DNA of 64,000 nucleotides from Fimbriosthenelais zetlandica (lineage: Eukaryota): NCBI GenBank assembly GCA_977030845.1, contig OZ365109.1, forward strand, positions 23,188,001 to 23,252,000, in the 5' to 3' direction. Below, piece by piece: positions 1 to 64,000 of this stretch. Numbering within the stretch: position 1 is the first letter of the stretch; each line of letters begins with the position of its first letter. Below the pieces are notes generated by a model. The model worked only from the letters and a program-made list of their open reading frames with translations, had not been told where the DNA came from and ran no database searches. The translations under genes were made by a program, and so were the position numbers.

Positions 1-1757
1 CTATATTTGTATATTCTTCGGGAAAAAAACTTCATTAAAAAAACTTAAATAGCATTGATAAACAATTTCTTCCCAAACAAAGTCTGTATAATTATTCTTC
101 ATGGTGTTTTTTTCATGAAAAGTCATGGAAATGCTGTAATAGCATCAATTCCATAAAAATCTTGATTTCGAAGATAGCAAAAGTACGGTTATGATTTAAT
201 ATCACACATGGTCAGTCACCTGCATAATCTTTAATTATCAGTTCTTGCAAGCATTCGGTGAAATACAAGCATGCAGATTCCGTTATTTAAACAAAAATGA
301 CACAACTTCCATGGCCTTGAGCTGCAGAAAACTGCATTTAAGTTCTCATCTGGGGACTCCACTACGAAGAAAATTAGGTTATAAAACTAACAGATGTTTG
401 TATAGTTCGTATAGATAGTCCTTTGGCATCTTACAGTCCCAAAGTTACATTATCTAAGCTAATATTCCCTAACATTGTGATTAAGCTTCTGTTCCATGCA
501 GAATTTTGGCCTCTCGCTTTATCTTTCGCTGTTCATCACCTTTGACCGAGTGGAATCTAAGCATTATAATGGACCTATTTCAAAAGAAAAATTAGCAATG
601 CTAATTCTTCGGCTAATTTTTTAAATGGTCTCCAGAACATCCCAAAGCATAAAATATGTTTGGATTTCCTTCCGTGTTGTACCCACTTTCACTTGCCTGC
701 CAGTGCCTCCCATGCATCTCACAGTCCTGGTCTACATATCTGTATACACAACCTCTCCGGTTTATTTCCCCACCCCTAGTTGTCCTTGCGCAGCCGTGTT
801 TGGACGCTAATTCATTATTTAGCACCAAGAGCGGTAGGGCCTCAAACAAAACATCAATTAAGTCAGTGGAGGGGGCGTGCCTCCTTCACGGTGATCTCCA
901 CCTAACCCACTAATACCATCTGACAGTGGCGCACCTGACATTATTGGTCAACGTTTGATGTTGGGGAGAACACACACCGCTCATTACCGCCCAACATCGG
1001 TTTTCGCACCTCTCATATTCGCCCTCCAGTCCCCGCTATTATAGTCGCTGCACTTTCCAAACGATTGCCTCCCTGCCACCGTAGACATTTCAGAGGCATC
1101 TCACTCGGAGTTTTAGAGAGAAAAAAAAGTGTCAGGGAAGATTAATTTCAGGGGACAACCGGAGCGTGGAAATAATAGACGAACGTGCCAGACGCGTGGA
1201 AATCATTCGAGCTGGCATTCGATCTAAGACCATTAACTAGTCAAAGAGAAATGAAATATAGACAATCTAGGGCCGATTCCTCATACTGCCATTGCTGGGA
1301 TTTTTTTTTTCGCGATAAAGCACTTAAATGGAATTGATCAGACAGATGATAAATGCCCCACGTTTGAATACATATCAAACACCTTCCGTGAATGATTGGA
1401 CATGGGCATGTCTGAAATTTTAATCTACAGATCACGCATTTGTGAAGCGAAATGTGAACAGATTTGATGGTAACATGACTGAAATGTGAGATAAAAGCGG
1501 CAGTGAGAGAGAGATTTGGGGAGTGGGCGAAGTAGGAAAAGAGCTGTAGGCCTACATGTACATAATTTACTGTTTAGGGTATCAATACGTATATACACCA
1601 AACATATTGGGTCATGACAGCTAGAACATATACAAAGGCCCAATGTTGATATGATCAATATTGTACATTATATTATATTCAAGAGTACGGCCGCAATAAG
1701 GACACAAACATCAAACTCCAGAACAGTCTCCGGGAAATCCAACGCACTCTATTAGTG

Positions 1758-2043
1758 ATGGACCCTGTCTGCAAGAGACTGATCCAAACAACTACAGTAC
1801 TTATAGAGTTAACCCAATAGAGGATTGGGCAAGAGAACTTCATGAACCCATTCAGTCTGCAGGGGCGGGATCGGGGTGGCTACAGACTGGACCCAATACT
1901 CATTACTGGATCCAGTAACTGCATGTGATGCAGGAGATGAACCCAGGACTGGACCCAGCCTGCAGGGCCAGGGGACTGGAACCATCCTGCAGGAGACTGA
2001 ACCTAGCATGCATGGGACTTGACCCATTCTGCAGGGAACTGAG
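1758..2043 (+). repeat. Degenerate ~21-bp tandem repeat (GGACTGGACCCANNCTGCAGG), translating to 7-aa units GLDPACR/GLEPSCR/RLNLACM/GLDPFCR
   Basis: At least four recognisable units at 1948-2040, plus more diverged copies near 1758 and 1841. Confidence 0.65.
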
Positions 2044-3904
2044 TCTGAGTGGGTCCTCTTGGTGTGGACTCCCGTTTTGTTGCAGAAGCTACTCGGATAA
2101 TTTCGGATCCCGAAATGACTCACCAATTTCAAATAGCGGTGTAGCTGTTTGAATCGATACGATCATGCAACATTGGCAGCAGGTAAACTGATGGTGGAAC
2201 TAGATAAGATCAACACGGGAAATTGAAACGTACATTGTATAGAACATCTCCCCACTGGGATTTCTGTATTTAAGTTTTAATTTTAAAATATTACGCAGGT
2301 GCATTGGTCGATTGGAGGATAATTCAGTAGGCACGTGGAAACAGGGCAGGTGGCTACCCCAGACAGGCCCTTTATTCCATATTTAATATGATTAGAATGG
2401 CGCATTTACACTGGTCTTTTCTGATAAAGCTAGAATAAAGCGGTGGCAAAAACATATTCATGATCAACATCAGTCTAATGCAAACAGATCCAACCTGCGC
2501 CAAAGGCCTTCTTTGTTCAGTCACCGATAGAGTTATTCACTTCTGCCATGCACCAAAAATGGCTCTGCATTGCAAAACTGTATGATGATAAAGTGTTGTT
2601 TTGATGCAAAATACAATGCATAGTTGTTCAACTTGTTTATGGGCCGAGAGCCCTGAACAGAAGAGTGGTCTTTATGCATTGAAGGGGGTTCATCAATTCT
2701 AAATGTGGTCTATTTTGCAATACTGATTTACTGCAAGCCAAGCATGGTGATTGAATATTATAGAAATGACTATGACAGACGGCCGGGGTTGGATTTTCAA
2801 TGAACCTAACAAGTTGGTGCTTGATGCGACAGAATGGATGCTTTTTCGATGGTACAGTTGATGGAAAAATGTTGTCTAATAAAGTGAACTCTGTATGCAT
2901 TATGTAAAACACGGTGTACTTAAAACGGAAATTATAATCGATAGATTTAAATATGATGCATTGGGCTCGTATTGACTTTGGATAGAGTGTTACGCCATAG
3001 CTGTTAACTAGGAACGAGTCCAAATATTGATAGTAGGTGCCGTTATTTTAGTGAGATTTTATGCAGTGTAGATTAAGATTGAATTCAACATAAATCAATG
3101 GCACAGGTGGTGCGCCGTAATCAGCTTTGTTTTGTTGTCGGTCGTTCAACTATTAGCATTGAATTGAACTCAAATCTCCAATCTCAATGGATCGAATCTA
3201 ATGCAGATAATATGCAGGGAAAGTTAAAATTTCTAAAACTCCATCAAAATTTTGGCCTAAACTAATTATCATAATAGGCCTATATAATTATGTGCTGAAA
3301 ATAATGCGCGAGTAACGGTTGTTAACGGACATCATGGGCAAACAAACTTAACAAGTTACGAATCAGTACGGATAACTTACGGTTCAGTGCGTCCTATATC
3401 GGCCATTTTTCTTCTTAGTTCCTCTATCTGCCGCATCGTCTGAGTGTGGCAGCACCTTCTGTTTATCCTTCACAGTCAGTAACAGAAAAGTCTATAGTTC
3501 TCACCTGCATTCCTAAAATTATTTTCCCACGTGCCTTACACAATAGCCATTTCCATAGGTCTATATTGTGGTTTGTGTTTTGACTCCAAGGGAATGCATT
3601 TGACCTCAGACAACACTTTTTGAAGTTGGAGTTCAGAAAAGCCCATGCGAGTATGCCACCACCGGGAAAACTACGAACTTATGACGTCAATAGCAAGTCT
3701 CACTGAGCCTGTTATCCTTAATATTTAAAATTTCCTTTCATAATATGACAGGAAATATTATATTGGCATGTATTCCGTTCCCTTCATATCATAAAGCTGC
3801 TAAATGAGAGTCCCGCCGCCAGAGAGAGTATTATAATCCCGGTGATTTAGCTAAAACAGTTGTTGTGGAACTCTTTTTAGTGGAGTTAGTAATTGAGCCG
3901 CGTA

Positions 3905-4213
3905 ACTTCCGGTTAGACACCGGAACGTGCTGCCCTCCCGTATCGCGCGGAGGGCGGCAGAACCAAACTTTACTGCGAACTGACCGGAACGTGCTGCCCT
4001 CACCTACCCCTGCGGTGGATAGGGGAACTAAACTTTACTGCGGGCTGACCGGAACTTGCTGCCCTCTAGTACCGCGCGGAGGATAGCGGAACTAAAGTTA
4101 CTGAGGGCTGACCGCGACTGACCGTACAGGCGAGCACCCAGTAGACCTTTTCACGATAAATCCGGCGCATGCGCCCTACGTTGTTTACATTAACAACAGT
4201 TGTCAAAATGGCG
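3905..4213 (+). promoter_or_regulatory. CpG-rich promoter-like module: ETS-like ACTTCCGGT, CTCF-like TGCTGCCCTC repeats, palindrome GGCGCATGCGCC (NRF1-like), and AAAATGGCG (YY1-like) over the ATG
   Basis: Motifs seen at 3905-3913, in each repeat unit, at 4164-4175 and at 4205-4213. The factor assignments are by consensus similarity only. Confidence 0.5.
3919..4114 (+). repeat. Three diverged tandem repeats of 64, 65 and 63 bp (ACCGGAAC[G/T]TGCTGCCCTC...GAAC[C/T]AAA[C/G]TT...CTG)
   Basis: Units start at 3919, 3983 and 4048, with a partial fourth start at 4111. The flanks are conserved and the hairpin-forming middle is diverged. Confidence 0.88.
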
Positions 4214-4375
4214 AAGCGGGAGCATTTAAACAAACTAAAAATCGACGCGATCAGGGCACTGGCGGCAGAAAAGAGGATAGAGGTGAAGACGAGGAAGAAG
4301 AAGGATATCGTGAGCAATCTGGTTACGTCGGGAGCCTCCAAATCACTGTTGACACCAATTATTCTGGACCCCTAG
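4208..4375 (+). pseudogene. 55-aa ORF with a SAP/HeH/Rho-N-like helix-loop-helix pattern (MAKREHLNKLKIDAIRALAAEKRIEVKTRKKKDIVSNL...); probable truncated N-terminus of a transposon-encoded protein
   Basis: Strong AAAATGG start context behind a promoter-like module. The L-x-x-L-K-I-x-x-I-R-x-L-A...K-x-D-I-V-x-x-L spacing resembles SAP/HeH motifs. Stops early, and the downstream exon-like sequence is interrupted. Confidence 0.45.
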
Positions 4376-7300
4376 GATACCTCCTCGTACTACTAATCTT
4401 CAATGAACTACAATGTTATTTTTGTGTGTAAATTTTAGGCAGGACTTGCATTGTCTGGTGCCTTCCGTGCCCGCGACTTAAACAAGGGTTGATGGTGGTC
4501 GTTTCTGTGCCCCTGCACCACCTACCCGTCATGTGGAGGAGTATCAAGGCCGGTTCCCCTTATCTGGGGCCTGTTTCAGAACAACCATTAGCAATGCTAA
4601 GTCTATGGGAAATGTGTACGCTGATACAGGGCCCTGATGGCATCTGTATTAGTACCAGGGCCGGTACCCGTCATCTGATCACAAGAGGAGCTGACACCAC
4701 TTTACATTGCTTCAACATCTCTTACAATGCCTGGGCCTTATATTAGGCTAAAGGTAAGTTCATTTTTCTACTTTTTATAGCACTATTATATTAGCATTAT
4801 ATTATTTTACATTCTAAGACAGATTATGCCCCTTCAGGATCAGGACTATATTCTGACCATTTGAGGGGAGGGGAGGTAGGAGTCTATGGCACTATTATAG
4901 GCTCTCCCGCTTCCAACCCAAACCAACTCAACCTAAAGGTTACAATAGAATGTGCTATGGGCGATGCCCAGGCCCATTTTATGGCACAGTGGCGCCCTCC
5001 TGTGAGGGATTTCAGAATCAATTGTGGACCTGGATCGTTCTGTAGAAGGACGGTATACACGTATTTTTATACCCCTGATATCAAGGGTTAGATTTTTTTT
5101 TTATCATTTCCTGTGGCGTAAGAACAAAGCTTGAACATCTAGCAAATAGATGCATCATTGTGTTTTCTCCAATTCACCAAAAATGTGACTGTGACACCAA
5201 AAATCGTTCTTCCCGTGGACGCTTCAAATGCATATGTAATGCAAGTTACAGTTATGAAATAATCCAATTAGGATGGAGCAATTTTTAAATTTCACATGAC
5301 ATCAAGTTACATGAATGCCCAGTATACATATAGCTCTCGTCCGTGAACACAACCATCCCTATTTCATCAAAATTACCACCAATTGCATTTCAAGCTACGG
5401 CATCAATTTAATTTCAGAATAGACGTTCAGTGTTAAGGCCAAACATTCTGTACATTGCATACAACTGCCAGGAAAATTATAATTATAATTCAGAATTCAA
5501 CATTTATATTCAAGTTTTGATAAAACAGTGAAGGTAGGCCTACACTCACTAATTAAATTGAGGTATTATATACAATGTACCTATGCAGCATAGGTAGACA
5601 CAGTCCTATACTATAAGTCTTGCGTGATCATCCTGAATCTTGGACTCTTTAATTAAGGAATAGAAAACAAAAAAGTAAACCTTATTTTCGTGAAGGTTGT
5701 TGATTAAAGGTTACGCCAGAGGTGTGCTACACTTGCCAGTGATCTCTTGATTTCTGGATAACTTTTTACTAGAAGCTAATTCAAATTAATCAGTGAGTTA
5801 GAGGTGATTACAAGAGAAAAAATAACCCCTTTGGGAATAAAGTGCAAATGATAGAAATTGAAATACTACGAACAAAGGTCGTATATAGAAGCTTTTAAAG
5901 TCCAACCCATTGACCGCTTCCATAACCAAGAAGTTCTTATGAGAATTAGTACTGTTCTGTCAAACTGAGGGTATAATGCAGAACAACACGTTACGGTTTG
6001 AATATTCTGTGTCATAAACTACTAGAATTGTACTAATATTTTTACTTTATTTTGTTTGTTTAATTCTGATAAGCACATTGATATTAATTTTCTTCGGAAC
6101 GAAGTACAGCAAAAGGTGCACGCACATTCTAAACATATTCTAAACAAGAAAGCGTAAGCAACTGGCAGAATCACGACTGCTCAAACAACAGTTGGTGTGA
6201 AGACAAAGCAGCATGATGGCTGGAAGGGAGAAACCTGTCTGAGGCCATTATGATAGTACAGCGCTAAAGTGCTGCTATCTCACGGCAATGAATGTAGCCC
6301 TGGAAGGAAAGACAACGCGCCCTTTTAAGCCTTCCATCAGACCCTTAATGTGCCTTACTTAAAACTAAGGAAGTAGACCTTTTTCTATTCATTAAACATG
6401 AATAGTTTGGAAGGATTCTCGAACTTCATAAGTTCAGAGAATTTGGTGACATCCAGGCACGATGCTAATGTGTCCAACTGATAGAACCTACTTTTGAGAG
6501 TGTAAATTATGCATGGGGCTCTATAGATACTTCACTCTATTGAAAGTAAATATGATGCTGTGCCACCAGATCTCAATTAAATTTTTTGAATGATTTCACA
6601 TTATTGTGCCTATGAGAAAACATTCTCTCGAGAGCTTCAAAGGAAAAAGGCATGAGAGTTGAGAAGGAAGAGGCAGAAAATAATGAAGACAGATAATTAT
6701 GAGAGATCTTGGGATTAAAGCAATTACTAAACTTAAATCACATGCATCGTATTTCTATGAGAGGGAATGACATCAATGAGATGTTGAACAAAATTAATAA
6801 TGACCAGAATACACACAATGTGAAATACTACAATAATATACAGTGGAACCGCGCATACTGGCCATGTTATACTTGGTACCATTTCTATATACAGCCTATT
6901 TCATACAATCCCCCAAAGTGGTCACTTCAGACAATTGACACTAAAACTGTGAAACCTGTTTGAGTAGATTGAAGTTCATAGCAATCGCCGACATGTATAT
7001 TTCATCACACAATATATAATTATATTGACACACATACAGGAATAAGTCATTGATAGACATCTATGATAGTTGGGCCTATATATTTGATCCATACCAAACT
7101 AGGCATATTATATAGTACACACTTACCTTGTTAATTTGCACTGACCCTTACATTCCTAATGATAATTGTTTGCTTCTTCTTAACTCGTCTTTCAGCTCAC
7201 TATAGTATAGTATAGTCCCTGTGTATAGTATTTCTCATGAGCAGTTACATGTATGTGGCCTCACTCAAAATCCTGTATTTAAAGCATCCGATACGTAACG

Positions 7301-7595
7301 TTTCTAAATCCGCCCCCACAATCCCGATCCAGTTTCTGTGGTGGCAGACACGTCTGCTTGGCGATTCATTGGATCACATGTCATTAACAGGTGTATTTAT
7401 AAACACAATATTAAGTGGTTTGGTTTTCACTCCCTGGGGTTGAGGTTGTTTTATCATCTTGGTTTTATTTTATTTAATCTTTTGGGAAAAGTGCATTGAC
7501 AATTGGTACGCGTATAGGGAGTAAAACAATCATTATGGTATTTGGGGGTCGCATGCCCATACAGTACGGTATAACCTCTGTATTTATAGCTATTT

Positions 7596-7657
7596 GCAGA
7601 GACCTTAGCTTAGGCCCTATAATATCAAAATAGGCCTATGGCCTGTAAGGTCTCTGC
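7596..7657. mobile_element. 62-bp mini inverted-repeat element (GCAGAGACCTTA...TAAGGTCTCTGC) flanked by TATTT direct repeats
   Basis: Perfect 12-bp inverted repeat at 7596-7607 and 7646-7657. TATTT lies at 7591-7595 and 7658-7662. Confidence 0.5.
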
Positions 7658-10600
7658 TATTTGTTCCCTAAATTAATGACATCATAATAATGTTCGCTGA
7701 TCAGATATGGGACATTTTTCCACACTTCAATTGCAGGTCTGGATTACGACCTACAATTTTGGGTAATTTTAGTACACTTGTATAGGCTGCGTTACTGTAA
7801 ATTTTACCTAACCCGCCCCCTCCCATTAATTATAGAACTGACAACATTTCATTGTCACTGTCTACTAGTGATCCTTTGAAATTGACAACTTGATTATACT
7901 GAGGGAGATGCGCTAGTTGGAGGGAACTGTACTAGCCTTGATAATTAAACCTGCACATACAAATTTAAATAAGCCAAATCGGAACTAAGAGCCAAAAGCT
8001 TTCTTGTGTTCAAGTCTAGAGTTGGGGGACATTTTCTTACATACAAAAGCCTGAGTATTGCAAAGGGAGAGCTTTGAAGTAACAGGTGGGGCAGGTTTTA
8101 CTTGGCAAGGCATAGACTGAATGAAATTCAATTACTTTGTCCTTGCCGAAGAAGGGAGTCATCCATTTTTAGAGATGCGGGGTTATTAGGCAATTGCTGT
8201 TAGTTGCTAGGCAGCGCTTGTCTCTGCATATGGACAGCAGGAGGAAACTAGTTAGCACAGGAGGCACCAGATGGAGTGGGTGTGCGATGAAGTTCACGTG
8301 ATAAAAATCCCCGGAATCTCTTTATCCCAATTAATGATGATGGATGGAAAGGTAAAACATAACTTCATGCCTATTAAAGCTCCGCAATTATGAGGGTCGT
8401 GATTCATAAGTGGGAGACCGCTCCTAATAAATGCTGCTCTTATAATTATTGTGAATGCATTCTGTGCAGTTATATTTATTCACATTTAATTTTAACCGTA
8501 ATGACTATCATAATTCAGCATAAAATTATCAGGCCGTTTGTCCACAATACGCTTGGTTTATCCTATGATTGAACAATGCATAGCCTATATACTGTACTGG
8601 GACATTGAACAACCATGCATCAGGCAAAGCATTGTAGGCTAAAGTATTGTAGTAAAATATTTGTGTACAATGTCTGTCCATATAATGTAGGCCTATATAT
8701 TAATAATGATATCTAGGCTAGGCAAGGGAATATTGAACAATTATAATGTAAGTCCACGCAATTTATAGGACTATTATTAAGTACCAATGAAGAGAAAAAA
8801 TACATGACTGTCTTAGATGCCATAATCTTCTATCAGGTCCTAGACATAATTATCTCAAAGAGGGATTCTTAAGAAATGTTCCAAGGGTTTAAAAAGAGGG
8901 AAAAGCGAGGTGGTTGCCTTCTCCCTAAGCCCTGCTGCAGCTCTAGTCTTGACTGATATTTCACAAACAAAGATCGCGGGCTGTTCGAGCTGAGTAGTAT
9001 TTTAAGAATATGGATTGTGTAATTGAAGAGTGATTCCATTATCTAATTTAAATCTATGCGCCCCTAATTAATCAAATTATGTTGCAGATTACAAGATAGT
9101 GGAAAAAGATAATCAAGGATACATCTCTGAAGGTTTTATTTTCTACTCCCTCCCTTCTCCTGTCATTTCATAAATATTCATCTTATTTTTCCTGCCATTG
9201 TCTTTGAATCAATTTCACTTTCAAGAGATGGTTTGATAACAGCGGTCGTCCTACTTCCTATTAAGAACTAGGATTACAAAGAAGCGGAGAAGAGGGTGGA
9301 TTTTTGTTCTCCGCATAACGGTGCCATGTTATCTTATCGTGTTCGAGATTTGTCATTTTGATCTTATCAATTTTCAAGGCAAATAGCAATATCAGTCCAC
9401 CCCGAAAACCACCGTGATGCTTTCTCTTTGCGAAAGTTGAAGACGATACTCAGAGTACTTCCAGTCTCCAAAAGCAAATTTCCCAACCATTCTTAATGAT
9501 TATTGATGGACTTTTCTATTGAATTTGGCAATTAGTTAACCTTGTTGATACATACTCACGAAATAAGAAGTATTTTATTGATATGAACGGATACTGAACA
9601 TTCAAGGGCAGGTATTTCTATCCACTGAATAGCTATGCAGGGGAGCAAGATTTATATAACATGGAGAAATCCTTCGTTTATAGTCGTTGGTCGGAGTAAT
9701 GATCTATTTCCTTCTTATCCTGGCAGCAATTGAGCTTCCTTGTATAATCCTGAGATATGAAGAGACAGCTGGTCGCTGGGATATCCGTTTGACCTCCCCC
9801 TGCCTTCCGTATAATGCAATGGGGCCCATCAGTCTAGCAGTGAGGCCCCAAAATGAAGATGGACGACAAGGCTTGCTAGAAGCATGCTTTATCAATTTAC
9901 ATACTGATTCAGGCACTCCCCCCACTGATTGTCTCGAGGCGAATCATTCCATTAGCCTCCAGGCTCGTGTACCTCTTGTCATGTTTAGTCAATGTTATAT
10001 TTTGTTAATTGATGGAAAAGAGACAAAATTTGACTCCGCAATTTTCATTACAAAATTTCATCATGTTTACGTAATTATAATTACCGAAGAAAATTATAAA
10101 AAGAGAGTATTATAGAAGACACTGTCAAGAAAAAAGATCAATGAACCCTCTAGAAAAGCCATTTGGTCAATATTAAATTGCAAATAAATTTCGTCTAATA
10201 TAATTTTGAAAAAACTTTCTATTCAGATTCTTGGGACGTAAAAATTACATTATTTTAGTGAGGTTGACTTCGGTTATAGACAGGATCGTAAACGTGATTT
10301 TGGGTTGTCATTTTCTGTCTTTTATATTGGGATATATCATTATAGCTTTTGACCTTCTCTTGTTAATATAATGTGTTTTCCCACGTCCAATCTCATGCTG
10401 TATTAGGCTAACAGGATTACTTGTTTGTTAAAGCCCCATAAATACCATAATAATGTTAGCCTTAATCATGTACTATGACTATCCGTTTTCATGGATGCCC
10501 GCATCATCCGAAGATCCCCCGCTGAAAGCAGAACATCACTTCTTCTTTAGGAGCTTGATCTTTTGGCTAAGCCTTCGAATGTTTTCTTATATTGTATCCG

Positions 10601-10895
10601 TATGGAATGCTTGCACCTGCATGGTCCAAAAATACTATCGGTAATGCCGAGTTTCCCTCTTCCTGAACTTATTATTTAACAAATCTTGCACGAATTTATG
10701 AGGAATTTATGAACAATTTCCCATGAAATTATAATTATGCTTCAATTCCATGCATAATATATTTGAAAAGGGCATTGAACCATCAATGCATATATGCTTC
10801 CCCCAGTTAATAATATAATTAGCTTCACAAAGATTGAACAAGTTAATAATAGCAATGATAAGAGAGTCATATAAATTATTTTGTATATAATCATT

Positions 10896-10901
10896 TTTAT
10901 T
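10896..10901 (-). other. Candidate AATAAA polyadenylation signal (~1.06 kb after the stop)
   Basis: First AATAAA I found on the minus strand downstream of the stop. The region is AT-rich, so it could be chance. Confidence 0.3.
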
Positions 10902-11957
10902 CATTGTTGTGGCCTATACATTTCGTGACATGTTGTTTGGTTATTTGTCGATGTACAAGTATTATTAGAGGCATGTTGATATGCTGAAGGGCAGTCTTGT
11001 GTGCATTTTCCCTAAATGTCAAAAGATGCTGAGTCATCATTTTTCTTCACCTTGAAATCAAGAAGTTATCTGACATTTCCCACGATTCTATGGAATTGAC
11101 GATACAGAATCTGTCGCAGTTATCCTAATTTATGAATACTATTAAATTATTTCTCTCAGGTTATTTCTGGAACAGGAATGCCTTATAGATTTAGATCATA
11201 ACGTACTAATTGTCATTACAGCTCAGGGTACATTGGAGTATTTTCACTTGAACAACTATTGCTTACGTAATGGGACAAATGTTGCTAATCTCCATGTTGG
11301 ATTATAGCACATAACAGTATATATTCTCGTGGCTTAACAGTATACACGCTTAGATGCAGAATCTGATGCCATATTGATATGAAAATAATCGATATGATTG
11401 CTTCACCCTCCTTTATAAATCCACACATAACAATTGCATAGGGACTCAACAAACAAATTCCAGAACTATCACAATAAGCATTTTGTCTAGCAACTTCAAA
11501 CGACCTCAACAATATTATAACCCTTTGCTCAATGTTCCCCCATTCATGACCACACATATAAATATATTCCATGCAGAACTTTCATCCTCTTCAACATTTA
11601 GGGGTGCCACAGTCTGTACAGTTATATTCCATCGAGATATTATCACGGTACGCCCTATGAATATACGCTATAGGGTATAAAAACAATGCTCATTCTACGT
11701 AGACATGGACGTATATATGGTTCCCAATGGAAGTGTCAATGATGATTATTGCTTTATCATATACAAACAGTCCTCATGTTTGTGCGAAATATATGATGAT
11801 TTCCTATATACAGATGAAGGTATGAGTATGTACAAGTCAATGGCTCGCGTTGGCAGAGTCCAATCATTTCAAATGGTAAGTCCTGCTTTCTAGTATAATA
11901 CATAGTCACTTCCTATCATTGTTTATATCAGTTTCTAATTAATCCTAGTGGTTGTAA

Positions 11958-12495
11958 TTACTTGCTGTAATCTCCTGTTGTGACAACGTTCGTTGTTGTT
12001 ATACCCGTGGAATAAGGTGATTCAGCAGCTGTAATGGCTGGAAGAGCCACCTCACGGAGCTCATTTACAACATTGCTCCCGAGGTTGGGATCCAAGTCAA
12101 AATAAGAATCCTCTAATCGGTTGGTGGTTACATCTGTAGTATTTTTGGCGAAGCGCACCGTAGTGCCAGTGGGCCGGCTATATCCATTACTTGTATCGTA
12201 AATCTTCTCACACCCTTCGTGGTGGTGATGGATGGAGCAGACGCCAGGGTTTGTAACAAGGACGGTGCCGCCATATTGACCCATATCCAAAGCAGCAAGG
12301 TGGGCAGGATACGTGTCCCACGTGTGCGTGTATTCGTTCTTCTCGCAGAAACACGTGACGTGATTGTCGGCGTCCAGTGAGACATCCGGTGGGTGGTTAA
12401 TACACTGCATGGCCTCTAATTTGGCGGCTTGACTGTAGGGTAACTCGCCGATGTGGCGGGTCGCCTTCCTCTCTCCGTATTCCTCGTCTTTATTC
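11958..12495 (-). CDS. Terminal exon: cytoplasmic tail (RNKDEEYGERK...YFDLDPNL...TTGDYSK*)
   Basis: Acceptor ...ttcttttcaattaaaagcag; the phase-2 junction restores the frame of the longest ORF in the window (11958-12524). Stop TAA at 11958-11960. Confidence 0.85.
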
Positions 12496-12876
12496 CTGCT
12501 TTTAATTGAAAAGAACAAGACCATAATTAGATGATGAAAGGGGAAGTGACGTGAACACAGAGGAAGGTCTGTGTCCGGGTCATTGATGAACTAAAGGGGG
12601 CTTTTAACGTTGACAGATCGATTGTGATATTCTTAGGCATTACTACATACGACTTACAAGCGCAAGCTGGCGCTTGCTAATGTGGCCTTGTTCTACATGA
12701 ACATAGTTACACCAATATTCTTAGCCTGTTACAACCTTGATCGAGCTTGATAAGTTATAATATGCCCATGCCTTTTTCAATGTGTTCTTTCACAATGTTT
12801 CGTGATCAAAGGTTTTATTGGTAGGCCAAAATTTTGTATAAAAACAAAATGGCGTCATTATAGAATTGATAGTTAC

Positions 12877-13012
12877 CTTCTTATGTAGATAATGCCGAAC
12901 ATGAGGATTACGCCGCCGATGAGTAGAGATACAATGATAATGATAGCGACTGTAGCACCACTTGAGATTGATAAGGACCACAGAGATTCGTGATCACCCG
13001 ATACAGCAGCTT
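12877..13012 (-). CDS. Transmembrane exon (EAAVSGDHESLWSLSISSGATVAIIIIVSLLIGGVILMFGIIYIRR), absent from the ORF track
   Basis: Acceptor ttttttgttctcctttcag, donor AAG|GTAACT, 136 nt, phase 1 to phase 2. It encodes a ~25-aa hydrophobic helix followed by a basic stop-transfer sequence (RRRNK after splicing). Confidence 0.87.
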
Positions 13013-13394
13013 CTGAAAGGAGAACAAAAAATGACACATTTTAATTGGCACTCAAAGCTTGTTGTTGTGACTCTATGATAATCAAAGAACCCTTTTTGAG
13101 CAGCACAAAAAGAGGACAAGACTTCCTCTACACGTCTTTTCAATTACTAGGTAACACTGTTTTTAATGTATCTTTTTAAGTGCTTAAGTAGGTAAGATGG
13201 TTGCAGTAACGCAGTGTCTTGTATAAATCATCCCCAGGCTTATAGCCTCTTATAAATTTCATGGCTGGAAGTGTTGAAAAATTCCCTTGTTTGACCCACT
13301 ACTGCCCCCCCCCCCAGTTAGTGATGGATGGCGTATCTTGGTCGTCCATAAAATAAGAGGAGACAGGCCGGATTAATAACCACTTAACACTCAC

Positions 13395-13547
13395 CTCCTG
13401 AGCAATTTCCAACATGACCGGTCCACTTGTTCGCCACGCATTTCATACTCCAGGTGTCGCCCCCAGCCTTACATCCGACTAGGGCCTCATCCCACTTCCG
13501 CTTGTACCAGTAAGCCGATGACAGTGTGGGATCAGCACATCCTTTCA
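13395..13547 (-). CDS. Exon encoding a short 4-Cys sushi/CCP-like module (VKGCADPTLSSAYWYKRKWDEALVGCKAGGDTWSMKCVANKWTGHVGNCSG)
   Basis: Acceptor tttgtttttacag, donor GAG|GTGAGT, 153 nt, phase 1-1. The C..C..C-x4-W..C pattern resembles a compact sushi module. The exon is well supported; the domain label is less certain. Confidence 0.82.
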
Positions 13548-13966
13548 CTGTAAAAACAAAAAAAGAGATCATGAATAATTATTTATTTTCCCAATTGTTT
13601 CAGGTGTGTTATCTTTCCATTCCTCATGGGAAGGAAATCAGACGAACGTCAGGTATTTAAATATTAGATGATGTTATTAATATGATTGACTTTATTTTTC
13701 TTCAATTGCACTGCCCGGCTTCGATTCATCCTTAAAATCCGATTACCCAAGATTGCAACAAATCTTATATCAAGATGCCCACCATTTCCAAAATCAATAG
13801 AATATTCCGATGTATCTTGTTTACATGGTCTTCAATTTTATCGCATCCCCATCCTTCTTCAACCAATCCAGGCAAAGCTGCATAATTGCATTACACTCAA
13901 ATGAATTTCCCGGGCTGGAATTAATATTAAGATTTCCAATGAGACATTTCAGATTAATGAACTCAC

Positions 13967-14356
13967 CAAAGAAGTAAATGAGGAACCTCTTCTCGCCATC
14001 GCTCTCGGCTCTCCGGGGAAGGTTCACCTCCACCGAGTTGCCCACTGTTGTGTAGACATGCCTTTCCTTGCCCTTGCCACCACATAGGACTTGTCCGACA
14101 CTGACTCCTTCCTCCTTGATGTTAGCATAAACCGGGCAGTTGCTCTCATGGCCACCCGATGTGTGGTGATTGATGTTTGAGGAGAAGTCTAGCAGATGCA
14201 GTTCGATTATCTGTCCCTTCTCGGCTTGAATACGCCAGGGGGATACTTCACTTCCACATCCGGTGGTTTCGGTGACTGTACTAGCGATGTAGCCCTCGCG
14301 AGCTTTGATCGGGAGTTTGCCTTTCGCCATGCATTTACGCCCCTCGGCACTTACAA
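13967..14356 (-). CDS. Exon encoding a CUB-like domain (EGYIASTVTETTGCGSEVSPWRIQAEKGQIIELHLLDF...LCGG...RFLIYF)
   Basis: Acceptor ttttgtcattgcag, donor TTG|GTGAGT, 390 nt, phase 1-1. The G-x-I-x-S, W-x-I-x-A-x-x-G-Q-x-I-x-L-x-x-x-D-F, CG and terminal F-x-I-x-F pattern is characteristic of CUB domains. Confidence 0.87.
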
Positions 14357-17300
14357 CTGCAATGACAAAAGTTTATGGAGGATGGTTAATTTATGGTTGC
14401 GTGCTTCTATCATGGATCAGATCTAATGTATCGGGCATATTGGTAATGGCAACAAAAACATCTTCAGGAATCTGCATGCGATGTGGTTTGCAGTTTTGTT
14501 GCTACCAATGTTTCCAGTCTATTTATGCATTCTTTTATATACACAAGCTATGGAAAAATGGCTTGACTCTGTTCTCTTCAGCTTTGCATGATAACAATAA
14601 CCTAGTATTTGTCTGCGAAAGGTTACATGTATATTCATTCAGAGCACAATGCAGGGGTGAATATCATGCTCTAACAATGGTAAATCAAGTGTCTACTCTT
14701 AGCAATATTTTTTCATGGATGCATAGTGTTTTTACGCAGGGCATACATATTTTAGGAGAAAGAACATAAACAAAATGCAGCGTATACGGTGTACAATGGA
14801 TCTGCTGAACCTTTTGAGTGGATGGTGTACTACAAGTACAGACAGTAGTGGGAGGGAGTGTTAAAGGATAGATGTAAATGGTGCTGTAATGCCATTAATT
14901 AAAGGCCCTGATCTCGATTATTATGAGGGAATAGATTTGAAGCCGTGCCCTGATCTAGATACCCATCGATCTGAATCTACTGACACTGTAGAGAGTGGTT
15001 TTAACCCTAGCACACACCCTGATGATGATGGGATTTACATTAGATGGGGGGCCAAGGGGAGGAGATAGATATATAAATTATCTTAGGCCAGACAAATGTA
15101 ATCAGGTTACGGGGAGGAAGGACGTCGGAACGCTTGGCGAGAGTTTGTTTTAAGAGATACTCCATCGCTCACATTACAAGGGTTTCATTTCCCCCAATGG
15201 CTCCTTAACCAGTTCTCGTGCCATTTCTTCCCTCCAGTAAGTACATGACCTGAAGGGTCAAGTTTCTTTTAATGCCTATTCAGGTTCCGCGGTACTGCGT
15301 ATGGACCGGCAGCCAAATGATAATAAAACGCAATGCAGTGAGTGTTATCTTTGCAGGGGTGTAATTATTTCACATCACACGACCATTGCAGGGAGCGAAC
15401 ACCACACTCTGATTGCCTTTCCCTTTAAAAGCGATCGCCGCCCCTTTTTATGTTGGACCTGCGCCAATGACCAGAAGTACAGGTGGCACTCGGAGCCTAC
15501 ATGATCTGTAATTAAGACGAGCGTTCGTTATTAGTGAGGTGTGCATCAGGACCTTTGTGGTTCTTCCGGAGAGGCGAGATTGGCACCATTACCTCCAGAT
15601 ATGGTGTCCTTTGTGCCACACTGGTTGCAGCATAAATAAGGTGAGGGAGTTCCGGCTGTCAGCGAAGCCTGATGGCTTCACCTCGCCATGATGCTGAGAT
15701 GACAAGTAAGAGAGCACCCTCTACTAATATCTGATTGGAGGGAGCTCCCTTCCTGCTGCCTCCCTTGTTTGCCTCATAGAGGGAGCCAACCAAAGGCTCA
15801 CATTGAGCCTCTGTAATTATGGACTTTTGCACTGGCTCTAGTGCCATCCTCCTCATTATCATTTCGAATTGAAAAGAATGATATGATCTGGTGATTCAAA
15901 AAAAGGCGTGAAGCCTTATATAAGCTTCATCATCAAGAAGAAAACATGCCTGCAGGACTTCTTTTTAATGAGATGTTATGTTTGTGATCAGATCTCATTT
16001 ACTGCAAATGCTGGTTTATTTGGAAAAGCCTCCACCACTACACCAGAAATAGTCCAGAGATTTCCATATAAACATTCTGCCTAGATTTGATTAGAAATGA
16101 GAAAAAAGAGACCAGTTATTCAAGCATAACTTTTCCATTTTGGGGCTTAACACGTGCTGATGGATTCAAAGTGTTGATTTTCTCCCTGTCCGTTGGAGAT
16201 TAGCGTGTTTCTGTTCTTAAATCCAGAGCTGCCTGTCGTTAAGCTCATTCGATTATAACGAGTTCTATATTTACACAATATTGCAATGCAGGGGAAACAC
16301 AGGGGCTTTGGGCCGCAAAACCCTTTGGCAGTTAATGCGCAAAGCGTAATTTTCATCCCACCTCTTTCACTTTCTCTAACCAAATAAATCACGCAAAAGC
16401 AATGCTTCTATGAATCCTGTAAGCTATATTGCCCTTGGCTAATGCATATTCATAGGACAAGCAACCACTATAATTCTGTCAACCATATTATTCAGCATCT
16501 TCTTTTTTCAGACCATGATGTTATTTTTTTTCTCGGTAAACATAAATCACTGACTGATCAGTCCCACCAATCACTGTCCATTATAGAGTATTCATTCCTC
16601 GGGTCATGGAGGGCAAAAGAAAGCTTTCAAAACACCAATTGCTATCTCCCTCAAAGAGTTTCGAGCACATACATTTAAAGCTAGCAGGGGGGTAAGAGTG
16701 TCTAGCAATAGAGAGGGGTGCAGAGGCCATCCATCTCTCTATGACAAGCTAGGTACAGCAAGTCATTTCTCTCTGCATGATCAAAGGCTAAAGAGCATTG
16801 CCTTTAACCCCAGTGCAGCCTTCTGGCTGTCGAGAATGATTCACATTCTGATGTTATGCACAGGTGACATATTTGATACATCCTTTGTGGCTGACAACCA
16901 TCAACAATAGATATTATAAATAATTCCGGATATCTAGCTTTGTCTCTACAGGTGCATCCCCCACTTGAATTTCACGATAATTTGGCATCGAAGGCAGGCC
17001 ATCATCGGCAGCAAAAGGGCACAAAGATTTAATGCAGCAGGGACGGTATCCGGCAAGCTTTTATGTATAGACCCTGAGTACTCCAGCGGATGTGGCTAAG
17101 GTTTATGGAGGAATCATCTCCTTATAAGATCTCTTCACCACCCACAATTCTGAAATGTGCAGGACAGAACCACCTGAGGGGTTCCCATGGGTAATGAGCG
17201 GCTGTCTGTTAGAGTGTAAAAGCATGACCGCGAGGATGTTTTCTGTTTGGCTGGCCAAGCGCCGTTCTCGACAAGAAAATCACAGTCTACTGATCAAGGG

Positions 17301-20300
17301 ATTCACTAGGATGCTGGCAGAACATCCATATTAGAGGAGCAAACCTATACATTGCCTGGCTTTTGAAAAAAAACATCTTGGGTATAGGAGAGAAGACATA
17401 CTTAACTCCCATGTTTTAACCCCCAGGGGTTTTGTTCGAATGTGAGCCTTTATATTGTAATGCATGTATCACATTTTATTCCCTTTACCAAAACCAGCTG
17501 CCATTTTGATGTGAATATCATCAGCCTCATCCATTACATGTGAATGTCTATATGAGCTATATGAATAATATGAGGCACATTCCTGTACACTTCAGCAACC
17601 TGAAAGGCAGTTTATATTCCAGTCAGCTCTGGTCAGACGGTACTAATAAATAATTGGATCAACAATGATAGCATATCAGCACAAGGTGGGTGACAGGCCA
17701 TAGACCTAGCTACCTTGGATGGAGCTTGGTTTTATCGTGCTCCACCACAGTATCCTGGCAATTGTTTATCAGCTCATTCAGTAATGAGGAAGACTCCACG
17801 TGAGGCCCCAGATCACGTTGGACCTCTGGCTTCTGGCTAGCCATTTAATTATCCTGTAGAGGGCCAACGACGTGCGTGGGTTATTTCAATCACAGAACAC
17901 AGCTCATTGCGAGAGAGTCCGACTCCAAAACCTCGATGTGATGAACCCATCCATTTCAAGGTTTGTACCTGGACATTAAATAAGCCAGGCAGGCTGGAGC
18001 CGCGGCTATAGATGTAGATAGAGGCCAGCCTTTCATATTAATCATATTTTTCCATCTCGTGAAAAATTGCCTCTGACCTCGGCCATCCACATGACCGAGC
18101 ATTAAAACAAGGGGTCTTCAGAAGCTAGTTGATACACAATAACTGAAGTCTGTGGAGGCATTGAAGTGGTGGTGTGTGCGGCTGAGAAACACATACGCCC
18201 AAGCAAAAAATGTATGAAAGTTATAGTCAAGGCTGGTCCTAATCTGGCTTACTTCGTGTGTATGATGCCTGATATCCTTGCTCCTCCAGGACAAGGACTG
18301 CCAAATGAAGTTGACCCCATGGCATGCACTATGGAGGACCCTTCAACCCTTGCCAGTAACCCCTGGTGCTAGGGGCCTTCTTCAATTAGGCGTGTCCACT
18401 CAGGTGAAGACGGAGCGTGATGTCTTAGCATTTGGCCTTTGAGACAGGGTCATCTTGCAGCTAGTGCAGCCCTAGCCAGTTTCCTCCAGGAGAGGCCTCT
18501 AGGGAGCACTATAACTCCTGGAGCTGAGCGATCACCCCCGGGCGCATCTCGGGGATTGGATCGGCCTGCCCTGAGGGTTAGGAAAACATATCTCAACGAA
18601 TCTCCTGATCTAATTCGCAGTGCTCATGGAAAACAAAGGCGACTGTCTTCCCATATTAAGCTGTGGATATCATATGGGCACGATTTGCGCCTCAAATAAC
18701 TACAATTACATTAATGAATTATGCCTTGCGCCGGGTAATGAATGTTTTTTGTTCAGGGTATGTGCTATAGATGGGTGATGAGGATCTCTAGGGACGGTTT
18801 CACCACTAGGGCTAACCTCCATGTATGGTCCTTATTCAATTCCTGTATGGCCCTTACACTGGGTATGCCCTGCCAATAGACGAAGACAGAACAATGGGTA
18901 ACGCTCGTTAGATAGGACCCATTCGGTGTTTCTAGCGTGACCAATGGAATTTCACATACATGTGTGGGCTCATATTTAGGTCATGTTGATGGTTCTTAAT
19001 GAAATAAAAGCAAAAGAACGCCTCGGGAGCTATATGATCCAAACTAAGCACATTAGACACTCACACATCCGTGCTGCTGCTGCGACAACAGACCCCTCTG
19101 AAAGCCCGGCTATATAACAGGGTCAAGTGAGTGACATTTTGGGGTCATGCTGTCATATTTATAGTGCTATCCTCCCTCTGGCTAGGTCAGAGTTGACTGT
19201 AATGAGAAATATCCACCTTTTCCTCTGACGTTACTCATATTTTCTCATTTACCTTGGATCAATGTCACAGTAGCTGCAAGAAGAAGATCATTAATTCATG
19301 TGAAGGGAGGACCTTATAGTCTCATCACTTTCATAATCCACTAAAAGTTATGCCCTTCCACTCTTTTGTGTGTTCTCTGCACTTGGTAGATCTACATCTG
19401 TATTGAACTCTTACATAATTGATACTTTTCTGGTAAATACCAAGCTATAGCCACTTGTAAAACCTATACATGACATTTATCCAATAATGTTTTGTATAAT
19501 ATGTTTTACTTGTTACAGAGAGACACAGAGCCAATGTCCTTTTGAAAGTGCAGCTCATTATGTTTTTGTATTTCTATGGTCTTCTGCATTGAATCGATCC
19601 ATGCCTCTATCTACTTTTTGAAAGAAGAATCCTCACATTTTCATGTGGCTTTCAAGAAAGTCTCTTTACTTAGCAGTGCATCGATACCATTTAAGCAATG
19701 ACAGGTGCACATGCTAAAAGTCAGGAAGGTGCTTCCTTGTTGTTTTTGGTCGCCATTTTAATCGATAGACTCCCAGCCCTCTATGCAGATGCCTTTAAAG
19801 TCTAACCGGCCTGCATCCGTGTACAAAGCTTAAGTTTTGCATAATGAATCTCAACCATAAGGTGCATCGATCCGCTGTTTAGCTAGCTGCCTAACTGCAT
19901 TTTGTACATTATCTGCAGGTATAACTCCTATCCTTAAACAGACCAGTATCAGATTTCTTTCTAGCCAGTGTTGTAAGGGACCGTTCATCAGATAATGTTC
20001 CCCTGACAGAAATAGTAGTATTAGGTACAGAACTGTTCAACTGGAAGTCCCTCACTATAGTGCCCTATTCAGGTAGCAGCCCCAGCCATGAAATTGAGCT
20101 CACTGCAGCAGACCTACATATTATATGAAAGCAGAAAGCTGGACATCGCCATATGTGATATCTTAGCGTTGGATCTTGCAACTCAAAGAGGCCATTGGAC
20201 TTTCATACCTAAGTAATTATGAGAGACTAACCACATGGGCGAAATAACCACATCTTGTCTGCCAAACTTCAAAGCTGGCACGAATGAAGAAAGCCCGTGT

Positions 20301-21195
20301 AGGCAGTCTTATGTGACAGGGCACATCAAGGAAGGCAAGACCTGTAAACATGCTTTTCCCAGCTCCATCCCCCGCTAAAAGCCTGATATGAAAGGTCATC
20401 AGGCACAGTCAGTAAGAAACAGTGTTTCCTCTCCTTCAAATGCCCCTCTCCTGTGATCCTATAATTTCCAATGAATTGTCTTCCCTTGTCAGGATGGTTA
20501 TATTCTCTCTAGGAACCCATGTTCTTTGAACAGCTCACACTTTCTCTTCCCCTTTTGTGATATTGAATCAGGTCAAGGGTCTTTTACATATTTATCATTT
20601 TCTCTGTTCTCCAGCCACAGCCATGAACGCTCGATATTTCTCCTCAGACTGCTATAAAAACGTCCAACTGCATTGGGCAGATTTTATGGAAAGGCAATCT
20701 AGGCGAAGGAAGCCTGCAAGGCCTATCTGAGCCTGGCGCCAAGCAAGGGGCACAGCTTTGCCAGAGCGGCTCTACAAGGGTCAAATGTTACTCTGCCCCC
20801 TATTGTATTATGAAATAGTGTCCGTTAGGGACTCGGAGAATCCTAAGCTCTCTGATCCTCCAACTGTAGCAATGTGAATTATCATAGAAACCTTATCATG
20901 TTGCAACAGATCATCACGTTTTGACTTATACTCTAGCAACTGCCTCCTTTAGATTTGCTTTTGTATAATTGGCTCCCTCAAAATCCGGTGGAAAATACAG
21001 CTGTGGTGAATGTTATCAAAGTTTGCCCTTCCTATACACCAATTTGGGTTCTGGATATGGAGGTTAGGGAATTGGGTAGTGTAACGTAGGGTCTCTACAC
21101 TCTAAAGTACCAGGGTAATTGATATAGGCCCTTTACAAACATGCAGAACAGGACCAGGAAATAAAGGTGACCTTAGAAGTAACCTCGGTACTCAC

Positions 21196-21480
21196 CTTTG
21201 ACACACCTATAACTAGCTTCCAAATAGGACTTGAGGTCCTCCAAACACGGCTGCAATTTATCAAGCTCCGGATCAGGGATTTGGAATTCACACTGGCTCT
21301 TTCCTGAGCACCTTGAATCGACGAGGTCGAGTACGTCAGTAAAGCAGCCGACGTAGCCAAGGTCGTTCTTCACACACCTTCCAAGGCGCATGCGTCCATA
21401 ACGTGCCGTTTCCATGACAATGACTTCATCCGGTTTGCATGACGCCTTGAAGGATTCCCAAGGACAATACTCCCGAAGGG
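21196..21480 (-). CDS. Exon encoding a SUEL/galactose(rhamnose)-binding lectin-like domain (LREYCPWESFKASC...ARYGRMRLGRC...CSGKSQC...QPCLEDLKSYLEASYRCVK)
   Basis: Polypyrimidine+CAG acceptor (tctcttctacttgcag) and AAG|GTGAGT donor. The exon is 285 nt, open and phase 1-1. It carries the YGR motif, Cys spacing and 'YLxxxYxC' ending typical of the SUEL/Gal_lectin fold. Confidence 0.88.
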
Positions 21481-23774
21481 CTGCAAGTAGAAGAGAGATA
21501 AAGGGTTAGGTTCAGTCACTGTCACCTTTCCATCAATATAGATAATGATACGAAACTAACTGCCGCAGGAGTAGAAGGAAACCTATTATCACAATTACAA
21601 TCTGCTTCATAGTGCTTCCCTCTCTATAGCTGGAGGCGAGGGAATAGTCAGTCACTTTACAATTGACGTGAGGATCATTGTCTTGGCTCCATGCAATGCT
21701 TCGATTTTGAAGGATTCTTGCCTTGCACCAATGATACAGTTAGGAACAGGACCTTTCTTGGGAGACCAAAGAATGTCTCCTTCTATACAATACCTTATCA
21801 GTACGAGCTGAACGACGCCGTGAATGGAGTCTCGAAACGCTAGAAGGGGAAATGATTTATGGGCTAGATGACGTTGACTTCATGGGTAATTCTGACATTT
21901 TGCATGCTTGCCTTGGCGCTTACTGGCTCGCCATGGCCCCGAGCCGTTCCTAACAGCATCTGGGTCCAGAATTAATTTAGAATAATGCAATTATCATGCA
22001 TCAATGGTCACCTTCTCTGCTCCTGCCTTGATATGGGATAATATCAATATTTGCCATAGATCAAACACCCAAACTTCAGTCCAGCTTGACCTGGAGGTTC
22101 CCAGTAAAACTAGTTATTGTCCACCACATTTTCGCTCTTTCTATTGTTACCACTATTTTACTCTGCCAGGTTTGAAAATCATTATTCCTTTACTACACAA
22201 GTAGAGGAAGAGAGCGTTTGTGATCGGTCACCTTCAGCTGGAGGCCGAGGGTCAGTCATGCCCGTCTGCCCACGACTCCCCCTTCGTCATATTCTAAGCT
22301 CCGCGCATCTCAGACCATCCCGCAATGTAATTGGCCAGAAAATGTAGCCACGTGATTAATTTTTGTCTGCTCTGCTAGAGTGCAAAGGCACATAAATCTA
22401 CTGGGTGATCCAGCTAGGCAAAAGCCCTTTATCTCATGCAAGTTGGTGATGACCTTCTGCCCTAGATGAGCTACCGACAGAGGAAATCCAAGACTGGCAG
22501 AATAATGTTTTTTTGGCTGGTCTGGCATGTCGTTGCCAATATAAGGTGGAATTAAACCTAATGGATGGCAGTAAGTTGGGCATAAGTGCAGTGCTCTCTC
22601 TGAAGGAAAAAGACACTCTCAGATAAAGAAGACTCCTAAGAGCATTCCCGAATTAAGGAATACATAAAAAAGAGCCTTAATGCAGTAGATTACATTTGAT
22701 TAGAAAATTCCTGTTATTATATGGGCGTACATTCTTAAAGAAAACAACAGGTAACAGTTGTTTTTAAATGAGCAAATGGAGTTGTACTTCAGCAGAGGTA
22801 AAGAGACCTTGAGTGGTGTGAGTCTTTCAAAAAAGAAGCATTTGCCATCACGCAGATGGGGAAAATGAAGAGGCTTTGTAACACACCCAAAGGGTTGTCA
22901 AATTCAAGCCCATCGATTGACGGTTTTGTCTCCAGTATTTCAAAGGGATCTCGCTTGTTAGGACTTTGTGAAATAATGTTTGAGGCAATATGCTGAATAT
23001 CATGCTGCCCAACTTGAATTCCAGTACCTTTCATGTACGTGTACTGGTGAAAGGGCCATTAAAAACAATGCACATCTCCAGATGGCATTAACTGCCATGG
23101 GCACATTTTTTATATCCGTAGTTGCACGAGCACCGGGTGCGATATGTGTCATATCATTTCCTATGTATCTGTAATATGACAGGATAGACTGTATAACTAG
23201 TTTCAAAATATACTATGATGGAGGAGGATTTTCATCACCTTCCCCTTGGTCATATGTCAGCGTAAAGGTCAGGAAAATAAATTCTCTAAGATGCCCTCCA
23301 AAATAGTGGAATATATACAGGAAGGAAGGACAAGGAACCGGGTAATTTATCTGGCAAAATATCACATCTTATCTGGAAGTTTCCAGCCATTGTTTATGAG
23401 CCGCTCAGGGAGTTCAAGCTAGAGCAACTCCGGGTGGAGTTGGGGAAGGGTTTAGCTGAGGACTGGGCTATAAAGCTGAGTTAATCGTCTATATATTGGG
23501 AGGTGAGCATTATACGGCAGGGGGTGATGGAAAGGGCGAGGATTTCATCAAGTTCCCAACATTACTTTGGGTCGTGGGACTTGATCTGAGATCTGAGGGG
23601 AACCTTCTGATGTCACCTATCCAATATGGCCGCATTATTGCCTTGGAGCCTTACGCCTGGCACATGTCCTCGTAATAGGAGTTGATGGTCACCTCCCGCT
23701 GAAAAAAGTAGCACCGTTTGCGCGCGTAGTGATTTAGCATTTGCCTGGTACGAAGGCAGAGCGGAAGGACTTAC

Positions 23775-24028
23775 TCAGCCAACTGGCAGGCAAAATCAGC
23801 CAGGTGAGCATACTTATTCAACAGATTTGAGGGATAACTATTGGAGGATTGCCACCAATCCTTTTTATTAGGTTCTCTCTGTATCTTCTCAGTCTTATTG
23901 GGCGAAGGTTCCCGAACTAAAATAGCTCCTTCACAGTGGGGATTTTTCTTTATTAAAGAACTTCTCTTCAAGATTGACAGAAACGTGTAATACTGCGCAT
24001 GTGGAATATTATGGTTCCATCATATATA
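23775..24028 (-). promoter_or_regulatory. Candidate alternative promoter and first exon (coding part 23811-23775: MLTWLILPASWL + phase-1 base)
   Basis: TATATATG (fits TATAWAWR) starts at 24028, Inr-like CA sites are at 24002/23994, ATG is at 23811, and the donor is CTGA|GTAAGT in phase 1, compatible with the 21480 acceptor. Confidence 0.35.
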
Positions 24029-24679
24029 TCCCTTGGTACACTGCGAGTCTCAACTGCCTTGCGGCTGTTCCCATATAGTATTTAGATCTGACTTTAGATA
24101 GGCGATTTTTATCTCACACAATACTGATTAATACGCCTCCATGAACAATATCAAAGTGTGAGGGAAGGCTGTGGACTGTAACGTGCCAATAGTGTTCACA
24201 CTTTGTACGTGATTAAACAGATCACAAATCAAATACACCATCTCCAGCACGCGCCTCGCCAGACAGTTACAATAGAGAAGCTTTCCCTTCCCGTTTTTCC
24301 CTGCGTCTGCGAGCATCCCAGGATTTTTTTCCATTCCGGAAGAAAACATGCATATATATCGAAGCACACGTGATTAATTTAACACCCAATGGCACAGAGA
24401 CAAATGGATGCTTGATAAAACAAAGTAGACCCATATGTGTCAGAGGAAAACACAGAGCTGTATCGCGTAAAAATAAAACAATGTAGAGTGTGTGTAAAAA
24501 AACACCCATGAAAACATTAGCATTTAAAGTAAAAGAAATATTGGCAACCCAGATATGGGGCGCCAAGTGTTACCTTTTATATTTCGTACTTCAATTATTT
24601 ATTTCGATACGAAATATTTTTTATTTTGTACCACAATTATTTAATTTTGTTTCAATTTATTTTATTTCGTCTGGAATTA

Positions 24680-25161
24680 AAATTCCGTGGACGGAATTTT
24701 AATTAATTTTAATTTCCGTGGAAGTAATTAATATTCCGTGGACGGAATTTTAATGAATTTTAATTCCGTGGAAGGAATTAATATTCCGTGGACGGAATTA
24801 AACTTGATTAAAATTCCGTCCACGGAATATTAATTCCTTCCACGGAATTAAAATTAATTAAAATTCCGTCCACAGAATTTTAATTCTGTAGACGGAATTA
24901 AAATTTCGTTGACGGAATTAATTAATTCCGTCCACAGAATTTTAATTCTGTAGACAGAATTAAAATTTCGTTGACGGAATTAATTAATTACGTCCACAGA
25001 ATTTTAATTGTGTAGACAGAATTAAAATTTCGTTGACGGAATTAATTAATTCCGTCCACAGAATTTTAATTGTGTAGACAGAATTAAAATTTCGTTGACG
25101 GAATTAATTTATTCCGTCCACAGAATTAAAATTTCGTTGACAGAATTAATTAATTCCGTCT
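24680..25161. repeat. Left-arm array of ~21 palindromic subunits AATTCCGT-NN-ACGGAATT, with a 62-bp three-subunit higher-order repeat
   Basis: Read directly from the sequence. The higher-order unit aattccgtccacagaattttaattctgtagacagaattaaaatttcgttgacggaattaatt recurs ~4 times with variants. Confidence 0.9.
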
Positions 25162-25730
25162 ATTTCCTTCAACCAACATAAGGTGGCAGCACGTTCAGGG
25201 ATTGTAAAACCTATAGAAACGAAGTTGTTGTCAGAGTTGATCTGCTGTCGCCATGAGTCCTGCAACATCAAGACAACTAATAACGTTGTGTTGTCATAGC
25301 TCCCCCAGTATTGCCATGAGTTCCCCTACGTCACCACCTTTGCCCCGCCCAAGAAAAGCACTCTCACCAATGATCAGTATCACATAATAAAAGTTGGTCC
25401 ATTTAGAGCATATGCTAAGTCCCATTGGTAGATCCGATGACTATAATAAATAGCTTAAAAATAAGAAATAAAAGCGCCAGTAGCCCTGTCGGCGATCAGC
25501 ATGTCATAGCGGACACATGGCGGGAACCTGACGTCAGTGCTTGGGAGCGGCGCTTTGGTAACGGTGACCCCGTGACATCATAACTGGGTCATGATCGCGC
25601 ATGCGCAGTGGTAATTATTCACATTGGTCGCTAGGCTAGGAGTGAACCACTGTCACCTGAATCAAGTAGGCCCTAGGCCTAACAGGTTTTTGAAGAGAGA
25701 GTGCTGCCACCTTATGGTGGTTGAAGGAAA

Positions 25731-26302
25731 TAGACGGAATTAATTAATTCCGTCAACGAAATTTTAATTCCATCTACAGAATTGAAATTCTGTGGACGGA
25801 ATTAATTAATTCCGTCAACGAAATTTTAATTTTGTCTACAGAATTAAAATTCTGTGGACGGAATTAATTAATTCCGTCAACGAAATTTTAATTTTGTCTA
25901 CAGAATTAAAATTCTGTGGACGGAATTAATTAATTCCGTCAACGAAATTTTAATTCTGTGGACGGAATTAATTAATTCCGTCAACGAAATTTTAATTCCG
26001 TCTACAGAATTAAAATTCTGTGGACGGAATTTTAATTAATTTTAATTCCGTGGACGGAATTTTAATTAATTTTAATTCCGTGGACGGAATTTTAATTAAT
26101 TTTAATTCCGTGGAAGGAATTAATATTCCGTGGACGGAATTTTAATTAATTTTAATTCCGTCCACGGAATATTAATTCCTTCCACGGAATATTAATTAAT
26201 TAAAATTCCGTCCACGGAATATTAATTCCTTCCATGGAATTAAAATTAATTAAAATTCCGTCCACGGAATTAAAATTAATTAAAATTCCGTCCACGGAAT
26301 TT
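25731..26302. repeat. Right-arm array of ~24 palindromic subunits, mirror image of the left array
   Basis: Same subunits and the same 62-bp higher-order unit in reverse-complement orientation. Confidence 0.9.
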
Positions 26303-29300
26303 TAATTGTGGTACAAAATAAAAAATATTTCGTATCGAAATAAATAATTGAAGTACGAAATATAAAAGGTAACACTTGGCGCCCCATACCCAGAAGGCAT
26401 GTTTATGTTACTTTGATGTCTACCATCTATATGGACATCAGGCCATGTTTGTGGTAAGCAGCCTTAAATCAGAAGATCGATTATTTCGCACTGTCACTTC
26501 CTCGTGCTATAGTTCCTATCGCACCAGCAGCGCCACTTTTTTGTATACATATTGACAAATGAGGACTTATTGCACATATGGGATTCAACTTGGCCTGAAC
26601 ACATGCATAGCCAAAGGCAAATAAGAGGGAGCCCATTGATTTCCTTTGTACAGTTTCAATCCCTGTTTTGGCCAGCCGTGCCCAGGAGTAGGATTCCTTT
26701 TCAGAGAATTGCAGAGGGTCATTGACGGGGTCGGGTGTCTAAATGATCAGGTGGATCTCCCTTGAGACGTCAGTTCCAATCATTGGCAGCAGAATTGAAT
26801 TATTTGCCTTAAAGTGATAGGAGGGTGTGAAGCAACGACGTTACCTATAGGGAACGAATAAATAAACATGGAGACATTCAAGCAAGCGGCAAGTAAATGG
26901 CCTTTTTAAATTGCCTTGTATTGTTAAGGCGGCTGGAGATGCCAGTAGTGGTTAAGTTTGTGTTGTCCTAAATGATTGCGAAAGTTTCAGATCCAACTAA
27001 CGAAGGCTAGTGCAAATAACCCTTTTGGTGAAAGCATAAAAATATTGTCTGCTGGAGTGCAGCGTGAGTGTTCAGCATTCGTTGTAACTTATTCCCAATC
27101 GTATTTACCCAAGATACTTATCCACAGATAGCTCGGGAAATAGGGCCTGTCATCACTGTTTTGTGTTACGTTGAGGCAGTGAGAGGGGGGTATAAAAAGT
27201 CACCGTCACATTGACATCAAATGTAAGGTAAAAAGTTAATCAGTAAAATCTCATGCTTCTGATATGCCGAGAGCAGGTTATCTCGGCAATAAATTTTCCT
27301 CGGATATTCATTATGGGCAACACGCGTCATCAATTTCTCGTTTCCTCCTGGGCCAGGCCGTTTCAATGAATCAAAGCATATTCTTAGAATAAATGAAGAG
27401 GAAAGTGGGCGTGAGTTATTCCTGCTTCACAATGACAAACAGTATGAACTGAGTACATTCGCTACAGTCGGTATATTACCCGCGTACAATTATCCAGACT
27501 ATTCCTTATCTGCTTTTAATGGAAAAGGAAATAGAAGAAAATATTTATAGGACCGCATGATCCCCATGTACTCAGAAGGGAGGCTTGCATTCGCTTCCCA
27601 AATACCATATTCATAGCTAAGTTGACCAAATTGATAATAGTAGGACATCAAATCATAAAACTGGCTGGAACCCCTATTCCCCTCCCAGCCACAAATATTG
27701 ATTTACTCCTACAGTAATGGGGTTGGCTCGCCACAAGGAATGACATCTCCGATGATCTAGATTTAATCTTTATGGAGTTAATCTTAACTATATCAGACGC
27801 TGAGTGGCATAGTGATTATGATCTATCCTGGATCCTTCATACAAGGAGTAGTGCTTTCCTCCCACTGAAACTAGATAGCCTGGCTATTTCATAGCAGATA
27901 AGAGCAATAATTCCAATGTTTATTTATAAAGCCTCATTAACTCTGATGCTACGTTGATCCTACTTTCCTCCTGGACTTGTGTGTAATCAGAGAAAACAAA
28001 ACAACAGTGCTAGTTTATGTATACAAAAAAGGTGTTCCATCCAAACAAGACCGGGCATATAAAAAGATTATGTTGGTTTTCCTGTTCTAGCGTGCTCAAT
28101 TCACACAGGAAGTGTGACTGGTTTAGAGGCCCAACTATTGCAGATTTCCCCAGGTAATAGAACCGAAATGAACTCTTAGGATCTGCCCCTGGCATGTCCA
28201 AATTCAGAGGGCATCCCCACTATTGGCTTCAGTCGAGGGGAGCCTCATTTCAATGCACGTGAACCTTCTGAAGGCCATTATAGCATACATTTACTTTCCA
28301 CAGGTCCCTGCAAGCCACTTGCGCTCGCTGGCTTGTAACCATCCCTGGATAACCAATTTTGGTAATGCTGCATCAATTTTCACGGGTCAGGAGCTTACCC
28401 CGCCATGCCCAGCCCTGGCATGGGTTGAAGCTTTTCTCCAACCTGTCACCTCGATTTAAGGAGTATCAAAGACTGTTCACTTGTCCTTGGTCGAAAATAA
28501 AGACTCGGTCCTTCCTACCGTGAAATCAAGTTATTGGACACAATCTAAATATATTAGAGTCATGCTCTGGGTCATTACTCATCTCTGTCCTTGCAAGCAT
28601 GTGAATGTTATATTATCATGGCTAGTTGGAATCTGAGAATCCTTTCTAAAGTAAGAACCAGCCAGTGGCGGTTCAGTCTGCGAAAGTCCCCCAAGGTATA
28701 TATGGAGAACTGGGAAGCCGGGTGGGGGAGGTAGTCGACGCCTAGCCCACTCACACTGGCTTCCCTCCCTGCTCACGATAACGTCAGGCAATGGTTGAAA
28801 CCCACGCAAGTTTCTCTCCAACCTTGCCTGACCAGTCAACATTGCTGGACTATTTTGTCCACTGGATTAATTCTCAATCTAGATTAAGGCGAGCATAAGA
28901 GGATTAGGCATGTTGGATGAAGGGAGGAAGCCAGGGCTTAATGTAAAGAGCTCCTTGGCCCACTAATTAGCTACCACATTGTTCTGCTCGGTCAGAGAAC
29001 TTCATATTTGGGATGCCGTTAGGGCCCTGCTCTGGCGTTGGGAGAGTGCGAAGGTGCGGAAAATCAGTACTTCTACTTCAGTCCCCTAGACAGAGATCTC
29101 CCATTTTGTCGGATCAGGTGCTTTTATTTTCAGCCCTGTCTAACATGAGAGGAAGAGAATTGATGAAAGGGCCATCTGCTCAGAATACAAAATACAGTAT
29201 GGGATGGGATGTATCCATGAGGGATCGTGGCCCATCCAACTAATGGGGCAGAGGTGGCAAGCCTAAAATCCTGGCAAACTACTGCTTAGCGCTTACCAGA

Positions 29301-32300
29301 ATGACTGTACTACAAATACAGAGCCTGCTCCCCTAGCCGCTTGCCAAGTCAATGAGTGCATAGTCACTAATGGGAAAAGTAAGCAGACCATCCCAGTCTG
29401 CAAAACCCTGGCATGCAAAGTTGTGCAAAGCAGCATTGATGTCCAACCCCACCCACTCTGTTATTATGTTCAAAGTCGGTATGGTGCATAGGGCTTATTA
29501 ATTATTATGTTTCCTTTTTGTCACAATAGAATTGTCGAAAAAGGTAAATGAAATGACATCTCATTTGAATGAGTGAAAGGCATCCCTTTTGATACATATC
29601 TGAACAATATAGGTAATTGGGCGATTAGCTCCTTTCAAATTATTCCTTTCCAATGCAATTACTAGAGCATTGTCTGGAAGAGTTGCCTCCTTCCCGGAGA
29701 TCAATATGTATCTATTTATCAAAGCATTGTTATGGGGACACATTCGATATCGTCACACACTTCCCGATAGGCAGGTCAATGCTTCCGTTTTTAGGCACAT
29801 TAGCTGGGAGAAAAGTGTGTAAATCGATTGCTGGGCGACAATTACAAAACATTTACTGTAGGAAATGGGGCTAGTGCTAATAGATGTGTGCAGTTCGACC
29901 GATATCCATAGGCAAACACTAAATCAATGGCGGACATAGTGAGAACATCGTAATGAATAGAAAGAAACTGAAACTGTACACTGATGCTAATTCTTACAGT
30001 TCTGTAGACGATCATGACTGTGTGCATTAATAAATACAATCTCGTAATTTCAAGCATTTGCTTATGATCCCATGCTTGGAATTCAAAGCAAGTGGGTGAC
30101 AAATGACTTGATTTGTAAGGAATGGCAGGGATGAACCGACATTAGTTCACATAATGTCTATTTGAAGGAGGACTGGAAGTGCATTATCCCCCTGAGAGAG
30201 AGTGACAGAGGTCTACGAGTGGGCGACGTGATCTATTCCTTTTTGTTATCCGCTCTGATAGCTGATGCACCTCACATTGATATTGTGGTAGAAGAGGACA
30301 CAAATAACATCAATCACATATCAAATGACAGGTGATATTTTGAGATGCTATCTTGGTTCATTGCCACCCAGTTTAGTCCAGAGACAAAGGCCAGATTTCA
30401 AAGGCCAGGGTTTATTAGTAACTCACGAGCAAAGGCAGAGTGATCGATTTGTAGTAGTGTCCTCTCTTATATAAAAAAAAACTGAGCCAAATCTGTATGG
30501 ATAAATCATTGCAGGAATAGTTTAAGGCTTCTTGGATCTGAAGCGAAACGGATCGTCTGATGCTTGGTCGGTCACATGATATTGGGTACAACTTCCGTCT
30601 GACCTTTCATGCCATTGTCAGGGAGGCTTTTACGACACGGCTTCTTTTTCGACCGCAGCACTCAGAATAAGAAGCAGGCATAAAAATATTGGAGGTTTGA
30701 AGACAAAAGAAACTGAGACACCCTGTCATTGGGCAGGTCCTATATGATGTTATATTCTCAGGGTGATCTATCATTTTTCCATGAGGTGATTTGTAACACT
30801 ATGACAGAATTCGTTACCAGTAAGCTTCTGACTACCTAATGAATAGGCATCCCTGGAAACACAAGATCATCGTCATTACGGACGAAAATATCTCTGTGTT
30901 CTCAGGCAAGAAATTATTTTTCTCACCCACGTCTTTTCATATTTGATAAGTAAAGCAGCTGCCTGGGGACCATGGATGTAAAGGGTTGATTAAATTCTGC
31001 CAAATCACTAACAGGCCCCCAAGGGATGACGTTTCTAAGAACTCAAGAGATTTTGCCACTATTAATTGCTGCTAAGCAAAGTCCCTTTAGGCTTACCGAA
31101 ACTGTGAAGACACATTATTTAAGTCCCAATGCAACTGAAAAAAACTGTGCCTAGTTCGCTTATTAATGATGGAAGGTGTGAGAATATGTCTAATTTGAAG
31201 CTTGAGGTACATGACTAAGTAGTGATGGAAATGGCCGAAGGTTGTTCACCAGTTTATTACAAACCTCTTTGAGCTCTGACCGGCCTCTTGCTCCGAGGCA
31301 TATTCAGATCCATATTCGAAATTTATCCGTGCCATAAAAGAAAACAGGTCATTATCTATGGACGTGGACCGTCTGTGATGTACCTTGTCATGATAGGCAT
31401 GTGGTGAATTATTTACAAACGATCATAAACTGGCCCTCACTCTATCCCACTCTCTGTCTCTTTCCCCTTGCGCTGCTGCTGTCTTGCTAAGATGAGAAGA
31501 GACATGTTCTGGGAGAAAGGTTGATCTATGCGGCCGCAGCCAATGCAGTCTTGCTGCCTTGATCTAGACACATACATCATGGAATGATAAACGTCGTTAC
31601 AGCTAATCCAAAGTGTCCACTATCGAGCCATACGCTGGGGAGTAGCCCGGGCAAGAGAAATCACTCCCCCCAATTCCTACATCTGCCAGCGGCCATATTT
31701 GCTGAATCCAAATTAATCATGGCCAGCCACGTCAGCAAAAGTCCCCAGTCCCACATCATAAAAAACCAGTGGATGGCTTCTGGGTTGTTATTCTCATGAT
31801 ATGCAATTTTCGGAGGAAAATATCCCTCCTAGTAGACTCTAATTATCTGGCCCATATATCTAGCTGCCTCGACTCACCTTTCACCTCTTCCGACGATTGG
31901 GGTACTGTTCTGGGTCGCTCGGAGCGGCCATCATCAACGCTATAAGAGGTGTCTACTTACGGCTGACTGCGAGGGAAGATTTCACGATGACTTCAAGTCA
32001 AGAAACTAATAAATGGCTGCCCGGCAGTGTTACAAACCTCTCAGGTTCGGCCTAAGTAATTAGTCTCGGAGCCCGGGCTATGCAAAGAGGGCTGTTCCAT
32101 CAACACATTTCACGGCCAAGATAATTTCAGGGAAGAAGCGAAGCCAGATGACAAAAAATCCATGCAGGATAGGGAGGGAATTACACACCTTTGATTATTA
32201 GCCAAATAGATATGCGTCATCCGATCGGTACATATTTTATGTACCAAGGGATGTCATTGATAAAGCTCGGCCAGGCCATGTAGAGAGATGGCAGGGAAAG

Positions 32301-34120
32301 CTGGCATGGCTTGTTGGATGTGGCATTATAAGGATGAAGCTTATTTGTGTGTCCTTATATCCATGGATGCTTTCCCAATTACTTCCTGCCCTTCATACCA
32401 TCATCTGACACCGAGACCACATCAGGAAATTAGTAATCTAAACAGAAATAGATATTATGACAATGGCGAAGGAAAAAAAGGAACGAGTGGCAACTCTGAA
32501 ACCATGTAGGCTACACGTGTGGGTTTCTAATTACTAAGAGATCATGCATATCAGTGACTGTAAAGAAAATGATAAATATTAATTTGAATGTCGCTGCTAC
32601 AAACAAGTTGCAACTCTGAAGAAGTACTTAGCGAAGTCATCAAAGTTGGTTGAACTGGGAATTAATTAGAGACTCTAATCAGGACGCCTGTAGGAAAGAT
32701 AATGACGGAGATGATGTATGTCTTCATCAAGGAGGATGTATTTTATGTGTCATATTATATCTCACTCGGTGTGATCAACGATAAAGCCTCGTGGACTAAT
32801 TGAATCTCTAAATCAGGGGACCTATCTCTCTGTATTATATGAAACATGTACCAAGACGACGTAACATTATTAGCTAGCATATCAATGATAATTGCCATTG
32901 TAAACCGATTTCCATCATCACTATGTATACTATACCTGTTTTATTACCAATAATCTAGCGAGTTACCTAAAAAAATTATCTCAAGAGTTACGACTAAGAG
33001 GACTCTTTCCATTAATAAAGTATCCAAGTGGCAACTCGGGGTTTTTAAGTCTTGAGCCATTTCAAAGGTTTCAGTCATGTGGAAAAGGATCCCGCTATGC
33101 CAGGAGGCACCGACGACAGCATGATTAAAGTAACTGAACTAGATAAGCTGGGAACAATAGATTCAGGGCTATTAATAATATATAATTCATAGCTTAAATA
33201 AAACTGTCGAGCAATTAGATTTCCTCAATAGCAACCGGCGTGAAAGGCCTGCTGCTTTTGTGCTGAAAGCCCTAGAGGGGAGAGCCATCGAGTCTAAGTA
33301 GCGCACTTTAATACTGAAATGGATATTTGTAGCCGACAGCTTTCCATTTTCCTTAGAGCTCATGTAGGTCCTCTTTCAATCTTCATTTCGCACTAAAGCG
33401 AAAGGTAAATATGGACAAAACAATAAAATCTAATGTCGAGTTAATGTTTTTATTGGTGCAATGCAAGTGTGACTGGCTTTTTTTGTCATGGGATGGGGAT
33501 TGCTTCCGGGGGGCTATGTATAGCAATGGGTGGGGATGTAAGTGGAGCATATCAGTTTCATGATAACATCGGGCGTGTGTTGAGATGATTACTTAATGGT
33601 CTCATTAGTATTTACAAAACATTACTCAGTGACAGGCAAACGTCACTCCATGCATTTCACCTGCTGTGGGCTGTCACATGCAATAGTCACATTTGAGTCA
33701 GTAAAGGGATATTTAGCTTTATGTGTTGACTCTTTCAGCACTGAGCCCATGATAATTTGGGCCCCTGATGGCCGCATCACAGGATGGGCAGGTAAGCAGA
33801 AAAGTGCTTTATTATGTTTTATGGAGACCGAGGAAAAGTGCATTTGGATGTTAGAGAGTCCAAACCCAGCAGGGGTAAGTGGATGAATGTCATTGTTCCC
33901 AGCCCATTACCCCGCAAAATACACCCCCAGATTAAATCGTCAAATGCTCCTGGAAGGTGGCTAGCTGCAGACGTATGCCCCTGAGGCATAGACTTGTACA
34001 CCCCAGCGAATCTCAATTGGCAAAGATTTGTAGGCGGGATGATAATATGACAATATTCACTCCATTTACATTGCCAGAGGGGACTGCATCATGTGGGTGT
34101 TCTATTCTCATTCAACCAGG

Positions 34121-34122
<2 letters not shown>

Positions 34123-34178
<56 letters not shown>
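34123..34178. repeat. (TC)28 microsatellite
   Basis: Uninterrupted TC dinucleotide run. Confidence 0.97.
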
Positions 34179-34184
<6 letters not shown>

Positions 34185-37100
34185 TCTCCCTCTATCAACA
34201 ACAAGTCACTGCTTAGACATTCCAATCATGAAATGTTAAGGGTGTTAGAGTGTCAGAAAAACACAACCATTAATAAAATGAATCATCCCACCATCATGAT
34301 TGCCCAATGACAAAACAATCAAATTGAGTTATTGAAATGAAACAGACATGGTCATCACTTTGAAACAGGCACTGGTGCACGACAAAAGATCTGCGATTAT
34401 TTTTCACCTCGCTCAATAATACATTAAATTTCTACATCAATCATATCTGTTTTCCGAAAGGCAGAAAGCGTTTGACGTTGAAAACCTGAGCTTGCGCTCC
34501 AGTTCGATTCACCATGAGGAAAATGTCACTAAGCAGAATAAAAACTGCCTTGTATATTGTATTGATGCATGGTTAATGTGTATAAACTCAGGCATCATGT
34601 TGTATGATTGGGTTCCTCAGGCACCTCCCAAGCTGTCATCATTATCTTTATAAGGAGCTGAAAACATAAGACTGGCATCTATAGGTGCTCAGGCATGCAA
34701 GCGGCAATACCGTAGCCATGAAGAATGCCTCAGGCAGTGGAGCCCTAACCACAAGTATCAATCATTTTATTCTAATTAATGGATTGCCTTTTAAGGCTTC
34801 TGGCATCGGTAGGTCATTCCTGAGGGGCTGATCTATACAATGTCATGTTCGTACCAGCAGCATGAGCAATCCCTTTATATTTAGCTTATAGGCATCAATA
34901 ACGTAGGAGGTTCAAGCTATCATCACTCCTCATGTTGATCCAATGGCAAATAAGGTTAAGTGGAAATTGACTAGATGCGATCACTGATCCCTGTGGATAG
35001 TTATTGCCGTCGTCTTCACACATAAACCATCCGACTCCCGTGAGGGTTATTGGCAAACCAAATTCGCAAATCTAAGCAGGGCATGGCTTGCCAAGACAGA
35101 GACGTAAAGACTGGTCCAAAATAATCAACAAATATTTGGGTCAACGGGGAATGGGAAGACACCCATGAGAAGTGCTTTGGGACACAAGGACCGGGTCCTT
35201 CTGACAATAATGCTGAGCTTGGGCTCTATATATATGGGCAGGACACCACTTTACGGGCACGTAGTGGTCAATTGTGGTGGAGACGGATCCATTCTGAGTC
35301 TGATCCCTATCATTTTACAAACATGCCAGCCTCGCCTGCCTCCAAAGAAGACCCGGCGCCGGGATGGATCTGACTGGAAGTTCACCCTCGGAATGAGATG
35401 GGTTGGATTAGTAGGGGAAACCTAAGAGTGTGGGGGCTGGAGGAGCTTGTCCTCCTCCAGTGCAGCGCCCGTGATGAACCTTCCAGTGTGGCGCGTGTTC
35501 TCACCCCCACGAACGTCCCTCGGGACGAGCGGCTTCTGATTTGCAGGCAGTGGTCCGAAAAACCACAGCTATCTCAGCACAAATTGCGTCTGTCTATGTG
35601 ATATCGAGCAGGCAGACTGCTTGGTTTGTCAGCCAGCCTAGGCAAGAATAGCAATATCCACAAACCGATTTCACTGGCTGGCTCGAAAATGGAATGGAGA
35701 AATCGGATGCTGTTGAGGAGAGGGAGGCAATAGAAACCTGGCTAAGTTCTGCCTTCAGCCTAGCAGTTCTGCATCCATGAGCCCTTAGAGTTAGTGTCAT
35801 TTTCCAAGTGCGATCAGTTCAGAAGATGTCTCATGTATACCGTCCCAATGGGTGGTACTGAATCGTCTCAAAGTCATATATGAGGATTTGGGGCTATACT
35901 ATATGATTGCACTTGAAGGGAGCATATAATCAATGCAGAAGCTGAAAAATGCCGAGCTAGTTCACCACAGTAAAGGAACCTGTTTAGAAGTGAGGGATGT
36001 ACTTAGAACCGAGTTTTATGGACGAAGTCATGCCATTTAAAAGTTTCTAAATCCGGGTAAATAACATGAAATAGGATCAGAGAAGCTATTCTAAATGATC
36101 GCCATGGGACAGTGATCTGCGGGTCAGGAGCTTTTATCATAACTGTTTATCTGTAAACTTATCGATGTTGTGGGGGAGAAATAATTACAGCCAGGAGCCC
36201 CTGCGCAGGGATCATTAGTCGGTTGTGTGATAACGTTACTTCATTACTCCAAGTCAGGTCCCAATAATCGCATGTGGACTCGCTAAATCACTGGACCGCT
36301 AATCCGCTCTGGCCACCGGTGGTTATGTTTTGATGGATTCGCCCTGGTCCCTGTTGAATCACGTTCCTTGCACGGGACCATTTCTATGAACTTGATTCGC
36401 CCACATTCATGCCTGTCAGAATCTAGTCACGCCAAAATGTCTGAAGCTGACTAATATTTGACATGAATAGTGCAAATGTTCTGTCATCTTGAGGGGAAAG
36501 AAGTATTCATGGGACTAATGCTAGACATTCTCAGGCAAAGCACTGAATGGTCCAGGGCCCAGTTTCTTTTTTCGATGAGCACTAACTATGAATCAATCAC
36601 TTGGAAATGAGCACTTTTAAACAGAAGCATGTGAAAAGTCTAAATATGCTAGCTTTAGCAGTGAGCATGAACATGAACATCCATGCAGACCTTTCACTAT
36701 TGTCGTCATTATTTATACTAGCAAAACGCTGGTTTCATTGGCCTTTATGGCTTGTGCATGAGCTAGTGCTTAGAACTGGGCTATAGAGGCTTGCAGTCTC
36801 ATATTAACAATGGCAAGGCAGGGATGAATTTAGCATCTGCCTTTGTGCAAATGCCCTGCATCTTGCAATTTCCTTTTGTTCCAAAGACCTGATAAGAGAT
36901 GTAATAGAAGGGACAATCCCGGACTGGGATCAGACATGCAGTCACCAAACGAGTTTCCATTCTGGCAGGGAGATTACATGTTCCCGATCATATGATATGC
37001 TTGTCAGATCCAAGCACTGCCTAGAAGTTGGCTTCCTGTTCCAGAAGTGCTGATTATTACACATCACGGGTCACTCTGATCCTGCAGCGAATCAAGCAGG

Positions 37101-40100
37101 TTATGAATACGATATGGGCTAACACAAAGCCAACTTTCTCATGATATGTACACAGGAGGTCAGAATAGGTCTGACAACTTCCCTCCATTATCGATGCCAG
37201 CTCTCCTCATTTTTAGATATTACGCACGATTTCCCGGGTGCCACTTTTTTCATCGCCCGAGTGAAATGGCACCCAAGCGACCGGATGGAGAATTGAGACT
37301 GATTCAGCCCGACATAAAACGTTTCAAAGTGATATAGATTCTCATTTAGAACCCAAATTAACAATCAACAGCATTCGGGCTGGATGCTCGGCAAATGCCA
37401 TGTCTACTTCACCAGACGAATAAAGCTTGCTCCAGAGCAATAAAAAGGTTTGAAGCATTCTGTGTGGTACTAAATTAACTTCATTTTGGTCTAAAGGAAG
37501 TGTTCAGTTTAAGATGGTGTTTTTGCTTATTAAGCTTATTACTAGCTCTACAAGAATATCAACACAGCAAGAGTCTAGGAAACCAGTTTTAAGTTGTGAT
37601 ATAAATTGCAACATTTCACAAATAGATTATAGCAGAAGAACTAACGATGTATTACCATTTGCCACCGGAAACATTTCATAACAGCTTTCGTTTGTTTTTC
37701 CCGAAGCAATAAATCATTTGATATTTATGGAGGCAATAATTGGTGCTGCTATCTAACAATAGACTAGCCTTTCTCATTGTGGAAGAGGGATAAAACCAGT
37801 GACGTAAATTGTTTTATGGGATCCAGGTGAATTTATGGCCCTTAATCAATCAATGTCTGAAATCGATCAAATAATAATGAGGGCTGAGGGATTAGATGGA
37901 GGCATTAATCCTTTCTAACTCTCCAAAGTGTTTGGATTATATATGTGTCAAGGGAGAAAATCTGATATTCGGGGATGTATCACTCGGTAGTATAGAAGGC
38001 AAGGTGTGAAACTGTCCACCAAAAGTGTCAAGACCTGGGGATGGAAGGCATGACCAAATGGGACATTACTCATAGATAATTACATCAAAAACCTATGTCA
38101 AAGAAATATCAGGCCACAAATCCAATGACATGTAGTAGCAATGTGTGGGCTATGGGGAGCAGTCGTGTCACATTGAGACTGCACCTTAATTTGTTCTGGG
38201 CCACGTTTTGATACCCACACAAAGGTCGGGCATTGGGATCGATGCAGGGACAAAGAGGTGTGGTCTGGAAGGCCAGAGTTCAATCACTTCCCAGGGTGAG
38301 AAGAGGGAGGACCTCCTGGCCACATCGGAGCAGGGGTCTGCTATAGACGCAGGGGTCAGCCTCGCGGCTGTCAGACGTCATTAGGGCAATGTGTGCAATC
38401 CATTAGAAATAAGACAAGGTGCCTACACGAAGGGTAGACCGGTAGCTGGGGCTGCACAAGGCCGAAACCAATGGCACCCCAACAGTACAGGTCAGGGTCT
38501 ACACGGGCAAACACCTTTCCTGACATTGTGACCCATTGACAGGGAATCTATTCCAATGTTGTAAGAGTGACAGATGTGGAAAAAGGGCTGGCAGTGATTT
38601 CTACCCCAATAGGACTATATTTACCACCACCCTTTCCTTGTTCCATGAATAGTCAAGTGAGCGGAAATCTGTTTGAAAAAGCTTAGCATTTGTTACCAAG
38701 TCTGAGAAATCTCAGTTCTACGAAGGCCTTGTATTTTAACAAAGATTCCTCTACGGTATTGATTTTCTGTCGTCTTCATATTCAGCACTAAATGAATTTA
38801 GAAGATCAATTAAAGGCAACTTCTTTATTGTTCAAAGCCTTTTAACTTCACTCATTTAATCGTTGTATGTGTTAGGGAGGTGTCTTTGTGGCGTTGGAGA
38901 TGGCGTGATTTTTCTTCTGGATCAAGCATTTTCTCAGATCATTGTCTTTCATTCTTGCTGCCTTTTCAGAAGGTTGCTTTTGTCAGGGCTCCAGAGGAGA
39001 ATACAGTACTCGTTTTCTCCCTTTCCTCTCTCCCAATTTGAAGGGAGTGACTCAGAATACGTGGATACAAAAAGACCCAGCCACCCGTTGTAGTGGAGAT
39101 TGTCATCTAGGAGAATAAGATGCATGCTTCATCCAACTCCCCAAGTTGTGTACTTTCCATCGAGACGTGCCCCTCGGACCAGAATCCCTGATGGTTTATT
39201 CCAACTCCATGTTTGCTTCGCTTTTCAATCTGGCTTGTGAAGTGCAAGGCGAGATTTCAAGATCGCATTTGTCACGAAAGGCAAGTTCTAGTTTCGTACC
39301 CAAACACCATAGGAGAAAGTATGGAAAAAATGGAATTCCTTGCGTGGTGCCCATATGAAGAGCAGAGTGACAAGGCAGAAAAATTGTTGATTGAAACTCA
39401 AAGTGAGAGCTTTTTCTGATGATAATATCTTGATCGATGGAGACAGGCATATCGTAACGTCATTAATATCCTATGTGGGTTGAATATTTCCGGAGCTCAG
39501 GCCCAAATTAGCACGCCCTGTTATATCTTATGAATGATTCCTCGATTCAATATCCTGTTATAGGGGAGCAGAGGGGGAGGTTTCAACGTCAGATAAAATA
39601 CACAGAAAGCCTGCCCTTTTTCTGCTGTTAACAGAAGCTTTTGGTAAAGAGGATAGAAGAGTGAATCAGTGCTCTCATCAGTGGGAATGTTTGTGAAGAT
39701 GTAGCTGCTACATTATCAGAGTGATGGTGCAACTGCTAATATCAGGGGTTCCTGATGAATGGAGAGACTTCAAGCCCCGACAGGGCCGCTGTTTTAGCTC
39801 CACGCTGACGGCCCAGAATTAGGTAATATGTTCTGGTCGGGAGGACCTGTCTCCTTCGTGTACCGATTAATTTCCTGGAGTTTCTTGCCATCTCCTGTCA
39901 AGGTCTGAGTGAACTGTCAGTCTAGATCCCCTACTGAGATCAACGCCCAATGTTAAAAAAGAGCTAGAGAGGCTCACAAGATGGGAGTCAAGCTGCCCTC
40001 AAGGATGAATTGCGCAGGGACTGTTATCAGAAGAAGTCCAATGGTTCTGTGTCCCTCTATACAATTATGTACTAGAACCCAATAGAATAGGATTTGGCTA

Positions 40101-43100
40101 AGGTCACCGCAAAGACCATTTGTGCAGGTAGGTGTATTGTGGCGACACAAGGAGCAAGTCTTGCAATTTTTCAGCTATGTGATTCCATTAGAGATTGAGC
40201 CAAGAACGTGGTGATTGCTAACCTTGTATTCAATGCCGAAGTCATGGCCTTCATTGCCATGCAAAAACATAGATGACATAATCATCAATACTTTTCTGAT
40301 GGATGGCAGACTTGACCACAAATCAACGCATAACCTTGTGCCACTTCTCATCAACACACAGCAAAAAATCAATCCATTCTGCTATACACGTATATAGGCT
40401 AACCATATCAAAAGTGAACTTGAGCTCGCCTGTCCCTTTTAAATGAATAATGAGCCATTGACAATGGCATGTTAGCATTTCCTTTTCTGCCTGGAATTGC
40501 TTCATTCCCCAATGCTTATATTGATTGCCAGAACCCTTCAAGGAATGACATAAGCTCTAGCTGTGTTTATTCAATAGATTTCTGCCTCGAAAAAAATGTC
40601 TTGAGATGACTCGGCGATTAGAAATGCTGCATTTATTTTAACACCCTGGGCATACGAAGTGGACAAGTTAGATCCCCTTAAGGGATGCAGATGGCTATGG
40701 AACATGGAAAACATGGCTATCTGTCTCAGGGCTGCCTGCCCCGAGCACCCCTTATTGACAGCACAAAATGCAGCGACCGAATCCCAATAATTGAATATCC
40801 CCCTATGCCGGTATTACTCGCGACACTCATAGGAATCGGGGGACAAATTGAAACTGAGTCCTGTTTGTCAGGCTCGATGGGTACAATGGAACTGCTGAGC
40901 AAAATAAGGGAAGTTTTAGTCAGGCAAAGGAATAGTGGGTGGTAGGGCTATAATACTTTTTAAAAACAGTCGATTCTTGAGTTCTAAGGGCCCTTTCCGG
41001 TCAACCAGCCTCCTTTGCTTATTATCCTCGGCAGATATGGAAGAAATTGCCTTCATTCAACTGCACTTCTTTTCCTCGGGAGACCTGCTCCGGGTTAACT
41101 CTGAAATATCTCAGTACTAATAGGGCACGAATCGGACACAAAGAATGAATGAGGTCTGTCCCTAACTCCAAGGCAATGTGCCTTCCTAGCCAGGCAAACG
41201 AGCAGTACCTAGCAAAGCTAATATTTTTTTCCTCCTGTTTACTCAGGGATTATATGTGGCCTTAAAGCCCATACAAGCCTGTGAATAATAGAGCACAAGG
41301 CCTCCATTCTGATTAAAGTCAATTGATTAGAGGACAATCACTGTGGGAAGGATATTTCTCCTGCATTAGCAATCCTGACGTTTGAGCATTAAAATCTTAT
41401 CTATTTATGACTTTGCCTATTGATGGGTAGAATGGCTTCAAATGCAGTCAATCGATTTCTGTGAGGATTTTAAAACTGTGGCGCAGCAGCAATTATCATC
41501 AACATTATGATTAATCATAAAACCACTTTTGACTAATTGCCCCTTCTTATCAAGTCCCCCAATGCTCGATGTGCGTGATTATTTAAACACCGTCCCCTCA
41601 GCCGACCGGCCGACAGATTCTGTAATCCGTTCATTTAGTCAAAAATGTTTCATGTAAGGCACTTGTATAAATCCATCCAAAGCTCCTTGCTGCTTGTCAG
41701 TCTGATGACGCTTCCTGAATAAAAAAAAAAACTCCCCTCAACTGTTCTTCTTTGTTCTTTCTATCTATCCACTTAACAGAAAGGAGACTGCCACCAGCCA
41801 AAGCACTAAGACTTCCAATTTTGATGACAGGCACGCTACAGATTATAGACATATAGACATAACTAGTTTGTGTCTTCATCCTTTTCACCAAGTGCAACAC
41901 ATTTCCTATCGGTGTTCCACATTGCTTGTTCCCTTTATTATATCTACACCCGAGCTCTATTTACGACTTTTTCAAGCAGCCTCGTCATACAACTTATGCA
42001 CATAATTGCCATTGCATATTGGCCATTCTGGTCAATGCACCTTTTCTTCTTGAAGCCCCTAATATATTGCCTGACGTCAGTAGTGCACTTGGTGACATGG
42101 GGTGTATGCTACTTTTATCTTCAGATCGAAGATGGCCGTACAGGAGCAAGGCTGATCTGAAAGCCTTTGTTGTGTGCAAAGCTGTTGACTGATATCAGAA
42201 CGCTTGTACATAGCTGCTCGACTTTGTTGAGGCAGACCCCACACATAATCCATGGCATGTATTAAGTTCTCAAAACCTGCATAAAATATTTATATGCCAT
42301 CTTATGGGTCAACAGGGTCACTCCCTGTTGAGTAGATGATTGTGAATTCTTAGATGCTTATATCATGGGTAGAAATACTAGGTATGGATACAGCGGATCA
42401 CACCTGTCAGAATTAAACCTGAAATCATACATTATGTACATTAGTAATTGAATTTTTCCTGTACAGAAAGTTTCAGAAGATGTCAATGAGTCTTGTCAGG
42501 AGCACATCCCTTCAGTTAGAGTTGTCCCTTTAGTCCTTGAACCATTCTTGCTCCTCTGCGAACATATATTAAATTAAATACCGGCGAATGGTTGAAGGTC
42601 ATTTCTTTAATACCCTGTAGATCAAAGGTTGAAGGATGGACCGAAGTAATGAAGGGAGTTTTGTTTTAGGCGACATTTTAAAGTGATGTATATATGTTCA
42701 GTCTAACTTAGTTCAAGAAAGATGGCTGATCTCCCAACATCATCACCATAAGTTATAATCCATACAAGTGGACCTTTTCACCATGACTACAGACTGTTTT
42801 AAGAAAAGGGATGGACATAAAGATGGATGTATTCGTAGCCCACACAGCTTTCATTTGCATATGAAAAGAACATACTGTAGAGAACATGTGTCATTTGGTA
42901 TGGGGAATACCTGATAGGATACATGCAAATTACGACTAGTCATTCTATAAAGAGATACGGTAAAAATCCCCACAAGGATGTTTGCCTTTCAAGCTAAAAT
43001 CACTGCTTAAAATGCAAAGAAAAACTCAATCAGTCCCAAGGAGTAGGCGTTTTCTTGAAGGGGCCCAGCTAACGTAATTAGCAATCCCCTAGGCCCATAT

Positions 43101-46100
43101 TTTCCACTTTGCGATTACACACGCGAATACCATTACACAAGTTTGAAGAGCTCTGCCAACGTTGAAGATCATGAAGAAATACTGGATCTAATCTAATTAT
43201 TCGTCCAAGACAGGACTGTCTCCCTGATTGGTTTTCCCTTGGCGACACTTACAAAAGAGGCAGTTGCTCTGCACTTAGCACTGAATCCTTCATATAGACA
43301 GAAAGCCTGGCCTGTAGCCGTGTGTTGGAGTCCGCCTTTATGGGGTAGGGAATCTACTTCAAAAGCAAGGTATTTTGTCGTTCCCTAGCACCAGTGGCCC
43401 AATATCAAAGCATACCTTTACCACTGATGGTCTCTCTCATGCCAGTATGCAATCGGAACTGATTTGCTGGTTCGGCAAGTAGAAAATGGAGCGAAATGAG
43501 CTGAGGGCGTTCGAGCTGATCACGGCATGGATTGAGGACCCACTGAACTTTCGTCTTCTGACCTCCTAATCAGGGTGGACTGAAAGCTTCAAGAGCAAAC
43601 CTTGACCGTTATCAAAAGATGGTAGTTGTAGTAATTACCCCCGACTGTTCACTCTACTAATACAGCCCCTCTCATCAGTGCCGCTATCACCGCTCTCTTT
43701 ATTCGCACTACTTCGTGAATCAGGTTGGAACTTCCGCCGGAGCAACTCCTGCCCTGGCGCTTGGCTGCCAAATGCTACAGCCAAGGCGCTTCACAGCCGA
43801 ATCAAGGAGAGGTTAAAAGGTACGGCATGGGTACAAGTAGAGATAATGGCAGGAACTTACAGGGGGGACCAATCCTCTTCGAATATTGCCCAAAATGGCT
43901 CACTGATTTGCAACTGTCGGATATTGGCTGCCAGGGAACAGGGAGCACCACTCTGCTTGATGTGGAGGCCATATTTCTGACTGGGTGACAGACGTCCATA
44001 AGGGCACACATGAAATGGGCTATTTGATTGAGGTAAAGGTCTTGTCAAGGTGCATTGTCAGAAAAAATGGTTCTATTTTCCCAGAAAGCCACTTAAGCAC
44101 TGAATCAACCATGGGAGATTTTTATCCTTAAGATTGAGAAGGCAATATCGATATTGCAGTAACTACATAGGGGACTGGATCTGACCGAACGAGCCATTGC
44201 GCATGCCTGGCTGATGATGATCTTTGTTGAAGTGAAGCTTTACTATACTAGGGAGAGATTTTTTTTCAATTGACTGGCTTACTGATTCTTCTATTACATC
44301 CCCAAGAAAGGCTGAAATTGTGATGGCCTGAAAAGCAAGGATTATAGGTGTATGCACTATTGGGATCCAGAGGCAGGCTGCCCTTAGTGACTGTCAGTGA
44401 GGTTGAAGGTTCTGTCTTTGTGAGAAGCAGGGGCATTGTTTAGAAGATGCTGGAGGCACCTGAAGGCGAGGAAACAAACATAATAGGACGCAGCCAAGCA
44501 TGAGGCCACTGCAGGCTAGGTGTGGGAACAGCCATACTATTGGCGAAATAAAAATCAATCCTTGTATCAGTTCTATTTCACCCAGAATTAAAATCGATCC
44601 CACGAGATATGAGATACTGTGGATTGAGGGGGACTGACGTCTTCGCGGCTGGCCACTGAAGGTGTCTTGTTGAAAAAAAACTGGAATTTTATTGACTTAG
44701 AGGGGAAGCAGTTTGGCAAGGTCCATGGAGGCACACGTTTTACTATTGATTGCAGTGTTGTAAAGAGACACTGTTATAAGAAGTGTGGATGTGAGACCAA
44801 TTTACTTGCACGTTACCTTGCATGACAATTCTGGCATGGATACAAGCAAGCGTGACACACACAGGTCCCCAAACAAAGCCTTCGCACGAAATAAAATGAG
44901 TAGAAAGTCATGTCTCACACCTGACTCAATATTAATTTCTGCTCCTCTGATTGCACATACGCAGCCTCAAGAATGGCATGAGAACGATTGATGAAGAAGG
45001 TATTGAATATGCCTGACAAGGTAAATTACAGCCAGTGCATGTAAACAGATGGAGGTTCCATTGCAATTAAAAGGGGATGCTGATAAGATTTCCTCCTTGA
45101 TTGCCCGCAGAAATGCATGTTCAATGATGTGCGAGGTATTATTTCATCATATCTTATATCAGATTGACTATCAAAATATACAATCTTTTTCCCCTCGATG
45201 AAATAAATATTTAGCTTTCTTGCTACACCGAGGGAAAAGACAAATATGTAGTTGGATGTATACTAGAGTTCTTGATGACAGCTCTGTGTGGGAGGCCATC
45301 AGTGATATTATATATCACCCGAGTCGTTGTATTTCAGGCTGCACTTCCATGTACCACCTAGGATCTACTTAGGACGTCCCCCATAGAAGAAAGTACATTA
45401 TAATGGAGCTATGCCTATTATTTATGATGCTCCTTTTGAGTCCCCAAATGAGCTACTATAACGAGAGTCTATACCTGCCTCTTATCAAAGCAGCCCATAT
45501 AGCTTCGACATATTACACTGATTCACAAGCCGTGAGAAAGTAAGGGAAGTTCTTTCATCCACAGTAGGGTGTAACTTGTTGTTTTTTTCTCTTTAGCGCA
45601 TGCCACAATGGCTCGTACTGAACATTATTTCCTCTTGAATGCCATCCAGTAGACTGAAACACATAGTAACTGGACTGTTGGCTTCGCCAGTTACTGCGTA
45701 TGTATACTTATCATGAAGCACAAATGAAAAGTGGCTAGTGATAAGGTGGGTGCAGTGAGAGGCAAGGTTTGGCCCGCTGCCGTGATTGTTGCTGCTTGGT
45801 ATGGTCTGTTCCACATGACTGATCTGCAATTTGGGACGGGGGCGCCAGGAGGAGTGATGGATCCGGTGCTGGCCAGCTTCCTGTGACCTGACTGCGAGCG
45901 TGACTCGAGCAACAATAACCAGCAGAAGGTGACACAATCTATCCCTGTCTACAGGCACATTTTCCTCCCTGCTGTTTTCAACTAAATGAATGAGCTTTGT
46001 TTATGAAAAGTTAAAAAAAATAACGAAAGACACATGGCTTGATCCATTGTGCTGAGTCATTCAAGGTAAATCAAATTTCATTTTAGGAACCCATGCCAAA

Positions 46101-49100
46101 AAGAAATTTAATCAAATTCTTGTATAAAGAATTTAAATATAGTGTTCATTGCTTCGGGGCAATGACTTCATGGCTGACTAGATAGCCTTTAGGATTGGGA
46201 GAGTTGGCATGAGAAGTGAAACCCGTGGAGCCAAGGGTGCTGGAGGCAAAAATCAGTAAGCCGTTGCTAGGAAGCCTGTGATCGGCCAGTCATAAACATA
46301 TACCCCCTGTCGGGTCATATTGAATATGTGCATCCTAGTAATGTTGGTCACGTATGTTTGGGGACACTTAATCAATCTGCCAAACCTTTAAGGTCATGGA
46401 CTTGGTACAGATATCCATTTCATGACAAAGGAAACTACTTTTGCTTCATTTGCGGGGCAAAATCAAATAGTCTCGCTTGTCTGTGGTTAATTTATTGATA
46501 ACGCCTGAGAAGAGGGGTTAAGAGTAGAGCTGACAATCAGCATTGATCGTTTGATTGCTCTCTCTGACTAAACGGCAAAAATGGCAAAATGGACTATCAT
46601 CATTCAAATGGCCGAGAGCTGGCCAGCCATTAGGCTACATCAAAGAATATGGCAGTGGCCAAATTGTGCCAAATTTCCAACGGCCATTCAGACGGTCCAA
46701 TACTCGCTATGCATTAGTCAGGTTTCCCTTACACTAAATTAGTTTTCCTCTGTGATAATCAATTCCTTCAAAGGAAGACACTTAGGAGTTTGATAACACA
46801 AGGCAAAGGCTCGGGGACATCCCCCCCTAGTAGGGCCAGTATGAAGGGTATGTGGCCCAGATAAATAGCCTCTCCTGATTCCCCCCTTTTTCCGGGTGAA
46901 GGCTCGGCTCTTTTTTTATTTTGGAGGGCTAAAAGGTTCACCTAACAGGATAAATGTGGGGGGCACTTGTGCGGATCCTTGATTTAATGTTAGGAGGGCT
47001 GAATCATATCGATACTGTGGGGGGTGAAAGCAATATCTCCAGTTTTTTGCCTAGTACACTTTGATGTGGCAGGATCAAAGTGTTCCGTCTTGAACATGTC
47101 TATGCTGGATTGTAAAATCTTTTGTGCTCATATGCCAGTGTCACCAACCCAATGCTTTTATTGACAAACCATTCAAGTACTGTACATAACATAGCAATTC
47201 TGAATGGAGCGAGCGAGGGGCGGAGGGGGTATTAAGCATGTTAAGAAAAGCCGACAGCTTGCCACAGACAAATCAGGAGAGTAGGCGAATATATCAACAG
47301 AATGTATTCCAAACATAATAATGCCCGGATTTAGTGGAGAATTTTGAGCCTGCTTGGGTCTGATATGACAAGCTGGAGGCCACACCAAGGCTGTACGGAT
47401 CAATCCATCCCCCAGACTCTTTCTCCTCCTAACCACTACAATGAAGATGTATATGTATTCTGTACAAAGCCAGAGACAGAGAGCCTGTTCCATTGGGAAG
47501 GTATTGTTCTTTTTCTGTCGTTGGCCAATCCATCGGACCAGGACATCTGTCTGGGGCTTGGACTCATTTTGCCCAGATTCAGATTGGATCCGGAGTGCGG
47601 GGCCCACTGCTCTTTGCCCCTAGTACCTAATCCAGTTTAGCTGCACACGCTAAACAAATCATGTGAGTCTTCCCCGCCTGTCGCCCAACCCCATGATGAA
47701 TGCTGGGTCCACAGCCGACTCCAGACGAACATCTAATTGTTTTTATTACAATAAATCCATTAGGCATAACGCATAACAGTATCGCATAAATCTATGTCAA
47801 ATGAAGCAGACAGCAAAGCAATATGAGGGCATTTGGTTGAGATGGCACCGGCTCAAACCAGGTCATTGCTGGGATTTGTCACGAGTGAACTTATCCTCTG
47901 GAATGTTTTGGTGGTGTTCAGAGCCCGAGGCCTGCTATAGTATTTCCTTCCACCTGAGGTTCACAGGATGGAAATGTTCTATGTGTGAAGGAATATGCCA
48001 CAGTAGTCTTAACCATATTGGCTAAAAGATTGGTCAACCTGTGCCAACCTGCCCTGACTGTATGAGTGCCATTTCCCCTGAGACTCGGACTTGCAGGCCT
48101 TGGGAAGTGGAAGCATGCATTTTGCTAAACACCCTGACATCGTAAGTTATGGCAAACCCTCACACACCAGTAAATATGCGGAGAAAGAGGGGGCTTAATC
48201 GAAGGACTTCCTCTATGGAGACAGGCTAACTTCCCGTCTTATTCGATTCTCCATTCTGAACTAATCATAGTGATTATTTCTCGGGAGAGTTGGAGCGGGG
48301 CTAATCTCTCGCCGGATAATTACACAGAGAGCATCGGGCTAATTACAAGCCCAATCAGTCTTTCTTACCTGATGCACAATGCAATCGTGCCTGTAGAGCA
48401 GGCGCCAGTCAAACAGACAGGGGCTTACAGCGTATCTTTAAGTGGAAAGAGTCTTGGCACCAGTGCTATCTGTTTTAGCCCCCGAAACCTTGCTCTCCAG
48501 CCAAAGTTGCTTTGTTTGCTAATGGATAGACACCATGAAATATTCCCGGGATTTCTGAGCAACAGCATAATAAATAAGACGATTGGTAGATTGGACTTTG
48601 CAAAGCAGCCTTTCAGTCACCTTTTTATCACCCTGGAAACCCAGTTTGGTGATTTCCAACTCAAGGCCAGGCTATAGCACTAGTCCAATTTGCGAGATGC
48701 ATTATCCACGTGTGGGAGAGAAATGTTTGCTGGAGGTAGTGGGATTGCCTCCGATTTTAGCCAAATTGTCTTTGGCGCGGCCCAAAGCATTCCCTATTTC
48801 TGTATGGTAGGGGATGATGTGCGCCTTAATGGTAAAGAAAGGAGGGGTAGTCTCTGATGGTGTGTCTCCTAGGCAAGCCTTAGGGGGAGGAGAGCTTAAC
48901 ATGACCAAAAGCTCTTACTCTAAAGCTAGTCCTGTATAGAAGAACATAAAGGCAAGTCGCCTGAATCCAGCATTAAGAATACCTACAGGAAGAATCGGGA
49001 TTAGATTGTTGTCTTCTTATGAAAGTTCTGACAGGGACCGACTTGTTATAACTTGGAGCTCAGAGAGGCCGGGATAATCTTTCTCGCTTCATCCCATATT

Positions 49101-52100
49101 TCCCATAATGACGGAAGGAGCTTTCATTCCTGCTCCTGGGATGAGACTTGCACAAATCGGCCTTTTTTCTTTTGAATTAAGAAAGCTGCCAGAAGAGCGT
49201 AAGAAGAATACTCAGAATCCAATGAGAACAGACGGTTAAGATGGTCATACAAGCTTAGCAAAGAAAAGCTGGGGAAATAATTATTCTAACGCGAGTACAT
49301 TAGGAACATGAGAGAGATTTTTTTAATCAAATTAGTGGGCTTAGCCAGCTTGGTGTCTTGGGTTGACATTCAACTTTCTTTCAAAGTATAATCAGTAAGC
49401 AAAGGTTATTTTCAATATTTCCATGGCGTCATTTTCATGAGTCGATTGTGTTGTTTTATAATTAGGCTCCCTGCTCACTTAGCAATTACCCACTTAGACG
49501 AACGATATAAATACAGCAACTGGCTTCCATTTTTAAACAGACAGAATCATTTACAACTGGCTAACTAACATTTTGCAAAATGACCTGTCTCAAGTCAACA
49601 CTATAAAGATAGGCGACTTGGGAACCTTTGATGTTCAAGTCTGAACTATTGAAGGTTTTGCAGAAGGCGCCATACGCCTCCACCTTTTTGCGGGAGTCCT
49701 GTTGATGAACAAGCGATGCACACGTTTTCATCAGCCGCTTGCCACAGAGCAGAATTCTCCGGTTGTCCTGCCTGTACTAAAAATAGGCCTTAATGACGCA
49801 CTTGCTTGTATTAACAGTAACAGCCGCCGCCGAAAATACATGCGGAAAAAGTATTATTAATATCTGCTGGGCTTAATATAGAAGGTGTACCCCGGAACTG
49901 CAGTCCAAAGAGGAGGAAAAAGATCATTGCCTGTATTTTGAATAAAGACAATGCCAATTGTTAGGAAAATGGGAAATCCTGTGGCTATCCACTCCCATCG
50001 ATTGCAATTTTCTTTATCGAATGCCTTCCATGTGGCATGGGAGATTGTTGGGAAAGGTGATCAGTACGGCTCTGTGCCAATCTAGATTCTAGGTGCATAT
50101 CTGAAGGCAGTGATAATGATTGCAATTCACAATGAAATGATGTTGTAGGAAGAAAGTTGATGGGGTGATGGTAATTCTATTGACGGGTATGATTTGATAT
50201 TCATTTAGATGAAGTGTTGAAATAGGAGTTTCAATTCTCAATAAGTGACGTTCATCATTGGGCAGGAGGAAGGAAATGACTGTGGTGATATTAAGATATC
50301 GACCTTTAGCATTCCGCACATCTTCAAGCATGGCTGCAATTGCAATTTCAAGAGATAATATTGACACCCGGGTTCATCAAACAATCTCGTATCTTTTTCC
50401 CTGTCCTTGCTTCATGGTGAAGAGTTTTTAAATGTCTCCCCATAATAGCAGTTATCAATTCTCAGGATGTTTTACCCAGGATAGTTTAACAGGGCATCAT
50501 TTTAACAATGAAATAGCTAGACGATCCATCCAACTGTAGTGTCTATTACAATCGGACTTCAGCATCTTTTCCAACGTTACACTTGGAATGCACCCTGACA
50601 CTAGTCTGATATAATGTGCCTTTGGAGTACATTATTTCCCCTTCTATTGATTATGCTATTATATGCCCCACACCTAGAAGATCTTTCACGCAGACCTTGA
50701 GCTTTTCCTCGTGACTTTTTTCATAAATCACACACTCCAATCATCCCATGTAGCAGCTAGATGTTGGTTCTAATATAACTCTGCTTGGTTTGAGTATAGA
50801 GAACAGACAACTGACTGAGCACTGCCTCGATCCCCGTATGGGCGAAAGTCATTATTGTTCCGGGCCCCCAATCTCCTACTCGTGACCCCAACAGTGGAAG
50901 AAAATGCTAACACAGATCCCCTGTTAAAAGAGGTCATGCGTGGTACTTTCATCCACTTTTACCTGTCTCTTGTTCCAAGCGTCAATTAATGTCAGATAAA
51001 AGCAACCTAATCAGAAAGACAGTGGTTTAGGATTGAGACAGATGGCAATTCACCGCCAGGCCACGTTTCAACCGGTTCCTTCCTCTGCTGATACAGAATT
51101 TTAAGGGCGTGGACATTTGATAGATGACACGAGGCTAACCAAACTGGTCTGAAACAAAAGGCCTCGTCATCACAACTCCAGTCTCTACTCGAGCGTTTCC
51201 TCTATACAGGTTCTATTAAAAAGAACACAGTATTGCCAGACCCCATTTCCTCTGCCCACCCCCGGAAGAAAAAAACCCAGCCAGTGCTTCTTCCAGTGGA
51301 CAAGAAATAAAAAAATACACAGAATGGAATGTTATCTAATGGCTCTACCACAGTTGCAGAATGGCAAATTCTTTGCATGGAGATGCAAATTGGAAACAAG
51401 AGAAGTATCCAGTCCTCAAAATAATCATTTGAAAGAGCTCTTTTTACAACAATATGTCATTTCATTCTGCAAAAGCAGGAGAGCGGAGTAATCTGAAAGC
51501 CCGACTGAAGATCATTAATCATATTTGGCTGAAAGACTAGAGAGAGGAGCTTGCAATCCCTTACTCCTACGTGTAGGTGATCCATCAAACTAAGGATGGG
51601 GCTTTTCAACAGTTACAGAACACTGGTAATCTCGATTCACCTGCGAGGTTAGAGTTTCTGTGTAAATCGTTGCTTTTAAAGAGCCACCTACCTGACTGTT
51701 GACCGAGACAGCAGCCACATTAGCTGGCCGTTCATGCTTTTATCAGGCCTCAAGCCCGGACGGTTCCCAACTCCACTAATCTGACATCATTATAGGCCTG
51801 TGTGTTGGCTTTGAGGGGCCTTTGATTTTGGTGGCAAGAGAAACCCGGCCATTAGTCCACTCCGCAGTACAATGGTGCTTTCTGACTCGGTGACGCGATA
51901 CCCGCCGACACTGTCATTGAGTGGACCTCTCGAGCAATGTCCACCGACCGACCCCTTTTACTGCCTTGTTAAATCGACAAAGCATCATCCTAGCCAACTC
52001 ATCAGGCCGACCGTGGCTAATCTTAGCAAGCCCAGTGGTACAGAAAACTCTAGAGGCGAATGTGAGCTACACCCTCTCTTGTCTTTTTACCCTTCCCTGT

Positions 52101-54276
52101 TGTTCTTTCTCTATACATCAGTATCCAATGCCTCCCAGAAACCCGAGTATGGATTACAGGATCTAATGTTAGGCCACGATGAGGGCTAAAGATAAATCTT
52201 TGAGCTTTTTTTGGACTCCCGGGTGTTTGTTCTTCCATCAGCGTGTCAGGGTAGATCACAATGGGCTTCGTTTTAGTACTATAGATTTCCTGCGACACAA
52301 GTTAACTTTCCGTCTAGTACTTACATGGAAAATCACAGGAGTGAGCATCACTCGGGGTGACTTCTCCATATGCCACTAGTGGTGGAAAGATGGATATCGA
52401 ACCAGAAATAGGAGGCAAAACAGCCACCAGAATCATCCCATGAATAGTAATGTGACGGGCCGTGATTGAATCATAACTCCCATTTGGTAATATGACGTTT
52501 TTAAATTGCATTTTATCCCTCGTAAAAAAAGAGGACATTGGAGTTAAGATATGCAGATTTGTCGCACTATATTGCCCCAAAAACGACAGAGTCAACTCAC
52601 TTATCCAGGAGAAAATGAATTGACCGCCCTCACTTTTTACCGGATTACATTGGATTAGATGAGATAGTGAATATTTATGGCTGGATTCAAATTCAAATCG
52701 ATATTCAATTTGAAATAAATCTGCTACAGTGAGGGCTTTTCCCTATAGGCACTAAAGAAGTCTTTCCCCCACAGACCTTGGTGCAATTCATATAATATAA
52801 ATGTTTAGAAAAGTTTATAAAAAGAGATGAGACCAGCTAAAACATGCAATATTATCTGATAAGGCCAGTGCAATGGAAGGGATGAATGCATTCACGCGAG
52901 ACATTCAGTGATTGCATGACAGATTGACAGGAGCCATTCATGGATACCAAACATCAGTGGAACAAGATCTCATAGAGCACGCCAACTTATGTCCACCCTC
53001 TGGCTATTGGGCTCCCTGAGCACTGGGGTAGGTATAAACACTCTGGGGGCAAGGATTTTCTTCCTTATAACTCTGGGGAAATATATCATTGGATTAGGCC
53101 TGATGGTGAGAGTGCCCACGTCAGCTGGCAAATCTACCTTGGGGCTCTCTGCCTGAGAGCGGTCGTATATCGATATTCACATCTAGAGTGGATGAGACTG
53201 GCTATCTGTGCAGTTTAACACATCTACGCCTATCCATTATGGTCCATCCCGTTTCGCCCAACCTGGATGATAGGCCCTGAGGCCAGAGGCAAATCGAGAG
53301 CACCATCCCTTCCTTTTTTACAACGCCAAAGATGCCTTAGACCCACAGTTAAAGTCAACACAGGGCCCTGTCCATGGCCCTAAGGCTCTCGGCCATGGCG
53401 ACCCTTCCTTGAACTGGGAGCAGCACCTGGAACGTTTGCCTACCACCAGTACACACATACATCAAAGGCTTCTAGCCGCTCAATTATCTGTGATCCAGTG
53501 CAGAGCCCACTCGGTAAATATAGGCTTTGCCCTGCCTAAGTTTGACACACTCGAAAAGAATCTGTATGGTGCATGGCTTCCAATTCGCCGACTCATTTTA
53601 TATCAGGATAGAAACGCCCATAGCCACCAGCAAACCGAATGGCTTTTAGCTCTTAAGGGGCCTCGTGCATTATTAGAATATGTTCCCCCAAACCTCCCCT
53701 CGACCTTACTGTTTGCACATAACATGTATGTCCCTCTGGGGATATATTAGACATCAATAAACCAAGTGAATAATCATAGGTTACAAATTCAATTATTTGA
53801 CTTGAAATTGGTGACATGATGTAACTGGGAATGAGGGGACCAGAGTCTCTTGGGAGAGGGCATTAACTCCCCAATGGTCGCGTTCAAAGCAGCTGTGATG
53901 GCGTTTCGTGCCATGTCAGACGCTATTGACTTTTTGAGCACTGTAAACAAATTGTTGCTGCAACGAACCTAATCCTTTGGGGTACTGTGTTGGCGAGGCA
54001 TGTCTTGTGCGATTACAGTTGAACATGTCTGTTGTCAGGGAGCTGGCGTTTCATCACAGGCCGCCACTGGAGCGTGGCTGATCCAATGGGAATGACAACA
54101 GGGTTGGACGAGTTTAGCGCCTTCAGAATCTCCCCCAAGAGAAGCGATCAATGTACTCACACCGTCAGCTTATATGTACCCCGGGCTCTAAACGGATATT
54201 ACAAGCGGATGAAGCTGGAAAAGGAAACGCTAGGAGCTATGTGTAGAAAGATTATGTATAGTACAAACACACTCAC

Positions 54277-54343
54277 CTTGCCCTGACACCTGTGTTGTAG
54301 TTGCCACAGTCAGGAGAATCGATAGGATCCCCAGTTGCCACAT
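54277..54343 (-). CDS. First coding exon (signal peptide MWQLGILSILLTVATTTQVSGQ+G) of a SUEL-lectin/CUB/sushi-like type-I membrane protein
   Basis: ATG at 54343 is followed by a hydrophobic 22-aa signal-peptide-like stretch ending CAA G|GTGAGT, a consensus phase-1 donor. The phase matches the acceptor at 21480, and a TATA/Inr promoter lies upstream. The link across 33 kb is inferred. Confidence 0.75.
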
Positions 54344-54824
54344 TCTGCTTGTATGAAGGTAACAATTCGCCTTGAGCTGAATCTTGGTAGTAGTATGTAA
54401 CACCTTGTCCTTTTCCTTCACCTCTTGGTGTCCTATTTCTCTTAGCTTGGTATCAAGTAAGTGCAGTCCTGCCAATCGATTCCTCGTTGTTGATCTCTTT
54501 CGAGTAATTCACCCACTCCGAACTAGCGTGCGAGTAGCTCGCTGGCCTGATGACACTGGTAGGGAGGGAGTATTGTAGCAGGGGCTCGCTTCTGCCTCCT
54601 CCTACTCCTTCTCGTGATAAGTCCCGCCGCACAGAGCAGCTCTCAATGTAGATGGAAAAATGTCCAGTTGTGTTGCTTAAATTAAGCTTTATGGAGAGAG
54701 GGATTCTCAACTCCAATCTGTGTTTTTGGCTTCTTGTTGAAATATCTTCTTTCGCCCTCTCTTAGTATCTTACACTTGTTAGCTTGTAGTGATCAGCATG
54801 TGAACACGGCTGTGCACGCTCAAG

Positions 54825-54888
54825 TACTGAACTAACGGAAATCCATCAATAGAGTTTATAGCCAGGCGCGGTGCTCACTGCGCATGCG
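54825..54888 (-). promoter_or_regulatory. Core promoter: TATAAA at about -32, Inr-like TCAGT (+1 near 54828), and an upstream NRF1-like TGCGCATGCG
   Basis: The minus strand reads GGCTATAAACT (first T of TATAAA at 54860) and TTCAGTA (A at 54828). TGCGCATGCG is at 54879-54888 in a CpG-rich patch. The spacing is near canonical and the site lies upstream of the signal-peptide exon. Confidence 0.55.
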
Positions 54889-57800
54889 TCAGGCACACCT
54901 ACCGCAGCGCCACCTCAGGGAGGACTCCACCAACGGCGTCAGCCGGAGGTGGGGGCTAAAAATGTCTGCCACGAGCTCGGGCCGGAAAAAGGATGTCCAA
55001 AAAACGAGAGATCTCAGCGAGGGTGGGAGAAAAACGAATGCTAAACCATGAATGTGAACCGAAACACCCTGTCAACACTGTGACAACTTTCTAATCCCTT
55101 CTCCTGGATGTCTGTCAGTTCTTGCAAGGCAGGATTTTTTGCCAAGCTTATTGGAAGCTTCTTCTACATCGAGCTGCCTAATTGGCTGCATTGTCTTTAG
55201 TTATCTTTGTGCCGGGCCCAACGAGTGTTAATTAAGGTTGTCATCCTTGACATTTCCAATGGAACAAATCCACTTCCTTGTGAGCCGGGCGTCAGTGGTT
55301 CTATTTCCACTCCTGGGATATTTCTGGTTTTCTGAATCAAAAATAAACTCTCCCCTTCAGTTCTTCGGCTGGCGCCGCTGTCCGGAAAATACCGAGGCTA
55401 ATCTAATGACGCCATTTGATCATCAAGAGGATTCCCCTTCAACTCACCTTGCTCTATGGACTATGGGATCCTCACAATTGATAGAGAAACAGAATTAGAC
55501 TGAGTTTCTAAAAGCGGGACCCGCGTAAGCGGTGCCGAGGATGCTATGGCTAATACATAGATGCTAATATTAGTGCCTCAAGCTAAAACAAGACCAGAAA
55601 TTGCTAATTTAGCCCGGAATGTTGATAGGCTGAAGTAAATACGTCGACGAATGGCTACTAATAGAAGGAATAGCTGGGGAAAAAGGTGTAAGTGCTGCGG
55701 GAATATAATGACATAATTAAGCTGCTTTGCTAAATTGGAAATTGTGTCTATTTTGATTGGGGAGGAAAATAGAAGATGCTTGGCTAAAAGTATGTTCAAG
55801 CTAGCTCGAAATAACAGGGAGGATATAAACAGATGCAGTTAAATGGCTTATTAAGTATCATTTTATGACCTACGTCATATTGTCTAATTCTATTATTGAG
55901 AATATCACTTATAGAGCAGGACAATATCAGTATCAGTATCAGGGGTATAATAAATACATGAGTTGTATAGATTAGTTTTATTCCATTCCCATACGGTTTG
56001 GTTCTGGGGGACTCCTTTCATTTATTCCCCAGTTTTCTATAATTAATTAATTAAGTGATTTTGCCACTTTTATTTTCATGTAGGAATCAATACGAAACAG
56101 GACCCTGAAAATGAAATAATTATCGATATTAGTGTCAAATAATATTATGGAATTATAAAAAAAAACATGGTCATGATAGAACTTTGTTCATCTTCTTTTT
56201 TCAAAATATTTTAAATTGTTAAAAACGGACAAACAATTACCTGCTTGTATTTTTGTAGACATTTGAATTTTGACTATTTCAGAACCTGAATGGAATGTAC
56301 TTCTATTCCTCTACCGGATTATTCAGTACTTAATCCATTGAAAACCGAAATTTCTATCGCAAAGACAATACTCTCATGTTTTCATACTCTAAGCTAAGAC
56401 ACACAATGTAAGTATCAACTATCTCCGTTTATCCTCGATCGACCTTGGGTACCTGTTATAATGTTAGACATCAGAGGAAGTGTAAGTCTGCACCAAGTAT
56501 AGAAGATCAAAAGATTAGTGTGGAGGGTATACAGGGCGTGGCATCTCAAGGGCCTTATATGTCAATCATGTACATAAATACCACTTAAAAGGCAAACTCT
56601 CCTTGATAACAAAAATACTGACATACTATAATATGCTATAATATAATATGAGTAGCCTGTGTAAAGTGTTGTTAACATTTTGAAGATTACAATCAACCGG
56701 CAGTTCCATTTGTATTATGATCTATCTATTTTACATAAATAATTTACATATACTTGGTTCTCTCATTTGAACTGATCCTTGTGTAAAGTTTCAATTATAC
56801 ATGATTTTAATACGTTCATCCATTTCCTGTAGACAGTTTCGTAAACTTTTCAAAGAGGAACATATTAAGTTAAATGCTAAAGAATAAACCTTGTTCATTT
56901 CCCAACTAATGGAAGCTATGCTCCCCAAAGGTCCTCATACATTTTAAAAACATAGGCCCCTATATTTTACTGCTAAATTGAATCACACACATGGAAGAAT
57001 CAGTCCATGTTCAGCTTAAAGCATTCCAAAGCATTAGGAATTCAGACGTATGACACTGAAGGTAATATATCATTGTTTAGGGTATATAGACAATTGTTCA
57101 CTTTACAATCCATTACATACCCATAATAACAATCATGCACGAATGTTACATCGATTACGAAGTTGATCAATGCTCTCCAGACAAGGAGTAGGAGAATGTG
57201 GGTCGTTTAGCCACTCCATATCCAATATGCTCCACCCATTCAATCTATACAACCCATTTACATAAGCCCTAATTTCTATATCGCCCAAGTCATTTCGATC
57301 CATTCCATATTGACGCGTGAAGCAAGTGGATTTTGAATCCAATCTAAGAACATCTGAGGAGGCGGATTGTTCTGTGTTATGTTTTCCTTCTCTTCGCAGC
57401 TAAATTGACATTAATTGCCACCCTGTGCTGTCTTCTCGAGGGAAAAAGGAACTCCATACATAGAGAGACTGTATGTCGTTCGATATTTTCTATATATCCA
57501 ATTCCACTGGCCTTGCCAATCGGGACAATGGAAGGATCACATCAAGGTGATGGGTATTCATAGACGAGTAGCCTCTCTGCTTCATGAAGCAATAAATGTG
57601 GTGAGGCACTCAACGGTATAATGTCAATACATATGTACCCAATCCTAAATATATGTACATGAATACAATGTATACCGAATTCCTCAAACCAGCAGTGGCA
57701 ACTTCCAATGGCCTTTCATTATTGTCTAAGGTTACTGTTCGATCGACACAAAGCAGTATGAATTACAATGGAAAAATCCACATCAGAGACGTACATCATT

Positions 57801-59614
57801 ATATAGGCCCAATATACTAGATACCATCCTAAGAATGTATACATGTGGGGGAGTCTATACAACATACAGTAAAACACTTGAATACCCTCTTTCTCTATTA
57901 AGATCCCCACTTTCACGACAATGAGAAATTGCTTTGCCTGCCATTTTAAACCCGTCGGAATGAGGAAGGAAAATCCTCTATTTATCACGCGAATCCAACA
58001 TTGCTGCTTCATCCGAGATTATGAATTCTCTGCATAGGAAGGGATTCAAGCATTACACTTATCCCCGTCTACCATGTGGGTAATCCGCGAGATGTCCCAG
58101 CCTTACACTCGGGAACATCCTCCCTATGAACTCATCCAATCGTGCCATGGCCTTCAGATTGCAATGCTCCGTAGACCAAGTATATCTCTCCTATACTTTC
58201 TTGTGCCACTTTTACGGCATGTATTGGTTTTCTCGAAATCATGTCCACTCCAGGACATTCACATATAAAGTGTCTTCTCCCAGCAGGGGCCCATGAAAAA
58301 AGGAGTATTATACATGACTGTATCTCTAAAATGTATACAGCTTCGATGGGCTAGTTGATTCCTTGATTACGTCATAATACAAAGTCTAATTTAGAGCATC
58401 TTTGTCGTGAAACAGGCCTTAGCATATAGTACTGTTATCAATTCCGAAACACAAATTGAACGTGGTTAAATGTTTGCGATAATCAGTCTATAAACAAGTT
58501 GATGTAGATTAGATTTTAACACCGTCATGACAGTACTCATGACACTTGCTACAGTGAGCACATCTATGACGGGAATGTGAAAGAACTGAGTGGACATAAG
58601 TTACTTCTCGAGAAAAAAAATATTCCAGAGGAACCTAAGTTTTATGTGAAAATCTTTCCCCATTCGGTGAAAACCTTCCCCCTGAGTACGAAGCGAAAAT
58701 TTCCTCAGAAGGGGGTAACTCCATGTAATCAATAAGCACATCAGTGGCTTTGAAAATTACTCCCCGTACGAACATACATTAAGAACAATGAGCAGGAAAA
58801 TAGTCAGTCAGTGTGTATCCATGGGTAGTTCGGGTATTGACCTGGATCAGACATTGTAATCTCGAGTCAAAGATCATTGTACGAATTCGGTCAAATGACA
58901 TATAGACGACCATGGGCGCTCCTGATAGCCTCCCGATATCACAGACAAACATAGATGTATGCATTGCTATGCACTCATTTCATACGCGCGATTGCACTAA
59001 ATCTTCCTACTTGATTAAAGGTGGAGTGGATGCTTTCATGAAGGCTTAATAAGGGACGGGGGTTTAGTATTTTAGTTGAGGTTGTTCCACAACTGAGTGA
59101 ATGTATAGGACTGGAGCCAGTATCCACATGAATGTATATCACTTTAAGAGCCTCTATGCCTCGGCATCCTGCACAATCACAAAGATTTGATCAAGTAGGA
59201 GATACTTCTCAGTAGTTATTGATCCGAAGCTATTGTGTATCCCACTTCATACTCGACATGCCTCTTAAAGCACCGGGAGATCACCCCCAATTTTGGCTTA
59301 TCCACGAGTATTCTATAAAGCACAGTGTCATACCGAACGATGGGACTGGCAAAAAGTGTAAAGAATCTATATGATGTAGGATTCTAATGGAGTATAATAT
59401 TGTATCAAATTGAATGCAAAATAGTGTAGTGTACTAACCGAGATTCCCCTCATATATTTTAGTAGATCTTATTCTAGGTAAGTTACAAAATGTACAACTA
59501 ATGAAGTAGCCTACTATATAAATAAGATAAGGCCTATATTTTAAGTTCATATAGTATGCAAAATCCAATTGAGCTATAATATATTTCATTTAAATATAGG
59601 TTTTGAAAGGCATT

Positions 59615-59794
59615 TGGAAACGATCCGTTGTCAAAGGGTAGTTGGGAGTGTGTAGTATATGGAAATGGTCCATTGTCAAAGGGTAGCAGGGAGTGTGTAG
59701 TATATGGAAATGGTCCATTGTCAAAGGCTCGATGGGAGTGTGTAGTATATGGAAATGGTGCATTGTTAAAGGCTAGATGGGAGTATGTAGTATA
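59615..59794. repeat. 45-bp minisatellite, ~4 copies (TCCATTGTCAAAGGGTAGCAGGGAGTGTGTAGTATATGGAAATGG)
   Basis: Units start at 59624, 59669, 59714 and 59759, with few substitutions. Confidence 0.93.
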
Positions 59795-62700
59795 GTGTAT
59801 ATATTATAGTATTTATGCAATTCATGCACAAGAAATACAAATTCAAAGCTAGCTAACAAAACATAATTTAAACAATAAGCAAGGCAACTCATCGATTAAC
59901 CTATGACTAAACTTTCCTTGTACATGCTCCTTTAAAAAACGAAGCAGATACAAATCATAGAAAACTAAAAAGCGAAAATAATCAGACCAAGCTATTTTCT
60001 CTTTTACCAACACGACTTAAGGAAAAACATCCCATGCCCCTAGCATCATTAATCACTCATAGTACCCTTCTTGATCTATGTTCTTCAGACATTTTGCCCC
60101 TCTTCTTGACACTTTTTCTCACTTTGGTTATTTTCCTCCCAAATACTGATTATCATAGTCTTTAAGACTGGAGGCTTAGCTCCTGACAAAGCTAGAAGCC
60201 CCGGAGACATACATAGTAATCAGGATCCATTGGCATGATTACAGACATCGATATATTACTATCAGAGCACATGAATCCTGATGCGCCCATGTAGCTTCTT
60301 TAGATCCCTTATCTTGTGGCCTCCATCCCTTTGGGCCTGCGTCGCCCAGCCATTTAATTGCATCTTCATTTCAAAGAACCCTGGCCATCACTAGAATCCA
60401 CAGCCTTTGTGGTGGTATAAGTAAGCCGCCCATTATGATCTGACTTTTACTTCTTTGGTTTTGTCTTCCATTATTTAAGACAAGTTTTATCCCCCACTAA
60501 AGCATTCTATATATAAGTAGATGGGTCTAGCGATGACGTTGATATCATTTGTAATATGCTAATCCGCCTACGTTTTTGTATGATATTGAATTCATTAGGA
60601 AAGACAATGGAGACAATAGAACATGGACCTGATTCTGCCCCAAAAAGATGCACTGTGTTAATGGGTTTCTTTTCATGAAACAAGTCCCATTTATAGAATG
60701 GCAGGATAAAGGGACTGAATTAACATAGGCTAGACTATATTATTTTTCTTAGTAGAATTGCTCAAGTCCAGGTCCGAGGTTATGTAGGGCCTGTACCTTT
60801 GTTGGAAGGATTTCAAAAATGACAGTTGTCACTGAAATACTCCAACCAAGATGACCTTTTAGGTTTGATTCTGCCCATGACACTTTAAATTTTGTGTTGG
60901 TTCTATATATATTTATATCAACCTTCATTATTCCCTGATGTGTATGAGGCGTAACAGGAAACTACCCAATCCAAAAATAAACACAGACCAGTGGTGTATT
61001 ATATACTATATTGCACAAATTAGCAGAATGTTTGTAAAAACAGTCCTCTTGTGATTTCGGTTCCCATTGTCTTCCAATGGGAGCATCAACAAAATAAAGA
61101 TTAATTAATACAGTTGGGAATAAGCCTCCCATAGGAGATTTTTTACGTGAGAATTTTGTTGTGATTATTTTAAGACCATGAAAATCCGGGACATTAGTCT
61201 TGGTCAGACCGTTGTTTCATCAGTTCAGGATGAAGTCCAATCCCACAGCAATAGATTGCAATTTGCTTTGTGTCCTCTTCGAAACAAATGTAAAACAAAG
61301 GTCAAGGCTAGGAAATGTTAAAAAAAAAATAGACAGAAATAGTACTCACAATGAGGAGACTGGAGACAATGCAATTTTCAGAGGCTTAGGACAGGAATTA
61401 GCCTCAATCAATGCTGTTAAATGGATTCTGAATTGTCCAACTCGTCCCTAGTGCTTAGGTTGTCTGGTAGAGTGAGGAAGCACCTATCAAATGAAGAAGA
61501 ATCAAATTTCGTTGTTGTCGCTGATTGATTTGAAATAGCAAAGGACCAAAATAAATCCTTTCAAGTTTCATGTAATTTAATATCACGATACTATAGAACA
61601 GAGGTTATATTAGTCTCATATATACACAATGGAAACTCACGGGGAAACATATTCAAACGTTATCCATAGCTCTAGACTGCATTAAATTGCAATTTTGCAA
61701 AATAACGCCCATATAATTGGCATTTGGTATGGATACAAGCTGTGGTTTCTCTGATAGCCTACCCATGCTAATAAAGATGTTATGAGGATAAGAAGATGCT
61801 TAATTTGTTGTCTCGTGCAAATACTTGTAATGCCATCGACTTCAATTTTAAGCAATGCATGCACGTGATATTCGTGGCAAGGAAAGGAAGCTAAAACAGT
61901 TAATCGCAATTATATAAAGGTGTTTTCAAAAGAAATTAACTTATTTTATTTTATATTTTCTTCAATCCAATAATTAGTAAAACTTTCATTGCTGATAAAT
62001 GTCATAATACATCATCCGAGCTTTGACACTTTAAAACGAAAATCAAGGTAGGTACCTGGGTGTATCTGTTAAAAATTCACATCCTGTAATTTATAATGCA
62101 CTGCAATGAACCTGGATGCTTTGTTTGAAGTAATAAATAACGTCTGAAGTTTGCATAGTACAAAATCTCACCAAATAGTCTAACATCAGAGGCATTTGCA
62201 GGACACAAAGAAACACGAATTAAACGAATAAGTCCGGAAATATTAAAGCCTTCCAATAGTTCTACTATTATAATAGTCTAGCATAGCATGAGTATAAAGT
62301 CTTGTATGAAGTAGAAGATACTAAAAATATGAAAATATGGTTGTCGGACTTTTTCTACCACAATAATATGATATGATTGTCAAGTCTCAAAGGTCGTCCC
62401 TATAGCTATGTTCACTGAAAGGTTGCTACTATAGTTGCATTAAATCACAAAGTTGTACTTTGAAATTCTGTAAATATAGCCAAACTTCCAGTAGCAAAGT
62501 GTTTGTAATTTGCTTAAGGGTCAGAGTGGGTAAGTGTTATATTACACGCGAGTGTATAATAATTGAAGGGAATCACAAAGTAACCAAAAGCTCGGAGCTG
62601 AAAAGCTCAGGTTGGCCAGCTTAGATTCGTCCAATTATAGCAGTTGCGAAAGGAGATACTGGAATTTCAATCCCATAAAATGTATAAACAGTATTGGAAA

Positions 62701-64000
62701 AATATACAATATTTCAGCTGACATTGACTTGCAGGTCACTGAATTATTTCCTCACATTATAATTTTGACAGGTATGTTTGGTTACCCTATAAGTATGTAA
62801 ACTCTTTATACACAATGGCAAAACATTATTTTTTTCTGTGGATTCCTATAGGCAGCTAGTTATTATCACATACATGCCCTATATGCCTACATGAAACGAA
62901 TACAACTAGAAAATGACAGGAAAAAAATTTAATTAACTTAAATCAATACCGAAAATGCTGTCTCATTGGTGAATCATGAAGATTATTATCCCTTCACAGA
63001 CAAAATCTATAGGGGTCTCATCTTAACAAGAAGACGCCAATGTCACGTGAACCCGTCAAATTGTGATTTTGCAGGAAACGGAGCTGTAATTTCCACGGCT
63101 AAAACAACGCGAAATGAAAAATATCCCAGCTCTGAATGGAGCCTTCACAAGGAGAGAGTTCATATTGAAGCCTGATCCTAGTCCATTTCCAACCATGTGG
63201 GTTGTTTCATAAGAATTTGCATTAACGACCCACGGGTTAAAATATGCTGTATTTTGGAAATAGGTGGGTGGGGCCTGTTTTTATTACAAAGTGGAAAATT
63301 GATGAGTCGAGCATGTCGCGGAAAGCAAATTCAAATTTTATCAATTAAAAAGACATTTTTCACCGAACTGTTGTTAATGATATATGTGTAACTGTTGAAC
63401 GAATAGTATTCCCTCTTCTACCTTGAGGAATATTATCCATAGTCAGTTAGCATTGCTAATATTCCTTTTGAAACAGACCCCAGGGAAGCGGGAGATCTCA
63501 TTAATTTTATCACGAAACAAACCCCTGAACCATTCGCGTTGGAGTTGTGTGAAAGTGGATTAGCACTTCCTGTTTTGCTTCTATGAAACTACAGTGTATT
63601 CTAGTGCAGAATCATTAATTTTTACGTAAAGTCCATTTAACCATCAAGCTGTATAGGACATAGATAACTATGCTTCATGCAGTCATTCAAAGTGAGTCAG
63701 ACACACAGACAGAAAGTCAACAAAAAAGACCTTCGCTGAAATTAATATTCATAATTAAATCGGAAACAAGTTGAAAGGTTTTTCATTACATCAGTGGTCA
63801 GTCTGGACGGTTATTGGCTTATTAACGCAAATGCTAACTATGGCCCGGCAATAACGTCTGAAAAGAAGTGGTTGTTAAATTTGTGCTGAATTGCGGTTGG
63901 GGTGTTTTTATGAGTGCATTTAGCTAGGATGCTGTGGATGTGAGAGCTTGTAACCTTTCTGTGAGGTAGGCGGGACTTCCTGCCAGCGTCAGATTAACTG

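What the first reader, a model, noticed from the sequence alone, without database searches (positions are those of the whole stretch)
24548..26394. Young foldback transposon with a 6-bp target duplication and TATGGGG termini that fit no common superfamily signature
The outer 86 bp of each end are perfectly reverse-complementary, and CCCAGA is repeated immediately outside both ends. Known foldback elements differ: Drosophila FB (Mutator-related) has ~9-bp TSDs, Galileo (P superfamily) 7 bp, and sea-urchin TU 8 bp. Among TIR elements, 6-bp TSDs are characteristic of Polintons/Mavericks, which start with AG, not TA. Two alternative readings exist: a 7-bp ACCCAGA TSD with a 1-nt terminal asymmetry, or a TA TSD that leaves the CCCAGA repeat unexplained. 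The element may report an uncharacterised transposase family.
Basis: partly seen in the sequence, partly recalled or inferred. Interest (0 to 1): 0.78.

Follow-up and report, generated by a model that had tools for sequence, protein, structure and literature searches.

The report
Foldback transposon with IS3EU/GingerRoot end signature
This is a real, recently inserted 1.8-kb hairpin-shaped DNA transposon with no gene of its own, but its 6-bp target duplication and TA…TA (TATGG…CCATA) ends match the published signature of the IS3EU/GingerRoot superfamily, so it is probably an unusual-looking member of a known group.

Summary
Window 24554-26388 (1835 bp) has perfectly complementary outer 86-bp ends, and CCCAGA directly flanks both ends. 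Arms of about 640 and 690 bp consist of 20/30/50/62-bp tandem units and enclose a unique 508-bp centre with no ORF over 52 aa.

A collinear contig from a related species (about 80% nt identity) lacks the element: 486 bp there against 2301 bp here. It is therefore a lineage-specific insertion.

The interpretation "fits no common superfamily" does not hold. Published descriptions give IS3EU/GingerRoot exactly this signature:
- TSDs are usually 6 bp.
- Termini are always or mostly TA..TA.
- Fungal IS3EU families end TAYGG..CCRTA.
- TIRs run from over 30 bp to 100-150 bp.
- The superfamily occurs in fish, corals, anemones and oysters.

Dada, Polinton, Ginger2, hAT6, Galileo/P, MULE foldbacks and Tc1/mariner each fail at least one tested feature.

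The assignment rests on one copy. No transposase and no second copy could be reached: none in the window, and the terminal 20-mer has no match in the metagenome, viral and prokaryote-genome collections. The foldback architecture is unusual, and I found no paper describing it for IS3EU.

Verdict: a non-autonomous foldback-shaped element, most likely IS3EU/GingerRoot (about 0.6). Interest is modest.

The parts
24548..24553 (.). Left copy of the target-site duplication, CCCAGA
   Evidence: Read directly; identical to 26389-26394; chance match about 2.9e-4 from the base composition.
24554..26388 (.). Whole element, 1835 bp, ends TATGG...CCATA, non-autonomous (no ORF over 52 aa inside)
   Evidence: Absent at the orthologous site of L003/L004.
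24554..24639 (.). Left terminal inverted repeat, 86 nt, GC 0.28
   Evidence: 100% complementary to 26303-26388 (I19).
24640..25192 (.). Left arm interior: tandem arrays with periods of 50 bp (24673-24905) and 62 bp (24852-25160), built of roughly 20-bp units each holding a short palindrome
   Evidence: TRF; 15 of the 35 loose core motifs lie in this arm; GC 0.30.
25193..25700 (.). Unique centre, 508 bp, GC 0.47, 20 CpG. No ORF over 52 aa and no similarity elsewhere. Holds the short palindromes TGACGTCA (25529-25536) and GCGCATGCGC (25597-25606).
25701..26302 (.). Right arm interior: tandem arrays with periods of 62 bp (25733-26021) and 30/50/80 bp (26014-26324)
   Evidence: (20 of the 35 loose core motifs); pairs with the left arm.
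26303..26388 (.). Right terminal inverted repeat, 86 nt
   Evidence: I19.
26389..26394 (.). Right copy of the target-site duplication, CCCAGA
21176..21505 (-). Neighbour, not part of the element: exon-like open frame with a SUEL/rhamnose-binding lectin domain, about 3 kb from the element. The element lies on the 5' side of this exon with respect to the gene's strand.
   Evidence: Pfam SUEL_Lectin 7.2e-10; PDB rhamnose-binding lectin 1.9e-9; 96% identical ORF in the relative (P0006).

Best explanation
The element is a non-autonomous cut-and-paste DNA transposon with foldback architecture, most likely a member of the IS3EU/GingerRoot superfamily.

Shown here:
- A 1835-bp insertion is bounded by perfect 86-bp inverted ends that begin TA and end TA.
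- It is flanked by a 6-bp direct duplication of the target.
- It is absent from the orthologous site of a related species.
- It has no coding capacity.

Inferred:
- It was moved in trans by an integrase-like DDD/E transposase encoded by an autonomous IS3EU/GingerRoot element elsewhere in the genome.
- That enzyme recognises the terminal repeats and joins the two 3' ends to target phosphates staggered by 6 bp. Repair of the gaps produces the CCCAGA duplication.
- The roughly 35 short palindromic units that fill the arms may be extra transposase-binding sites, as shown for the long TIRs of Galileo. Alternatively they are a satellite-like expansion that rides along. The evidence does not decide between these.
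- The GC-richer 508-bp centre is either a remnant of the parent element's interior or a captured fragment.
For: Anatomy and TSD.

Insertion status: L003 2282-2768 (486 bp) corresponds to window 26538-24237 (2301 bp). The difference equals the element plus one TSD to within about 26 bp.

No coding capacity. The Pfam scan of all 117 open frames of at least 75 aa in the window found only a lectin domain.

Superfamily signature from papers read with the tools:
[quoted passage not shown] - In GingerRoot, 72 of 77 intact elements are TA...TA. TSDs are mostly 6 bp (5 of 7 bp, 1 of 8 bp), TIRs are 100-150 bp, and TSDs are GC-rich (61%). [quoted passage not shown]
- Fungal IS3EU generate 6-bp TSDs, have TIRs longer than 30 bp and "end with TAYGG..CCRTA" (PMC12730594). 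This element ends TATGG..CCATA.
- New insertions of the IS3EU-related Styx element carry 6-bp TSDs (PMC10853768).

The TSD here is 4/6 G+C.

Two oyster satellite DNAs are annotated as IS3EU-related, so tandem repeats inside IS3EU elements have precedent (PMC8268682).

Galileo's long TIRs hold multiple binding sites for its transposase's THAP domain (PMC3688188, title). This is the analogy for the arm units.
Against: - The assignment rests on a single copy, and only on TSD length plus five terminal bases. No transposase was seen.
- No second copy could be found. There is none in the window or in the fetched loci.
- The terminal 20-mer has no match in the metagenome, viral and prokaryotic-genome collections.
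- ORFs inside the element are not on record elsewhere, and a word search with the TIR-encoded frame found nothing.
- The TAYGG rule comes from fungal families. I could not read the termini of animal IS3EU families, because the GingerRoot supplement is not held.
- Foldback architecture has not been described for IS3EU in the library searched. The one paper holding both words uses them in unrelated contexts.
- A 7-bp reading of the TSD cannot be excluded from one copy, although 7 bp also occurs in GingerRoot.
Confidence: 0.6

Rival explanations
1. The element belongs to a cut-and-paste transposase family not yet described. Its resemblance to the IS3EU end signature would then be coincidental.
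For: No transposase could be tied to the element. The foldback form is not reported for IS3EU. There are no relatives in any collection searched.
Against: The combination of a 6-bp TSD, TA..TA ends and TAYGG..CCRTA is exactly what a known superfamily shows, so a new family is not required. The collections searched hold little animal DNA, so the absence of relatives says little.
Confidence: 0.12
2. It is a non-autonomous hAT element of the hAT6 group, which makes 6-bp TSDs.
For: hAT families with 6-bp TSDs exist and sit within animal hAT lineages (PMC12730594).
Against: The hAT terminal motif is YARNG (PMC3014272). TATGG has T where a purine is required at position 3. Long arms filled with internal repeats are not a reported feature of hAT in the papers read.
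Confidence: 0.08
3. It is a Mutator-related foldback element, like Drosophila FB or nematode Tm1, with an atypically short TSD.
For: Foldback architecture with tandem units in the arms. A metagenome contig (L014) carries a MULE transposase between inverted arms that hold the same 14-nt palindromic core.
Against: No 9-nt duplication is present: CAACCCAGA on the left against CCCAGAAGG on the right. L014 was selected by that very motif among 241 million records. It shares no other similarity, with no blastn hit. Most of the other pattern matches lie on contigs of much higher G+C with no array like this one.
Confidence: 0.07
4. It is a P-superfamily foldback element (Galileo-like) with a 7-bp TSD, ACCCAGA, and ends offset by one base.
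For: ACCCAGA is present at 24547-24553 and 26388-26394. Galileo has long, internally repetitive TIRs and 7-bp TSDs (PMC4168063).
Against: The 7-bp reading breaks the otherwise perfect register of the 86-bp ends. The extra A is expected by chance about 0.3 of the time. Galileo TSDs follow the palindromic preference GTANTAC, which ACCCAGA does not. Galileo is described only within Drosophila.
Confidence: 0.05
5. It is a Tc1/mariner-type or other element with a TA duplication, and the CCCAGA repeat is a coincidence or a pre-existing repeat of the target.
For: TA sits at both ends next to the flanks.
Against: The CCCAGA repeat would need a chance event of about 2.9e-4 (composition). CCCAGA does not occur on either strand in the 550 bp of L003/L004 around the orthologous site.
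Confidence: 0.02
6. It is not a mobile element but a local palindromic satellite or inverted duplication.
For: The arms are satellite-like arrays.
Against: It has sharp boundaries with an exact flanking duplication. It is absent from the collinear site in the relative. The unit motif occurs 35 times inside the element and 0 times elsewhere in 62 kb.
Confidence: 0.02

Closest known systems
IS3EU / GingerRoot superfamily of DNA transposons (Repbase IS3EU; GingerRoot of Selaginella, corals, fish, oysters)
   Same: 6-bp TSD; 5'-TA...TA-3' termini; first five bases fit TAYGG..CCRTA; TIRs of tens to about 150 bp; G+C-rich TSD; non-autonomous families are common (28 of 45 Repbase families). Sources.
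   Different: Described members are 4-13 kb autonomous or gene-fragment-carrying elements with simple TIRs. Here 72% of an 1835-bp element is two 640-690-bp arms made of tandem palindromic units. The transposase link is untested.
Galileo (P superfamily) of Drosophila
   Same: Foldback-like long TIRs with internal tandem repeats. Copies consisting only of two TIRs and a spacer exist. Terminal segments are more constrained than the rest.
   Different: Its TSD is 7 (rarely 8) bp with a GTANTAC preference. It uses a THAP/P transposase and is restricted to Drosophila.
Drosophila FB, Tetris and nematode Tm1 (Mutator-related foldback elements)
   Same: Arms made of short tandem units, little or no coding sequence, and hairpin potential (titles and abstracts).
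   Different: No 9-bp duplication is present at these ends. No MULE protein is associated with this element.
Polinton/Maverick
   Same: 6-bp TSD and TIRs.
   Different: Termini are AG...TC, not TA...TA. Polintons encode their own DNA polymerase and integrase, and I know them to be large and multi-gene, whereas this element has no gene.
Dada
   Same: 6-7-bp TSD.
   Different: Dada has no TIRs and inserts inside U6, U1 or tRNA genes. Here there are 86-bp perfect TIRs and no tRNA or Rfam family at or near the site.

Membership tests
IS3EU/GingerRoot | TSD usually 6 bp (occasionally 7-8) | tested here: met
   CCCAGA on both sides. One copy only. Rule from PMC10045372 and PMC6839031.
IS3EU/GingerRoot | Termini 5'-TA...TA-3' | tested here: met
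   The element starts TA (24554-24555) and ends TA (26387-26388). Rule.
IS3EU/GingerRoot | Extended terminal motif TAYGG..CCRTA (reported for fungal IS3EU) | tested here: met
   TATGG...CCATA. Rule from PMC12730594. Not known to me for animal families.
IS3EU/GingerRoot | Terminal inverted repeats (over 30 bp; 100-150 bp in GingerRoot) | tested here: met
   86 nt perfect, continuing imperfectly to about 640 nt.
IS3EU/GingerRoot | Mobilised by an integrase-like DDD/E transposase of this superfamily | not testable with these tools
   No ORF over 52 aa in the element. No transposase domain in any open frame of at least 75 aa in the window. No other copy reachable.
IS3EU/GingerRoot | Repbase rule for non-autonomous elements: same TSD length and terminal positions 1-11 matching a classified family (at most 1 mismatch) | not testable with these tools
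   Rule quoted in PMC4455052. Repbase and Dfam are not available here.
Polinton/Maverick | Termini AG...TC with a 6-bp TSD | tested here: not met
   The TSD length fits, but the termini are TA...TA. Rule.
Dada | No TIRs; insertion within multicopy small RNA genes | tested here: not met
   86-nt perfect TIRs. No tRNA and no Rfam family in the window. Rule.
hAT (hAT6 group) | Terminal motif YARNG | tested here: not met
   TATGG has T at position 3. Motif from PMC3014272. The 6-bp TSD itself fits hAT6.
Ginger2/TDD | Termini TG...CA with a 4-6-bp TSD | tested here: not met
   The second base is A, not G. Rule.
Galileo / P superfamily | 7-8-bp TSD with palindromic preference GTANTAC | tested here: not met
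   The only 7-nt reading is ACCCAGA, and it offsets the ends by one base. Rule.
Mutator-related foldback elements (FB, Tm1) | TSD of about 9 bp | tested here: not met
The 9 nt outside the two ends differ.
Foldback elements as a structural class | Long inverted arms made of tandem subrepeats, forming most of the element, with a short non-repetitive spacer | tested here: met
Tc1/mariner | TA target duplication only | tested here: inconclusive
   TA is present at both ends, but this reading leaves the exact CCCAGA flank repeat to chance (about 2.9e-4).

The most novel reading that the evidence does not exclude
The element is mobilised by a transposase lineage that has not been described, or by a known one (for example MULE-like) working with an atypical 6-bp stagger. 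In that case the match to the IS3EU end signature is convergence. A milder version is more likely and is not counted here: this is the first foldback-architecture family within IS3EU/GingerRoot.
Probability: 0.12. Interest if true: 0.6.

Novelty: new member of a known kind. Interest (0 to 1): 0.3.

Why it matters
If the assignment is right, the integrase-related IS3EU/GingerRoot superfamily also produces foldback-shaped, satellite-filled non-autonomous derivatives. That form has so far been associated with Mutator-like and P-like transposases. Foldback architecture would then be a recurrent outcome of TIR evolution rather than a family trait.

Such an element could also seed satellite DNA and ectopic recombination in this genome, as Tetris and Galileo do in Drosophila. 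For annotation there is a practical point: a 6-bp TSD with TA..TA ends should be checked against IS3EU before a new superfamily is proposed.

The insertion lies about 3 kb from a lectin-domain exon. Its centre is CpG- and palindrome-rich, so a local regulatory effect is conceivable but untested.

Tried and rejected
**Search for further copies**
- blastn of the element against the rest of the window gave no hits.
- The terminal 21-mer with up to 3 mismatches matched only the two ends.
- The terminal 20-mer had 0 matches in JGI metagenome contigs, IMG/VR and GTDB genome contigs.
- Motif searches and blastn against the fetched loci gave 0 hits.

**Paired-core pattern in metagenome contigs**
- It returned 22 loci.
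- None resembles the element by blastn.
- Most lie on contigs of much higher G+C and none has an array like the element's.
- Two (L013, L014) belong to a small MULE. I treat this as a coincidence of a short palindrome selected by the query.

**Other copies through called proteins**
- Exact look-ups of the 35-aa ORF that starts at base 2 of the TIR, and of the 52-aa central ORF, found nothing on record.
- A word search with the TIR-encoded frame found no candidate.

**Coding content**
- The Pfam scan of 117 open frames of at least 75 aa found only SUEL_Lectin.
- I did not scan shorter frames.

**Organism**
- The accessions of related assemblies (GCA_022702875.1, GCA_022702835.1, SRR13427716, ERR14368249) appear in no paper of the library.
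- The source species therefore stays unidentified.
- It is a eukaryote, probably an animal: 0.41 GC, CpG o/e 0.58, exons separated by kilobases.
- I do not take it for human. The lectin exon's best solved-structure relatives are rhamnose-binding lectins, with only weak matches to latrophilins.

**Exact empty-site sequence**
- At about 80% identity the 30 nt around the site do not align base for base between the window and L003/L004.
- The relative shows that the element is absent. It cannot fix the TSD length.

**Not used or not done**
- The GingerRoot supplement with coral termini is not held.
- I did not use the large representative-protein search or structure prediction, because there is no protein to submit.
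The two exons were searched apart.
Full report
**1. The observation**

The sequence at 24400-26550 shows the left flank ending ...GGCAACCCAGA. The element then starts TATGGGGCGCC at 24554 and ends GGCGCCCCATA at 26388, followed by CCCAGAAGGC.
- The repeat finder lists arms 24554-24639 and 26303-26388 as 86 nt and 100% complementary (I19). My own count of the perfect terminal IR is also 86.
- CCCAGA occupies 24548-24553 and 26389-26394.
- The terminal 21-mer occurs nowhere else in the window, with 0.00 expected from shuffles.
- From the window's base composition, an exact 6-nt flank match has a chance of about 2.9e-4.
- A scan of all 64 kb for TA..TA ends with at least 16/20 TIR identity and an exact 6-nt flank repeat found this element and pairs within its own arrays only. 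Five shuffles gave none.

**2. Anatomy**

The arms:
- Beyond the 86-nt ends, the arms continue to about 25192 on the left and from about 25701 on the right.
- They align over 611 nt at 96% identity and differ by insertions and deletions of up to 42 nt, several of them the size of one or two repeat units.
- TRF reports periods of 20, 30, 50 and 62 bp. I used only its coordinates and periods.
- The basic unit is about 20 bp and holds a 14-nt palindrome, as it stands for example at 26046-26059.
- The strict pattern used occurs 11 times and a looser one 35 times inside the element. Both occur 0 times in the other 62 kb.
- The arms are 0.28-0.30 GC.

The centre and the fold:
- The centre, 25193-25700, is unique, 0.47 GC and has 20 CpG.
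- No ORF in the element exceeds 52 aa.
- Folded as single-stranded DNA, the element gives -706.8 kcal/mol against -164.4 +/- 7.5 for shuffles, with 573 arm-to-arm pairs. "Foldback" is therefore a fair structural label.

How the arms differ:
- The 25 arm-to-arm mismatches include only 9 transitions, 3 of them at CpG. By eye, several are GG versus CC at the centre of a unit.
- At the mismatch rate of the inner arms, 0 mismatches in the terminal 86 nt has P = 0.015.
- The differences between the arms therefore look like features of the family's structure rather than decay since insertion. The ends look constrained.

**3. It is an insertion**

The window is eukaryotic and probably from an animal. 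It has no N, 0.41 GC, CpG o/e 0.58, and no tRNA or Rfam match. I do not take it for human.

Two exon-like frames on the minus strand served as anchors, and I searched them apart without joining them:
- 21176-21505 has a SUEL-lectin domain.
- 13824-14372 has an 89% identical ORF in a relative.

Word searches with these frames led to Logan contigs L003 and L004 (ERR14368249, ERR14368248). These are collinear with the window at about 75-84% nucleotide identity through non-coding DNA.
- L003 1839-2282 matches window 26990-26538, and L003 2768-2798 matches window 24237-24207.
- The interval is 486 bp in the relative and 2301 bp in the window. That is the element plus one TSD (1841 bp), to within 26 bp.
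- Local alignments of each flank separately meet at L003 2441-2448 with nothing in between.

The relative has an empty site. At this divergence the 30 nt around the site do not align base for base, so the relative cannot fix the TSD length.

**4. What it is**

The literature held here says otherwise.
[quoted passage not shown] - Cerbin et al. report the following for GingerRoot: 72 of 77 intact elements with TA...TA; TSDs mostly 6 bp (five of 7 bp, one of 8 bp); TIRs of 100-150 bp; G+C-rich TSDs; presence in fish, corals, sea anemones and oyster (PMC6839031).
- New insertions of the IS3EU-related Styx element carry 6-bp TSDs (PMC10853768).

The element here ends TATGG...CCATA, has a 6-bp TSD with 4/6 G+C, and has 86-nt perfect TIRs. 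Every feature of the signature that can be read from one copy is met.

**5. Alternatives tested**

- **Dada** makes 6-7-bp TSDs but has no TIRs and sits in U6, U1 or tRNA genes. It is not met.
- **Polinton** has 6-bp TSDs but AG...TC ends. Not met.
- **Ginger2/TDD** ends TG...CA. Not met.
- **hAT6** makes 6-bp TSDs, but the hAT terminal motif is YARNG and position 3 here is T. Weakened, not excluded.
- **Galileo** has foldback-like TIRs but 7-bp TSDs with a GTANTAC preference. The 7-nt reading here (ACCCAGA) does not fit that preference and offsets the ends.
- **A 9-nt duplication**, as in Mutator-type foldbacks, is absent.
- **A bare TA duplication** leaves the CCCAGA repeat to a chance of about 2.9e-4. 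CCCAGA is absent from the 550 bp of the relative around the orthologous site.

**6. What could not be tested**

The defining feature of any superfamily is its transposase, and none is available.
- The element encodes nothing. The window holds no transposase domain in frames of at least 75 aa.
- No other copy was reachable in any collection. These collections hold little animal DNA, so the absence of hits is uninformative.
- A search for pairs of the arm palindrome in metagenomes gave 22 loci, none similar to the element by blastn.
- Two of those loci belong to a 3-kb element with a MULE transposase between inverted arms carrying the same 14-nt core. The query selected for that core, so I treat this as weak. 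I list a MULE-type origin as a rival at low weight.

**7. Mechanism**

Shown: the insertion, the TSD, the TIRs, the lack of coding capacity and the hairpin potential.

Inferred:
- Trans-mobilisation by an integrase-like DDD/E transposase that cuts the target with a 6-bp stagger. This follows retroviral integrases and their relatives, which produce 4-6-bp duplications (discussion in PMC10045372).
- The repeated palindromic units may act as additional binding sites, by analogy with the multiple THAP-binding sites in Galileo's long TIRs (PMC3688188). Alternatively they are a passenger satellite. IS3EU-related satellites are reported in oyster (PMC8268682).

**8. Verdict**

The most likely reading (0.6) is a non-autonomous, foldback-shaped member of IS3EU/GingerRoot, that is, a new member of a known kind. 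Its architecture is one I found no report of for that superfamily. Interest is 0.3. The most novel reading not excluded is an undescribed or atypical transposase, with probability about 0.12.

Noticed in passing
L014 1-3005 (JGI contig Ga0180215_1034123); L013 is a fragment of the same kind: A small AT-rich (0.30 GC) element. A 359-aa ORF at 1252-2331(-) has a MULE transposase domain (1.3e-8). It lies between inverted arms of at least 175 bp (123-298 / 2831-3005) that carry TTCCGT-NN-ACGGAA palindromes. The right arm runs off the contig, so ends and TSD are unknown.
   Followed up: partly
window 21176-21505 (-) and 13824-14372 (-): Two exon-like frames of one minus-strand gene. The first has a SUEL/rhamnose-binding lectin domain (Pfam 7.2e-10; PDB 5h4s 1.9e-9). 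The second is conserved (89% aa) in the relative but has no family or PDB match. Homologues of the lectin exon at 50-60% identity are frequent in JGI and ENA metagenome assemblies.
   Followed up: partly
window 25193-25700: The centre of the element is much richer in G+C (0.47) than the arms (0.30) and has 20 CpG. It contains the palindromes TGACGTCA (25529-25536) and GCGCATGCGC (25597-25606). It could be a promoter-like remnant or a captured fragment. It has no similarity to anything else fetched.
   Followed up: partly
window 59567-59791: A tandem repeat of four to five 45-bp units in an AT-rich stretch.
   Followed up: no
window 3947-4073: Two adjacent 62-nt direct repeats at 79% identity. 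The overlapping open frame shows a repeated peptide.
   Followed up: no
window 33936-34307 (+): The open frame holds a run of alternating Ser-Leu, i.e. a CT/AG dinucleotide microsatellite.
   Followed up: no
L006 16450-17805 (-) and 18567-20528 (+): In a more distant relative (ENA ERZ25767047, 1.96-Mb contig), a reverse-transcriptase ORF (RVT_1) and a BTB-Kelch gene lie a few kb from the lectin homologue. A long TA microsatellite lies at about 6240-6490 and 19640-19810.
   Followed up: no
L017, L022, L025, L027 (JGI metagenome contigs): These contigs (0.44-0.48 GC) share a repeated block, GATTCCGTCCACGGAAGGCCGGAT, in 2-4 tandem copies next to CTTCGA repeats. It is unrelated to the element.
   Followed up: no
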